This document shows, in pieces, positions 1 to 64,000 of a stretch of DNA of 64,000 nucleotides; the stretch's first letter is position 1; the number at the start of each line of letters is the position of its first letter. The position numbers were made by a program, and so were the translations under genes. This stretch comes from Mobula hypostoma. Taxonomy: Eukaryota. Under the pieces are notes generated by a model. The model worked only from the letters and a program-made list of their open reading frames with translations. It was not told where the DNA came from and searched no databases. The stretch spans positions 130,884,001 through 130,948,000 of the forward strand of contig NC_086097.1 in NCBI RefSeq assembly GCF_963921235.1. Direction: 5' to 3'.

Positions 1-499
1 ATAAACAATGATAGTCTTTGTGATATTGCTTTCTCTGCAGACACGTTTTCAGTCACTGGTAATCTGCTATAAATACAAACTCAAAATTGTTGGTGCTTTT
101 GCTGGAAATCGGTCAGTAATTATTTAGCCGATGACAGTTCATTCATGCTTAACTCTGTAAAGTTACGTTAGTCAAACTGTTTTTGGTTTATTTTTTCCCC
201 CTCACTGCAAAAGTTTAATGAATAACAATCTGAAAAGAAACAACCTTGCATTGAACATTAACATCTGTGAGTTTTCCTAGCAACAGCAGCTTTTCCTTTA
301 CTTCTAATTGCTGAAGGCAATGTCAGTGGCAAAGAAAACACAATATTCGAAAATTAACAGCTGTAACTTGAGTCTCTAAATTTATTGTAATGGAATGCTA
401 ATTACTTAAGAACAAATATTTAGAATTACACATCATTGGGTTTAAGCTTCCGGTTTCTTAAGCAAATTATCCATAAAGCTTCAAGATATTTCAACTCAC

Positions 500-580
500 C
501 CGTGTGAAGGTCCCTTCAAAAGTATGAATATCCATTTGTGGCTTCTGAGCATAAACATGGGCACTGATTGTAAAAAGATC
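500..580 (-). CDS. ATP9B: Coding exon of P4-type phospholipid flippase ATP9B (81 nt, phase 0/0): [27 protein letters not shown]
   Basis: Minus strand reads tttaatttacag|GATCTTTTTACA...TTCACACGG|gtgagt, with canonical AG/GT and 27 open codons. The peptide closely matches ATP9B as I recall it ([27 protein letters not shown]) rather than ATP9A (AEEPNIDIH). Confidence 0.95.
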
Positions 581-2499
581 CTGTAAATTAAACAGGGCAG
601 AGAGTCAAAAATGAAAAAGTGCCCCTATTCAAATGGAGGAAAGGTAAAATTAAGGCTCTGATGTATTTTGTCTTAAAATACCTTTTCAGAAATGACAATG
701 TTTTTCATTTATATGTATAAAAACGTGTTCCATTCAAGGCCAAAAATATTATTCCTGGAGAACAGTGTGCCTTTGTATCATGATCTCAGTGCTTTAAAAT
801 TAGCACTGAATAATACAGTGCATTAAATCACTTTACAAATCACAGATAAAAGAACGCATTAGAAAGTGAAGTACTTTTAAAAGAAAATGTTTGTGTAAAA
901 ATTACAGCTGTATCAGCAAAGAGGTTTTCGTCTACTTAAATTTTAGAAAAGTTCTGTCTCATGCTTCAGTTTAAACATGTTTAAATACAAATAATGGATC
1001 TATTGGAATTTTAAGAAGGGCTGAGAATGACAAATGAAATGAATAACTAACAATACGATGATTTTGCAGAATTACTTAAAACATCTCATTACACAATTTC
1101 AATTAGTCTGTCATATTATAAAATCAATGAAAGTGAAAAGCTTTCAGTAAAGCTGGAAACAGTTTTACATTTCATTATTCATCAATTAAACCAACAGCTC
1201 TCACACTTAGTATTACCAAGCATTTGACAAATGCCTTTTAACTGCTTTTATTCTGTATGATTGAATGCGAAGGTCATGTTAATTATCCCTTGTAAACTAG
1301 TCTATATACATATAATTTATAGAAATCATGTTACATAAAAAAAAATCATCTGACTTGTGAAAGGACAAAAAACTCAACGATGTCAAGAATTCAAAGGTTG
1401 GAAATGTGAAGTAATTAGCATATATGAACGAAGCAAACCATGAGCAATACTTCATATTTCGATGTTGCAATATATGGGAGTGCATATCCATACAAGAAAA
1501 TCATGATCACAATACATAGCCGCCCAAATATGGTAAGAGGTTTAGCTGACAGCGTCCTTCACAAAAAGTATTCCATCAACATGATGGCATTAAAAATACG
1601 ACTAAACAAATATAAGGATATATTTCCCACATGGTTGAACAGCATTCATGGAAAGTTACAAATTATTTTGATCTAGACTTTGATCGATCCCCATACTAAT
1701 TAAGACACTGATGTCATGTGAAAATTGGAGACAAAGGATAGGTTCAGTATTCAAAATTACGTGATTAAATAATTAAAGAAAATATATTTTAATGGGGAAG
1801 GGAAGATTTAAAGTGGACCAAATTTTAGTAAAAATATAGAGAAATATGTAACTTGCAAATGAATACAGATAATTCAATTTGACAATGAACCTTTTAATTT
1901 AAAAAGATTAAATATTTTCAACCTCGTGAGAAGACAAGCTTTTTCTCCGGTCAGAGGGAACTTGGGGCGGGCAGAGGGAGGTGAATCTTCAATGAGGACT
2001 TATCAATTTACTTCAAAAGAGGACTGAATATCCCAGAGGTAATAGTTAAGGTTGTAAGGAAGGAGAAAACATGTACAGAACAGGTGTGCATCAAATTCAG
2101 AAGAGTGAGAAAGTCCAAATGAATATTCCCGAGAATTTGCAGGATTATTACTGGCTGTAAAGTAGTAAATATAGCTATCCTTCAATGGATTGAACAGATG
2201 GAGGTAAAGTGCTCTTGGTCTCTTAAAAATATGTCAGATAATCCTTTCTTGCTATTTTCGTTGACTTTAGTCAATTGGATTGCTCTTTACTACCAATATA
2301 CACATTCTTTTAAACAAAAAAACTTCCATTAATGAGTTTGCAGGTTTGCTTACAGGTAAGTTTATTTGTTTCATTTTCAAAATCATGATAACAATTTAAA
2401 AATCATAACAGCACAATATGTCAAGGTGCTTTCTGGAGTGGTAATGATGTTGACCAGGAATATTAGACCGGACAAGCCAAGTTATGAGAAACAAATTTT

Positions 2500-3470
2500 T
2501 CTCATTTTGCTTTCTCTCAGCCAACTATTCATCTGATTCACACTTATGCTTCCTATACTTGCATACACAGCTCTGCATTGATCTGCTTCCACCAGCTTTA
2601 TGTCCTATCCAATGAAGGTAGATGTGCCATGTGCCTTCTTCCCGATCTTGTCTATTACTTCCAAGGAACCATGTGCTTGCACCCCAAGCACACCGTTCAG
2701 TAACACATCTCAAGGCCCTGTCATTCACTGCATTCATCCTATCCGGGTTTAACTTTCCAAAAAAGATGCAGTTTGCGTTTGTCAGACTAAAATTCTATCT
2801 GCAATTCTCTGCCCACTTTCCCTGTTGTCCAAGATCCTGTTGAAGCCCTAAACAACTTTCTGCACTGTAGACTAAAGCATCAACTTCTGGTGTTTTCTCA
2901 AGCTTACTAATCATACCACTTACATTCTCGTCCAAATTATTAACTTTCATGACAAACAGTGAATCCAGCTCAGATGATCTGTGGCACAAAACCGGGTCAC
3001 AGGCCTGAAATCTGAAAAACCAAGCCAGTTACCATCAATGCCATTTGAAACCATGGTTGCAGTAAAATCTTATCATAAATCAACAACTGCTGCCTGGTCT
3101 AAACTTGGACAGAATCTACCAAAATCATCAATCCACCATCTAGTCTCCTCCCATCAAGCTAATTTTATATCCAATTGGGTAAGCACACATTTAATTCCTC
3201 GTGATCTAACCTTCCAGAATTACCTACCAATTAGGAACCTTATCAAAGCCTCACTAAAGTCCAAGTAGACATCATCAACTGTCCTGCCCTTGTCAATCAA
3301 TTTTGTAAGACAGTATCATGATTACCCCTTATTTGTCCTTGACTTTCCACATGCAGAGAGATCCAGTATCTCAGAATCCTTTCCAGTAGCTTTCCCACCA
3401 TTTCTATTAGGCTCACTGGCTTATAATTTCCTGGCACGTCCAAGGAGATTTTCTTGGCAATATTCGTAAC
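2500..3470 (-). mobile_element. Old degenerate CR1-clade LINE ORF2 (RT) fragment
   Basis: ORF remnants PGNYKPVSLIEMVGKLLERILR (3297-3479) and a degenerate ISKFADDTK-like region (2795-2989). Boundaries approximate. Confidence 0.6.
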
Positions 3471-3473
3471 CTC

Positions 3474-3568
3474 ACACAAAATGTTGGAGGAATGCAGCCT
3501 GCTGAGTTTCTTCAGTATTTTGTGTGCGTTTCTTGGATTTCCAGCATCTGCAGATTTTCTCTTGTTTG
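3474..3568 (+). mobile_element. Old Penelope-like 3' terminal fragment with short fold-back
   Basis: cacacaaaatgttggaggaa...gctgagtttcttcagtattttgtgtg hairpin followed by the family terminus tttccagcatctgcagattttctcttgtttg. Confidence 0.55.
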
Positions 3569-4774
3569 ATATCAGGCATCTGCTAGTTTTTCTGTATTCT
3601 ACTCATGGCCAAAGAAGGTACAAAAATCATTGCCAGGGACCTGCTATTCACGAGACCATCCAGAATGAAGCATTCATCTCATTATTTAAAATGTTGAAGT
3701 ATCAGAAATAATTTACTGGATTATCAATTACCTGAAACTGTGGGATAGCAATGTTTTGGGTGGGGGAGGGGTTGTAAAGAAAGTGGGGAGGTTGGACACA
3801 CTAAGCCTCTATCCACTGTATTTTAGAACAGTGAGACAGAAAAGGAAACTTCCTCTCTAGCACAAGGTCTGTGGAGAGGAACTTTCTTTTGTGAGAGAAT
3901 CTAAAACTAGAGGGCCAGTTTAAAAATACAGAGCTATCCATTTAAGAATAAGATAAATCGTTCTTAAAGGGTTTAAAATGGTCTTACTTAAGAGAAGAGG
4001 AAGCAGAATCTTTGAATATTTTAACAAAGGTTATAGAATATAAAGGTAAATAGATTATAGAAATATGGACAAAAGTTTACCATGGATAGATAGTAATGCA
4101 GGAGAGGTTGCATTCAGATTAGCCAACATCTTATTACACACAGAGCTGGCACAGGAATGAGTGGCCTATGCCTGTAACTAATTTGTATTTTTGCAACTGA
4201 CCTATTATATAAGGTTTCATTTCTTGATTCTTCCTCTTTTCACAAGCTTTTGGAACACACTTTTTTTTTATTTCTGCCAGCTTTCTTCAGTGAATTTTGC
4301 TTGTAATGTCTGCAGATCCACTGGAGCTGTTCGACATAACTTTATTAAAATAGGAAGTCAATGACATCTTACTGCCCCTCCAGCATAAGACAAATGTGAT
4401 CTCCTGCCAAGCTGCATCTCAATATTACAATCTTCATTCCTAGCACATTTCCATCCTCAGGGCACAGTTGCCAGCGAAGTTTTTTTTCAACAAATTTAAT
4501 TGTATTGATATTGGTAAAGAAGCTCCCTCCTGGACTTAAGCAAATAGAATTGACTGATAAGCCAATGAAATGCTGCATGAGTATTGCTATGTATCACCCT
4601 GCACACGAGACTTCCAACTTAAGGTTGCTACATATTTTTGATATTCAAATAAACATTGATAATAGTATAATGATACTCAGATTAGTACAGAATTCTCCAG
4701 AAATCCGGTTCTATCTTCAGCTACACCATAAGGAAACAATCTTTTTTTTGTTTGTTTGCGTCATTGCTATTTGA

Positions 4775-5460
4775 AATAGAGTCACACAACACAGAAACAA
4801 GCTCCTCGACCCAAATAGTTCATGCCAACCAAGACACCCATCCAAGCTTGTCCCAGATGTTCAAGTTTAGTCCACATCCTTCTAAACTTTTCCTATCCTT
4901 GTACCTGCCCAGCTGCCTTTTAAAATTTATTATTGTATCTGCATCAACCACTTCCTCTGGGAGCTCCTTTCATATACATAATTACCCTTTATATAAAAAT
5001 AGTTGCTCCTTGTGTTTCTATTAAATCATTGTCTTCTCACCTGAACCTATGCCCTCTGGTTCTTGATTCCTCAACCCTGGAAACAGAGACTGAGTACGTT
5101 CACCCTATATATGCCCTTCATGAGTTTATACACCTCTATAAAGATTGCCACTTATTCCCATACACTCCAATGGATCAAGTTCTAAGCCATCCAATCACTC
5201 TGAATTACTCAGTCCCTTCATTTCTGGAAACACACTTGCTAATTATTTCTAGGAAGAAGTACAGTTGACGTTTCGGGGGTCTCGGCCCGAAACGTCGACT
5301 GTACTTCTTCCTATAGGTGCTGCCTGGCCTGCTGCGTTCCACCAGCATTTTGTGTGTGTTGCTTGAATTTCCGGCATCTGCAGATTTCGTGTTTGCTAAT
5401 TATTTCTATACTCTTTACAGTTTAATAACATCTTTCATACGAACAGGGTGACCAAAATCT
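4775..5460 (-). mobile_element. CR1 3'-end fragment, interrupted by the PLE insertion at 5236-5408
   Basis: Resembles the reverse complement of CR1 3' ends elsewhere in the window (e.g. 63640-64000). Boundaries approximate. Confidence 0.55.
5236..5408 (+). mobile_element. Short PLE-terminal fold-back insertion with 16-bp TSD
   Basis: TSD ttgctaattatttcta at 5236-5251 and 5393-5408. Inverted arms taggaagaagtacagttgacgtttcggg / cccgaaacgtcgactgtacttcttccta. Ends in gcatctgcagatttcgtg. Confidence 0.85.
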
Positions 5461-8400
5461 TGCTACAAAATGATAGGTGCCATGGTTCCTCCAATACAAT
5501 AGTCACTGCATGTCAATGATTTGAGTGGCACTACAAAAAGTAGCATATAAATGCATTTCCATCTCCTTACAAGTTGCATCCTTGCTAGGTTTTTCCTTAA
5601 TGTCATACTTATCTAAATGCCATCTCTTCCATCAATCACATAATCTGACTTCAGTAATCACATTATCTGGCTTTGTCAATCTGAATACAATTTCCTCTTG
5701 TTTATGGAATTGTTTATGTCACAAAGCAAGTTGATTCTGCAACTGAACTGCTCTTGGATCAGACCTGATTTAATGTAGTCAGCTGCATTATTTCACACTA
5801 CCTATCTGCTTAGCCATGCAGGGTTGTGATTAACGTCTTAGTGTAGGTATTCAACGTAATCTTTTTCATATTCAAACTATTTATCTCAAAAATAACCACT
5901 TATGTAAGAAAACATATCCTGTTCTATCTGTTTGTACAGTGATTTCTGCAAAGATCATTCTACCTCAACTGAACTCTGCAATAAGTACAATAAGTCCTTT
6001 GAGTACATCTCCTGGGTTTAGCCCTGCCTATACAAAGGTCTCGTCCGTGTCTATTCTAATAAGTTCAGAAATGCCTCATTGGAATTTCCAGCCACTTTGC
6101 AGGCTCTTAAACATGTTTTTGGCCTCGACTCCCAAGCATTAAAAAGTTTATGAAGTCAGTACAAAAGATAGGTTTTTTCCAAAGTTGTTCTTGGGAGTTA
6201 GACTAAAGTTATAAACTATTTTCCTATTAGCCCAACTAATTCCTTTCGCACAATATACTTCATTTTGTTGCACAAAAGGGAGAAGGCTATGGTAAGTCAG
6301 TCATTTTGATAAAGGCAGACCTGATTATATCTTCGCCCAAGTAACGCACATGCACACGAGGTTTAATGACTTACCTGTAAGATGGAATCTCTGACAATAT
6401 AGTGGTGCCTTAATAAAGTACTGGATCATCAACTTAGATTTTTGATTACATGTATAGGGACGCAATTAAAAGAACAAATGCCTCATCTAATTTAAAGTGC
6501 CTTCCCCTGTGATTGCTGAAAATACATAGCAGTCTCCAATTCAAATTGCAAAGTTTGCACAATATTTGCACAGTACAAAATTTCCTCAATTTTTGCAGAA
6601 ATTAGTTCATCCAAATTTTTAAGTTGAAGTATATCTTACATGAATGGAACTAGTTTTTTTAAAACTTAAAATATTCACCTATTTTGTTATCCTTAAGCTT
6701 AACACATAATTAGGCACAGCAGTTTTTATGGATTCTTTAAAAAATTGATAGTTTCAAGATAAATCCTAGATACTGCTTCATTGTTCTAAATATAATAATA
6801 AAGCTTACAGTGAGCTAATCTTTGAGAAAATATATCTTAACCATCGAGGCCTAAAATGAAAACAATTTAGGTAAACAACTATTTCTAACAGTCCTCCTGT
6901 AATTTTCCCAAATAATCTCTTAATAATGCATGATCAATTTAATTGAAGTATCTTTTAAATTATGTTTTAATTCATGCATTTGTAGCAGATGTGCCATTTT
7001 TCCCCACTGGGTACAGAAATATAGTGATCATGCACAGTTAAATTTCCCCAAATCTTTTGAGTATTCAGTGACAAAGTTTTGGGATCACTTCTAGTATAAG
7101 ACATACTGATAAGGGAAACAAAGGAGGATGTGTTTTAATTTTTTGCCTTCAAACAAGGAAAATCATAGTATACCATTTCTGTTAGGTGGATAATTTACAA
7201 GATCTTTTAAGTTTATTGTGAAAATAAATTAGTAAACCACTCTGAGAAGTGAAGTACTCTAATGTTTTTATGGGAATAGAATCCAATTTATCCAAAATGA
7301 CTTCCATAAGTAGAAGCAAAACTGCAGTTGACTTTTTTGTACGCCTTATTAAATTCAGATATTGTTTCTAAATTTTTGAACGAGCTACTTGATCTTCAAA
7401 TTTCAATATTTATTTGCTTCAGGTGCAGAAGGGAAGGATCAAATTAGTGTGTAAAGGAAACTATTCAACATTTTTTTTTAAAGCAAAAGGCAATAATTCT
7501 TCTAATCCAAATTCATGAAAGCCAGGTTATAGCCAAGAAATTTACAGAAATTCTTTGAAACTATAATGGAATTGATGGAAGAGATTAACACGACATTCAG
7601 AACGTAAATGGGATAATAAGCAAGAGACTTGCAGCTTAAGGAAATGATTTCAGAGTAAAGGGGAATATTATAAATTGGATTACAAACTACATAATAGAAA
7701 GTCAAGAACTGTGATCACTGGGACAGGTTCAAATGGCTAACAATGTACACGTAATTGTCTCACTTTAAACATGGGTCTCTAGAATATGCCATATTTGCAT
7801 TAATCCCGATTATGGCATCAATAATAGGATTAACGCTGCAGTTAACAAGCATGTGGATTTTATAGGGTTCCACTTAGAGATGCTAAGATTTTGCAGCCTT
7901 GGAGCTAGTTAATCTTTGGACTTCACAAACAAAGCTCTAAACTTAATATCACAATTCTGTTAGCTATTTCCTCTCAATCACAATGGGGAATCTGCAGCCT
8001 CATTTTGTGTCAGACACTACCTCCATGAGTATATCCTTCCAAATGGCATGGTACAACAGGCCTTAGGCCAGACTGATTAACCGCTGACCACTAGATTATC
8101 TTCCGTATGACTTCAGCCATTGGAATGTTTTTCCACTGATACCCACTGTCTTTAGTTTTTATCAGAGCTCCTTGATGTGTAACTCTAAAGCTACTTTGAC
8201 TTTATGGACTGTCACTTGGACTCTTTGCTTTGCAACACAGTTAGCACTGAGGTTGCGCTGCGGTCTGGAACCCAGTGGTCCTAGCATATCTCATATGGGC
8301 CATTGGTGAACAGGTTACTGATTCATAATCATTATGATGACTCTTCCATTGCTTTGCTGATGGCTGAGTATAGACTACTTAGATGGTAATAATCTGATTG

Positions 8401-8899
8401 GATTTGTTCTTTCTAGGAATGCTACATACCAAAACGACTTCCCTTGTTGGCGTATCAATGTCAATCTACTTGAACAGCTCAGCTGGAGGTACGGTTGATT
8501 TGGGGACACATTTTCTTGCCGCAGTCTGGTCCCATAGGCTTTTCATTATTCGGTGCTCGCAGCTACTTGTGATATGTGGGGTGAACTGAATTGACAGATT
8601 TTTTTTCCATAACAGTAAGGATCCTGGGAGAGTACCAAAATGAAATTTATAACTTTTAGCTGAATACAGCTGCAAATCTTTCATCTTTTGGACTGACATT
8701 CTACATCCTTGTCAATGTGAGGATCAAGATTTTATTTAAACACAGAGTGGAGGTATGTGGAATATGTTACCAGACTTAGTAATGGAAGCAGACAATCTGA
8801 TGTTTAGACCATAAGACCATAAGACAAAGGAGCAGAAGTCGGTCATTCAGCCCATCGAGTCTGCTCCGCCATTTTATCATGAGCAGATCCATTCTCTCA

Positions 8900-11700
8900 T
8901 TTAGTCCCACTACCCTGCCTTCTCACCATAACCTTTGATGCCCTGGCTAGTCAGATACCTATCAATCTCTGCCTTAAATACACCCAATGACTTGGCCTCC
9001 ACTGCCCATGGCAACAAATTTCATAGATTCACCACCCTCTGGCTAAAAAAAATTTCTTCACATTTCTGTTCTGAATGGGCGCCCTTCAATCCTTAAGTCA
9101 TGCCCTCTCATACTAGACTCCCCCATCATGGGGAACAACTTTGCCTCATCCACTCTGTCCGTGCCTTTCAACATTCGAAATGTTTCTATAAGGTCTCCCC
9201 TCATTCTTCGAAACTCCAAGGAATACATTCCAAGAGCGGACAAACGTTCCTCATATGTTAACCCTCTCATTTCCGGAATCATTCTAGTGAATCTTCTCTG
9301 TACCTTCTTCAACATCAGCACATCCTTTCTTAAATAAGGAAACCAAAACTGCCCACAGTACTCCAAGTGAGGTCTCACCAGCGCCTTATGGAGCCTCAAC
9401 ATCACATCCCTGCTCCTATACTCTATTCCTCTAGAAATGAATGCCAACATTGCATTCGCCTTCTTCACTACCGACTCAACCTGGAGGTTAACCTTAAGGG
9501 TATCCTGTACAAGGACTCCCAAGTCCCGTTGCATCTCAGAACCTTGAATTCTTTCCCCATTTAAATAATAGTCTGCCCATTTATTACTTCTGCCAAAGTG
9601 CATAACCATACACTTTCCAACATTGTACTTCATTTGCCACTTCTTTGCCCATTCTTCCAATCTATCCAAGTCTCTCTGCAGACTCTCCGTTTCCTCAGCA
9701 CTACCGGCCCCTCCACCTATCTTCGTATCGTCAGCAAACTTAGCCACAAAGCCAACTATTCAATAATCCAAATCGTTGATGTACAATGTAAAAAGAAGCA
9801 GCCCCAACACGGACCCCTGTGGAACACCACTGGTAACCGGCAGCCAACCAGAATAGGATCCCTTTATTCCCACTCTCTCTTTCCTGCCAATCAGCCAACT
9901 CTCTATTCATGTATGTAACTTTCCCGTAATTCCATGGGCTCTTATCTTGTTAAGTAGCACCTTGTCAAAGGCCTTCTGAAAATCCAAATATACAACATCC
10001 ACTACACCTCCCTTGTCTAGCCTACTGGTAATTTCCTCAAAAAATTGTAATAGGTTTGTCAGGCAGGATTTTCCTTTCAGGAATCCATGTTGAGTTCTGC
10101 CTATCTTATCATATGCCTCTACTCTGTAACCTCATCCGTGACAATTGACTCCAACAACTTCCCAACCACCGATGTCAAACTAACAGGTCTATAATTTCCT
10201 TTTTGCTTCCTTGCCCCCTTGTTAAACAGCGGAGTGACATTTGCAATCTTCCAGTCCTCCGGAACCATGCCAGAATCTATCGACTCTTGAAAGATCATCG
10301 CTAATGCCTCCGCAATTTCCACAGCTTCTTCCTTCAGAACACGCGGGTGCATTTCATCTGGTCCAGGAGATTTATCTACCTTTAGACTATTAAGCTTCCT
10401 GAGTGCTGCCTCTGTCATAATTGTGACTGCACACACTTCTCTTCCCTGCCACCCCTGAGTGTCCGGTATACTGCTGATGTCTTCCTGAGTGAAGACTGAT
10501 GCAAAATACTCGTTCAGTTCCTCTGCCATCTCCTTATCTCCCATTACAATTTCTCCAGTGTCATTTTCTGTCGGTCCTATATCTACTCTCACCTGTCTTT
10601 TACTCTTTATATACTTGGAAAAGCTTTTAGTATCCTCTTTGATATTATTTGCTAGCTTCCTTTCATAGTTAATCTTTTCTCTCTTCATGACCTTCTTAGT
10701 TTCCTTTTGTAAGGTCTTAAAAACTTCCCAATCTTCTGTCTTCCCACTAATTTTTGCTTCCTTGTATGCCCTCTCTTTTGCTTTAACTTTGGCTTTGACT
10801 TCTCTTGTCAACCACGGTTGCATCCTTTTTCCATTCGAAAATTCCTTCTTTTCTGGAATATACCTGTCTTGCACCTTCCTCACTTCTCGCATAAACTCCA
10901 GCCACTGCTGCTCTGCCGTCTTTCCCGCCAGTGTCCCTTTCCAGTCAACTTTGGCCAGTTCCTCTCTCATGCCACTGTAATTTCCTTTACCCCACTGAAA
11001 TACCGACACATCAGATTTCAGCCTCTCTTTTTCAAATGTCACAGTGAACTCAATCATGTTATGATCACTGCCTCCTAAGGGTTCCTTCACCTCAATCTCT
11101 CTAATCACCTCCGGTTCATTACACAATACCCAATCCAGTGCAGCCGATCCCCTAGTGGGCTCAACAACAAGCTGTTCTAAAAAGCCATCTCGCAGACATT
11201 CTACAAATTCTCTCTCGAGATCCAGTGCCAATCTGATCTTCCCAATCCACTCGCATGTTAAAATCCCCCACAATTATCATAACACTGCCCTTCTGACAAG
11301 CCTTTTCTATTTCCTGTTGTAATTTGTAATCCACATCACTGCAGCAAAGTTTGGAGGCCTATAAATAACTGCCATCAGGGTCCTTTTACCCTTGCAATTT
11401 CTTAGCTCAACCCATAAAGATTCTGCACCTTCCAATCCTATATCACCTCTTTCTAATGATTTAATATCATTTCTTACCAATAAAGCCACGCCTCCCCCTC
11501 TGCCTACCTTCCTAACCTTCCGATACACCGTGTATCCTTGGACGTTCGGCTCCCAGAGACATGCATCCTTTAGCCACATCTCAGCGATGGCCACAATATC
11601 ATACCTGCCAATTTGTAGCTGTACGACAAGATCATCCACCTTATTCCTTATGCTGCGTGCATTTAAGTATAACACCTTAAGACCAGTATTTGGTAATTTT
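8900..11700 (-). pseudogene. CR1 ORF2 (APE endonuclease + reverse transcriptase), frameshifted
   Basis: LKVLYLNARSIRNK (APE start), SDHNMIEF, KSPGPDEMHPRVLKE, NYRPVSLTS, KFADDTK and RPHLEYC occur in successive ORF pieces 11307-11825, 10119-11273 and 9058-9747. Confidence 0.92.
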
Positions 11701-12157
11701 CGCTTTGATTTCACTGCAACTTTATTGCACTGCAACTCATCCCAATGGCTACAAATTTGCTCCATCACCTGCCTGTCTTTCTTTTTCAATCTTTTTATTA
11801 ATTTCGAAGTATAGAAACAAAACATAGCAATAATACAAATAGTAGGAGATATTTGTTACACTTACGAAAAGTAATTGTAAAATCAAATAGTGTAAGTTAA
11901 CAAACCTCCCAATCATGTAGAACTGACAACGGATAATACAAATAAAAAAAAACAGCAAAAAAATCATGAAAAAGAAAAAAAAAACAAAAAAAAAACAAAC
12001 CCCATCCCCAAAGAAAAACAAAATTAATCAACTAAACTAAAAGACTTGGGCAAAACTAACAACTTAAAAATGGAAAAGAAGAAAACCTTAGTGTCGACGA
12101 CTCCATTCCCCTCCAACAACAATACAGAGAGATAAAACAAGTTTGGAAATGATCAAA

Positions 12158-15100
12158 TTACATCAAGTGAAAATGCTGAATGAATGGCCTCCAAGTTTTT
12201 TCAAACTTAATGGAAGGGTCATAAACTGCACTTCTAATTTTCTCCAAATTCAAACACACCATAGTTTGTGAAAACCAATGAAATACCTTAGGAGGGTTAA
12301 TCTCTTTCCAATTCAACAAAATGGACCTTCTAGCCGTTAAAGTAAGAAATGCAATCATCCTTCGTGATGAAGAGGTTAAATTATTTAAGTCTATCATTGG
12401 TAGTCCAAAGATAGCAGTAATTGGATGAGGTTGTCAGTCTATGTTTAGGACCGTTGAAATAATATCAAAAATATCTTTCCAATATTTCTCCAACAAGGGA
12501 CATGACCAAAACATGTGGGTTAAAGAAGCTATCTCGAAATGACATCTGTCACATATTGGATTAATGTAAGAGTAATAACGAGATAGTTTATCTTTGGACA
12601 TATGAGCCCTGTGCACTACTTTAAACTGTATCAACCTATGCTTAGCATATACAGAGGATGAATTCACCAACTGAAGAATTTTTTCCCATTTTTCAGTCAG
12701 TATATTAATCTCAAGTTCTCTTTCCCAGTTAGCTTTAATTTTATTAGAAGCATCAGGACATAAATTCATAATTATATTATATATAATTGCTACTACACTT
12801 TTCTGAGAGATTTAAATCTAAGGTTTTTTCCAAAATGTCCATTGGATATGGGTGTGGAAAATTAGGGGAAACAGTAATTAAAAAGTTTCTAATCTGTAAT
12901 CTAAAAAAGTGAGATCTGGGTAAATTATATTTATTAGAGAGTTGATCAAAAGACATAAAACAATTATCCAAAATAAATCGCGACAAGATATTATACCTTT
13001 GGTTTTCCAATCAAAGTAAGCTTGATCCATCGTGGAAGGTCGAAAAAGAAAATTTGATATAATGGGACTTGCTAGAATAAATTGATTAAACACAAAAAAT
13101 CTTTGGAATTGAAACCATATATGTAAAGTATGCTTAACTATTGGGTTATTCATTTGTTTATATGATTTAAAAGAAGTAAAAGGAAGTGAAGTTCCTAAAA
13201 CCGAACCCAAGGAAAACCCTTGTAATGAATTAGATTCAAGATTTACCCAATGAGGGTTTAAAGATACGTCCAAATCTCGTAACCAAAATTTTAAATATTG
13301 AATATTAATTACCCAGTAATAAAATCTAAAATTCGGGAGGGCGAGCCCCCCCTCCTTTTTAGATTTCTGTAGATACCTTTTACCTAACCTAGGATTTTTA
13401 TTCTGCCAAATATATGAGGAAATTTTTGAATCTACGTTATTAAAAAAAGATTTTGGGATGAAAATTGGAACCGATTGGAATATATACAAAAATTTGGGCA
13501 AAATGATCATCTTAATAGCATTAATCCGACCAATCAAAGACAAAGAGATTGGCGACCATTTGGTAAATAAAAGTTTAATCTGATCAATTAAAGGTAAAAA
13601 AAATTAGCTTTAAATAAATCTTTATATTTTTTCGTAATTGTTATCCCTAAATGTATAAATGAATCAGTAACCAATTTAAATGGTAAACATCCATAAGTAG
13701 GTACATGCTTATTTAAAGGGAATTATTCACTCTTATTAAGATTCAATTTGTAACCAGAGAAGTTACTAAATTGAGCTAACAGATCTAAGATAGCAGGAAT
13801 TGACTTCTCCGGGTTAGAGATGTATAACAACAAATCATCTGCATATAATGATAATTCATGTATTTCGTTTCCACGGGTAATACCAACAATATTTGGCGAA
13901 TCATGAATAGCAATTGCTGAAGGTTCAAGAGCAATATTGAATAGCAAAGGATGAAGAGGGCAACCTTGCCTAGTGCCACGAAAAAGACGAAAAAAAGGAG
14001 ATCTATAATTATTTGTACAAACCGAGGCTACCGAGGAGTAATATAACAATTTAATCCAAGATATAAATGTCAAATTAAAATTAAATTTCTCAAGAACATT
14101 AAATAAATAAGGCCATTCAACTCTCTCAAAGGCTTTCTCAGCATCTAAAGAGATAATACATTCCGGGGTAGTAAATGAGGGGGTATAAACAATATTCATT
14201 AACCTCCTAATATTAAAAGATGAATAGCGATTTTTAATAAATCCGGTTTGATCCATAGAAATAATTTGAGGTAACACCTTCTCCAATCTAGTTGTTAGAA
14301 TTTTTGAAAAAATTTTAGAGTAGAGATATCGGTCTGTATGATGCACAATCAGTAGGATCTTTATTCTTTTTAAGAATTAAGGAAATAGAGGCTTCGTAAA
14401 ACGATTGTGGTAATTTACCTAAACTGATTGCTTCCTTGAATATTCTAGACAACTTAGAAGAAAGAATGGAGGAAAAATTTTTTTTTAATTCCACTGTAAA
14501 CCCATCCGGACCGGGTGCTTTACCGGAATTCAATGATGAGATTGCAGTTATTATTTCTTCCTCTGAAACAGAAGTTTCTAATGATAGGGACTCTTCGGCT
14601 AATAATTTCGGAAAACTCAATTTACCTAAAAAATCATGCATGAAATTAGAATCATGAGGAAAATCAGAGTGATACAAAGAGGTATAAAATTCTTGAAAGG
14701 TTTGGTTTATCCCAACATGATCAACTGTGAAAGTATCATCCTGTTTGCGAATCTTAGTAATTTGACGTTTAACCGAATCAAATTTCAATTGGTTGGCCAG
14801 TAATTTACCCGATTTATTGCTATGAATATAAAAATCTCTTCTAGTTCTCATTAATTGATTTTCGATCGAGGATGTTAATAATAAGCTATGTTCCAATTGG
14901 AGTTCAACCTCTGTGTTTGTACAGCTCCTTACTGGGAGAAATAGCATATTTTTTATCGACTTCATTAATTTTATCAACCAACAAAAGTATTTCATTGTTA
15001 ACATGTCTTTTCAAACCGGCCGAATAGGAAATAATCTGACCACGGATATAAGCTTTAAAGGCGTCCCAAACAGTTCCATTGGAAACTTCTTCCGTAGTCT

Positions 15101-15930
15101 TAGTTGAAAAGAAGAAATCAATCTGCTCCTTTATAAATTTGACAAAGTCCTGATCTTGAAGCAAAATAGGGTTAAATCACCATTGTCTGCCAGTACAAGA
15201 GGTGTCCATTAACTTGATGGAAAGTTTCATTGGAGCATGATCTGAAATAACAATACTGTCATAATTACAATCAACTACATATGGAATCAAATGAGAGTCA
15301 ATCAAGAAATAATCAATTCGGGAAAAAGAACGATGAACATGTGAAAAAAAGGAGAATTCCTTATCATTTAGATGTAGAAATCTCCAAATTTCTGAAATCC
15401 CAGAATCCAACATAAAAGAGTTAATAATAGTAGCCGACTTATTCGGTAAAGCCGGACTAGCTATGGATCTGTCCAACATGGGATTCAAACATAAATTAAA
15501 ATCACCGCCCATTATCAACATATACTCGTTTAAGTTACGAAAGGAAGTGAATAAGTGTTTAAAAAATTCAGGATAATCCACATTCGGAGCGTAAACAATA
15601 ACCATAGCAACCTTTTTTATTAAAAAGTACCCCAGTGATTAACAGAAATCTGCCATTAGGATCTGAAATAATGTCTTGATGAATAAATGTAATTATTGAA
15701 GGATCAATAAAAATTGAAACGTCTTTAATTTTGGTTTGAGCATTTGAGTGGTATTGTTGATCTTTCCAAAACTTAAAGAAGCGTTGATTGTCCTCTTTCC
15801 TTACATGAGTCTCTTGTGCAAAAATAATATGAGCATTCAGTCTTTGGAACACTTTGAAAACCTTTTTTCGTTTTATTGGATGGTTTAAACCATTTGTATT
15901 CCAAGAGACAAAATTAATAGTATGAGCCAT
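12158..15930 (-). pseudogene. L1 ORF2 (APE, RT, C-terminal Cys-rich domain), disrupted
   Basis: MAHTINFVSWNTNGLN, GGDFN, SRIDYF, SDHAP, KAPGPDGF, YRPISLL, SLDAEKAF, GTRQGCP, LYADDLLLY and CDRC...HMFWSC are spread over ~8 frames/stops. Confidence 0.93.
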
Positions 15931-16797
15931 AATTGAGAATTAACCCTTTGGTAAGTAAGGGGTTAACCATAATGTGAGCTCATGAAATCGGAAGAGGATT
16001 ACATGATTAAAGAGGAACCGGAAATCTCGACACTGCGGACATCTTTGTAGTTCTGAATCAGCCCAATAGAAAAAAATTAGAAAAGAAAAAGACTATCCCA
16101 TTCCCCCAATCCCAAGAACCCCAAACTAAGCCAAAGAAGGCTGAAGAAAGCTCTAAATAAAACTAATTCTAACCCCATTTCTGCAGGGGCAACTCCAAAA
16201 ATATATGTTAAATAGGTGACCTCCCAGAGACTAATATATGTAAAAAATAACCAGTATAATAATTAGTCTACATAGTAAAAATTACTAAAATATATGAAAT
16301 AAAAAAAACCTAGTCAATACGTATAATTAGTTATAGACGAGTAAATAAAAAATTGCTTCCAAAAGGAAAAAAAGGATTATGGGAAGAAGAAGCATAAGAA
16401 CATGGCGCCCCGAGAAAAAACAAAGGAGGTTATACAAAAAGAAAGACAAGTCGCCATTTTAATTATGCAAAAACCAAAAATAGGAAACATATAACTAAAA
16501 ATGATCGTCGGATCAGATCATTAATGATAACGAAAAAGGAAAAGTTAAAACAAAAGGTTAACTAAAGGAAAATGATGTTATTCATAGGAGATAAGTATTC
16601 TATATAAGTTATAGAATAACAACTATAGTAATAAACAAAGAACAAAAATCTTGGACTTATAAAAAACCTTCATCGCACAGTAGTAAAAGGTTTATTTTAA
16701 AAAAACACCAGAAAGAAAAAAAATTGGTGCTGGAAGCACCCAACACAGATTAAGAGAGGGTGTCTGTATCAAATGGGAAATTATCATCCAAAAAGCT

Positions 16798-17626
16798 TCA
16801 AGCGGCAGTTGTAGAGTGGAAGACACGACGATTTCCATCGGGAAGAGAGATTCTGAGATGTGCAGGATACAATAGTGCCGGTTTGAGATTTTTTTGATAG
16901 CATTCCGACATTAGAGGTTTAAAAGTCAGTCGTTCCTTCATCACTTCAGGACTGTAATCTTGAACTATCCTGAAGGAATGCTGGCGATACTTGATCATCC
17001 CTTGTCGACGAGCAGTCTGGAGAAGTTGTTCTTTAACATTGACATAATGGAAACGAAGAATAACTGGTCTGGGTTTGGAAACAGCCGCTGCCGACTTTAT
17101 CCACGGTATACGATGGGCGCGGTCAAGTAATGGAGGATCGTTGGAAAAAACTGAACCAAACGAATCCTTTAAAAGTTGAGCAAAGAATATTGCAGGGTCT
17201 CCAACCTCAACATCCTCGGGTAAGCCAATTAAACTTTTGTCTTCTCGATCGATTCTCAAGATCAATAACTTTGGATTTAAGTTGTTGGAGTTGTTTAGTA
17301 GTCGAAGCTAGATTCTTCTCTAAGATCTCAACTTTTGTATCCGTCTTCTGAGATTTAGTATCCAGTTCAGAAATTTTTGCACCGTGTTTTTGAACATCAG
17401 GATCTAGGGATTTCAAAGAGTCCGTGATTGATTTTAAATCTTCATTGAGGCTTTGACGATGTTGTTCAAATTGAGCAGTTAAACTTTCAGATAGTTTTAT
17501 CCGATGCTGCTCAAACATTTCCTCCATAACTTCATAAGTTAATTCCGTTTGTTTGGAATCACCTTTCTTCTTTCCTCCGTTCCCATCAGCGTCTTTCCCA
17601 TCTTTAGTTCTAGATCTTGTACTCAT
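16798..17626 (-). pseudogene. L1 ORF1 (coiled coil + RRM + CTD), one frameshift near 17230
   Basis: MSTRSRTK start, heptad region ending LENRSRR, then LIGLPE, LDRAHR, PRPVILRF, QDYS and LLYPA, which are typical L1 ORF1p motifs. Confidence 0.9.
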
Positions 17627-17917
17627 TTCTCTAAGCTCGAGAGTTACAGTTGACAAAAGGAAATCAATTAATCAGTAAATCAAGAAGATAAAGTAAATCT
17701 TCTGGTGTACTTAAAGTTGATTAGATCAAGGAGATCATAGGTTAAAAAAAGGATAACGGGAATGGAGCAAAGCCAAAGTGACGACCTCACTCCATGAGCG
17801 CTCCCTGCAGAATCTCCCGCCTGTCTTTCCTGACATCTTTACTGCTCACTATCTTAGATTTATTTCTGTTTTCTCCTTCCTCCGCTCTGTCATTCCGGTT
17901 CCCATCCCCCTGCCAAA

Positions 17918-18852
17918 TTAGTTTAAACCCTCCCTAACAGCTCTATTAAACTTTCCTGCCAGGATATTGGTCCCCTTCGGGTTCAGGTGTAACCTGTCCT
18001 TTTTGAACAGGTCATACTTCCCCCAGAAGAGATCCCAATTATCCAAGAATCTGAAGCCCTGCCCCCTGCACCAGTCTCTCAGCCACGCATTCATCTGCCT
18101 GATCCTACTATTCTTGCCCTCGCTAGCACGTGGCACAGGTAGCAATCCTGAGATCACTACCCTGGAGGTCCTGCTTCTCAGCTTCCTTCCTAACTCCTGG
18201 AAATCTCTCTTCAGGACCTCCTCCTTTGTCCTACCTATGTCATTGGTTCCAACATGTACCAAGACAACTGGCTGCTCACCCTCCCCCTTCAGAATATTCA
18301 GGACCCGATCCAAGACATCCCGTTCCCTGGCACCTGGGAGGCAATAACCATGCGGGTATCTCTATCAGGCTCACAGAATCTCCTGTCCGTTCCCCTGACT
18401 ATGGAATCCCCTACGTCTACCGCATTTCCCTTCTCCCTCCTTCTCTCCTGCACAACAGCGCCAGGCTCAGTGCCAGAGACCCAGTCACCGTGGGCATCCC
18501 CTGTCAGGTCATCCCCCTCAACAGCATCCAGAACAAGATATTTGTTGCTGAGGGAGACAGCCACAGGTGTGCTCTCCATTATCCAGGCATTTCCCTTCCC
18601 TCTCTTGACAGTGATCCAGTTTTCTGGCCCCTGTAGCCTACGGATGACTACCTCCCTGAAGCTCCTGAAAATCACTTCTTCACTTTCCCTGATAAGCAGT
18701 AGGTCATCAAGCTGCAGCTCCAGATCCCTAACACGGTCTCTGAGGAGCTGTATCTCGGTGCAGCTGGTGCAGATGTGGCCATCAGGGAGACTGGAGGTCT
18801 CCCAGGATTCCCACATCTGACACCCTGAACAAAGCACTAACCCTGCAGGCAT
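17918..18852 (-). pseudogene. CR1 ORF1 with N-terminal Cys/His motif, leucine zipper and SGNH/GDSL esterase domain (frameshifted near 18310-18350)
   Basis: CSGC...HICTSC, LRDRVRDLELQL, VGDSIVRG (block I), VHVGTND (block III), DRLHLN (DxxH). Confidence 0.88.
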
Positions 18853-19107
18853 GCTATCTAATTCTACAGGAATGAAACAGGAAAAATAAGTCTACTCACC
18901 CACTTACCTCGCCAAACAGACGAACGTTTTAAACCGTTAGTTTGTACCGTTAGCTGTGAGAGCCCTGCTGTTCCTGTCCATCCGGGCCGATTCGCGGGGG
19001 GGGGGGAGAACAGAGTTGGTGCTTCGCTCCTGCCTCATCCTGTTTACCGCCAAAGCCCTACACTCCGCTCCCACTCACTCCGCTGCCCGCTGTATAGGGT
19101 GGTCTCC

Positions 19108-19149
19108 TTTTTAAATTCTCCACGCTGTCCTGTTGACGTCACGCACCTG
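19108..19149 (-). promoter_or_regulatory. Putative internal promoter of the CR1 5' UTR: E-box, CRE and TATA-like box
   Basis: Perfect TGACGTCA at 19134-19141, CACCTG/CAGGTG at 19144-19149, and TTTAAAAA on the minus strand ~20 bp downstream. Function is inferred. Confidence 0.45.
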
Positions 19150-19217
19150 TGCAGTCTCGTCCTTCTTGCACTTGAAGAAGTTTTTTTTAAAAAACTGCCT
19201 TCCTTCAGAATTCAGGA

Positions 19218-19370
19218 GTTTAAGGGGCTTTTAGACAGACACATGAACATAATGGAAGGACAGGGATGACAAACTGGAAGATGACATTTAGTATAAATGG
19301 ACATTCAGATCAGCACCACATCATGGGCTGAATGTCTTGTCGTATGCTGCAGTACTCTATGCTCTGTGGA
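19218..19370 (+). mobile_element. Right half of an older CR1 3' fragment; its left half is at ~8735-8806
   Basis: Joining ...atggaagcagacaatctgatgttta + aggggcttttagacagacacatgaac... restores a continuous CR1 3'-end-like sequence. Confidence 0.6.
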
Positions 19371-19934
19371 TGTTGGGGGTGGGGACAGGGATATTCTTGG
19401 AGCTCCATCTTCTTCCATCGTCATGTCTCCTCATTAATATCATGGGAACAGCTTCACTTCAAGATTGCAACAGTTGAAAGTTGCAGATCACCATTTCAAA
19501 GGTAATACACAGTAAAAATCACTTCATTCTGTATTCCTCCACAGGAAATCGTATGTCTAATCTGAACATTTTGACATTTCAATGAGATCATATGACCACT
19601 GGACATAGGAGCAGAATTAGCTAATCAACCTATCTGGTCTGCTCTGCCATTCCATCGTTGCTGATTTAAAATCCCTCTCAACTCAATTATCCTGCTTTCT
19701 CCCCATAATCTTTGACACCCTTATTACTTTCCAGAGTAGGGGAAGTCTAAAACTAGAGAACAAAGATACAGGATGAGAGGGGAAAAATGTAAAAGGGACC
19801 CATGTGGAAACATTTTCCTCACGGAGTAGTGTTTAGAATGAGCTGCCAGAAGATGATTGTAGCAGTGAACACAGTCGCAAGGTTTACAAGACATTTAGAC
19901 AGATACATGGATAGAAAAGATTTAGAGGGATATC

Positions 19935-20370
19935 AGAATTAGAATCAGGTTTAATATCATCAGCTTATGTCATAAAATTTGTTAACTTAGTGACAGCAGT
20001 CCAACGCAAAACATAACAATATCTAAAAAATAAATCAATTACTATAAGTATATCTATGTATATTAAATAGTTAAATTAAAAATCGTGCAAAAACAGAAAT
20101 AACTCAAAAAAGTGAGGTAGTGTTCACGAGTTCAATGTCCATTTAGGAATCGTATGGCAGAGAAGTAGCTGTTCCTGAATCGTTGAGTGTATGCTTCCAT
20201 CCTGACAGTAACAATGAGAAGAGGGCATGCCCTGGGTGATGGGCATGTCCTTAATAATAGACACTGCCTTTCTGAGGCACTGCTCCTCGAAGATGTCTTG
20301 GATACTACAAAGGCTAGTACCCATGATGGAGCTGACTAAGTTTACAACTTTTTGTAGCTTCTTTTGATTC
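19935..20370 (-). mobile_element. Rex1/Babar-like LINE 3' fragment
   Basis: GTSLCSIQDIFEEQCLRKAVSIIKD C-terminal motif (ORF 20124-20324), followed by a 3' tail ending attaaacctgattctaattctg on the minus strand. Confidence 0.6.
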
Positions 20371-20891
20371 TTCAGATATGAGCCAAATGGGACTAGCTTT
20401 CATTAGACTTGGTTGTCTTGGATGAGTGGGCCTGTTTCTGTGATCTATAAATCTATATACTGCCATATTTCCTTTTCAAAATGAAATCTGTTAATCTGAA
20501 AAGTTTCAACTCTTGTTTATCAAAATATATTTTTTGGGAACGTAACAACTGTATACTTCAGAAAGTGATCAGGCCTGTCAATAAAATTGAGAACTATGTG
20601 CTGTTATTAACATTATTTTGATGCCCTATTTTCTTCCCAAAGCAAAAACCTGCAGTTGACATCCCCCCCACAAGTAACTAGTCTATGAAAGCAAGTTATT
20701 AGCTACAAAAATGCATGTTAATTTCTGTGACAGTCAAAGCTTGTGAGGACAGTAATTTCTTGATGCTGCATTGGATAATGGCATACACTTATCTATCACA
20801 AATACATTTTGAGGAATATCCCGGCTCTGGTGCTCAGTCAGTTAAGACATGGTTGATCGCAGTCATGACAATGGAAGTGAGATAACTGGTC

Positions 20892-21209
20892 TTTCATGGA
20901 TTTAAGCCACATACATCAAAGTTGCTGGTGACAGGCCAGGCAGCATCTCTAAGAAGAAGTACAGTCGACGTTTTGGGCCGAGACCCTTCGTCAGGACTAA
21001 CTGAAGGAAGAGCTAATAAGAGATTTGAAAGTGGGAGGAGGAGGGGGAGATCAGTTAGTCCTGACGAAGGGTCTTGGCCCAAAACGTCAACTGTACCTCT
21101 TCCTGGAGATGCTGTCTGGCCTGCTGCGTTCACCAGCAACTTTGATGTGTGTGGCTTGAATTTCCAGCATCTGCAGAATTCCTCGCCTTTGTGTTTCATG
21201 GAGTTAAGC
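20892..21209 (+). mobile_element. PLE-terminal fold-back insertion with 16-bp near-perfect TSD
   Basis: TSD tttcatggatttaagc (20892-20907) / tttcatggagttaagc (21194-21209). An inverted copy and then a direct copy of the same terminus, each with ctgacgaagggtct..gcccaaaacgtc. Confidence 0.85.
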
Positions 21210-21409
21210 TAGTTTCTCTAGAACTTGAGAGTCCACAAATTACGAGGGTGTGATGAAGAACTTGTTTTGCATTTCTTATCAGAATCAGATTTAATGTCAC
21301 TGACATACAGTATGTTGTGAAATTTTATGGCAGTACAGAGCGATACTTAAAAACTATAAATTACAATAATATATAAAAAATAAAGTAGTTCAAAAAGAAC
21401 TATTATTTT

Positions 21410-23110
21410 CCAAGGGTCCGATGTCCACTCTCACCTCTGTTACTCTTTATATATCTGAAAACCTTTGGTATCCTCTTATATTATTGCCTAGCTTATGTTC
21501 ATATCTCAATTTTTCTCTTTGCTATTTTAGCTCCTTTGCTCAGGTTTCTCACTAATTTTTGCCGTATTTTATGCTGTCTGACTTCCCTTGTCAGCTGCAG
21601 ATGTCTCATTTTCCCTTTAGAATGCTTGTCTTTTGTGGTGAACTGATCCTGCAAATTCGAATTTATTGCAGAAACCCCAGCCATTGCTGTTCCTCTGTCA
21701 TCCCTGCTGATGTCAGCTTCCAACTTTGGCCAACTCCTTTTTCATGCCTCTAAGTTACTTTTGGATAGATAGATAGATACTCAACTGTGATACCAATAGA
21801 TGTGTTTGTTGCTTCTTCCTCTTAAATTGCAGGGTGAATTCTATCATATTACGATCATTATCTCCTCAAGATTCTTTTACCTTAATCTCTAAAATCAAAT
21901 CTGGTTCAATACACAATACTAAATCCAGAATTGCCTTTTCCCTAAAGGGCTTGGCCACAAGCTACTCTTAAAAGAATCTTAGGGCAGTCTACAATTCCCC
22001 TTTCTTAAGATCCAGCACCAACCTAATTTTCCGCAATCTACCTGCATCCTGAAATCCTCCACTGACCATTGCAACATTCCCATTTAACTGCCAACTCTAT
22101 CTCCTATTGTAAGTTGTACCCTAGATCCTGGCTACTATTCTGAGACCTGCATATAACTCGCATTAAGGTCATTTTACCTTTGCCTTTTCTTAACTCAACC
22201 CACAAGGATTCTACATCTTCTCAGCCCATGTCACTTCTTTCTAAGAACTTAGTTTCATTTTTCTTTTAAACCACCAAAGCTACCCCACCTCCCTTCCCAC
22301 CTGCTTGTCTTTTTGATGGGATGTGTATCCTTGGACGCTTAGCTTTCAGCTGTGTTCTTCTTTCAACTACAACTCTGATGCCCGTATCTTACCTGCAAAT
22401 TTCTAGCTGCGCTATAAGTTCATCTACCTTATTTTGTAAACTGCATGCATTCAAATACAAATTCATTCCTACACTCACCACCCTTATCAAATTTGTTTCC
22501 ATGTTCCCTAAAGTTAAATTCTTAACCCTTTCTAAACTTTTGCCTTATTATTCTAGAGACTTCAGTAACTTCTCCTGCACTCCTCTTGCATTTTAAATTA
22601 TCCATATTTTTCTAAGCTACTGAACCCACTTTCTATTATTTAATTAGAAGTCCTATCCACAGCCCTAGTTATGCAATTTGCAGGATCCTGGTCCCAGCAT
22701 GGTTAAAGTAGAGGCCATTCATTGGAACAGCTCCCTTCTTCCCCAATACTAGTACTATGTCCCACAAATTCAAACCCACTTCTCCCAAGCTGATCTTTAA
22801 GCCATGCTTTTAACTTTCTGATCTTATTAACTTTGCATACAGTTTAGGTAACAATGCAGAGATTATTTTTTGGTGCTGTATTTTAATCAATCCTCTTGCT
22901 GATCAAGGTCTTTCAGTAGAATCTCTTTCTTTGTTCTTATGTCATCGGCACCTACATGGATCACGACATCTGGATCTTTCCACTTCCAGTCCAAATTCAA
23001 CTGCAGGTCAGATGGATGTTCCAAGCCCTGTCACCAGGCAAGCAACACAGTCTTCAGGACTCTCATTCCTTACAACAGAGTTGTGTCTATTCCCCTGACT
23101 ACACCCCCAT
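21410..23110 (-). mobile_element. Degenerate CR1 fragment (ORF1 esterase end to ORF2 endonuclease)
   Basis: Collinear similarity with the 10550-11700 and 17900-18400 segments of the younger CR1. Boundaries approximate. Confidence 0.65.
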
Positions 23111-24299
23111 CCTTGAATTCAAACCATTTTGATTCATTTCAGCCATTCAACAAGGAAATGAAGGATGACTGAAGGCCAGAGACAGTGCAGTCATAGCAGC
23201 TGGAGCAGAAAATGGCGGAAAAAGCTGTCACGTATGCTAACTCAAAAAGATAAGATTTTCAAAGATATGTTGTTCAGCTACCTCGCTTCTAGAGAGCAAA
23301 GGAGATTTCATGACTCTTTAAAATTTCATTCACGTAATAGTTTATTTACCTCAACTTCACCTTCCTGTTCAATGCCTATATCGTCTAATATTCAAAAAAC
23401 ATGATTTGTCGATTTCTCGCTGAGGGACTAATATTATTGTTCATGAAGCCAGACACCTATTCTTCCAAAATTTGTTTTCAAAATCCCATTATAAACCAGA
23501 TGCCTTTCCCCCCCCGATAACTTTAAATCATCATGTACCAGGATTCATTGAAAATTCATTCTGGTATTGCTTTTGCAATTCAGAATAGGGTTCATTGTGA
23601 GTGAATTCTGTTATAAAATAAAATTGGTTCAACATTATTAAAGAGTGAATGGATGTTGAGAAAATTGTAGCTAGTCAATACAATAATCTAATGATGTGAA
23701 GAATATTGCATGGGTCCAGAGCTCTTAGATGATCCATCACTAAGACTTACTTTTCTATCTCTATTAAAAAAACAGCCCGGCTGTCAATACCTTCACCCAC
23801 TTGCTACTGAATTCTGCATCCAAGCCTGTGACTCTCTGCTAGAGTTTAGTTTTACAATGTTCTCCTGCCTGGGATTCATGTTCTGATCTTCAGCTAATTC
23901 AAAACTTTGTTGCCCAGATCGTACCTTGCACCAGAACTCTGCAATGGAGATGCAATGATTTAGTGCCAACTAAAATGAGTAGTGTTTTTTTTAAATGTGC
24001 TCACGGCTCACCACTCCCTACCTGCATAGAGGGTTGCAATTGATTTATAGTAGCTGGAGCTCAAATTTCCAAACAAATTTGGGGTTTTTCCAATCCCTAG
24101 CAAATACAGAAAGTAGGATTTCAACAACCAACTTAAAATTAAGTCGAAATCTACCAAGGCTTTGAGGACTGCTGAAAAAGAAATCAAATAAATTCAATAT
24201 ATCTACAAATGTCCAAGTTAACAAAAGAACAACGGCTCTTCATTTTAAGTACTGGATGTTATTAACTACCAGGAAATCATATTCCAGTAGCTCTGCCCA

Positions 24300-24590
24300 C
24301 CTTCACTCTTCCCTTTCCCAACTTGGTTCCAACTGTTTCTCCTTGCTTACTTGTAACCTATCACATACCTGCTCATCTCCCTGATTCCATCTGCCTGTCA
24401 TCCTCATAGTCCCCGGGTCCACCTATCACTTTCCAGCCTGTAGCATCCAATCTTTCATCTTTATAATACCTATCTTTCCTCTCCACTTGCAGCCCTGATG
24501 CAGGGTCATGACCTGAACTATTGATAACTCCTCTCCCCTCACAGACTTGACCAGCTGAGTTCCTACAGCACTTTTTTTGTACTGGAATTA
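24300..24590 (+). mobile_element. Old PLE 3' terminal fragment
   Basis: Pyrimidine-rich tract, then ccctgatgcagggtcatgacctgaactattga and gctgagttcctacagcac, degenerate versions of the PLE terminus. Confidence 0.5.
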
Positions 24591-27500
24591 TATCCCACAT
24601 TCTCAATTAAGGGCAGCTAAGGGAGTAGAATCAGGGGCACTACTGGAGTGAAGTCCAAGTAAATAATGCACCCAAAAATTATCACTAGTCTCTCTGAATA
24701 ATGAGTTGTGTCCACTTTCTATTTAGAGGTCAGATGCATAATATTTAGTCAACCTGCTCAAATTTAGGTTAAAGAAAAAACCTTGAACTACAAAGACAGC
24801 AAGTTTTAATTGAGCTATACTCTTCAATTGGTGAGTAATGTGGTGTGAAAATAATTTGACCAAAATTATATTTAACAAGTTATGCTAAAACCACATTTAG
24901 TTGCTTTGCTGCAACTCAAATATTTGTGCTACAATACAAACAGAAAACACTGGAAAAACTCAGCATCTATGGAAAAAGACAGTTCAAATTAAAGACCTTT
25001 CAAAAAAAATTTGTATTCACATTACCAGCATCTATAGTTATTTTCAATCACATTGTCCTACAAAATTTACAGATATATTGGAAGAACTTCCCCTCCAGCA
25101 AACACCAATTTTCTGTTCCAGGAAGGTGGCTCACTTTTGCAATTTTGCCTTTGAAGCTGTTGTTTTTGTCAATAATCTAGTAACCTCATGCTCATTTACT
25201 GGTCTTGCATTTTCCACTAATGACCTTTAATCATGCAACATGAAGTGCAGAGTATGCACAAACCAATTCAGAAGAAAAGATACATGACTTCCTCATTTAA
25301 CTATTGCAGTTTGCTCTATTATCCAAGTACTATATCAGATTGAAAAGCACCCTACTTATGCAGCATTATGTTTATTCTAAGATCTCACGGAATAAAAAAT
25401 TAGGTATTACAAGTATTTATTTTTCTTAAATTCAAATATGCATCAGAATACACCCCATTCAAAAGTGGCAAAATTGCATAAATTTCAATATTATGAATGT
25501 AATTGACCTAGAGCAAAACATGGTGTTCATCATTTTTAGATCACTTTAGTCACTGTGGCACTTCCAGAAGTGATTCATCCTTTAGTATCTGATGCAAGTT
25601 CCACAAGCCAATGCAGTTTCCCAATGCAACACTCCTTTTGGGATGGGTTGGGTAACTTAAACCAACTTGTCCTAGAAGCAACCATTACTCAGGAGATGAT
25701 TATGTTTTAACACTGAAATACTGGATTGAGATAAACAAGGCAATCATTACTTCCTTTTGGTCTTTCTGTCCCTCCACATGATCGCAAGGGCTCAGCCCCA
25801 ACCCTCTGAAACCCTGCTAGACTGAAGACATACACCATGCTACCTTAAAGCCCTGTACTAATGCCAGGCTCTCTTGCCCCTCCCTTCAGATCCTGAATTG
25901 CCCCAGGCCCCTGACCAAGTGACCCTCGATGGAATCAATCACCAGGAACTCATCCCTTGATTGTTACACAATATCTCACACCTGGTACACATAACATATC
26001 ATTTAGCCACCCAATTAAGGGCCATCATTGATCAAGCAACACAAGCCTCATCTTCCACCACTGCTAAACCTCAGTGAGAGGGAGTACACTGCCAACTGCT
26101 CTTTCAGTCACATCCAAAGACTTCAGTGCCTGAAACACACCATCCAGAAGAATCCCACATGATCACAGGGAGAACATACACATTTCTTACAGTCAGCAGT
26201 GGAACTGAACTCAAGAACCTGGCATTGTTATAGTATGTATAACATAGTAAGAATAGCTCCAGAGGCAATGTTTCGTACTGTGTGTGGGATGTGGGGGAGA
26301 CTGGGAGACGTCCAGTCTCCCAGATGAACACATCTGCACCAGGTGCACCAAGTTGCAGCTCCTGAGAGAACGTATTAAGGAACTGGATTCATACAGGAGA
26401 ATGAGGTGGTGAGAGACTGGAGCTACAGGGAAGTAGTTACCCTGAGGTTTCAGGAGACAGGTAACTGAGTGACTGTCAGCAGAAAGAGGGGAAATGCACA
26501 TCCAGTGCAGAGTACACCTGTGGCTGTTCCCCTCAATAAGTATATGACTTTAGATACTATTTGCTGGGGGGACCTATCAGGGGGAGCCACAGTGACCGGG
26601 TTTCTGGCACTGAGTTTGGTCCTGTGGCTCAGAAGAGCAGAGAGGTGAAGGGGACTACAGTGTTGATAGGAGATTCCTTCATCATAGAAACAGAGACGAG
26701 GTTCTGTGGGCAAAGATAGAGACACCCAGATCGTATTTTGCTTCCCTGGTGCCAGGATCAGGTATGTCTCTGATCGTGTGCATAGCATTCTCAAGGGTGA
26801 AGGTGAGAGCCAGAAGTCTTGGTGCATATTGGCAGAATGACATAGGTAGGCATGGTGAGGAGGTCCTAATCTGCAATTTTAGGGAGCTAGGTTAAAAAGC
26901 TGAGAAACAGGACCTCTGGAAGTAATCTCAGGATTGCTGCCCAAACCACGTGCCAGTGAGGGTAACAGTAGATGAGTTGGCAGGTGAATGCATGGCTGAG
27001 GAACTGGTGCAGGGGGCAGGGGTTCAGATTTGTGTATCATTGGGGTCCCTTCTGGGAAATGTATGACCTCTACCAAAGAGACGGGTTACACCTGAACTTA
27101 AAGGACTCCAAAATCCTTGTGGGCAGGTTGTTCAGTGGGTTTAAACTAATTTTTCAGGGGGTGGGTACCAGAGTGATAATGCTGCAAATGAGGTTATTGG
27201 TTTACAAACAGAGGCAATGTACGGTGAGGCTCCTGGCAAGACAAGCTGATAATAGGGCAAAATTGCAAACAACAGGATGATCTGCACTGTAAAAGGCAGA
27301 CAAAACCAAAAAAGGTAATTACAGGACTAAAGGTATTACACTTGTATGTGCGTAGTATACAGAATAAGGTCAATGAACTTGTAGTATAGTTACAAATGGG
27401 CAAGTATGATGTTGTAGGCATCAATGAATATGGCTGAAAGAAGATTATACCTGGGAATTTAATGTCCAAGGGTACACATTGTCTCAAAAGGATAGGTAGG

Positions 27501-28606
27501 AAGGCAGAGGTGGTGGTGTGGCTTTATTGGTGTAAAAAAAAATTAAATTAAATCATTAGAAAGAGGTGACATACGGACAGAAGGTGTTGAATCAATGTGG
27601 ATAGGTCTAAGGAACTGCAAGGGAGTTGCATACAGACCCCCCCCCCCAAAACAGTAGTAAGGATGTGGTCAAGAAGTTACAATAGGAGATAGAAAATGTA
27701 AGCCAAAAGGGCAATGTTATAACGGTCATGGGGTAAGTTGGGTAAATCTGGTTGGCGATGGGTTCCAACAGGTAGAGTTTCTAGAATGCCTACAAGATGT
27801 TTTTTTTTAAGAGCAGCTCCATGGTTGAGCCCACTAAGGGATCAGCTATGCTGCACTGGGTGTTGTGCAATGAACCAGAATTGATGACAGCTGAAGGAAA
27901 AGGATCCACTCTTCAAGAAGGGAGGGAAGCAGAAGAAAGGAAATTATAATAGGTCAGTTAGTTTAACCTCAGCGGTTGGGAAGATGTTGGAGTTAATTGT
28001 TAAGGATGAGCTGTTAGGGTACTTGGAAGCACATAATAAAATCGGCCAAAGTCAGCATGGTTCCCTTAAGGAAAGTCTTGCCTGTGAAATCTGCTGGAAT
28101 TCTTTAAGAAAAGATTTTCAAAAGGCCTTTGACAAGGTGCCACACGAGGCTGGTTAGCAATGTAAGAGCACATGGCATTACAGGAAGGATACGAACATTG
28201 ATAGAGCATTGGCTGATTGGCAGGACGCAAAGAGTGAGAAGAAAAGGAACCTTTTCTGAATTGGCTGCCAGTGTCTTGTAGTGTTTCACAGGGGTTAGTG
28301 TGGGGACCACTTTTTTTTTTTTTACATTGATTTGAATGACAGGATTGATGGTTATTGATGAAGATAGGTGGAAGAGCCGGTAGTGTTGAGAAGGCAGGGA
28401 CATTGCAGAAGGACTTGGACAAATTAGGAGAAAGGACAAAGAAGTGGCAAATGGAATAGAGTGTCGGGGAGTGTTCAGTCATGCACTTTGGTAGAAGGAA
28501 TAAAAGCACAGACTTTCTAAGTGGAGAAGATTCAAAAATCTGAGGGTTGAGTTGCTGGTGAGAAAAGCAAATGCAATGTTAGCATTCAAGCTGTTGCAAG
28601 TCTTGC

Positions 28607-28867
28607 AGGGCAGCATAGTGATTAGCCCAATGCTTTACAGTACCAGCAACTTGGGTTCAATTCCTGCCACTGCTTATAAGGAATTGGTATGTTCTCCCCA
28701 TGACCACATGGATTTTCTCCAGGTGCTCTGGTTTCCTCCCACAATCCAAGACGAACTGATTGGTAGGTTAATTGGTCATTGTAAATTATTGCATGATTAG
28801 GCTAGGATTAAATTGGGTGATTGTTGGCCTGCGTGGTTCGAACCTTACCTCAATAGAAAAATAAATA
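28607..28867 (+). mobile_element. tRNA-derived V-SINE/HE1-like SINE
   Basis: B-box-like gggttcaattcc, V-domain-like core gttctccccatgaccacatggattttctccaggtgctctggtttcctcccaca, and an A-rich tail. Confidence 0.7.
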
Positions 28868-31123
28868 GAACCCTTAGTGGTAAGTGATCATAATATGATC
28901 AAATTCACTCTGAAATTGGAGAAGAAAAATCTTAAATCAGTTGTATCAGTATTACAGTGGATTAAAGGAAATCACAGAGGCTTGAGAGAGGGGTTGGCCA
29001 GAATTGATTGGAAAAGAACACTGGCAGGAATGACGGCAAAGCAGCAATGGCTGGAATTTCTGGAAGCAATTTAGAAGGCACAGGATATACACGGTACATC
29101 CCAGAGAGGAAGTATTCTAAAGGAAAAATGATACAATCATAGCTAACAAGGGAAGTCAAAGCCAACATAAAAGCCAAAGAGAGGGCATAGAATAGAGTAA
29201 AACTTAGTGGGAAGTTAGGGGATTCGGAAGCTTTTAAATACAAACAGAAGGCAACCAACAACATCATTAATGTAAAGATGGAATACAAAAGTAAGCTGGC
29301 CAATAATATTAAAGAAGATACCAAAAGTTTCTTCAGTTACATAAAGAGCAAAAGAGAGTCAAGAATGGATATAGGACTGCTGGAAAACAATGCTGCAGAG
29401 GAGGTAATTAGGGACAAGGAAATAGCGGATGAACTGAATAAGTATTTTGCATCAGTACTCACCGTGGAAGACACTAGCAGTATGGTGGAATTTCTAGGTG
29501 TCAGGGGTCATGAAGTGTAAAGTTACAATAACTAGAGAGGAGGTTCCTGGGGAAACAAAGTCTGAAGGTAGATAGGTCACCTTGACTAGATTATGTATAC
29601 TCCAGGGGTCTGAAAGAGGTGGGTCAAGAGATTGTGAAGGCATCAGTAAATATCTTTCAAGAATCAGTAGATTTTGGAATGGTTCCAGAAGACTGGAAAA
29701 TTGCAAATGTCATTCCACTCTTCAAGAAGAGAGAGGCAGAAGAAAGGAATTTATTGGCTAGTTAGTCTGACCTCACTGGTGTGGAAGATGTTAAAGAGTC
29801 GACTGTTAAGGATGTGGTTTCGGGGTACTTGCAGGAACATGACAAAATAGACCATAGTCAGCATGGTTTCCTCAAGGGAAAATCTTGCCTGACAAATCTG
29901 CTATAAACCTTTGAAAAAATATCAAGCAGGATAGACAAAGGAAAATCTGTTGATGTTGTGTACTTGGATTTACAGAAGGCCTCTGACAAGGTACCACATG
30001 ATGCTGCTTAACAAGCGACAAGCCCATATTATTACAGGAAAGATTCTAACAATGATAAAGCAGTCGCTGAATGGCAGGATGCAAAGTGTGGGAATAAAAG
30101 GAACCATCTCTGGTCGGCTGCCAGTGACTAGTGGTGTTCCACAAGGGTCTGTATTGGGACTGATTATTCTTATGCTATTTATCAATGACTTAGATGATGG
30201 AATTGTTGTCTTTGTTGCAAAGTTTGCAGACGATACGAAGCTAGGTGGAGGGGCAGGTAGTTTTACGGAAATAGGGAGGCTACAGAAGGACAGACAGATT
30301 AGGATAACGGGCAAAGTGACAGATGAAATACAGTGACATGAAATGTTTGGTCATGTAATTTGGTAGAAGAAATGAAAGGGTTGACTATTTTCTAAATAGA
30401 GAGAAAGTACAAAACTCTGAGGTGCAAAGGGATTTGAGAGTCCTTGTGCAGGATTCCCTAAAGGTTAACTTACAGGTTCAGTCTGTGGTGAGGAAGGCAA
30501 ATGCAATGTTAGCATTCATTTCAAGAGGACTAGAATATAAAAGCAAGGATGTAATGTTGAGACTTTAAAAAGTACTGGTGCGGCCTCACTTGGGAGCATT
30601 TTGTCCAGTTTTGGGCCTCTTATGGATGTGCTGAAACTGGAGAGGGTTCAAAGGTTCACGAAAATGAATCCAGAATTACACAGCTTGTCATATGAAGAGC
30701 ATATGATGACCTTGGGCCTGTACTCACTAGAATTTAGAAGAATGATGGATGACCTAGTTGAAACCTATTGAATGGTGAAAGGCCTTGATAGAGTGGATGT
30801 GGAGAGGATGTTTCCTATGGTGTGACTGTCGAAGACCAGAGAACACAGCCTTAGAATAGAGGGGTGTCCTTTTAGAACAGAGATGAGGAGGAATTTCTTC
30901 AGCCAGAGAGTGGTGAATCTGTGGAATTCTTTAACATAGGCAGCTGTAGAGGCCATGTCTTTATGTATATTTAAGGCCAAGGCTGATAGATTATTGATTG
31001 GTCAGGGCATGAAGAGATATGGGGGAAGGGGGCAGACAGGAGATTGGGGTTGAGAGGAATGGATCAGTCATTGTGAAATGGCTGAACAGACTTGATGGGC
31101 CAGACAACCTAATTCTGCTCCTA

Positions 31124-32743
31124 CAGTGGCATGCAAAGGTTTAGGCACCCCGGTCAAAATTTCTGTTACTGTGAATAGTTGAGTAAAAGACAAACTGATT
31201 TCCAAAAGTCATAAAGTTAAAGATGAAAGATTCTTTTCAACATTTTAAGCAAGATTAGTGTATTATTTTTGTCTTGTACAATTTTAGAGTGAAAAAAAGG
31301 AAAGGAGCACCATGCAAAAGTTAGGGCACCCCAAGAGATTTGAGCTCTCAGGTAACTTTTACCAAGGTCTCAGACCTCAATTAGCTTGTTAGGGCTATGG
31401 CTTGTTCACAGTCATCATTAGGAAAGGCCAGGTGATGCAAATTTCAAAGCTTTATAAATACCCTGACTCCCCAAACCTTGTCCCAACAATCAGCAGCCAC
31501 AGGGTCTTTAAGCAGCTGCCTAGCACTCTGAAAATTAAAATAAGTTATGGCCACAAAGCAGGAGAAGGCTATAAGAAGATAGCAAAGCATTTTCAGGCAG
31601 CCGTTTCCTTAGTTCTTAATGTAATTAAGAAATGGCAGTTAACAGGAACAGTGGAGGTCAAGTTGAGGTCTGGAAGACCAAGAAAACTTCCCTAGAGAAA
31701 TGCTTGTAGGATTGCTGAAAAGGCAAATCAAAACCCCCGTTTGACTGCAAAAGACCTTCAGGAAGATTTAGCAGACCCTGGAGTGGTGGTGCACTGTTCT
31801 ACTACTGTGCAGTGACACCTGCACAAATATGACCTTCATGGAAGAGTCATCAGAAGAAAACCTTTGCTGTGTCCTCACCACAAAATTCAGCGTCAGAAGT
31901 TTGTAAAGGAACATATAAACAAGCCTGATGCATTTTGGAAACAAATGCTGTGGACTAATGAAGGTAAAATAGAACCTTTAGGCTGCAATGAGCAAAGGTA
32001 TGTTTGGAGAAAAAAGGGTACAGAATTTCATGAAAAGAACACCTCTCGAACCGTTAATCACGGGGTTGGATCAATCATGCACTGGGTTTGAGTTGCAGCC
32101 AGTAGCACAGGGAACATCTCATTGTTAGAGGGAAGAATGAATTCAATTAAATACCAGCAAATTATGGAAGCAAACATCACACCATCTATAAAAAAGCTGA
32201 AGATGAAAAGAGGATGGCTTCTACAACAGGATAATGATCCGAAACACACCTCAAAATCCACAATGGACTACCTCAAGAGGCGCAAGCTGAAGGTTTTGCC
32301 ATGGTCCTCACAGTCCCCTGACCTGAACATCATCGAAAATCTGTGGATAGACCTCAAAAGAGCAGTGCATGCAAGACGGCCCAAGAACCTCACAGAACTA
32401 AAAGCCTTTTGCAAGGAAGAATGGGCGAAAATCCCCCAAACAAGAATTGAAAGACTCTTAGTTGGCTACAAAAAGCATTTACAAGCTGTGATACTTGCCA
32501 AAGGGGGTGTTACTAAGTACTGACCATGCAGGGTGCCCAAACTTTTGTTTCGGGCCCTTTTCCTTTTTTGTTATTTTGAAACTGTAAAAGATGGAAATAA
32601 AATAGTAATCCTGCTTAAAATATTAAAGAAATGTGTCATCTTTAACTTTATGCCTTTTGCATATCAGGTCATCTTTTACTCACTTAGCTATTCACAATAA
32701 CAGAAATTTTGACCAGGGGTGCCCAAACTTTTGCATGCCACTG
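31124..32743 (+). mobile_element. Full-length Tc1-family (IR/DR type) DNA transposon, 1620 bp
   Basis: TA at 31122-31123 and 32744-32745. Termini CAGTGGCATGCAAA...TTTGCATGCCACTG. ~210-bp inverted repeats with inner direct repeats (catgcaaaagttagggcacccc ~31311; gggtgcccaaacttttg ~32531). Confidence 0.95.
31499..32523 (+). pseudogene. Tc1 DD34E transposase, inactivated
   Basis: GEGYKKIAK, RSGRPRK, WTNE (first D mutated to N), QQDNDPKH + 34 aa + E (SPDLNIIENLW). In-frame stops at ~31693, ~31813 and ~32089. Confidence 0.92.
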
Positions 32744-35359
32744 TATATCTTATGGTCTTACTCTAACTGCTACATTACTGCGCCATACTGGTGCTGTGAG
32801 ACATTTAAATGGTTGTAACCATTAGTAGTAGCTATAACCATTGAAGTTCCTCACAGCATCTTCAGACCTGGGATCAATCTTTATCGTCCCTATGACCATG
32901 AGACTCTCCTTCAGGTGGTTCAATTTCCTTCCTCATTCTGACTTATGCAGTTTGATAGGTTAATTGGCCTCTGAATTACCCCTTGTATGTGGTAGAATGT
33001 CTTCAGGGTTATTAAGAATGTGGGAGAATACAAAGAAAGGATTAATGTAGGGCTAGTGTAAATGAGTGGTAGATAGCCAGCACCAACATAGTAGGCCAAA
33101 GGTCCTGTTGCCATGTTATAATTTATAGACAGGCAGCTTGAGTTTGTGAATCCAAACTGGAGAACAATTTTTGCTAACACATTTACTCTACTAGTTTGCT
33201 GCGTGAAATTGGGAATTGTAATGTACCTCTTACATCATCGGTTCAAGTTAAACGAAAAGGCATAATATTTATGTTGTGAAATTCAGCTGAGGTCAGTACA
33301 GGAAATCAAGTCTTGCTGCTCGAGTTTTTAAGCAGATTTTGAATAAGGCTGTCGGGTCTTGGTGACAAATAATAAAATCTATTCAGTTGAAATGAGAAGA
33401 GGGAAGAAATTTCTGTACAATTATGTAAATGATTGTAATGGCAATGACAATAACACTGAGGCTTTCAGCATTCATAGTTACAATGAAAGAAATCTGACAA
33501 CTGATGACGCAAACAAATGCATAGCCAGATGTAGAAATTTAGAAGTTGCTGCTCCTTTTTGGCTGTAGTGGTCTTCACCAAGCAATTCAAGAATCAGCGA
33601 ACTGATGACAACCTCATTGATTTGCAAACTATTCTTGCTGTTGAAGATAACAAAAATTGCCATGCCTTGTTGTATGATTAAATTGAGCTTTTAGCAGTGA
33701 ACTAAACAATAACTACTGATAAACAATCTGTTCAGTTTCAGGTTTGACTAATATTATTTACTGTATTTACTTGGTCCTAAAATATTGATGAAAGGTTAGA
33801 ACTCTACTTCCTGGTTTAACTACCTGCGAGAATTCTTTGAACTGTCTGGTAGTTCAGACTATAAACATCAGAAATCCCAAGAGAAGGTGAAGCCGATATT
33901 ATAAATATTTCTAGTACCTTGTGGATAGCTGTCTTCCAGGCAGGCAACAAACAATATTATCTTGCAACTTACTTGAAAAATCCAGGTCAGTATTTCCATT
34001 AAAATTGCAGCTTGTCAAGGCAGCAAATCATGCTTCAGAAATGCAAATTATCAAATCCAACTAAATATTTTGGCAATCTAATGGTCATAGACCAGCTAAG
34101 ATTTAATACATGAGGACCAGAGACAGTAGCATCATTAACAAAGCAACACAAGTCCCATTTTACAATGTCGGGGACTCACAATTTGTTTCATGAAAGGAGG
34201 GGTGCAGCAGAATGAACTTGGATTAAATAAACAATATTTAGCCTGGTGGAACATTTATAGACACAAAAAATAATTAGCTAAGTGTTACAATTCGGGGCAC
34301 ATCACGCTTTTTCCTTTTATCAGTAATACGAAGGTATGGTTCTCTCAAATCTTGTTAAATAATTATGAAAGCCAGTGCATGAAGAAGGCAAAAATCACCA
34401 CTGATGCTCATTAAATTGTCTTTATTCATAACATGGCGTTTCATGACATAAAATGAACGCTAGGTCAATAAAAATAATTAAATGTAAATGCCACTGTATG
34501 GATTTTTTTTATATAAATCAGCACATAACCAATCATTGCAATTACAATGATCTCAGAAACAAGTAATACATTCACCTGATCACAGAAGCTTAAGACAGTG
34601 TCCAAGACTGGGCAAGGTGCCAGAAAATGCGCATCAGAAGTGACTGCGAAACCACAAGAAATCTAACCTGGGTTTTATAGTCCTCACAGCACAGCAATCT
34701 TAAATGACTTGTTGAAATTTTAATTCTCTGATCTCATTAAGTGGCCTGGGATGATAACAAAACCTGAGAGGTATCATCTCCTCTTAAGTAAACCTCTGAA
34801 ACTTTACAGGCTGATTTACTGCAGCCATCACAAAATATAAAGTTACAATATCCAATATATGATGGCACTGATAACTTAATGACATTGTCATATTGATGCA
34901 AATTTAGATGACTGACAACTACATGCACTGAATACTGCTATTCTGTCGAGTTACATCATGCAGGAAGCAGCTCTAATTTAATCCCAAGAACACAGTCTCC
35001 AAGATGTACCAGTGTCAGAGTTTGAGCAACTTCTAACACTACACAGGTAGATTTGTACTCTGGACTCGCCATTCAAAAAGAAAGTTAATCTTCCATCCAC
35101 AATTAAATATTAACTGCAAATGCGCAGGTAGAAATCAGCAATGCAAAATGTACTTGGGTGGTTTTTAATGCAGTAATGAAGCTGTAACTTTTAGTGTCCA
35201 GGTATCTGTGCTTTACATTAATGTCATTTTGACATTAGCCCAGTAGGTGGCATTCCATATACATAAATAGTTTTGGTAAAATGCCATTTATAAGATAAAG
35301 TTTTCTGATATATAAAAAAACATTACTTTTTATTCAAACATTTAGACATTTATTCCACT

Positions 35360-35790
35360 CAATTCAGTCCTTACCCCACCTACATCCATGACACTTCACA
35401 TGCTCTCAATCTGAACAACTTTCAATTCCCCCAACACTTCGTCTCATTTTCACCATGCACATCCAGCCTGTATACAATTCTATCAGAAAATTAAGGAGAC
35501 CTTACAGCTCTCTGCTTTTTTTTCTTGGCTCTCCACTACTACCATCCTCCACCTGGCAAAACTAGTCCTCTATTAATTCTCCTTCAGCTCTTCCCACTTT
35601 CTCCAAACTCAAAGCGTAGTCATGGGCATCCGCATGGGCCCCAGCTATGCCTGCCTTTTCTTTGGCTACATTGGCTCAAAGCCTTCCCTGGTAATGGTCT
35701 CCAACTCTTCCTCTGCTATACTGACAACAGCATTGGTGCTGCTTCATGCACCCATGCTGAGCTCGTCAATTTCATCAACTTTGCCTCCAA
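35360..35790 (+). mobile_element. Penelope-like element RT fragment
   Basis: MGIRMGPSYACLFFG (PLE MG..MGP.YA.LF motif) and a degenerate LFLCYTDNSIG (RYIDD) motif. Confidence 0.7.
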
Positions 35791-36917
35791 CATCCATTGG
35801 ATTAAGGTCTGGACTCTGACTTGGCCATTCCAAAACACAAATTTTCTTCTTTTTAAACCATTCTGTTGTTGATTTACTCATGTTTCAGATCGTTGTCCTG
35901 TTGCATCATCAAACTTCTATTAGGATTCAGGTGATGGACCACTACCCTGACATTCTCCTGTATAATGCCTTGCCCCAAACCATGATGCTCCTTCCACCAT
36001 ACTTCACAGTTGGGATGATATTTTGATGTTGGTGTGCAGTGCCCTTTTTCCTCCAAACAAAGCAATGTGCATTTCTGCCAAAAAGATCAACTTTCATCTC
36101 ATCAGTCCACAGAATATTGTGGAACATCTCAGTGGTCTTTTGCAAACTTGAGACATGGAGCAATTTATTTTTGGAGAGTAGTGGTTCCCTCTGTGGTGTC
36201 CTTCCATGAACACCATTCCTGTTCAGTGTTTTTTCTTATAGTGGACATATGAACAGAGACTTCAGCAAGTTCCAGGATTTTCTGCAGGTCTTTTGCTGTT
36301 ATCCCTAGGTTCTTTATCACCTCCTTCAGCATTGCACATTGTGTTCTTGGTGTGACTTTTGCAGGATATCCACTCCTAGGGGGAGTAGCAACAGTGCTGA
36401 ATTTCCTCCATTTCTAGACAATTTCTCTTACTGTGGACTGATGAACACTCAGGCCTTCAGAAATGCTTTTTTGTAGACTTTTCCAGCTTCATGTATCCCA
36501 ACAATTATTCTTCAAAGGTCCTCTGAATGTTGTTTTGATCACGGCATGGTGCACATAAACAGATTTTTCTTGAGAACAGCAGGCTCTGAAAGTAACCTGA
36601 CTTTGTGTGTTCTTTTTATAGGGCAGGGCACCTCAACAACCCACATCTCCAATCTCATCTCATTGACTGGAACACCTGACTCCAAATAGCTTTTGTAGAA
36701 TGTATTACCCCAGAGGTACACACACTTTTTGAACCTAGACTATGATTGTTTAAATGGTGTACTTGGTATTGAAGGGAAGTAGTACAATTGTTTGTGTGTT
36801 ATTAGATTGTGTTTGTCTGTTATTGTGACTTAGATGAAGATCAGACCACAGTTTACGAGTACTTAATGCAGAAAACCAAGTAATTGCAAGGGGTTCACAA
36901 ACTTTTTCTTGCAACTG
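35791..36917 (-). mobile_element. 3'-truncated second Tc1-family transposon, inserted in the PLE
   Basis: Minus-strand terminus TA|CAGTTGCAAGAAAAAGTTTGTGAACCCC at 36917. Transposase remnants ILWTDEMKVDLFG, PTVKYGGRSIMVWG and MQQDNDLKH. Confidence 0.85.
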
Positions 36918-36919
36918 TA

Positions 36920-37455
36920 AATTGGGGACCGCTTTGTGAAGCACCTCTGCTCCACCTGACAAAAGCTGAATTTCTCGATGACCAACCATTTTAATTCCTC
37001 TTCCCATTCTGACATACCAGTCCCACAGCCTCTTCTGCCAGGATGGTAGCCTCCAACATGATGGCAGGAACATCAATTTCTCCTCGCAGTCATTTTTTCC
37101 CTCTTTTTCTTTACCCATTCCCCCTACCCTCTTCTATTCCCTGCTCAAATCTCTTACCTTTTCTCTTTGCCTACCTATCACCTCCCCCAGTGCCCCTCCT
37201 TCACTTTTTCCCATGGTCCACTCTCCTTTCCTATCAGATTCCTTCTTCTCCAGCCCTTTACCTTTCCCTTTCACCTCCCCTCACCTTTTAATTCTGGGGT
37301 CTTCCCCCTTCCCCTCCAGTCCTGATGAAGGGTCTTAGCCCAAAACGTTGACAGTTTATTCATTTTCATAAATGCTGCCTGATCTGCTGAGTTGCTCCAG
37401 CATTTTTTCTGTGTGCTGCTCTGAATTTCTAGCATCTGCAGAACTTCTTGTATTT
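36920..37455 (+). mobile_element. PLE GIY-YIG C-terminal remnant and 3' terminus
   Basis: ttggggaccgctttgtgaagcacctc (LGDRF.EHL-like), ggtagcctccaacatgatggc, pyrimidine tract, agtcctgatgaagggtcttagcccaaaacgttgac, gcatctgcagaac terminus. Confidence 0.75.
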
Positions 37456-40400
37456 AGACAACTGGGGAAGGTGAATTGAGGTTGAAACATTTCTTCAAGA
37501 AATTTAGCCAAGCTATATAAACTGTACAATCTTAGATTTCAAGTTGGATAGTTTTGAAAGATTTTAATTTAGTGTAGTGAATAAGTGACATTCATATGCT
37601 CTACCTGTCCTTAACAGAGAGCCAAATTTAATTGGGAGTATTGCATAAAAAGGAATGCATCAATGCATCACCTTTGAATTTCATTTAAATGCTACCAGCT
37701 CCTGAAGAACAAATACAACTTATTTACTTTTGAACTATTCACATCCTCAGGAAATTTCACAATACTTCACAAACACACCCCAAGACATTGTGACATTAAT
37801 CAACATGAACATTATGAGGCAAGGAATAAACAATAGTTTAAACAATATTTTAAAAGGCCTACTTTTCAAAAGTCTCTCAATACCCAAGAGTACTACTATT
37901 TAGTTTTCAATATTAAAGTTGCAGCACAAGCAAAAATTACTTCTGAGTCATTGAATTGAAAATAAAAACATGTTTAACAATTGTAAATTAACAAGAGTTA
38001 ATCCTTCCAGAGTCTAAATGTTGGTTGCTTATGAAAAGTTTTTATTAACTTAATACATTTCTGACAAGCTAATTTGTCAGTCTCACTCTTCCAATTTTGC
38101 ATTAATTAAATATACTATATTGAAATTGAAATGGAATTAATATGCAGCACAAAGCCCAAGGTTTCTCTAAGTATGAAGGCTTGAGACAACACCCGAATCC
38201 TTCAAGTAAAATACCATTTAAGGTATAACTATAATTTTATATGCACATTTGTGACATCATATAAATTTTGTTCAAGTCCAAATAAACTTAAAAATTACAA
38301 CAGCATCATGTTAACATGTAATCATTTTACATTTAAATTTCTACAATTTGGATCATGTTTCTTAATAGTTTATTATAAAAACATCTTTTTGCCAATAATG
38401 CCATATAACTAAAATTTACTAAATGCTCACATTTCCATTTCTTAAGTGACCCCAATTCAATCGAAACTAAATGCAAACCTATTAACTTTTTAATCTTAAT
38501 TTAGAAACCATCAACCTTCAATGATGCTGCACTTCTAGATATATACGGCTCTATAATTTCAGCCAGCAATTAACATTGCTGATGCTTTCGAAGTAAGACC
38601 AAATTCAATTTTCAAAGGGTTGATTTTAAGTTTGAAATTTAATTAAGCTCCATTTTAGTTGAACTGCCACAGAAACTAGATTAATATTTTGCCACTTAGT
38701 TAAATTATGGCTACGTTCTCTATTTCTTCTGGCATAAAGCAGAAAGCATTTTCCAACAAAAATGTTTGAAATTGACCATTTTCTTGATTTATTATCATCC
38801 AAATTTAACTGTAATTGTTAATAACTTCTTTATGCACTGAAAAACCACATAAACCATAAAATAATGTATGTATTCATTACCAAAAAGATTGCCTGAAGTT
38901 GAAAAATAAGTGGTCAAGCAGTTTTCAGGAAAATCAACAATATTAAACCTGACCTTGTGACAAATATGCCATAATCTTTTTTTTTCTGTCCACTTATACA
39001 AATCTACCGCTTGCATAATTATCCAAAGGTATGAATACTCATTGGCTAACAATGCACAATTTATGGTATTTATGAAAAGCTATATTAACTGCATTCAAAT
39101 AACATCAGGTCACATATTAATGAACATGTTAATGGTTTACTTAAATGATGATTAAAAAGGCCTTCATCATTCTGCTATGTTATTTCTGCACATCACAGCA
39201 TATTAAAGTACTTGTAATTCAAAATAATATTCATGATTTCCAATTTACTGAATGTGGTCAAATTGTCAAAAGCTAAATATAAAACATTCTTCCATAGAGC
39301 TTCTGAACTGGAATGTATCTGTCTACATTTCAAAATTGTGGGAGGACATTCCATGAGTAACAACTAGCTGCTAAGGTGACTGTACAAGGATAGCAAAGAA
39401 TCTTAAGAAAATTCAAATATAGCAGAGCTCATTTAAAAAAACAGCAATGTGCAAAGAAATACACAAAGAATGTTTGTATTTTACAGACACTTAAAATTTA
39501 CTCTCTGCAGTTCTGAAATATATCAACTATACTTCAAATAATATAAAATTCCTGGAAATTTCTGCACAGTTTTAGCCTCAGAATATGCACTGCAAATATA
39601 GTATCATTACAAATAAGTTTGCATGCCTTGTTAATCAATCTGACTGTCATGAAAGATGTTTTCTTCTTTGTAGTGTTTCAGAGTGCACCAGGATTAGAGA
39701 ATAATGAAGAAATTGCAAGAGAGCAAAGTTAAATACTAAACAATCTAAATACCCGCAAAATTGCTGATGACCAATGCATTTATTGGGTGCTAAAATAACC
39801 ATTATATTAAATGTAAAGGTTTTAAAGATGCATACAAATGCACGCTACATTCAAATGAAGCAATAGGAATAAAAAAAGCTTTGCAAAGACACGGTGCTAA
39901 CATAAAATAGGAGGCCACAATTATATATTTTTACAGTAAAAATGGAGAGAAGTGACAGATAATAAATCTGTACTCTGAGAGGAGTCAATCACTGGAAGGT
40001 GATGAAGGCCAGCTCATAGACAAAATTAAGATGGAGATAGTTCAATATTTGAAAGGTTGAGGAATTGAGGTTTGTGGGTAATCTGACAGAGAGGAGGAGT
40101 TGAGGTCAGCATGGATCACAGATTCATACTAAGTGGTGGGACAGGCTTGAGCAGTTTGATCATCCACTCCTGTTCCCATTTTCTTGCGTTCATGATCAAT
40201 GCATCCCTATGAAAGTGAAACCAATGGGATATATATTATAACAGGCATGATATTGAATGATCAGCATCAGAAGAGATCAACAAATTATTTTGAGAAGAGC
40301 TCACAATGATTGAGTGGGTATTTCAAACTGGAACAAATCTTCATTTCTGATGTGATCTTTCAAGAGCAGAGCCATCCGCAGTACCACCAATGCGGCAGAG

Positions 40401-41199
40401 AGGGCCTCAAGATGGCTGTGGCTCAAAAGAGGGGAGCCATGGAGTCATAAGTAGCTAGCCAACTGGACACAAGCTGGGGTCTGATCAGCCCCGGCTGGGT
40501 CACCTGGAAGAGGCTGTATGATGTTGAAAGACTCGAAACACCCAATGATTCCAGGAACATCACTGAAGATGTGTCCAGAAGCATCAATAGATGTATGTAC
40601 ACAGCAGTGTTCGATATGGAAACACTAATCAGAGGTTCTGTAACAATGAGCACAGCAATTCATAAAAGACGCTACGTACTACCTTTCAGTGATCACTCAT
40701 GGGAAGCATTAGTATATCTGACAAGCCAAGTGAGTCTGGGGGTGGGGGGGGGGAGGCTAGTGTAGGAGATGGCATCCTTATGGAGAAGGAGTAACACACA
40801 CACACAATGTTTGAGGGACTCGGTAGGTTAGGCAGCATCTATGGAGAGGAATAAGCAGCTACCATTTCAGGCCAAGACCCTTCCTCAGAACAAATGGAGA
40901 AGGAATATGATCCAAACCAGCTGCTTAAAAATTTGAACTATGGAATGCAAAATATAGCAATGAATCTCCCTGGGCTGAGGCACTAGTTACCTGCATCCAC
41001 CTGAGCTAGATAGGAAGTAACACCATACTCTCGCAGTCCAGATCTGGGAGGCTGGCAATGGGGTAGAGACTGTGGTGAGACAGCTTCAGGCATTGTTGTT
41101 ATAAGGACAGGCCCCTGGACAGGGCAGATACCCTTTGACAGAAGAAAGAGTAGTGGGCAGAGCTTGCTCATTGTCAAAGCCAATGAGGCATTATACTAA

Positions 41200-41660
41200 A
41201 CAAGGGTCAGCAACTTTAAATTTCTCGGTGTTATCATTTCAAAGGACCTGTCCTGGCCACAGCATGAAACTGCAATTACAAAGAAAGCACAGAAATGCCT
41301 CTACTTCCTTAGAAGTTTACGAAGATTCGGCATGACATCTAATACTTGACAAACTTCTATAGCCGTGTGGTGTAGAGTATATTGACTGGCTGCATTACAG
41401 TCTTGTATGGAAACATGAATGCCCTTAGATAGAAAAGTAGACGATGCCGCCCAGTCACCACAGGCAAAGCCCTCACCTCCATTGAGCACATCTATAAGGA
41501 GCGTTGTCACAGGAAAGCAGCTTGCTTCCATCATCAGGTATCCCCACCACACAGTTCATGCTCTTCTCACTGCTGCCATCAGGAGGGTGGTACCGGAGCT
41601 GCAGGTCTTACACCACCAGGCTCAGGAACAGTTATTACTTCTCAAACATCAGGCTATTAT
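41200..41660 (+). mobile_element. Rex1/Babar-like LINE ORF C-terminal fragment; its tail continues ~42200-42300
   Basis: FKFLGVII-like, then LYFLRSLRRFG-like and SIIRYPHH..LLPSGGWY motifs. Confidence 0.6.
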
Positions 41661-42195
41661 CAGTCCACGGCCTCCTCTATTGCCGCAATGAGGCCACACT
41701 CAGGCTGGAGGAGCAACACCTTATATTCCATCTGGGTAGCCCCCAACCTGTTGGCATGAACATCGATTTCTCACATTTCTGGTAATGCCCCCCTCCCTCT
41801 CTTTCACCATTCCCATTTCCCTCTCTCACCATATCTCTTTGCCTGCCCATTACCTCCCTCTGGTGCTCCTCCCCCTTCCCTTTCTTCTAGGGCCTTCTGT
41901 CCTCTATCAAATTTCCCCCACCCAACCGTTTAACTCTTTCGGCAATCGACTTCCCAGCTCTATACTTCACCCCTCCCTCCTTTTGGTTTCACCTACCACT
42001 TTCCATTTCTTCCTTCCCTCCACCCAACCTTCTTACTCTGACTTCTCATCTTTTTTCTCCAGTCCTAACAAAGAGTCTTGACCCGAAATGTTGACAGTTT
42101 ACTCTTTTCCACAGATGCTACCTGGCCTGCTGAGTTCTTCCAGCACTTTCTGCTTTGCTTGGATTTCCAGCATCAGCAGATTTTCACTTGTTTCT
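41661..42195 (+). mobile_element. PLE GIY-YIG C-terminus and 3' terminus nested in the Rex1-like fragment
   Basis: SVHGLLYCRNEATLRLEEQHLIFHLGSPQPVGMNIDF, followed by the pyrimidine tract and a degenerate hammerhead-like segment. Confidence 0.75.
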
Positions 42196-42754
42196 TTTAT
42201 GGTTGTTAGATTTATTGACTATGCCCACAAGAAAATGAACCTCAGGGCTGTATATGCTGACATACATGTACTGTACTTTGATAATAAAGTTGAACTTTGA
42301 ATTGTAAAAATATCTCTGGCAGGCAAAAAGCATGCATTGTGTTAATTTTTGTTTTATGTTACTGAAGTTGAAATATTATAACTTAAACATAAAAATATTT
42401 AAACTGTTACTTCAATTTAATGTTTTTTAAAGGATAATTTCTGTTCTCTAGTGATTTCCTCATTCAAGTGAATAGAGTCTCAGAACCCCTCTCTTCATCA
42501 TATGGGTTCGGACAGACAATTTAACGATGTTAATTCATTCTTGAGATCACTTGATTTGAGTAAGACGTTCTCCTAAGGGGTTGTCTATTGGTGGGTCCTC
42601 AGGTGGCCGTAGAGGCCATTCTGGGATCCACATATTCTGCAGCAGTACGGACATGAGTAAATGGTGGTTGTGGCTAGTGATTAGGTCTTTTGGCTACTCA
42701 TGCTCTCCTTTCACAGCTATTGCTCTCATGTACTGCAGCTCCCTCTTGAACAGA

Positions 42755-43519
42755 TTTCTTAAAGGTAACACACATCAAAGTTGCTGGTGAACGCAGCAGG
42801 CCAGGCAACATCTCTAGGAAGAGGTGCAGTCGACATTTCAGGCCGAGACCCTTCGTCAGGACTAACTGAAGGAAGAGCTAGTAACAGATTTGAAAGTGGG
42901 AAGGGGAGGGGGAGATCCAAAATGATAGGAGAAGACAGGAGGGGGAGGGATGGAGCCAAGAGCTGGACAGGTGATAGGCAAAAGGAATACGAGAGGATCA
43001 TGGGACAGGAGGTCCGGGAAGAAAGACAAGGAGTGGTGGGGGGGGACCCAGAGGATGGGCAAGGGGTATATTCAGAGGGACCCCTCGTATCCCATCTGTT
43101 ACTTATTTTTATACACACATTCTTTCTCTCACTCTCCTTTTTCTCCCTCTGTCCCTCTGAATATACCCCTTGCCCATCCTCTGGGTCCCTCCCCCCCAAC
43201 TCCTTGTCTTTCTTCCCGGACCTCCTGTCCCATGATCCTCTCGTATTCCTTTTGCCTATCACCAGTCCAGCTCTTGGCTCCATCCCTCCCCCTCCTGTCT
43301 TCTCCTATCATTTTGGATCTCCCCCTCCCCCTCCCACTTTCAAATCTGTTACTAGCTCTTCCTTCAGTTAGTCCTGACCAAGGGTCTCGGCCTGAAACGT
43401 CGACTGCACCTCTTCCTAGAGATGCTGCCTGGCCTGCTGCGTTCACAAGCAACTTTTATGTGTGTTGCTTGAATTTCCAGCATCTGCAGAATTCCTGTTG
43501 TTTGCGTTTCTTAAAGGTA
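42755..43519 (+). mobile_element. Young PLE-terminal fold-back insertion: ~315-bp inverted arms, 69-nt spacer, 13-bp TSD
   Basis: TSD tttcttaaaggta at 42755-42767 and 43507-43519. Arms 42768-43081 and 43151-43465 are near-perfect reverse complements. Confidence 0.92.
42828..42863 (-). ncRNA. Minimal type I hammerhead-ribozyme-like motif
   Basis: AGUC-CUGACGA-AGGGUCUCGGCCU-GAAA-UGUC-GACU: conserved CUGANGA and GAAA boxes, GUC triplet, helix I AGUC/GACU, and essentially no helix III. Activity not demonstrated. Confidence 0.6.
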
Positions 43520-45505
43520 CATCTGTTGAGTATATTGTCTTCCCAATTTTTAGATGTAATGTTGAATTTCTTCAAGCTGAATTTGATATCATCTTTGAAG
43601 CATTTCCTCTGCTATCCGGGGGCTCACTGACCTTCCTCCAGCTTGAAAGTAAAGGATCCGTTTAGGCATTCGGCATCCGAATAACATGACCTAACCATCA
43701 GAGTTAGTGTTGCTTTATTGTGGTGGAAATGCTGTTCATGTTGGCCTCCTCCAGTACGCTGGTGTTAGTGCCTCTGTCCTTCTATACGATCTTCAAAATC
43801 TTTCATTAGGATCTTTGGTGGTATTGTTCCAGGGCTTGTATGTCTATTTTAGGTGGCCCATGATTCAACACCATACAGTAATGGTTCCTTACAGTAATGG
43901 ACTGCTTTATAGAGTATGTTTTGTTTGGATCTGTAGGTCATGATCTTCAAATACTTTTTTCCTTACTCTTGCAGAGACTCCACTAGCACTACTCAAGTGG
44001 TGGTTGATCTCCAAGTCAATGTCGGCTTTTGATCTCTGAGTCAACCTCTGCTTTTGAAGAGGGAATGCTGGTAAGATAGAGAAAAGTACCTATATTTTTA
44101 AGGGCAATATTTTCAACTTTTATTTTCTGATGGGCTGCATAAATGGCTGGTTGGGAAGTTGGTGATATAGGATCTGTGACTTTTGTTTTACTCAAAACAA
44201 GACCCAGGGCTCTATATGCCTTGGTAAGAGTGTTCAGAATACATTGGATGTCTTTTGTCAGAGTGTACTCTGACGGCGTTGTCATCCGCATACTGACACT
44301 TCAAGATAGAGGTGGTGCTGCCCTTGTTCTTGGTCCTGAACCAGTTGAGGGCTGAAAAGCCTGTTGTCCATTCTATACACAATTCGGATTCCCTGTAGCA
44401 GGTCTTGTCTAATGAGGTGCAGGATGGCAGCTACCCAAAGATAACAAATAGTAAGGGCACAATGATATAGCCCTTCTGACTCCTGTCTTAACAGTGAAGA
44501 GTTCTGATTCAGCACCACTATTGTTGAGCACTGTGGTTGACATGGCATCATGCAGTAACCTCAGTTTTCATGAGTACTTATCAGACAACCATGTCTTGAT
44601 AGTATATGCCAGAGAGCTTGGCAGCTATTGTATTAAATGCCTTTGTCAAATCTATGAAGGCCAAGAGCAAGGGTTGTCTTTGTTTACAGCACTTTTCCTG
44701 TAACTGGCATGCTGTGAAGATCACGTCTGATATCTCTAGATGGGACAGAAACCACACTGTAATTCAGGGGGTACTTCTGCAGATAATAGAAGTCGGTGTC
44801 AAGGATTCAGTAAGTGCAAGCACTTTATTGTTGATGGGGGGAGATGCCCCTGTAATTGCCACAATCTGCCTTGTCTCCCTTCTTGAATGTCATTATCAGA
44901 ACCTGAGTTCTGAGGGTAGTTGTTCCTTTTCCCAGACTTTCAGGAGGAAGGCATGTATGTGGTGTAGAAGGGTTGGTCCACCTTCCTTGACAATCTCTGC
45001 TGGGATCTTGACAGAACCAGTGGCTTTGATGCATTTCAGACTCTTGATGGCATCAGACTATGAAGTTCCCCAATGCCTTCCTTCACAGATCTCTACAGGA
45101 TTTGGTTAGTAGCCTTTGGTTCAGCATTGCTGTCGTGGTAAAGAAAACCTTGGAAGTGCTCTCTCCATTGATTGTTACTATTCCTCCAATCCTTTAGCAA
45201 GTCCTTCCTATCCTTTGAACATGGGGTTTAATCTGAACTAATTTGGAGGTTACAACTGCTTTGGAGGCACTGAAGAACCCTTTTGTCTCACAAAAGTCTG
45301 CCAGTACCTGGATTTCTAGGGCTTTCTCAGTACATCAATAATTGTTTAGCTCCCTCACCTTGTGCTGAGCATTTGCCTTGGCTCTGGACTAAGCTTCTCT
45401 TTCGGTCTTGCCGCCAATGTCATTCTGTCGGGTACAAAGAGCTTTCCTTTTCTTGGAGATAAGTTATTCCATCACATGTCATTATCATCAAACCAATCCT
45501 GACTG

Positions 45506-45905
45506 ATTCAGTCTCTGGGCTCTTAGATTAAGGCAGAATCGGCATTTCAGCAGCTGCACCCATGACTGAGCAGCCCTATTTAGAACCCACTCTACATTAC
45601 GAAAGCGGCTGGAAAAGGTGCCCTAAAAATAGCCTGCCTTAACCTTCTGACTGGTTTACCGCATCAAGAGGGATCATCATATGCCGTTAGAAACAAAGAA
45701 ATATGACATTTGGGGCCTAGACTGTGCACACTGATAGCGCAATCAGTGATTGACTAGAGAGGAAAACTGTGATCATAGTCAGAGAACTGAGGAGATGCCA
45801 GATTGATATAGCTCTTCTTTCTGAAACCCATCTGGCAGACGAACTGCAATTGAGGGAGGAGAAAGGTGGTTACCACCTTCTTCTGGAAAGGGAAGGCAGC
45901 TGACA
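45506..45905 (+). mobile_element. RTE 5' end/APE N-terminus, inverted relative to the adjacent RTE body
   Basis: RELRRCQIDIALLSETHLADELQLREEKGGY..FFWKG (RTE endonuclease N-terminal motifs) on the plus strand. Confidence 0.7.
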
Positions 45906-46828
45906 TTATAGTGGTATAGATTATTATTCAAAATTCTGTCCAATTTATCAAACAAATTTGATTTTAGAAAAAAAGTAGATTAAACTCTCATAATTCTCAG
46001 ACTTGTATAGCTAGAAAGTCTATGGATTGAGAGAGATGACATGTAAAAGTTTGTTTGGGAAGGAGTGATCTTTGTTTATGTATAAGCAATTGAAGGCTGG
46101 CTTTCCTGCCTCTCCTCACTTTACAACCCACCTCTGTAAGGAGTTGGCCAATGCTCTCATTGTACATTATGTCCAACAGCACTCTGCCTTTTCTGTTCTT
46201 TCTGTTCTTTCAGAAAGAACCGACAAGACAGAGCTGGATTTCGATACTTAAAGAGTAATAATATTCCATTTAGTGTTTCTGGCAGCAACTGATTTCTCCA
46301 AATTACACATCACTATTTGGAGAACTGATATCAGACTGCCAGAAGCAATCCATCTTACTTTTGGCTGAAGTGGCTTGGAATTTTTCCTGGTCCAAAGGAC
46401 TATATAAAAGCAGTGTCATTTTTAGTCAACATAAATTTTTATTTGATATTTTTAATTTTTCATATAGCACAAATGACAGCGATTTTAACAGCACAAAGTT
46501 AGCATTAAAATATTCAGATATTTTAAAGAAATAGATGTGTGTACTTTAAGGCATGGTGACATGGAAATAAAAAGTGATTAATTGAAAGCAATAACATGTG
46601 GAATAATATTGCGTGTGTTACCAGCAAATGACTTAAAGAAGGTTAGAAAACACAGCTCAGCTTTCCTGGTTACAGGGGTTTTCAGGTGATTTAGGGTGGT
46701 GTAACATTACTGGTTAAGGAAACTACTGCAGCTTAGTAGACTGAAATATAAGAAACGTCAAATGAGGTGCTTTAGGTTGAACTAGAAAACAGAACTAGGG
46801 AATCTCATTGCTAGGCCTGCATTATATA

Positions 46829-47552
46829 TACTCTAGACAATTTACTAGGTACACTGGTACACCTGTTATTAATGCAAATATCTAATGAACCAATCATGCG
46901 GCAGCAACTCAATGCATAAAAACATGCAGACACGGTCAAGAGGATCTACTTTTCCCAAAGAGTGGTGAACCTGTGGAATTTTCTGCCCAATGAAGCAGTG
47001 GAGGCTACATCAGTAAATATATTCAAGACAAGGACTTTTGCATAGTAGGGGAATTAAGGGTTATGGGGAAAAGGCAGGTAGGTGGAGATAAGTCCATGGT
47101 TAGATCAGCGATGATCTTACTGAATGCCGAAGTAGGCTTGATGGACCAGATGGCCTACTCCTACTTCTTATGTTCTTGTGTTTCAAAAGATTTAGTTGTT
47201 GTTCGGACTAAACATCAGAAAGGGATAGAAATGTGATCCACGTGACTTTGACCACGGAATTATTCTGGGGCAGGAAGGGGGCAGTTTGAGTATCTCAGAA
47301 ACTGTTGATCTCCTGGGATCTGGTATCTAGAATTTACAGAGAATGATGCAATAAACAAAAACATCCAGTGTGTGGCAGTTCTGTGAGCAAGATCACCTTG
47401 TTAATGAGAGAGATCAGAGGAAAATAGCCAGACTAGTTCAAGCTGACACGAAGGTGACAGTAACTCAAATAATCACACGTTCCAACAGTGGTATGCAGAA
47501 GAGCATCTTTATTAGGTACCTACTGTACCTAATAAACTGGACATAGAGTGTA
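46829..47552 (+). mobile_element. Old non-autonomous Tc1/mariner-derived element containing a CR1 3' fragment (~46944-47190)
   Basis: Imperfect TIRs tactctagacaatttactaggtaca ... tgtacctaataaactggacatagagtgta with TA ends. Confidence 0.6.
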
Positions 47553-48189
47553 GCTCCCCAGTCAGAAAATATGCAGGCTCAGTATTACATAGCTTGCTTC
47601 ACGGTGATGTAAATTTATGATAAAGTTAAATGCAGTGGCCACAACAGCAAATGACATCACAACTGGCAGTGTGATTAATATTGAGGAAGAAAATTCTAGG
47701 CTGCTGGAGGTTATCAAAGAACACACAGATCCTGCTGGAGCTCAAATCCTGCATACATTTTTGTCTACCACAATACAGGAAGCATATGCTGACAATGAAA
47801 GGGTACTGAGGAGATTTACAAGGATGCTGCCATGATTGTATAATAATAATAAGCAGAGACCAACAAAATAGGAGTCTTTAGAAACAAGGGGACCTGGAAA
47901 GACTTAGAGAGTTATGCAAAATTAATTAAGGTCAAGACAGGTGAAAACCCAATTCTCTTAACAATTAGGGTACAAAGATCTGAGCTAATTTGTAGGATGT
48001 GGAAAGAGGCAAGAAAAACAATCTGCCTCAAAGAAAGATGGCTAATTTTAACATCTGTAATCTACCTACGTGAGCACTTAAATAGCCCAAATCTGCACAG
48101 CTACAGCAAAGGTTCAGAATGTAAGAATAATCTAAATAGCACCCTGGAGTGTCAAGGGCTACTCTTGCGCTGCCATCAAACACATTTAC

Positions 48190-48620
48190 ATGGAGCACTG
48201 GCATAAGAAAGCAGCATTCATCGTCAGAGACCCCACTACCCAGGCCATGCTCTCATCTCATTGCTTCCATCCGACAGGAGGTACATAAGCTTTGGGTCCC
48301 AAATCGACAGGTTCAGGAACAGTTATTACCCTGCAACCACCAGGTTCTGAACCAGTGTGGATAACTTCACTCACCATTACTCTAAACTGATTCAGTAACC
48401 TACAGATTTACTTTCAAAAACTCTTCAGAACTCAGTACTATTTTTTTTACTTCCACAATTAATCATCTTCTGCACACTAGCTGCTTGTCAGTCTTCATGT
48501 ATAATTTTTTTTATATAAATTACATTGTACTTATTTTCCTACAAGTGCCTGCAGGAAAATGAGTATTAAGGTATATATGGTACTGTATGTGTACTTGGAT
48601 AATAAATTTTACTTTGAACT
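48190..48620 (+). mobile_element. Rex1/Babar-like 3' end
   Basis: agaaagcagcattcatc..ccccactacccaggccatgctc..ttgcttccatccgacagg..aggttcaggaacagttattaccc, with tail aataaattttactttgaacttt. Confidence 0.55.
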
Positions 48621-51600
48621 TTAAACTCAGTATCATTCTATTAAAAAGTTTTTATGACTTGGTTCTATTTTATAACAAAGTAAATGTTTCAAGAGCAAGT
48701 GCTTGATTGTAAAACACCTTCAAGTCTTCATTATTCCACAAAGCTTACATAATTAATAAGATTACCAATGAGTAATTGGCTCAAGCACACAGAATACTTC
48801 TCATGCTTTGAATGTACTTTGAACCCTCATCTCCCTATCTTAAAGCATCTAGTTAAACAGCATTAACTACTAAGAATGCTTAAATCTATCAGTTGTGCCG
48901 ACACATTAAATGTCTCTCAAATCACAGGTAGGGTTGGCGACTGTATAGTTAACAATGAATACTTTACTGTAAGTTATGAATAAGTAGCTATAAGAGTAGT
49001 TCCAACTTTTCTAGTCTGTAAATGACTTTCTGAATAAAACCATCACCACTTCACAGCACAATTCAGTTTTTTTAATGCAAAGTCCCATTCAGACTTCAAA
49101 CAATCTGTATGAGGAACTCAGCAGGTGGAGTAGCATCTACAGCAGGAAAGATATTGTCAATATTTTGGGTTAAAACACTGTCTGTATCCCCATTCAAGCC
49201 TCACATGCAAAAAAAGGAGGAACAGGCCAGGTAGTATCTATGGGAGATTCATTTCCAGCATTTTGTGTCTTCCTCAAGATCTCCAGCATCTGCAAAATCT
49301 GTGTCCCCAGCATTCAAGCTTCACCTGCCTTTGAGAAATAGCATAAGCAAACCCATGCTTTCTTGAGGAGGACAGAGTTCTTAACAGTTCACTAGAATTC
49401 TGAAAATAAAGCCACCCTACAGATAGGAAGCTGTTTTTATTTTAGAAAATGCAATTTTAGAAAAATTGCTATTTATGTAATGGCAAAATGACAAATTCTT
49501 AAAAGAGTGAGTTCAGACAGCTTCACATAGAACTACAAGTAGATTCAATTAATTATCTGATTGAACACTGCAGTAATGATTTTTTTTTATTTCCCAGCTC
49601 AATCTTCATGGGTAATGTATGTTACAGTTTTGCATTGCCAAAAATTTCAAAATGTGGGAAACAATTTCTAAGTAAGTAGGTGGGCACATTGGAGCTACAA
49701 TGGCTTGCATAACTTAAAAGCCGTTTATAAGCAGCAACGCAGCATCACATAATTCAGATGCCTCAAGCATGGAATAAATTATGTATCCTGCTGGTTATTT
49801 ATGATATTAATTTCTATTTTAACAACACAAATAATCAAGAAGTTAATGGAAGCAAGTATTTGCACATATATACACATTTGTTTGCATGGTAGAAATGCAA
49901 TTACATTCTTAAAATATAAGCAATTACTTGACTTCTTGGTTCGCAAGTACAGCAGGAATTTACCCTTTCAGATTTGTTTGCACCATTATACAGCTTTGGA
50001 TAACATAATGAAGGATAAATTGCTCCTTATCAGTACAGATTGTCAAGCACATATTAACTGGAATTTCAAACAGCTGGACTATAAAATACTTCTAATGCAT
50101 GATTTTAATCAGTTAGCCATATGTGTTTTGCAAGAAAGCTCTACATTGTGAATACCATTTTCATTTTTGTATTTCAGCTAAAGATCGAGAATACTAATGA
50201 CACATTAACTGGTCTGGTTACTTCAAGTTAGTTATCTTTTGATCACCAACTGCCTCCTGGTCCTTGAATTGATCACTCCGAATTTAATTGTTCTTCCAAT
50301 GGCAGATTAGCCTTCAGCTGCCAAGGTCCCAAGCTGTAGTATTCTCCCTCTACACTTCACCATAACACTTTCTTTGAAAGCTTTTTTTTAAAAGCTTCCT
50401 TCTTCAACCTTTCCTCATGCCCACAGTGACCCTGTACAAGTTTAGAATGATAACTGCTTCGATAAACTGCCCTGGATTTGAGGTGGTTTAGAAGATTTGT
50501 CACACCCTCTTAGATTATACTGATTAATTTCCTTTATCTCCAAGTATTAGTCCCCCTTTCCTTCATATGGTAATCTTTCATTAACAATACAGGCAAGGAA
50601 CATGCTTCTTCTACCTGTCCATACATTAGTTCTGAATTTTAAAAGGCCCATTCTTTTATATTTACTATCTTGGCAGTCAACAAATTTAAAACAATGTATT
50701 TTATTATTTCGTAACATTGTTGATGCCCACATACAAACTAATGGCTGCTTAGTGAACCACTGATGCTCAAGTGTGCAGATACTTCAGGGTGGAGTTTTTT
50801 TTAAATCAGTGCTAAACATGGTTAGCTGGCTGCTGATCTTGAAAAGAAAGTAAAATATGAATTTTCCCAGGCAACTATGCCTATACAACATTGCAAGATT
50901 GTCTCTGTGAAGGCCTTATGCGTTCAAAGGTACATGATTTGTGGTAACTCAAGGATATCTAGCACAAATTAAGGAAAACTTCAAAGACTTAACTCTTAGA
51001 AAATAAAAATAAAATGATATTTGCAAGGATCAAGAACAAAAGGCACGCAGGATAAATGTTACCATCATTCAAATCTAAAGAAAGTTGGAAAAATCCAAAA
51101 CTCTTGAAAGCCAAAGTCAAAAATCTTGCCAAAGTATAAAAATGTGTTTTTAAACTATCTAGGTATTCCATTAAATTCTTACCAGTTGCTCTCAACCAGT
51201 TCACTCCATTCTAGGGGAACATACTCTATGCATTGCTTCAGAGCAGACACAGAAATCTGTGATACAATTCTTCTCCCAAAATAGTCTCTGTGAGGAACAT
51301 ATCCCACTGGCTATTAACAAATAACTCAAAGCAACTTCCAAGATTTCCAGATTCAAACATGGAACTTTCATGGGGTAATCACAGTGAATGCTAATTGTTC
51401 CACTGTCACAACTCCTCAATATTTGGGCTAACATTTTTCCCTAAAATCACAGCAGCAATATCTGCAAAACACTAGCTCTGCTCAGCTGACATGCGCCTGA
51501 CTCAGTCTGAATACTTCGAATCTGCAATACTCTTTGGACACAACAAAATTAAACAACATGTATTCAATAGCCATGCTCGAAACCTTACCAGTTTAAGAAA

Positions 51601-51777
51601 ATCCAATATATAGTTGCACAATACTGTTAACATCTTAAGAAAATCAATTGTCAATCTATAATTTGGCATATAGGAAGAAAACTGAAGCTAACTATTTTAT
51701 AAAACTATTTATAAAACTGGTGTCATTGTGTCACAAAGCATTTTAACAGCTGGAAATAAAATTAGTATTATACTTAC

Positions 51778-51872
51778 ACCCAATGCTGGCAATCTTTGTG
51801 TACAACAAACAGCTATCCTAAGCTTCCAGTCCGTTTCACCATCCAGTTGATCAGTACGAATGAAACACGAGC
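51778..51872 (-). CDS. ATP9B: Coding exon of ATP9B (95 nt, phase 1/0): (G)[31 protein letters not shown], containing the P4-ATPase DGET motif
   Basis: Minus strand reads ttatttttcaag|GCTCGTGTTTC...TTGGGT|gtaagt. LDGETDWKL is the ATP9-type actuator signature. Confidence 0.96.
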
Positions 51873-52719
51873 CTTGAAAAATAAACATTTAATTCTGATT
51901 ATCCTCAACAGTGTAAGCATTTCTTTGGTTGCAATCTCTCAAACTATATTGAAAATAATAAAACACAATTCCATCCCGTACTAATTGAACGGTTGTGGAA
52001 GATCCACGGGTCTTTCTGCTTTTCTAGTTCATCAATTTTAATGATATTTTGCATAATAATCATGGAATGCTAGTATTGCAATTAAGTACTTACTGTACCT
52101 GGTTTGTATCAGAACAATTTGATGAATATCAAAGAACACTAACTTGTAGAAAGTATCCAAACTGATTACATCCTGGTTCGGTATGGTAAGTCGAATGCAA
52201 AGTAATCTGAGAAGCTGCAGAAACCAGTGGACTCAAGGGCACATCCCTCCCTAACATCAATATTATCTTTAGGAGGCACTGCCTTAAGGCAGCAATATCC
52301 AAAGATCTGCACCATGCCATGCCACTTTCTTGCAGCAACCATAATGTCAGATCAGAGGCATTCAAGCCTGGTGACCAAGAAAGTTACAAGAGGTCCAGGT
52401 CCTATTTCTGGATGCTATCTCACAGACAAAATGTCAATTCCAGACTAAACTTGGATCAATGAAGGATGCTCAACAGTTGTGGCAGGGCTTGAATGCTATC
52501 ACTTCTTATAACGTAAAATTAAGCAACGCAAGTGACAACTGGGCTTTGCTTCCATGGGCCCAATGGCTTCTATGTTTGCTTTGACCATCAAAACATGGAG
52601 AAACCAACATGAAGTTCCAAAGGCCCTGCTGATCCAGTCTCTGAGGCCGACATGCGAGCATCCTTCCAAAGGGTGAACCCACAGAAAGCCATCCGGTCCA
52701 GACAGGGTACCTGACCATG

Positions 52720-53250
52720 TACAAAATTCCTGTACTGATCAACTGGCTAGAGTGTTCACTGAGATATGGAACCTCTCACTTTGGCAGTCTGAGGTATATT
52801 CTCAATGCCAAAGAAGATACTGTAACCTCTCTCAATGGCTATCATGCAACTACACTTATATCCACAGTGAAGTGTTTTGAGAGGCTGGTGATGAAATACA
52901 TCAACTCCTGCCTGAGAAGCAACTTGGATCTGCTTCAAATTGCTTACTGGCACAACAGGTCCACAACAGTGCCATTTCATTAGCTCTTCACTCAACTGTG
53001 GAACATCTGGACAGCAAAGATGCACATCTGGATGCTATTACTCGACTGTAGCTCCGCATTCAATACTATCATCCCCTCAAAACTAATCAATACACTTCAA
53101 GACCTTGGCCTCAAATACTTCCTTGTGCAATTGAATCCTCGATTACTTCATTTATAGCCTCCAGTCGGTTCAGATTGGCAACATCTCATAACCTCCATCA
53201 GCACAGGCACACAAGGCTATGTGCTTGGCCCCTAGCTCGATTTGGTTTAC
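52720..53250 (+). mobile_element. Rex1/Babar-like RT fragment
   Basis: VTSLNGYH...KCFERLVMKYINSCLRSNLDLLQIAY..NRST and ML.LDCSSAFNTIIP motifs. Confidence 0.65.
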
Positions 53251-54014
53251 ACAGTTAGGGCATACTCTGGAGTGATGAAAACGTAGCAAATAATATCTTC
53301 AACAGCAATCAGTCTTCAGTTCTGAAAGTGGATTGTAGATTGAATTTAAAATGTAGATCTGAACAATGGTATTCTTGGAGCTGCATACTGGGGTCGATTG
53401 GAAACTAAGAAACATCCCATTGATCTGAGATGCATGAATGCAGCTCGGAGAGCAGATATTAACATTCAATTTAGGGTGCCTTGAATGTTGGTGTGAAGAT
53501 CTAGGTGTTTATATGTAACTCAAAAGCAGTATGAATGCTTCTAGAGAATTGTCCTGTTGTCACCTTTGATCTTTAGCATACAAAAATGTGATGTTATGTT
53601 GGGTCAGGGAGCCTCTACCAACAGTGTCTTCATGAGAATGCCTGCTTATTGTGCTGAATAAAAACTTCTATATCACCAGTTCAGTGTTTCTCTGGTGACT
53701 TCGATCACAATCACAACATTTATGACTGTGCGGCCAAGCACAGCTCCAATGGTTAGTTGGAGTGTTGCGCAGGCGCAGTTGAAGCATTCCCGCACAGGTC
53801 CAGTGAAGAGCTTTAAAAATCCAGTCTCCATAAAGGAGTACCACCATCTAGTGGAGCAGTCATCATGGGAGCAGTCGTTGTGGGAGTGGTCTGAGTCAGA
53901 ATGGCTCAACAGGGCTTCGGCAAGAACAGGCAGAGTCCAGGCAAATAGGTATGTTCATTCCTCATCTCTTTTTTTCTTATTTAACTCTTGAAAGAATAGA
54001 AGGTATGACTACAG

Positions 54015-54450
54015 GGTGCACCCCAAGCTCTGTCCGCCAGAAGCAGAATCTCCCAGTGGCCACCTATTTTAGATCTACTTCCCACTCCCAAATGTCAATT
54101 CATTGCCGCCTCTACTGTCACAATGAGGTCACACTCAGATTGGAGGAACAACACCTTATATTCCGTCTGGGTAGCCTCCAACCTGATGGCATGAACATCG
54201 AATTCTCAAACTTCCGACAATGCATCCCCACATCCCCACCCCAAAAATTTCTCATCTCCTTTTCCCTCCCTCACCTTATCCCCCTCCTCTGATGCTCCTC
54301 CCTCCCTTTTCTTTCTTCCATGGCCTTCTGTCCTCTCCTATCAGACTCTCCCTTCTCCAGCCCTGTATCTCTTTCACTAATCAATTTCCCAGCTCTTTAT
54401 TTCATCCCTCCCCCTCCTCTCCTATCACCTTCTGTTTATCTTTCCCCTCC
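54015..54450 (+). mobile_element. PLE GIY-YIG C-terminal fragment between CR1 5' UTR (~53760-54010) and CR1 ORF1 (~54460-54850) pieces
   Basis: NLPVATYFRSTSHSQMSIHCRLYCHNEVTLRLEEQHLIFRLGSLQPDGMNIEFS. Confidence 0.75.
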
Positions 54451-54994
54451 AGCCACGCGACAGTGAGTATAGGAATAGAATGAGGTGGCAGATAAATGCA
54501 CGGCTGAAGAATTGGAACAGGATGCAGGGATTCTGATTTCTGGATAATTGGGACCTCTTCAGGGGCAGCTGTGACCTGTATAAAAGGGATGGGTAGCACT
54601 TGAATCCAAGGAGGACGAATATTCTTGTGGGCAGGTTTACTAGAGCTGTTGGGAGTAGTTTAAACTAATATGCAGGGGATAAGAACCAGTATGATAGAAC
54701 TGAGGATGCTAGCAGGTTTACAAGAAGATGATGGGCGTTAACATGAAAGTAAGGAAGGACAAGCCAATGAATGGGTACAAATGCAGACAGAGCAAAGAGT
54801 TAAATTGTACCACAGAGGCAAGATTCAAAAGGGCAAAGAATGCAGGACTCTTTCGTACTCTTTAGTTTTATTATAACTTATAGTCATTTGTTATGCCTGC
54901 ACTGCACTACTGCCAGAAAATGTCAGTGACAATAAACCTGATTATGATTAAGAGTCTTGGCCTGAAATAGCGAATGTTCATTTTCCTCCATATA

Positions 54995-55275
54995 TCTATT
55001 TATTTATTGAGATAGAATAGGTCCTTCCGGCCCTTTGAGCCACACCACTCAGCACTCCCAATTTAACCCTAGCATAATCACAGGACAATTTACCATGACC
55101 ACTTAACCTACCAAATGGTACGCCTTTTGACTGTGGGAAGAAATTGGAGTACCCGGAGGAAACCCACACGGTCACAGGGAGAAAAACAAAGAAATGCCTT
55201 ACACATAGCAGCAGGAATTGAACCCGGGTAGCTGGTACTATAAAGCAATGTGCTACGCATTACACTACCATGCTG
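54995..55275 (-). mobile_element. V-SINE/HE1-like SINE nested in a PLE terminus (~54950-55305)
   Basis: Minus strand: cagcatggtagtgtaatg..gggttcaattcctgc (B box)..gggtttcctccgggtactcc..cccacagtc, with tail aataaataaatag. Confidence 0.7.
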
Positions 55276-55379
55276 ACCTGCAAGTTCCTCCAGAATTGTG
55301 TGTGCAGATATAAATATGGAATTTCTCTTTTGGTAATTGTCTCATTTCTTATAAAACTTTTATAGAATTTGTATAATTT

Positions 55380-58300
55380 GTTAAAAGAGCTTTGACCAGC
55401 GGCTAATCCGGACATCAAAAGTTTGGAAAGGACAGGACTTCAATCGGGTCCACTGCCTGAGGATAAAAGGCAGCAGTGGGTCGGGCAGCAAAGAACAGCT
55501 TTGACCAGCGGTCAATCGGTGTTTCGGATTGATTAGGAAGAGCAAGTTAAAAGAAGGTAGGGGCAAGCGCAGCAGTCATCATCTGAGTGGACACAGTCAG
55601 AGTGGTGATCTTGAGGCTTTAGCTCTTCGAGGTTTCTGTGAAGAGAGGTTTCAGGCACAGAAAGCCAAGGGAAGAACAGCTCAAGTTTATTTCCTTCTCT
55701 TCTTTATATCTGCTCAGCTAGGACAGTAGAGATACCAGGTAGTATAGTGAAATGTACCTCTTGAAGAATGTGGGAAAGCAGGGAAACCTCCAGTGTCCCT
55801 GACGACTACAACTGCAAGAGGTGCATCCACCTGCACCTTCCAACAAACCACATTAAGGATTATTTGGGAGGCTGAGGGGGTGATGGTGCAGGACGCAGTA
55901 AACTGGGTGACAATTAGGGAGGGGAAAGTGGTTAAGGAACCAGTACAGAGGATCCCTGTGGCCATGCCCCTCAACAAAAGGTATAACACTTTGGATACTG
56001 TCGGGGAAGGTGGGGGGGTGGGTGGATGACCTAACAGAGGGAAGTCATAGTGGTCAGGTCTCTGGCACTGAATCTGCCTCTGTGACTCAGAAGGGAAGGG
56101 GGAAGAAGAGGCAAGCTGTGGTGATAGGGGATTCATTAGTTAGGGAAACAGACAGGAGGCTCTATGGATGAGAACAAAATTCCTGGATGGTATGTTCCCT
56201 CCCAGGTGTCTGGGTCTGGGATATCTCGGATCAAATCCTCAGCATTCTTAAGCAGGAGGGTGAACAGCCAGAAGTCGTGGTCCATGTAAGTACCAACAAC
56301 ATGGGTAGGACAAGTGACAAGGTTCTGCATATGGAATTCAGGGAGTTAGGTGCTAAGTTAAACAGCAGGACCACCAGCATTTTGATCACAGGATTGCTAT
56401 CCACGTCGATGCTAGAGAAGCCAGAACTAGAAAGATTATACAGTTTAATACATGGCTAAGGAGTTGGTGTCGGAGGGCAGAAGATTTTTGGATCATTGGG
56501 CCCTCTTTTAGGGAAGCAGGGACCTGCGCAGAAGGGACGGTTTGCACCTGAACTGGAGGGGGACTAATACCCTAGTGGGAAGGTTTAATGCTACATGGTG
56601 GGGTTTAAACTAGAGTTGCAGGGTGAAGGAAACCAGAGTACCAGAACAATTAGTTGGGAGGCTGGGAGGCAGATGCTGGAAAGACCACACACAAAGTTAG
56701 GAATCAGAAGGTTGAACATGGTGCTATTCGTATCCTGAGCTGCCTATATTTCAATTCAAGTAGTGTCATAGGAAAGGCAGCTAACAGCACTGAAGAATAG
56801 GTAGCTGGCTTACAAACAGAGGCAACGTGCAGTGAGGAGATGCTGCTGATAGAGCAAGATTGCAGTCAACAGGATGAGCTGCAACGTAAAAAGCGGACAA
56901 AATTGAGAAGGGTGATTACAGGTCTGAAGGTGTTGTACTTGAATGCGCATAGTTTATGGAATAAGGTTGATGAACTTACAACACAGTTGCAGATTGGCAG
57001 GTATGATATTGTGGGCTAAATCATGGCTGAAAGATTATAGCTGGGAGCTTAATATCCAAAAATACACAGTGTATGGAGAGGACTGGCAGGAAGGCAGAGG
57101 GGGTGGTGTTGCTCTGCTGGTAAAAACTGAAACAGATCATTAGAAAGAGGTGATATAGGGTCAGCAGGTGTTGGATCATTGTGGATAGTGCTAAGGAACT
57201 ATCGGAGTGCTAAGCAACTGACGGGAGTTGTATACAGGCCCCCAAACAGTAGGATGTGGCTTACAAATTACAACGGGAGATAGAAAACGTATGCCAAAAG
57301 AGCAATGTTACAATAGTCACGTGGGACTTCAATATGCAGGTAGATTGGGAAAATCATGTTGGTGCCGAAATACAGGACGGGGAATTTCTAGAGTGCCTAT
57401 GAGATGGCTTTTTAGAACAGCTTGTGGTTGAGTCCACTAGAGGATCAGCTATTCTAGATGGGTGTTGTGCAATGAACCAAAATTGATTAGAGAGCTGAAG
57501 GTAAAAGAACCCTTAGAGGCAAGTGATCATAATATGATCGAATTCACCCTGAAATCTGAGAAGGAGAAGCAAAAGTTAGGTGTACCAGTATTACAGTGAA
57601 ATACAGGGAAGTACAAAGGCACGAGAGAGGAGTGAGTCAAAATTGATTGGAAAAGATCACTGGCAGGGATGAGGGCAGAGCAGCAATGGCTGGAATTTCT
57701 GGAAGCAACTCAGAAGGCACAGATATATAGTATACATCCCAAAGAGGAAGAGGTATTCTAAAGGAAAGATGACACAATCATGGCTAACAAGAGAAGTCAA
57801 AGCCAACATAAAAGCCAATGGAAGAGCATATAATAGAGCAAATATTAGTGGTAAGTTAAGAGGACTGGAAAACTCTTAAAAACCAACAGAAGGCAACTAA
57901 AAAAAATTAGGGTGAAGATGGAATATGAAAATAAGCTAGTCAATAATATTAAAGAGGACACCAAAAGTTTCTTCAGGTACAAAGTGTAAAGGAGAGGCAA
58001 GAGTGGATATCAGACAGCAGGCAAATGATGCTGAAGAGGTAGTAACAGGGGACAATGAAATGGCAAACAAACTGAATAAGTATTTTGCATCAGTCTTCAC
58101 TGTGGAAGATATTAGCAGTATGAGGGAAGTTCTAGGTGTCGGGGGCATGAAATGCATGAAGTTACCCTAACAAGAGAGAAGGTTCTTGGGAAACTGAAAG
58201 GTCTGAAAGTAGATAAGTCACCTGGAGCAGATGGTGTACACCCCAGGTTCTGAAAGAGGTGGCTGAAGAGATCTTGGAGGCATTAGTAATGATCGTTCAA

Positions 58301-59960
58301 GAATCACTAGATTCTGGAATGGTTCTAGAAGAATGGGAAATTGCAAATGTCACTCCATTCTTCAAGAAGGGAGAGAGGCAGAAGAAAGGAAACTATAGGC
58401 CAATTAGTCTGATCTCAGTGGTTGGGAAGATGTTTGAGTCAATAATTAAGGATGAGGCCTAAGAGTACTTGAAGGCGCATGACAAAATAGGCCACAGTCA
58501 GCATGATTTTCTCAAGGGAAAAACTTGCTTGTCAAACCTGTTGGAATTCTTTGAAGAAATAACAAGGATAGACAAAGGAGAATCAGTTGCTGTTGTGTAC
58601 TTGGATTTTCAGAAGGCCTTTGACAAGGTGCCACATGAGGCTGTTTCACAAGCCCATGCTATTACAGGAAAGATTCTAGCATGGATAACACAGAGGCTGA
58701 TTTGCAGGAGACAAAGAGTGGGAATAAAGGGAGTCTTTTCTGGCTGGCCACCGGTGACTTGTGGTGTTCCATAGGGGCCTGTGATGGATTAATTCTTTTT
58801 ATGTTATATGTCAATGCTTTGCATGACGAAACTGTGGGCCTTGTTGGAAAGTTTGCAGACGATATGAAGATAAGTGGAAGGGCATGTAGTTTGAGGAAGT
58901 AGAGAGGTCGCAGAAGGACTTGGACAGATTAGAACAGTGGTCCCCAACCACCGGGCCGCGAGGAAACAATATGATTTGGCGATATGAACCGATATGAGTC
59001 AGCTGCACCTTTCCTCATTCTGTCACGCCCACTGCTGAACTTGAACTCACACGAGGTCTGCAAGAATATTGTCAATATTAAACCGGTCCACGGTGCACGA
59101 AAGGTTGGGGACCCCTGGATTTGAAGAATGGGCAAAGAAGTGGCAGATGGAATAGAGTGTCAGGCAGTGTATGGTCTTGCACTTTGGTAGAAGAAATGAA
59201 AGGGTTGACTATATTCTGAATGAAGAGAAAATACAAAAATACAGATACAAAGGGACTTGGGAGCCCTTGTGCAAAATTCCCTAAAGGTTAATTTCCAGGT
59301 TGAGTCTATGGTGAGGAAGGCAAATGCAATGTTATCATTCATTTCAAGAGGATTAGAATATAAAAGCAAGGATGTCATGTTGAGACTTTATATAAAGCAT
59401 TGGTGTGGCCTCACTTAGAGTACTGTGTGCAGGTTTGGGCCCCTTAGCTAAGAAAGGATGTGCTGAAATTGGAGAGGGTTCAAAGGAGGTTCATGAAAAT
59501 GATTCCAGGATTGAATAGCTTGTCATATGAAGAGCATTTGATGGCTCTAGGCCTATATTCACTGGAATTCAGAAGAATGAGGGCTGACCCTCATTGAAAC
59601 CTATCGAATGATGAAAAGCCTTGATAGAGTGGATGTGGAAAGGACTTTCCTATGGTGGGACAGTCTAAGACCAGAAGACACAGCTTCAGAATAGAGGGAC
59701 ATCCTTTTAGAATGGCGCTAAGGAGGAAGTGCTTTAGCCAGAGAGTGGCGAATCTGTGGAACAGGCAGCCATGGATGCCAAATCTTTATGTATATTTAAG
59801 GGAGAGGCTGATAGATTCCTGATTGGTTAGGGCATGAAAGGGAAAAGGGAGAAGGCAGAAGATTGGGGTTGAGAGGAAAACTGGATCAGCCATGATGAAA
59901 TGGCAGAGCAGACTTAGTGGACCAAATGGCGTAATTGTGCTCCTGTATCTTATGGTCTAA
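55380..59960 (+). mobile_element. Near full-length degenerate CR1 (5' UTR, esterase ORF1, ORF2, tail tcttatggtc)
   Basis: VVVHVSTNNMG (ORF1), GNYRPISLISVVGK, YLDFQKAFDKVPH, KFADDMK. Tail tcctgtatcttatggtcta at ~59941-59959. Confidence 0.88.
58935..59117. mobile_element. hAT (Charlie/Buster-type) MITE, 183 bp, inserted in CR1 RT
   Basis: TIRs CAGTGGTCCCCAACC / GGTTGGGGACCCCTG. 8-bp TSD gattagaa (58927-58934) / gatttgaa (59118-59125). Removal restores cagattagaagaatgggc. Confidence 0.88.
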
Positions 59961-62900
59961 TTTGTTTTGTGAATGCTGCTTGTATGATGCTATATGCCTG
60001 AGATACTGCTTTTTGTTTTGTCATTGCACCTGTATATACATGTATTTTGCTCAACTTTTGACTTTGAAGCACATTAATCAACCAAATTTAAATTGCTTAT
60101 ATTAGTATTAGATACTTGAGTAAAAGCTTCCCAATCTCAGCTTGCTTAGGGTCAATTTCAAACTTTACCTAGTAAAAACTGTTGAACCCCAAATGTACAA
60201 AGACAATTTTATAGCTTTTCAGAAATATTTATAAGATCACTGAGGTTCCAGCATTCCACTTAATTGCAGAAAAATGTCTGAACCCAGAAGCAGCTGATGA
60301 AGCAGAAGCATATCAAAAGAGAAATGAACAAATCTGACAACAATGTACAGAAGACATTGAATTATATCAAGTTAACATTCTCCCAGCTAACCTAAAGACT
60401 CACTGAAGGTGTGGAAGAGTTGTTCCTAAAAGAATCAATTGCTGAAAAACCAGGTGCATTACACAGTGGACACTTCTTGATACAATTCTTTTGGATTTAA
60501 TGGAGAGATCTGGTTTAAACAACATATCAGAACTCTACTTGCAGCTTACTTAAGAAATTCTATCAATCATACTGAAAACGTGGCCTTAAATATTGATTGC
60601 TTTATAGTGCAACATGCAAACTCCAATGGCTAAACAAATAAGTTTACTTTTTAAAAAATGATTTTTTTTAAAAAAGGACATAAATTTTAACTCAGCAACT
60701 AAAGGCAATCTGGTAAACTATTTCCAAACTATTGTACATTATCAACACTTCATGAATCAGAGAAAAAAAACTGGGATGTTACCACAAAGCAGTGTGTGTT
60801 GGCAAGACAGCAAAGCATAGGTTCTCTTTTATACAAAAAAGGGAATTAATACCTTCAACAATAAAAACAGAAAATACTGGAAACATTCAATAGGTCAGGC
60901 AGCATCTGTGGAATGAGATACAGTTCACATTTCAGGTCCTAACCCCTTCGTCACAACTCCTTCACTAAATTGCTTCAAAATGGATACTGATAAACTGCAA
61001 GCCCATATTGAAAAGAAATGGGCTCCTGACACAAGGCAAGTCATGTATTGAAGTCAACATGCAAATGCACGTAATCTTGCATTCACGATACACGGTACTT
61101 TGCTAAACTATGACCCCTCCCCTCATCAAAAATATGGTAAAACCGAACATGCCTTCAATGTACAATCAGCTTCAACTCATTTGAACAATTGCAGGCATGG
61201 TGGAAGAAAGCCAACACATCTCAAACTATTCACAAATCAGTGGATATCATGAAGTGACGTTCTACATCAATGGCATTCAAGCAGCACAATGCAAATGAGC
61301 CAACTGGCACTCATATCAATAGCTCATTGATACCATTGTTCAAATGTGCCAAAGTGGCAGTAGACACCATTCCTATAAACTGAGTGACTCTGACAGCAGC
61401 CCATAGTTTTTAACACAAAACTAACAATGACAATGCAGCGAGAACACCAGCAGCAGCACTTCATTTAGTTCACCTGCGCAAAGTTCAATATATCAGTTGT
61501 TACATATATCCAGCAAAAATCCAGCATTCAGCAAACAAACTGGGTTGGATTACTAACATCTCAATAGAAAGCAGAACATCTCAATCCCACAAAATTCAAA
61601 AGAAGCCATGATCACATATTCCACAATCTTTTCTGAAAAGCATGAAACTGCTTCACAGGGGATATGCCTGCTGGGAGCTATATTTTGTGTGGGGAAACTC
61701 TTCTAATTCTCTCATTACTGTGGAGATGTTCCAATATTTTCCCTTCATTGGACTAACATGGCTTTCAAAGTAGCCATGCAGTTGTAGAAAAGCAGAAATT
61801 CATTGTTAACTATCTCTAACAAAGTTCAAACTCTAACCAGATTTTAACCAGCAAAATTATTATTTCTATTTGAAGTGATTAGTACCACTAAACAAAGATG
61901 AGTTTACTGATAGCATTTTCTCCCGACATTCCAGCATTTTTGCCATGTTTATTTTCTACTAATAGCAAACAAAGCAATGTCAGAACCTGAGATTATCATG
62001 ACTGTCACAACACGGAACAAAAGGGCAAAAATAAATGTAGCAATGCTCCAGGAAGGGGTTTTAAAAATTAGGCACTCTTAGATATACTTTAGTTATGTTG
62101 GGGAGTTCTCTGTAAATTTCATTATGGAATATGCTAAATTTGAAATAATGGTTTCTGTAAATTGAAAATCTTAGCCACGATTTCAATGCATTGAAAACAG
62201 CAATATTCTTAATACACTTTCAATAACGTCATGTCTGAATTTACTCTATCCCAAAAAGCAGAATCGATCACATTACAATTTGTCAGCACTTCACTGTGTA
62301 CAAATTTCCTTGTATATTGTTGCTGTTCTTCACATCAGTTAACACTACAAATGATTCTTATTTTCAGAAGGTACAAAACCATCAGAAATGAAAATAAAGT
62401 AGGAATGGCATAACAAATTATTTAGCCTCCATAGGAGAAATGATATTCCAAATGTTCACGCTTCAACAGATCTGAATCAATGCAAACTATTCTTCTTTCC
62501 AGATGCTAACCAGTCATACATGCATATGTAGTATCCATCTTTAAATAAAAGTATTTCTGTAATTTCACATTTTACCCTGCATCGAAGGAGATGGGTGGAG
62601 GGATGCATTAGGAGTTTCAAATTCCACGCTTAGATAGAGCAGTTTTTCGCGAATATTTTTGAAAGGAACTTGGATTTAGAAAAATGTGCACCCTTCCTTG
62701 AGTTACAATAATAAAAATGACAGATTCAAAAATCCAAGTGAATTGAAATACCTATCTTTTTGTTCATTGTGATTAAAACCACAAGAAAAAACAGACTCAG
62801 AAGTGAATCATCCAGGTTGATTCCTCTTACTTTATTGGAAATGATATGAGGCTAGATAGGAAACAATTATGAATTAAATTATTTTACATTTTAACATAAA

Positions 62901-63639
62901 ATGCTGATTATGAACAAAATAGCAAATAAATTTGTAACTGTTGTAAATACTCAGGTTAAATAACATGTATGGAGAAAGGAACAACTAATATTTCAGGTCA
63001 ATGACATTTCATCAGTAATTTAAATACACATTTGCTCCAACTGTATTAGAATGACATTAGTTCAGACTACAAACAACTTGCTCTAACACACCCTCTTCTC
63101 TGAAAAGCATCAACTTGTAATACGCTATTGTCGATAGCAGCAATGAAGTCACTTGCAATTAGAAGCTAAAATGTGCACCTCATTCCCCCCCCTTTTAAAA
63201 CTCTCTTCAAAATTCACTGCAAAGCTAAAAGCCTTCCACAACAATTATGGGAAGACTTTCCGTGATCACCATTATTGAGATGATAACCTCTACAAAATCA
63301 TAAAGCTAATACAATGTCATGTGGCCTCAGAAGCATAATTAAACTTGAAAATCATAAGTGGCTTTGGTGAAACCCTACCCTTCCATGGGCAATCTTGTGG
63401 TAGTTTCGGCCGATAGAAACATGACAATGATCTCTTCTCCACAATTTATGAAAAAAAAAATTACTAGGTTAGAACTATCAGGAAAAACTGCATATATTGA
63501 TAAATACCTTTCTGGCTCTGAAAAATCAAATTTACAAACATTGAACCTCACCCTTGAAGACTGATGTAGATAATTTTAAACTTAAGGGAGACTCATCAAA
63601 AACTAGCCTACTGGCAATGGGTTCCAGGGACCCACCACC

Positions 63640-64000
63640 CCCTGTAAAAATCCTACTTTTAATATCTCCCCTAAACCTTCCCTCCACTCACCTTAAACAA
63701 ATGTTCTTTGCTGCTTTTGGAGAAAGGTGCTGACTGTCCACTCTATCTAGGCCTCTCTTAAGCTTATATACCTCTTTCAAGTTGCCTCTCATGCTTTGTC
63801 ACTCCAAAAAGAAAAGCCCTAGCAGACTTAACCTTTCCTTATAAGACATGTTGTCTAATTCTGGGAGCATTCTGGTAAATCTCCTCTGCACCCTCATGAA
63901 AGCTTCCATATCCTTCCTATAATGAAGTAACAAGAACTGAACACAATATTCCAAGTGTGGTCTAACCAGAGTTTCACAGAGCTGCAACATTACCTCACAC
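63640..64000 (-). mobile_element. CR1 ORF2 3' fragment running off the window
   Basis: MLQLCETLVRPHLEYCVQF...RVQRRFTRMLP...ERLSLLGLFFLE. Confidence 0.85.

Follow-up and report, generated by a model that had tools for sequence, protein, structure and literature searches.

Insertions of Penelope-like elements (PLEs) show a complex anatomy that is already on record. An inverted, 5'-truncated copy at the 5' end together with a 30-40-bp tail has been described (Craig et al. 2021, PMC8557442), a tail of this length is also described in PMC11167929, inverted pLTRs with 8-10-bp target-site duplications (TSDs) and a 31-bp tail have been reported (Arkhipova et al. 2013, PMC3846280), and inverted pLTRs and 3' extensions are listed as routine in PMC8969392. 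PLE ends also carry minimal hammerheads, with opposite-strand pairs lying 100-700 bp apart (Cervera and de la Pena 2014, PMC4209133). The origin of the inverted ends and of the tails is called undefined in three papers (PMC8557442, PMC11167929, PMC3846280). In vitro, a PLE has been seen to cut the target on both strands and to extend each of them, and reverse transcription (RT) begins at two sites that bound the tail, the initiation site being reportedly not homologous to the cut DNA (PMC11167929); self-priming on an antisense template has been favoured elsewhere (PMC3846280). Retrozymes, by comparison, consist of units in head-to-tail tandem, each with its own hammerhead, and those of animals have been argued to derive from PLE pLTRs (10.64898/2026.07.22.740005).

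The window analysed here is a 64-kb stretch (64,000 nt) of Mobula hypostoma contig NC_086097.1, and all coordinates below count from its first letter. It holds an insert of 739 bp (42768-43506) enclosed by two identical 13-mers, the left TSD at 42755-42767 and the right TSD at 43507-43519 (13/13 identical, a direct repeat that no boundary pair out of 2000 random ones reproduced, the null maximum being 10). Within it, an inverted, 5'-truncated and tail-less copy of a PLE end, or pLTR (42768-43081, minus strand, 314 bp), is the reverse complement of 43151-43465, the 315 bp of the plus-strand copy of the PLE 3' region with which it pairs. Aligned with one another the arms show 9 substitutions and 1 gap in 315 columns, the longest perfect run being 66, and either strand of the insert is predicted to fold into a single long stem (-665 kcal/mol and z -53 for the plus strand, -675 kcal/mol and z -41 for the minus strand, each against 20 shuffles). 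A 41-nt tail (43466-43506, plus strand) is found on the direct copy only, with contig loose ends at 43503-43509. The sequence-only reading of a ~740-bp insert with a 13-bp TSD and a near-perfect 315-bp hairpin is thus borne out; the tail, and further fold-backs at 20889-21209, 5236-5408 and 49191-49324, come in addition to it.

One element of that reading has to be redrawn. The 69-nt loop (43082-43150, plus strand) had been treated as a spacer, a part in its own right, but it is the 5'-most part of the direct copy, which as a whole spans 43082-43506. This follows from two sets of contigs, X1, possibly from the source sample, and X5, from organism B and another study: upstream of 43081, family contigs (13 in X1, 30 in X5) go on into a stop codon and into the same beginning of the UTR. 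Since they continue past 43081 into the end of the open reading frame (ORF), the first base of the direct copy lies about 11 nt beyond the stop codon of the family, as the contig loose ends before 43081 place it. The loop has high family depth in the contigs and stands in the same order in two other copies in the window (41657-42193 and 54026-54450). The insert has no coding capacity, as had been proposed: none of the three long stop-free frames across it matched Pfam, and none of 71 homologues of the endonuclease end matched the insert. Two exact-pattern scans of metagenome contigs returned 0 loci.

The insert is a 5'-truncated PLE. Its Penelope-like origin, claimed at first from the sequence alone, is upheld by a link within the window from the same UTR to C-terminal peptides of a GIY-YIG endonuclease; the link was found at two places, 41657-41779 and 54026-54217, both in older subfamilies (63-70% identity). 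The peptides are 69-73% identical to the C-terminus of two stingray proteins, P0001 and P0002, stingray being the source of the closest named proteins; neither short window peptide matched Pfam (0/2), and P0001 and P0002 match the GIY-YIG model PF01541 at E 0.002 and 0.0008, below the Pfam cutoff. Right behind the first peptide lies a homologue of the direct copy (41797-42193, 65% over 411 columns), and behind the second another (54281-54450), the UTR homology scoring 210 against a shuffle maximum of 63. The older copy at 41657-42193 (plus strand) accordingly runs from GIY-YIG C-terminal peptide and stop codon into the same UTR, a decayed hammerhead and a tail, and that at 54026-54450 (plus strand) from peptide to UTR, cut off before the hammerhead. 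A third, older and broken copy (35532-37451, plus strand), found by tblastn with P0001/P0002 and by blastn, retains putative RT-region pieces (35532-35845), endonuclease pieces (36921-37082) and UTR, hammerhead and tail (37077-37451). The N-terminal part of P0002 matches 35532-35845, collinear with the endonuclease and UTR pieces; Pfam gave no RT match on P0001 or P0002, the motifs taken as RT were recognised by eye, and no full-length ORF was seen.

P0001 and P0002 carry a CX3-4CxxC linker, and a CX2-5CxxC linker lies upstream of GIY-YIG in 6 of the 8 proteins that, among 71 homologues examined, contain the GIY-YIG core; it is absent from the window, where that part is missing. Such a linker marks the Neptune and Nematis clades (PMC8557442). 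The relatives of the window's ORF end share with these C-terminal GIY-YIG PLEs the RT region, the CX2-5CxxC linker and a GIY-YIG domain with two internal cysteines, and by their linker we describe them as Neptune/Nematis-type, a putative assignment that does not tell the two clades apart. The PLE endonuclease end is also seen fused into four annotated gene models (P0002, P0003, P0015 and P0034, with kinase-domain, VKOR-like, GPCR and RecQ5-like names), which is either annotation contamination or exonisation by the PLE family. Nothing specific on this ray family, nor on twin priming in PLEs, was found in the literature covered, to which few subscription papers and repeat databases belong, so that this absence is not proven.

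Set against complex insertions of endonuclease-bearing (EN+) PLEs, the insert is ordinary for its class, and its inverted tail-less 5' copy is an already published PLE layout. The head-to-head truncated 5' copy, the tail at one end, the TSD, the 5' truncation and the pLTR hammerhead are all shared. Here, however, the direct copy is too truncated to contain any ORF and the inner junction lacks a palindrome, and the TSDs in this window are longer (13-19 bp) than the 8-10 bp given for rotifer EN+ PLEs (PMC3846280). The in vitro behaviour of the Anolis Poseidon element PAc (Frangieh et al. 2024, PMC11167929) offers a likeness in its two RT starts bounding the tail, the extension of both strands and an AT-rich target, but PAc belongs to another clade, and its authors describe target and start site as lacking homology and, in the text consulted, draw no connection between two-strand extension and inverted copies.

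Further fold-backs stand in the same window, in which 11 family loci were counted (three weak blast matches, E 0.2-0.55, being left out). Three are clear and have TSDs, namely the main insert (A) and two others (B and C), one is probable (F) and one doubtful (E). Fold-back B (20889-21209, plus strand) has an inverted tail-less arm of 144 nt and a direct copy with a tail of ~39 nt, within a TSD of 16-19 bp with 1-2 mismatches. Fold-back C (5236-5408, plus strand) has a 26-nt inverted arm and an exact 16-bp TSD. In the older F (49191-49324, plus strand) the TSD is 14 bp with 1 mismatch, and the inverted arm scores 41 against a null 95th percentile of 31; copy E (3455-3568) scores 27, under its null 95th percentile, has no TSD, and was for this reason ranked doubtful. 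TSD lengths thus run to 13 bp in A, 16-19 in B, 16 in C and 14 in F, with none found for E. In A and B the inverted arm has its outer end at the tail boundary; in F and E this end is close to the boundary, and in C it comes about 50 nt earlier. The inner junctions differ between A, B and C, and that of A (43081/43082) is unique among the 11 family loci of the window, from which we infer that the fold-back may be a by-product made anew at each insertion rather than a replicating unit.

In fold-back B the inverted arm holds about 48 nt of 5' sequence that are absent from the direct copy, and the direct copy holds a tail that is absent from the arm. As each arm has private sequence, two separate syntheses are indicated, barring later deletion, and B would therefore be the best evidence in the window for two primings. 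Two observations concern targets: the duplicated target of B ends complementary to the start of the element's tail (7/8 Watson-Crick), and that of F resembles the complement of the region between arm end and tail start over ~14 nt, which suggests that look-alikes of the element's own end may be chosen. Elsewhere, a minus-strand family piece (40790-40905) that stops close to the tail-less site stands as a solitary tail-less end, no direct partner being seen next to it.

The hammerhead-like motifs were parsed element by element against features given in PMC4209133, and a minimal core was recovered in both arms, in keeping with the sequence-only reading, though damaged in both. The left-arm motif, a minimal type-I form (42828-42863, minus strand), retains G8, has a T at 15.2 and a G.U pair at 10.1-11.1, and is the sense motif on ATP9B pre-mRNA; the right-arm motif (43370-43405, plus strand) has the same G.U pair and G8 changed to C (43379). 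In common with the minimal hammerheads of metazoan PLEs (PMC4209133) the motifs show CUGA-N-GA, a bulged base, stem II, GAAA-C-GUC and a palindromic 15.2-16.2, but both copies here are mutated at conserved positions, the 10.1-11.1 pair among them. G8C abolishes cleavage in an anole PLE hammerhead (PMC11167929), and T at 15.2 in the left motif breaks the palindrome needed for the dimer (features from PMC4209133). Neither motif matched the Rfam hammerhead families, and the folds of five single hammerhead segments were no more stable than those of shuffled sequences (z +0.5 to -1.1), an outcome to be expected of minimal motifs. A transcript of either strand would carry a single sense hammerhead, buried in the predicted duplex.

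Two non-CpG variants bear on the common origin of the arms. Family contigs have another letter in 97-99% of the depth (X1, X5) at 43348/42885, and in 95-98% at 43247/42986, while the arms share the rare letter at both. Together with the single pair of TSDs, these variants, absent from 95-99% of the family depth, sustain the claim of a single insertion event. At sites where family contigs differ from the window, the arms agree at 11 of the 12 listed sites checked. The variants support derivation of both arms from one RNA or one donor locus, alternatives that they cannot separate, nor do they exclude later conversion. The motif gcctgaaa, offered earlier as the mark of a single template, is indeed present in both arms but does not serve as proof: it is a C>T change at a CpG, and the same state is found in three unrelated older copies (the 60953, 40894 and 54945 regions), while B and the copy at 37318 show opposite-strand CpG decay at this site.

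The insertion had also been called young, which is true relative to other copies in the window but overstated, its left junction being shared with a second organism. Over the full arm, the arms of A differ at 9 of 314 positions against 62 of 721 between insertions (p 0.0005); within the part that B and C also contain, the counts are 5/101 and 17/182, which is not significant (p 0.25). Between flank pieces of organism B (X5) and the window there are 6 differences in 660 bases, compared with 9/314 between the arms (p 0.027), and arm divergence above flank divergence is consistent with an insertion that predates the split of organisms A and B. At the shark mutation rate of 7x10^-10 per generation (PMC10587355), 1.5% per arm corresponds to an order of 10^7 generations, a crude figure with a rate borrowed from another lineage. 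The fold-back would then have been decaying neutrally since before the split, with no function of its own.

The PLE family is extremely abundant. Summed contig depth over the insert is 0.6-6.8 million as against 19-30 in clean X1 flank bins, a ratio that is not a copy number. Among the 24 of 1778 loose ends that were listed, one recurrent terminus lies at 42765/42767, with 73+167 X1 contigs and 156 X5 contigs, and another at 43503-43509. Joints of inverted to direct arm were reported 807 times, and the 15 listed all lie at places other than the A junction; none of these 15 is an empty-site joint. Their positions are biased by where alignments meet private or subfamily mismatches. Thirteen of the 15 leave the inverted arm at 42854-42876, near the 5' edge of the hammerhead; this cluster could reflect a preferred stop, a palindromic junction or an alignment effect, and we do not accept it as a hot spot, since alignments stop at such mismatches.

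The locus itself has the order TSD, inverted tail-less end, direct end with tail, TSD, its family is linked to a GIY-YIG ORF end, and it is intronic. We consider it very probable that an abundant PLE with an endonuclease was inserted here, dead on arrival and doubly 5'-truncated, and that its inverted end arose from two-strand priming and cDNA joining as a by-product of insertion. Under this model the PLE protein would cut both target strands 13 nt apart, leaving two 13-nt 3' overhangs. The bottom-strand end would prime a cDNA from the far end of the tail, giving the direct copy, and the top-strand end would prime a second from the tail-less start site, giving the inverted copy, with short pairing between target and RNA probably assisting the latter. 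Both cDNAs, templated by one RNA or by one donor locus, would stop early and be joined head-to-head through 1-2 nt of microhomology, and the ~315-bp duplex in pre-mRNA would be a side effect. L1 twin priming is a familiar counterpart: there too a second cDNA is started from the top-strand end of the target, and microhomology joins the inversion. The two parts of an L1 barely overlap, whereas here both cDNAs cover one and the same 315 nt, and the place where the second one starts is mostly fixed. The model is drawn from three clear, one probable and one doubtful insertion among 11 loci in one window. Against it stands that the two arms of B differ at 7 of 96 positions, as much as unrelated copies do.

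Target complementarity is the more tentative part. The top-strand target end pairs with RNA just past the tail-less site over 5 positions in A, 10 in B and 8 in F, wobble included, with null fractions of 0.013, 0.0002 and 0.0005 respectively, the pairing in F having been noticed post hoc at an ambiguous boundary. Pairing in C amounts to 2 positions against its own direct copy, and in E none was seen. An 8-position pairing of C against the A sequence is not significant, since 8 positions are attained at some point by 10.6% of 500 random ends. In all four runs the consensus of the loose ends at 42767 closes with complementary letters, although partial tails would look alike. That the family's fold-backs record two-strand priming with a top-strand target end selected for complementarity to the tail start (in B and F, weakly in A) may be the case, but the odds are somewhat against it. 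A target so selected, as proposed for this ray family, would differ from the homology-free initiation reported in vitro for anole Poseidon (PMC11167929).

Could the inverted arm instead be the product of a single cDNA? In the same PLE insertion, one cDNA might have snapped back over a 69-nt loop and been copied to the tail boundary, or an antisense template might have primed itself, as PMC3846280 proposes. This would explain near-identical arms with shared rare variants from one template, and in A and in C the inverted arm falls wholly within the span of the direct copy, so that copy A taken alone is compatible with it. The private sequence of each arm in copy B nevertheless argues that B cannot stem from one snapped-back cDNA, barring later deletion. 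The arm also stops at a fixed tail boundary that equals the RT start site in vitro (PMC11167929), and at the inner junction of A there is no palindrome and microhomology amounts to a single nucleotide; we therefore regard this route as unlikely. Much less probable still is that independent templates or events supplied the arms and gene conversion within the inverted repeat later homogenised them. Inverted repeats can undergo gene conversion, and the region-matched distance between the arms is not significantly under that between copies, but both arms are enclosed by one TSD pair, no inner TSD is present, and the differences are evenly split between the arms and along their length.

The suggestion that the insert is a non-autonomous, ribozyme-bearing and retrozyme-like element, a fold-back cassette replicating as a unit, does not survive the comparison. 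Like the non-LTR retrozymes (Li et al. 2026, 10.64898/2026.07.22.740005) the insert is non-coding, pLTR-related and furnished with a type-I hammerhead, here one motif in each arm, and animal retrozymes are, as said, argued to descend from PLE pLTRs. Retrozymes are, however, head-to-tail arrays with same-sense hammerheads (10.64898/2026.07.22.740005), whereas the insert is head-to-head with a single sense motif per strand, no tandem units occur at its locus, and its two hammerhead cores are opposite in sense and both mutated; on these defining features the retrozyme reading fails. The inner junctions of A, B and C are moreover all different, and the contigs that pass 43081 (13 in X1, 30 in X5) enter the end of the ORF and not an inverted arm, so that we assign a replicating cassette scarcely any probability. 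An assembly artefact, from a chimeric or fold-back read, is less credible again. No listed contig spans the whole insert, none covers a junction with 31 letters on either side of it, and X1 may itself be the source sample; against this, the arms differ at 10 columns, the TSD is exact, X1 contigs showing 0 differences reach at both ends from the flank 20-21 nt into the element, and the same layout recurs within the window. A contig of organism B, from another study, passes from the left flank through the TSD and 21 nt into the inverted arm, the left junction being the only one among the X5 pieces listed. We retain the two-strand-primed PLE insertion as the likeliest explanation of the locus.

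As to the surroundings, shark and chimaera ATPase IIB/ATP9B proteins match the minus strand by tblastn, residues 246-277 at 51873-51778 and residues 276-304 at 586-500. These are two consecutive coding exons, so that the insert is intronic (the intron, 587-51777, minus strand, is ~51 kb) and the pre-mRNA has the sequence of the minus strand, which bears out ATP9B as the host gene. The ~315-bp stem anticipated in ATP9B pre-mRNA is likewise predicted, from the fold of both strands and the intronic position, as a duplex with a 66-bp perfect run. ADAR editing of this stem, or endo-siRNA production from it, is a plausible candidate by analogy; siRNAs matching inverted Penelope copies have already been reported in Drosophila (PMC3681739). 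Two contig runs guessed to be RNA show the same change types as the DNA runs (A>G 2 and T>C 2 in all four), and contigs pooled from a whole family cannot show editing at a single locus. One guessed-RNA contig on unique flank (43740-43871, depth 2.7) was not accepted as proof of transcription. Rfam gave 0 matches at gathering score over the whole window; at E<=10 there were 15 sub-gathering matches around the insert, none to a hammerhead family, and these were set aside, since for the most part they belong to hairpin models of plant miRNAs, which would match a long stem of any kind.

Other repeats are visible nearby. A 1.6-kb element with long terminal inverted repeats (31122-32745) contains a transposase-like frame (32092-32523), and we take it from its look to be a Tc1/mariner transposon. 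About 1.1 kb of unrelated sequence (35790-36900), presumably Tc1-like to judge by eye, separates the RT and endonuclease pieces of the broken PLE copy. On the minus strand, a LINE (12434-17671) whose endonuclease/RT frame is broken and has an ORF1-like frame upstream of it appears by eye to be L1/Tx1-like, and LINE pieces with RT, endonuclease and esterase-like ORF1 frames (9058-11855 and 17918-18891) are presumably CR1-like.

Taken singly the locus matters little, being one decayed copy among very many, and its value is as a member of an example set. A family that leaves 3-5 TSD-bounded fold-backs in these 64 kb offers a cheap test bed for two-strand priming against snap-back and for target complementarity. 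If its fold-backs do record two-strand priming at complementary targets, thousands of copies could settle, by counting, how the inverted ends of PLEs form, and many intronic fold-backs of this kind could be the main source of long nuclear dsRNA in these fish, a counterpart of inverted Alu pairs.
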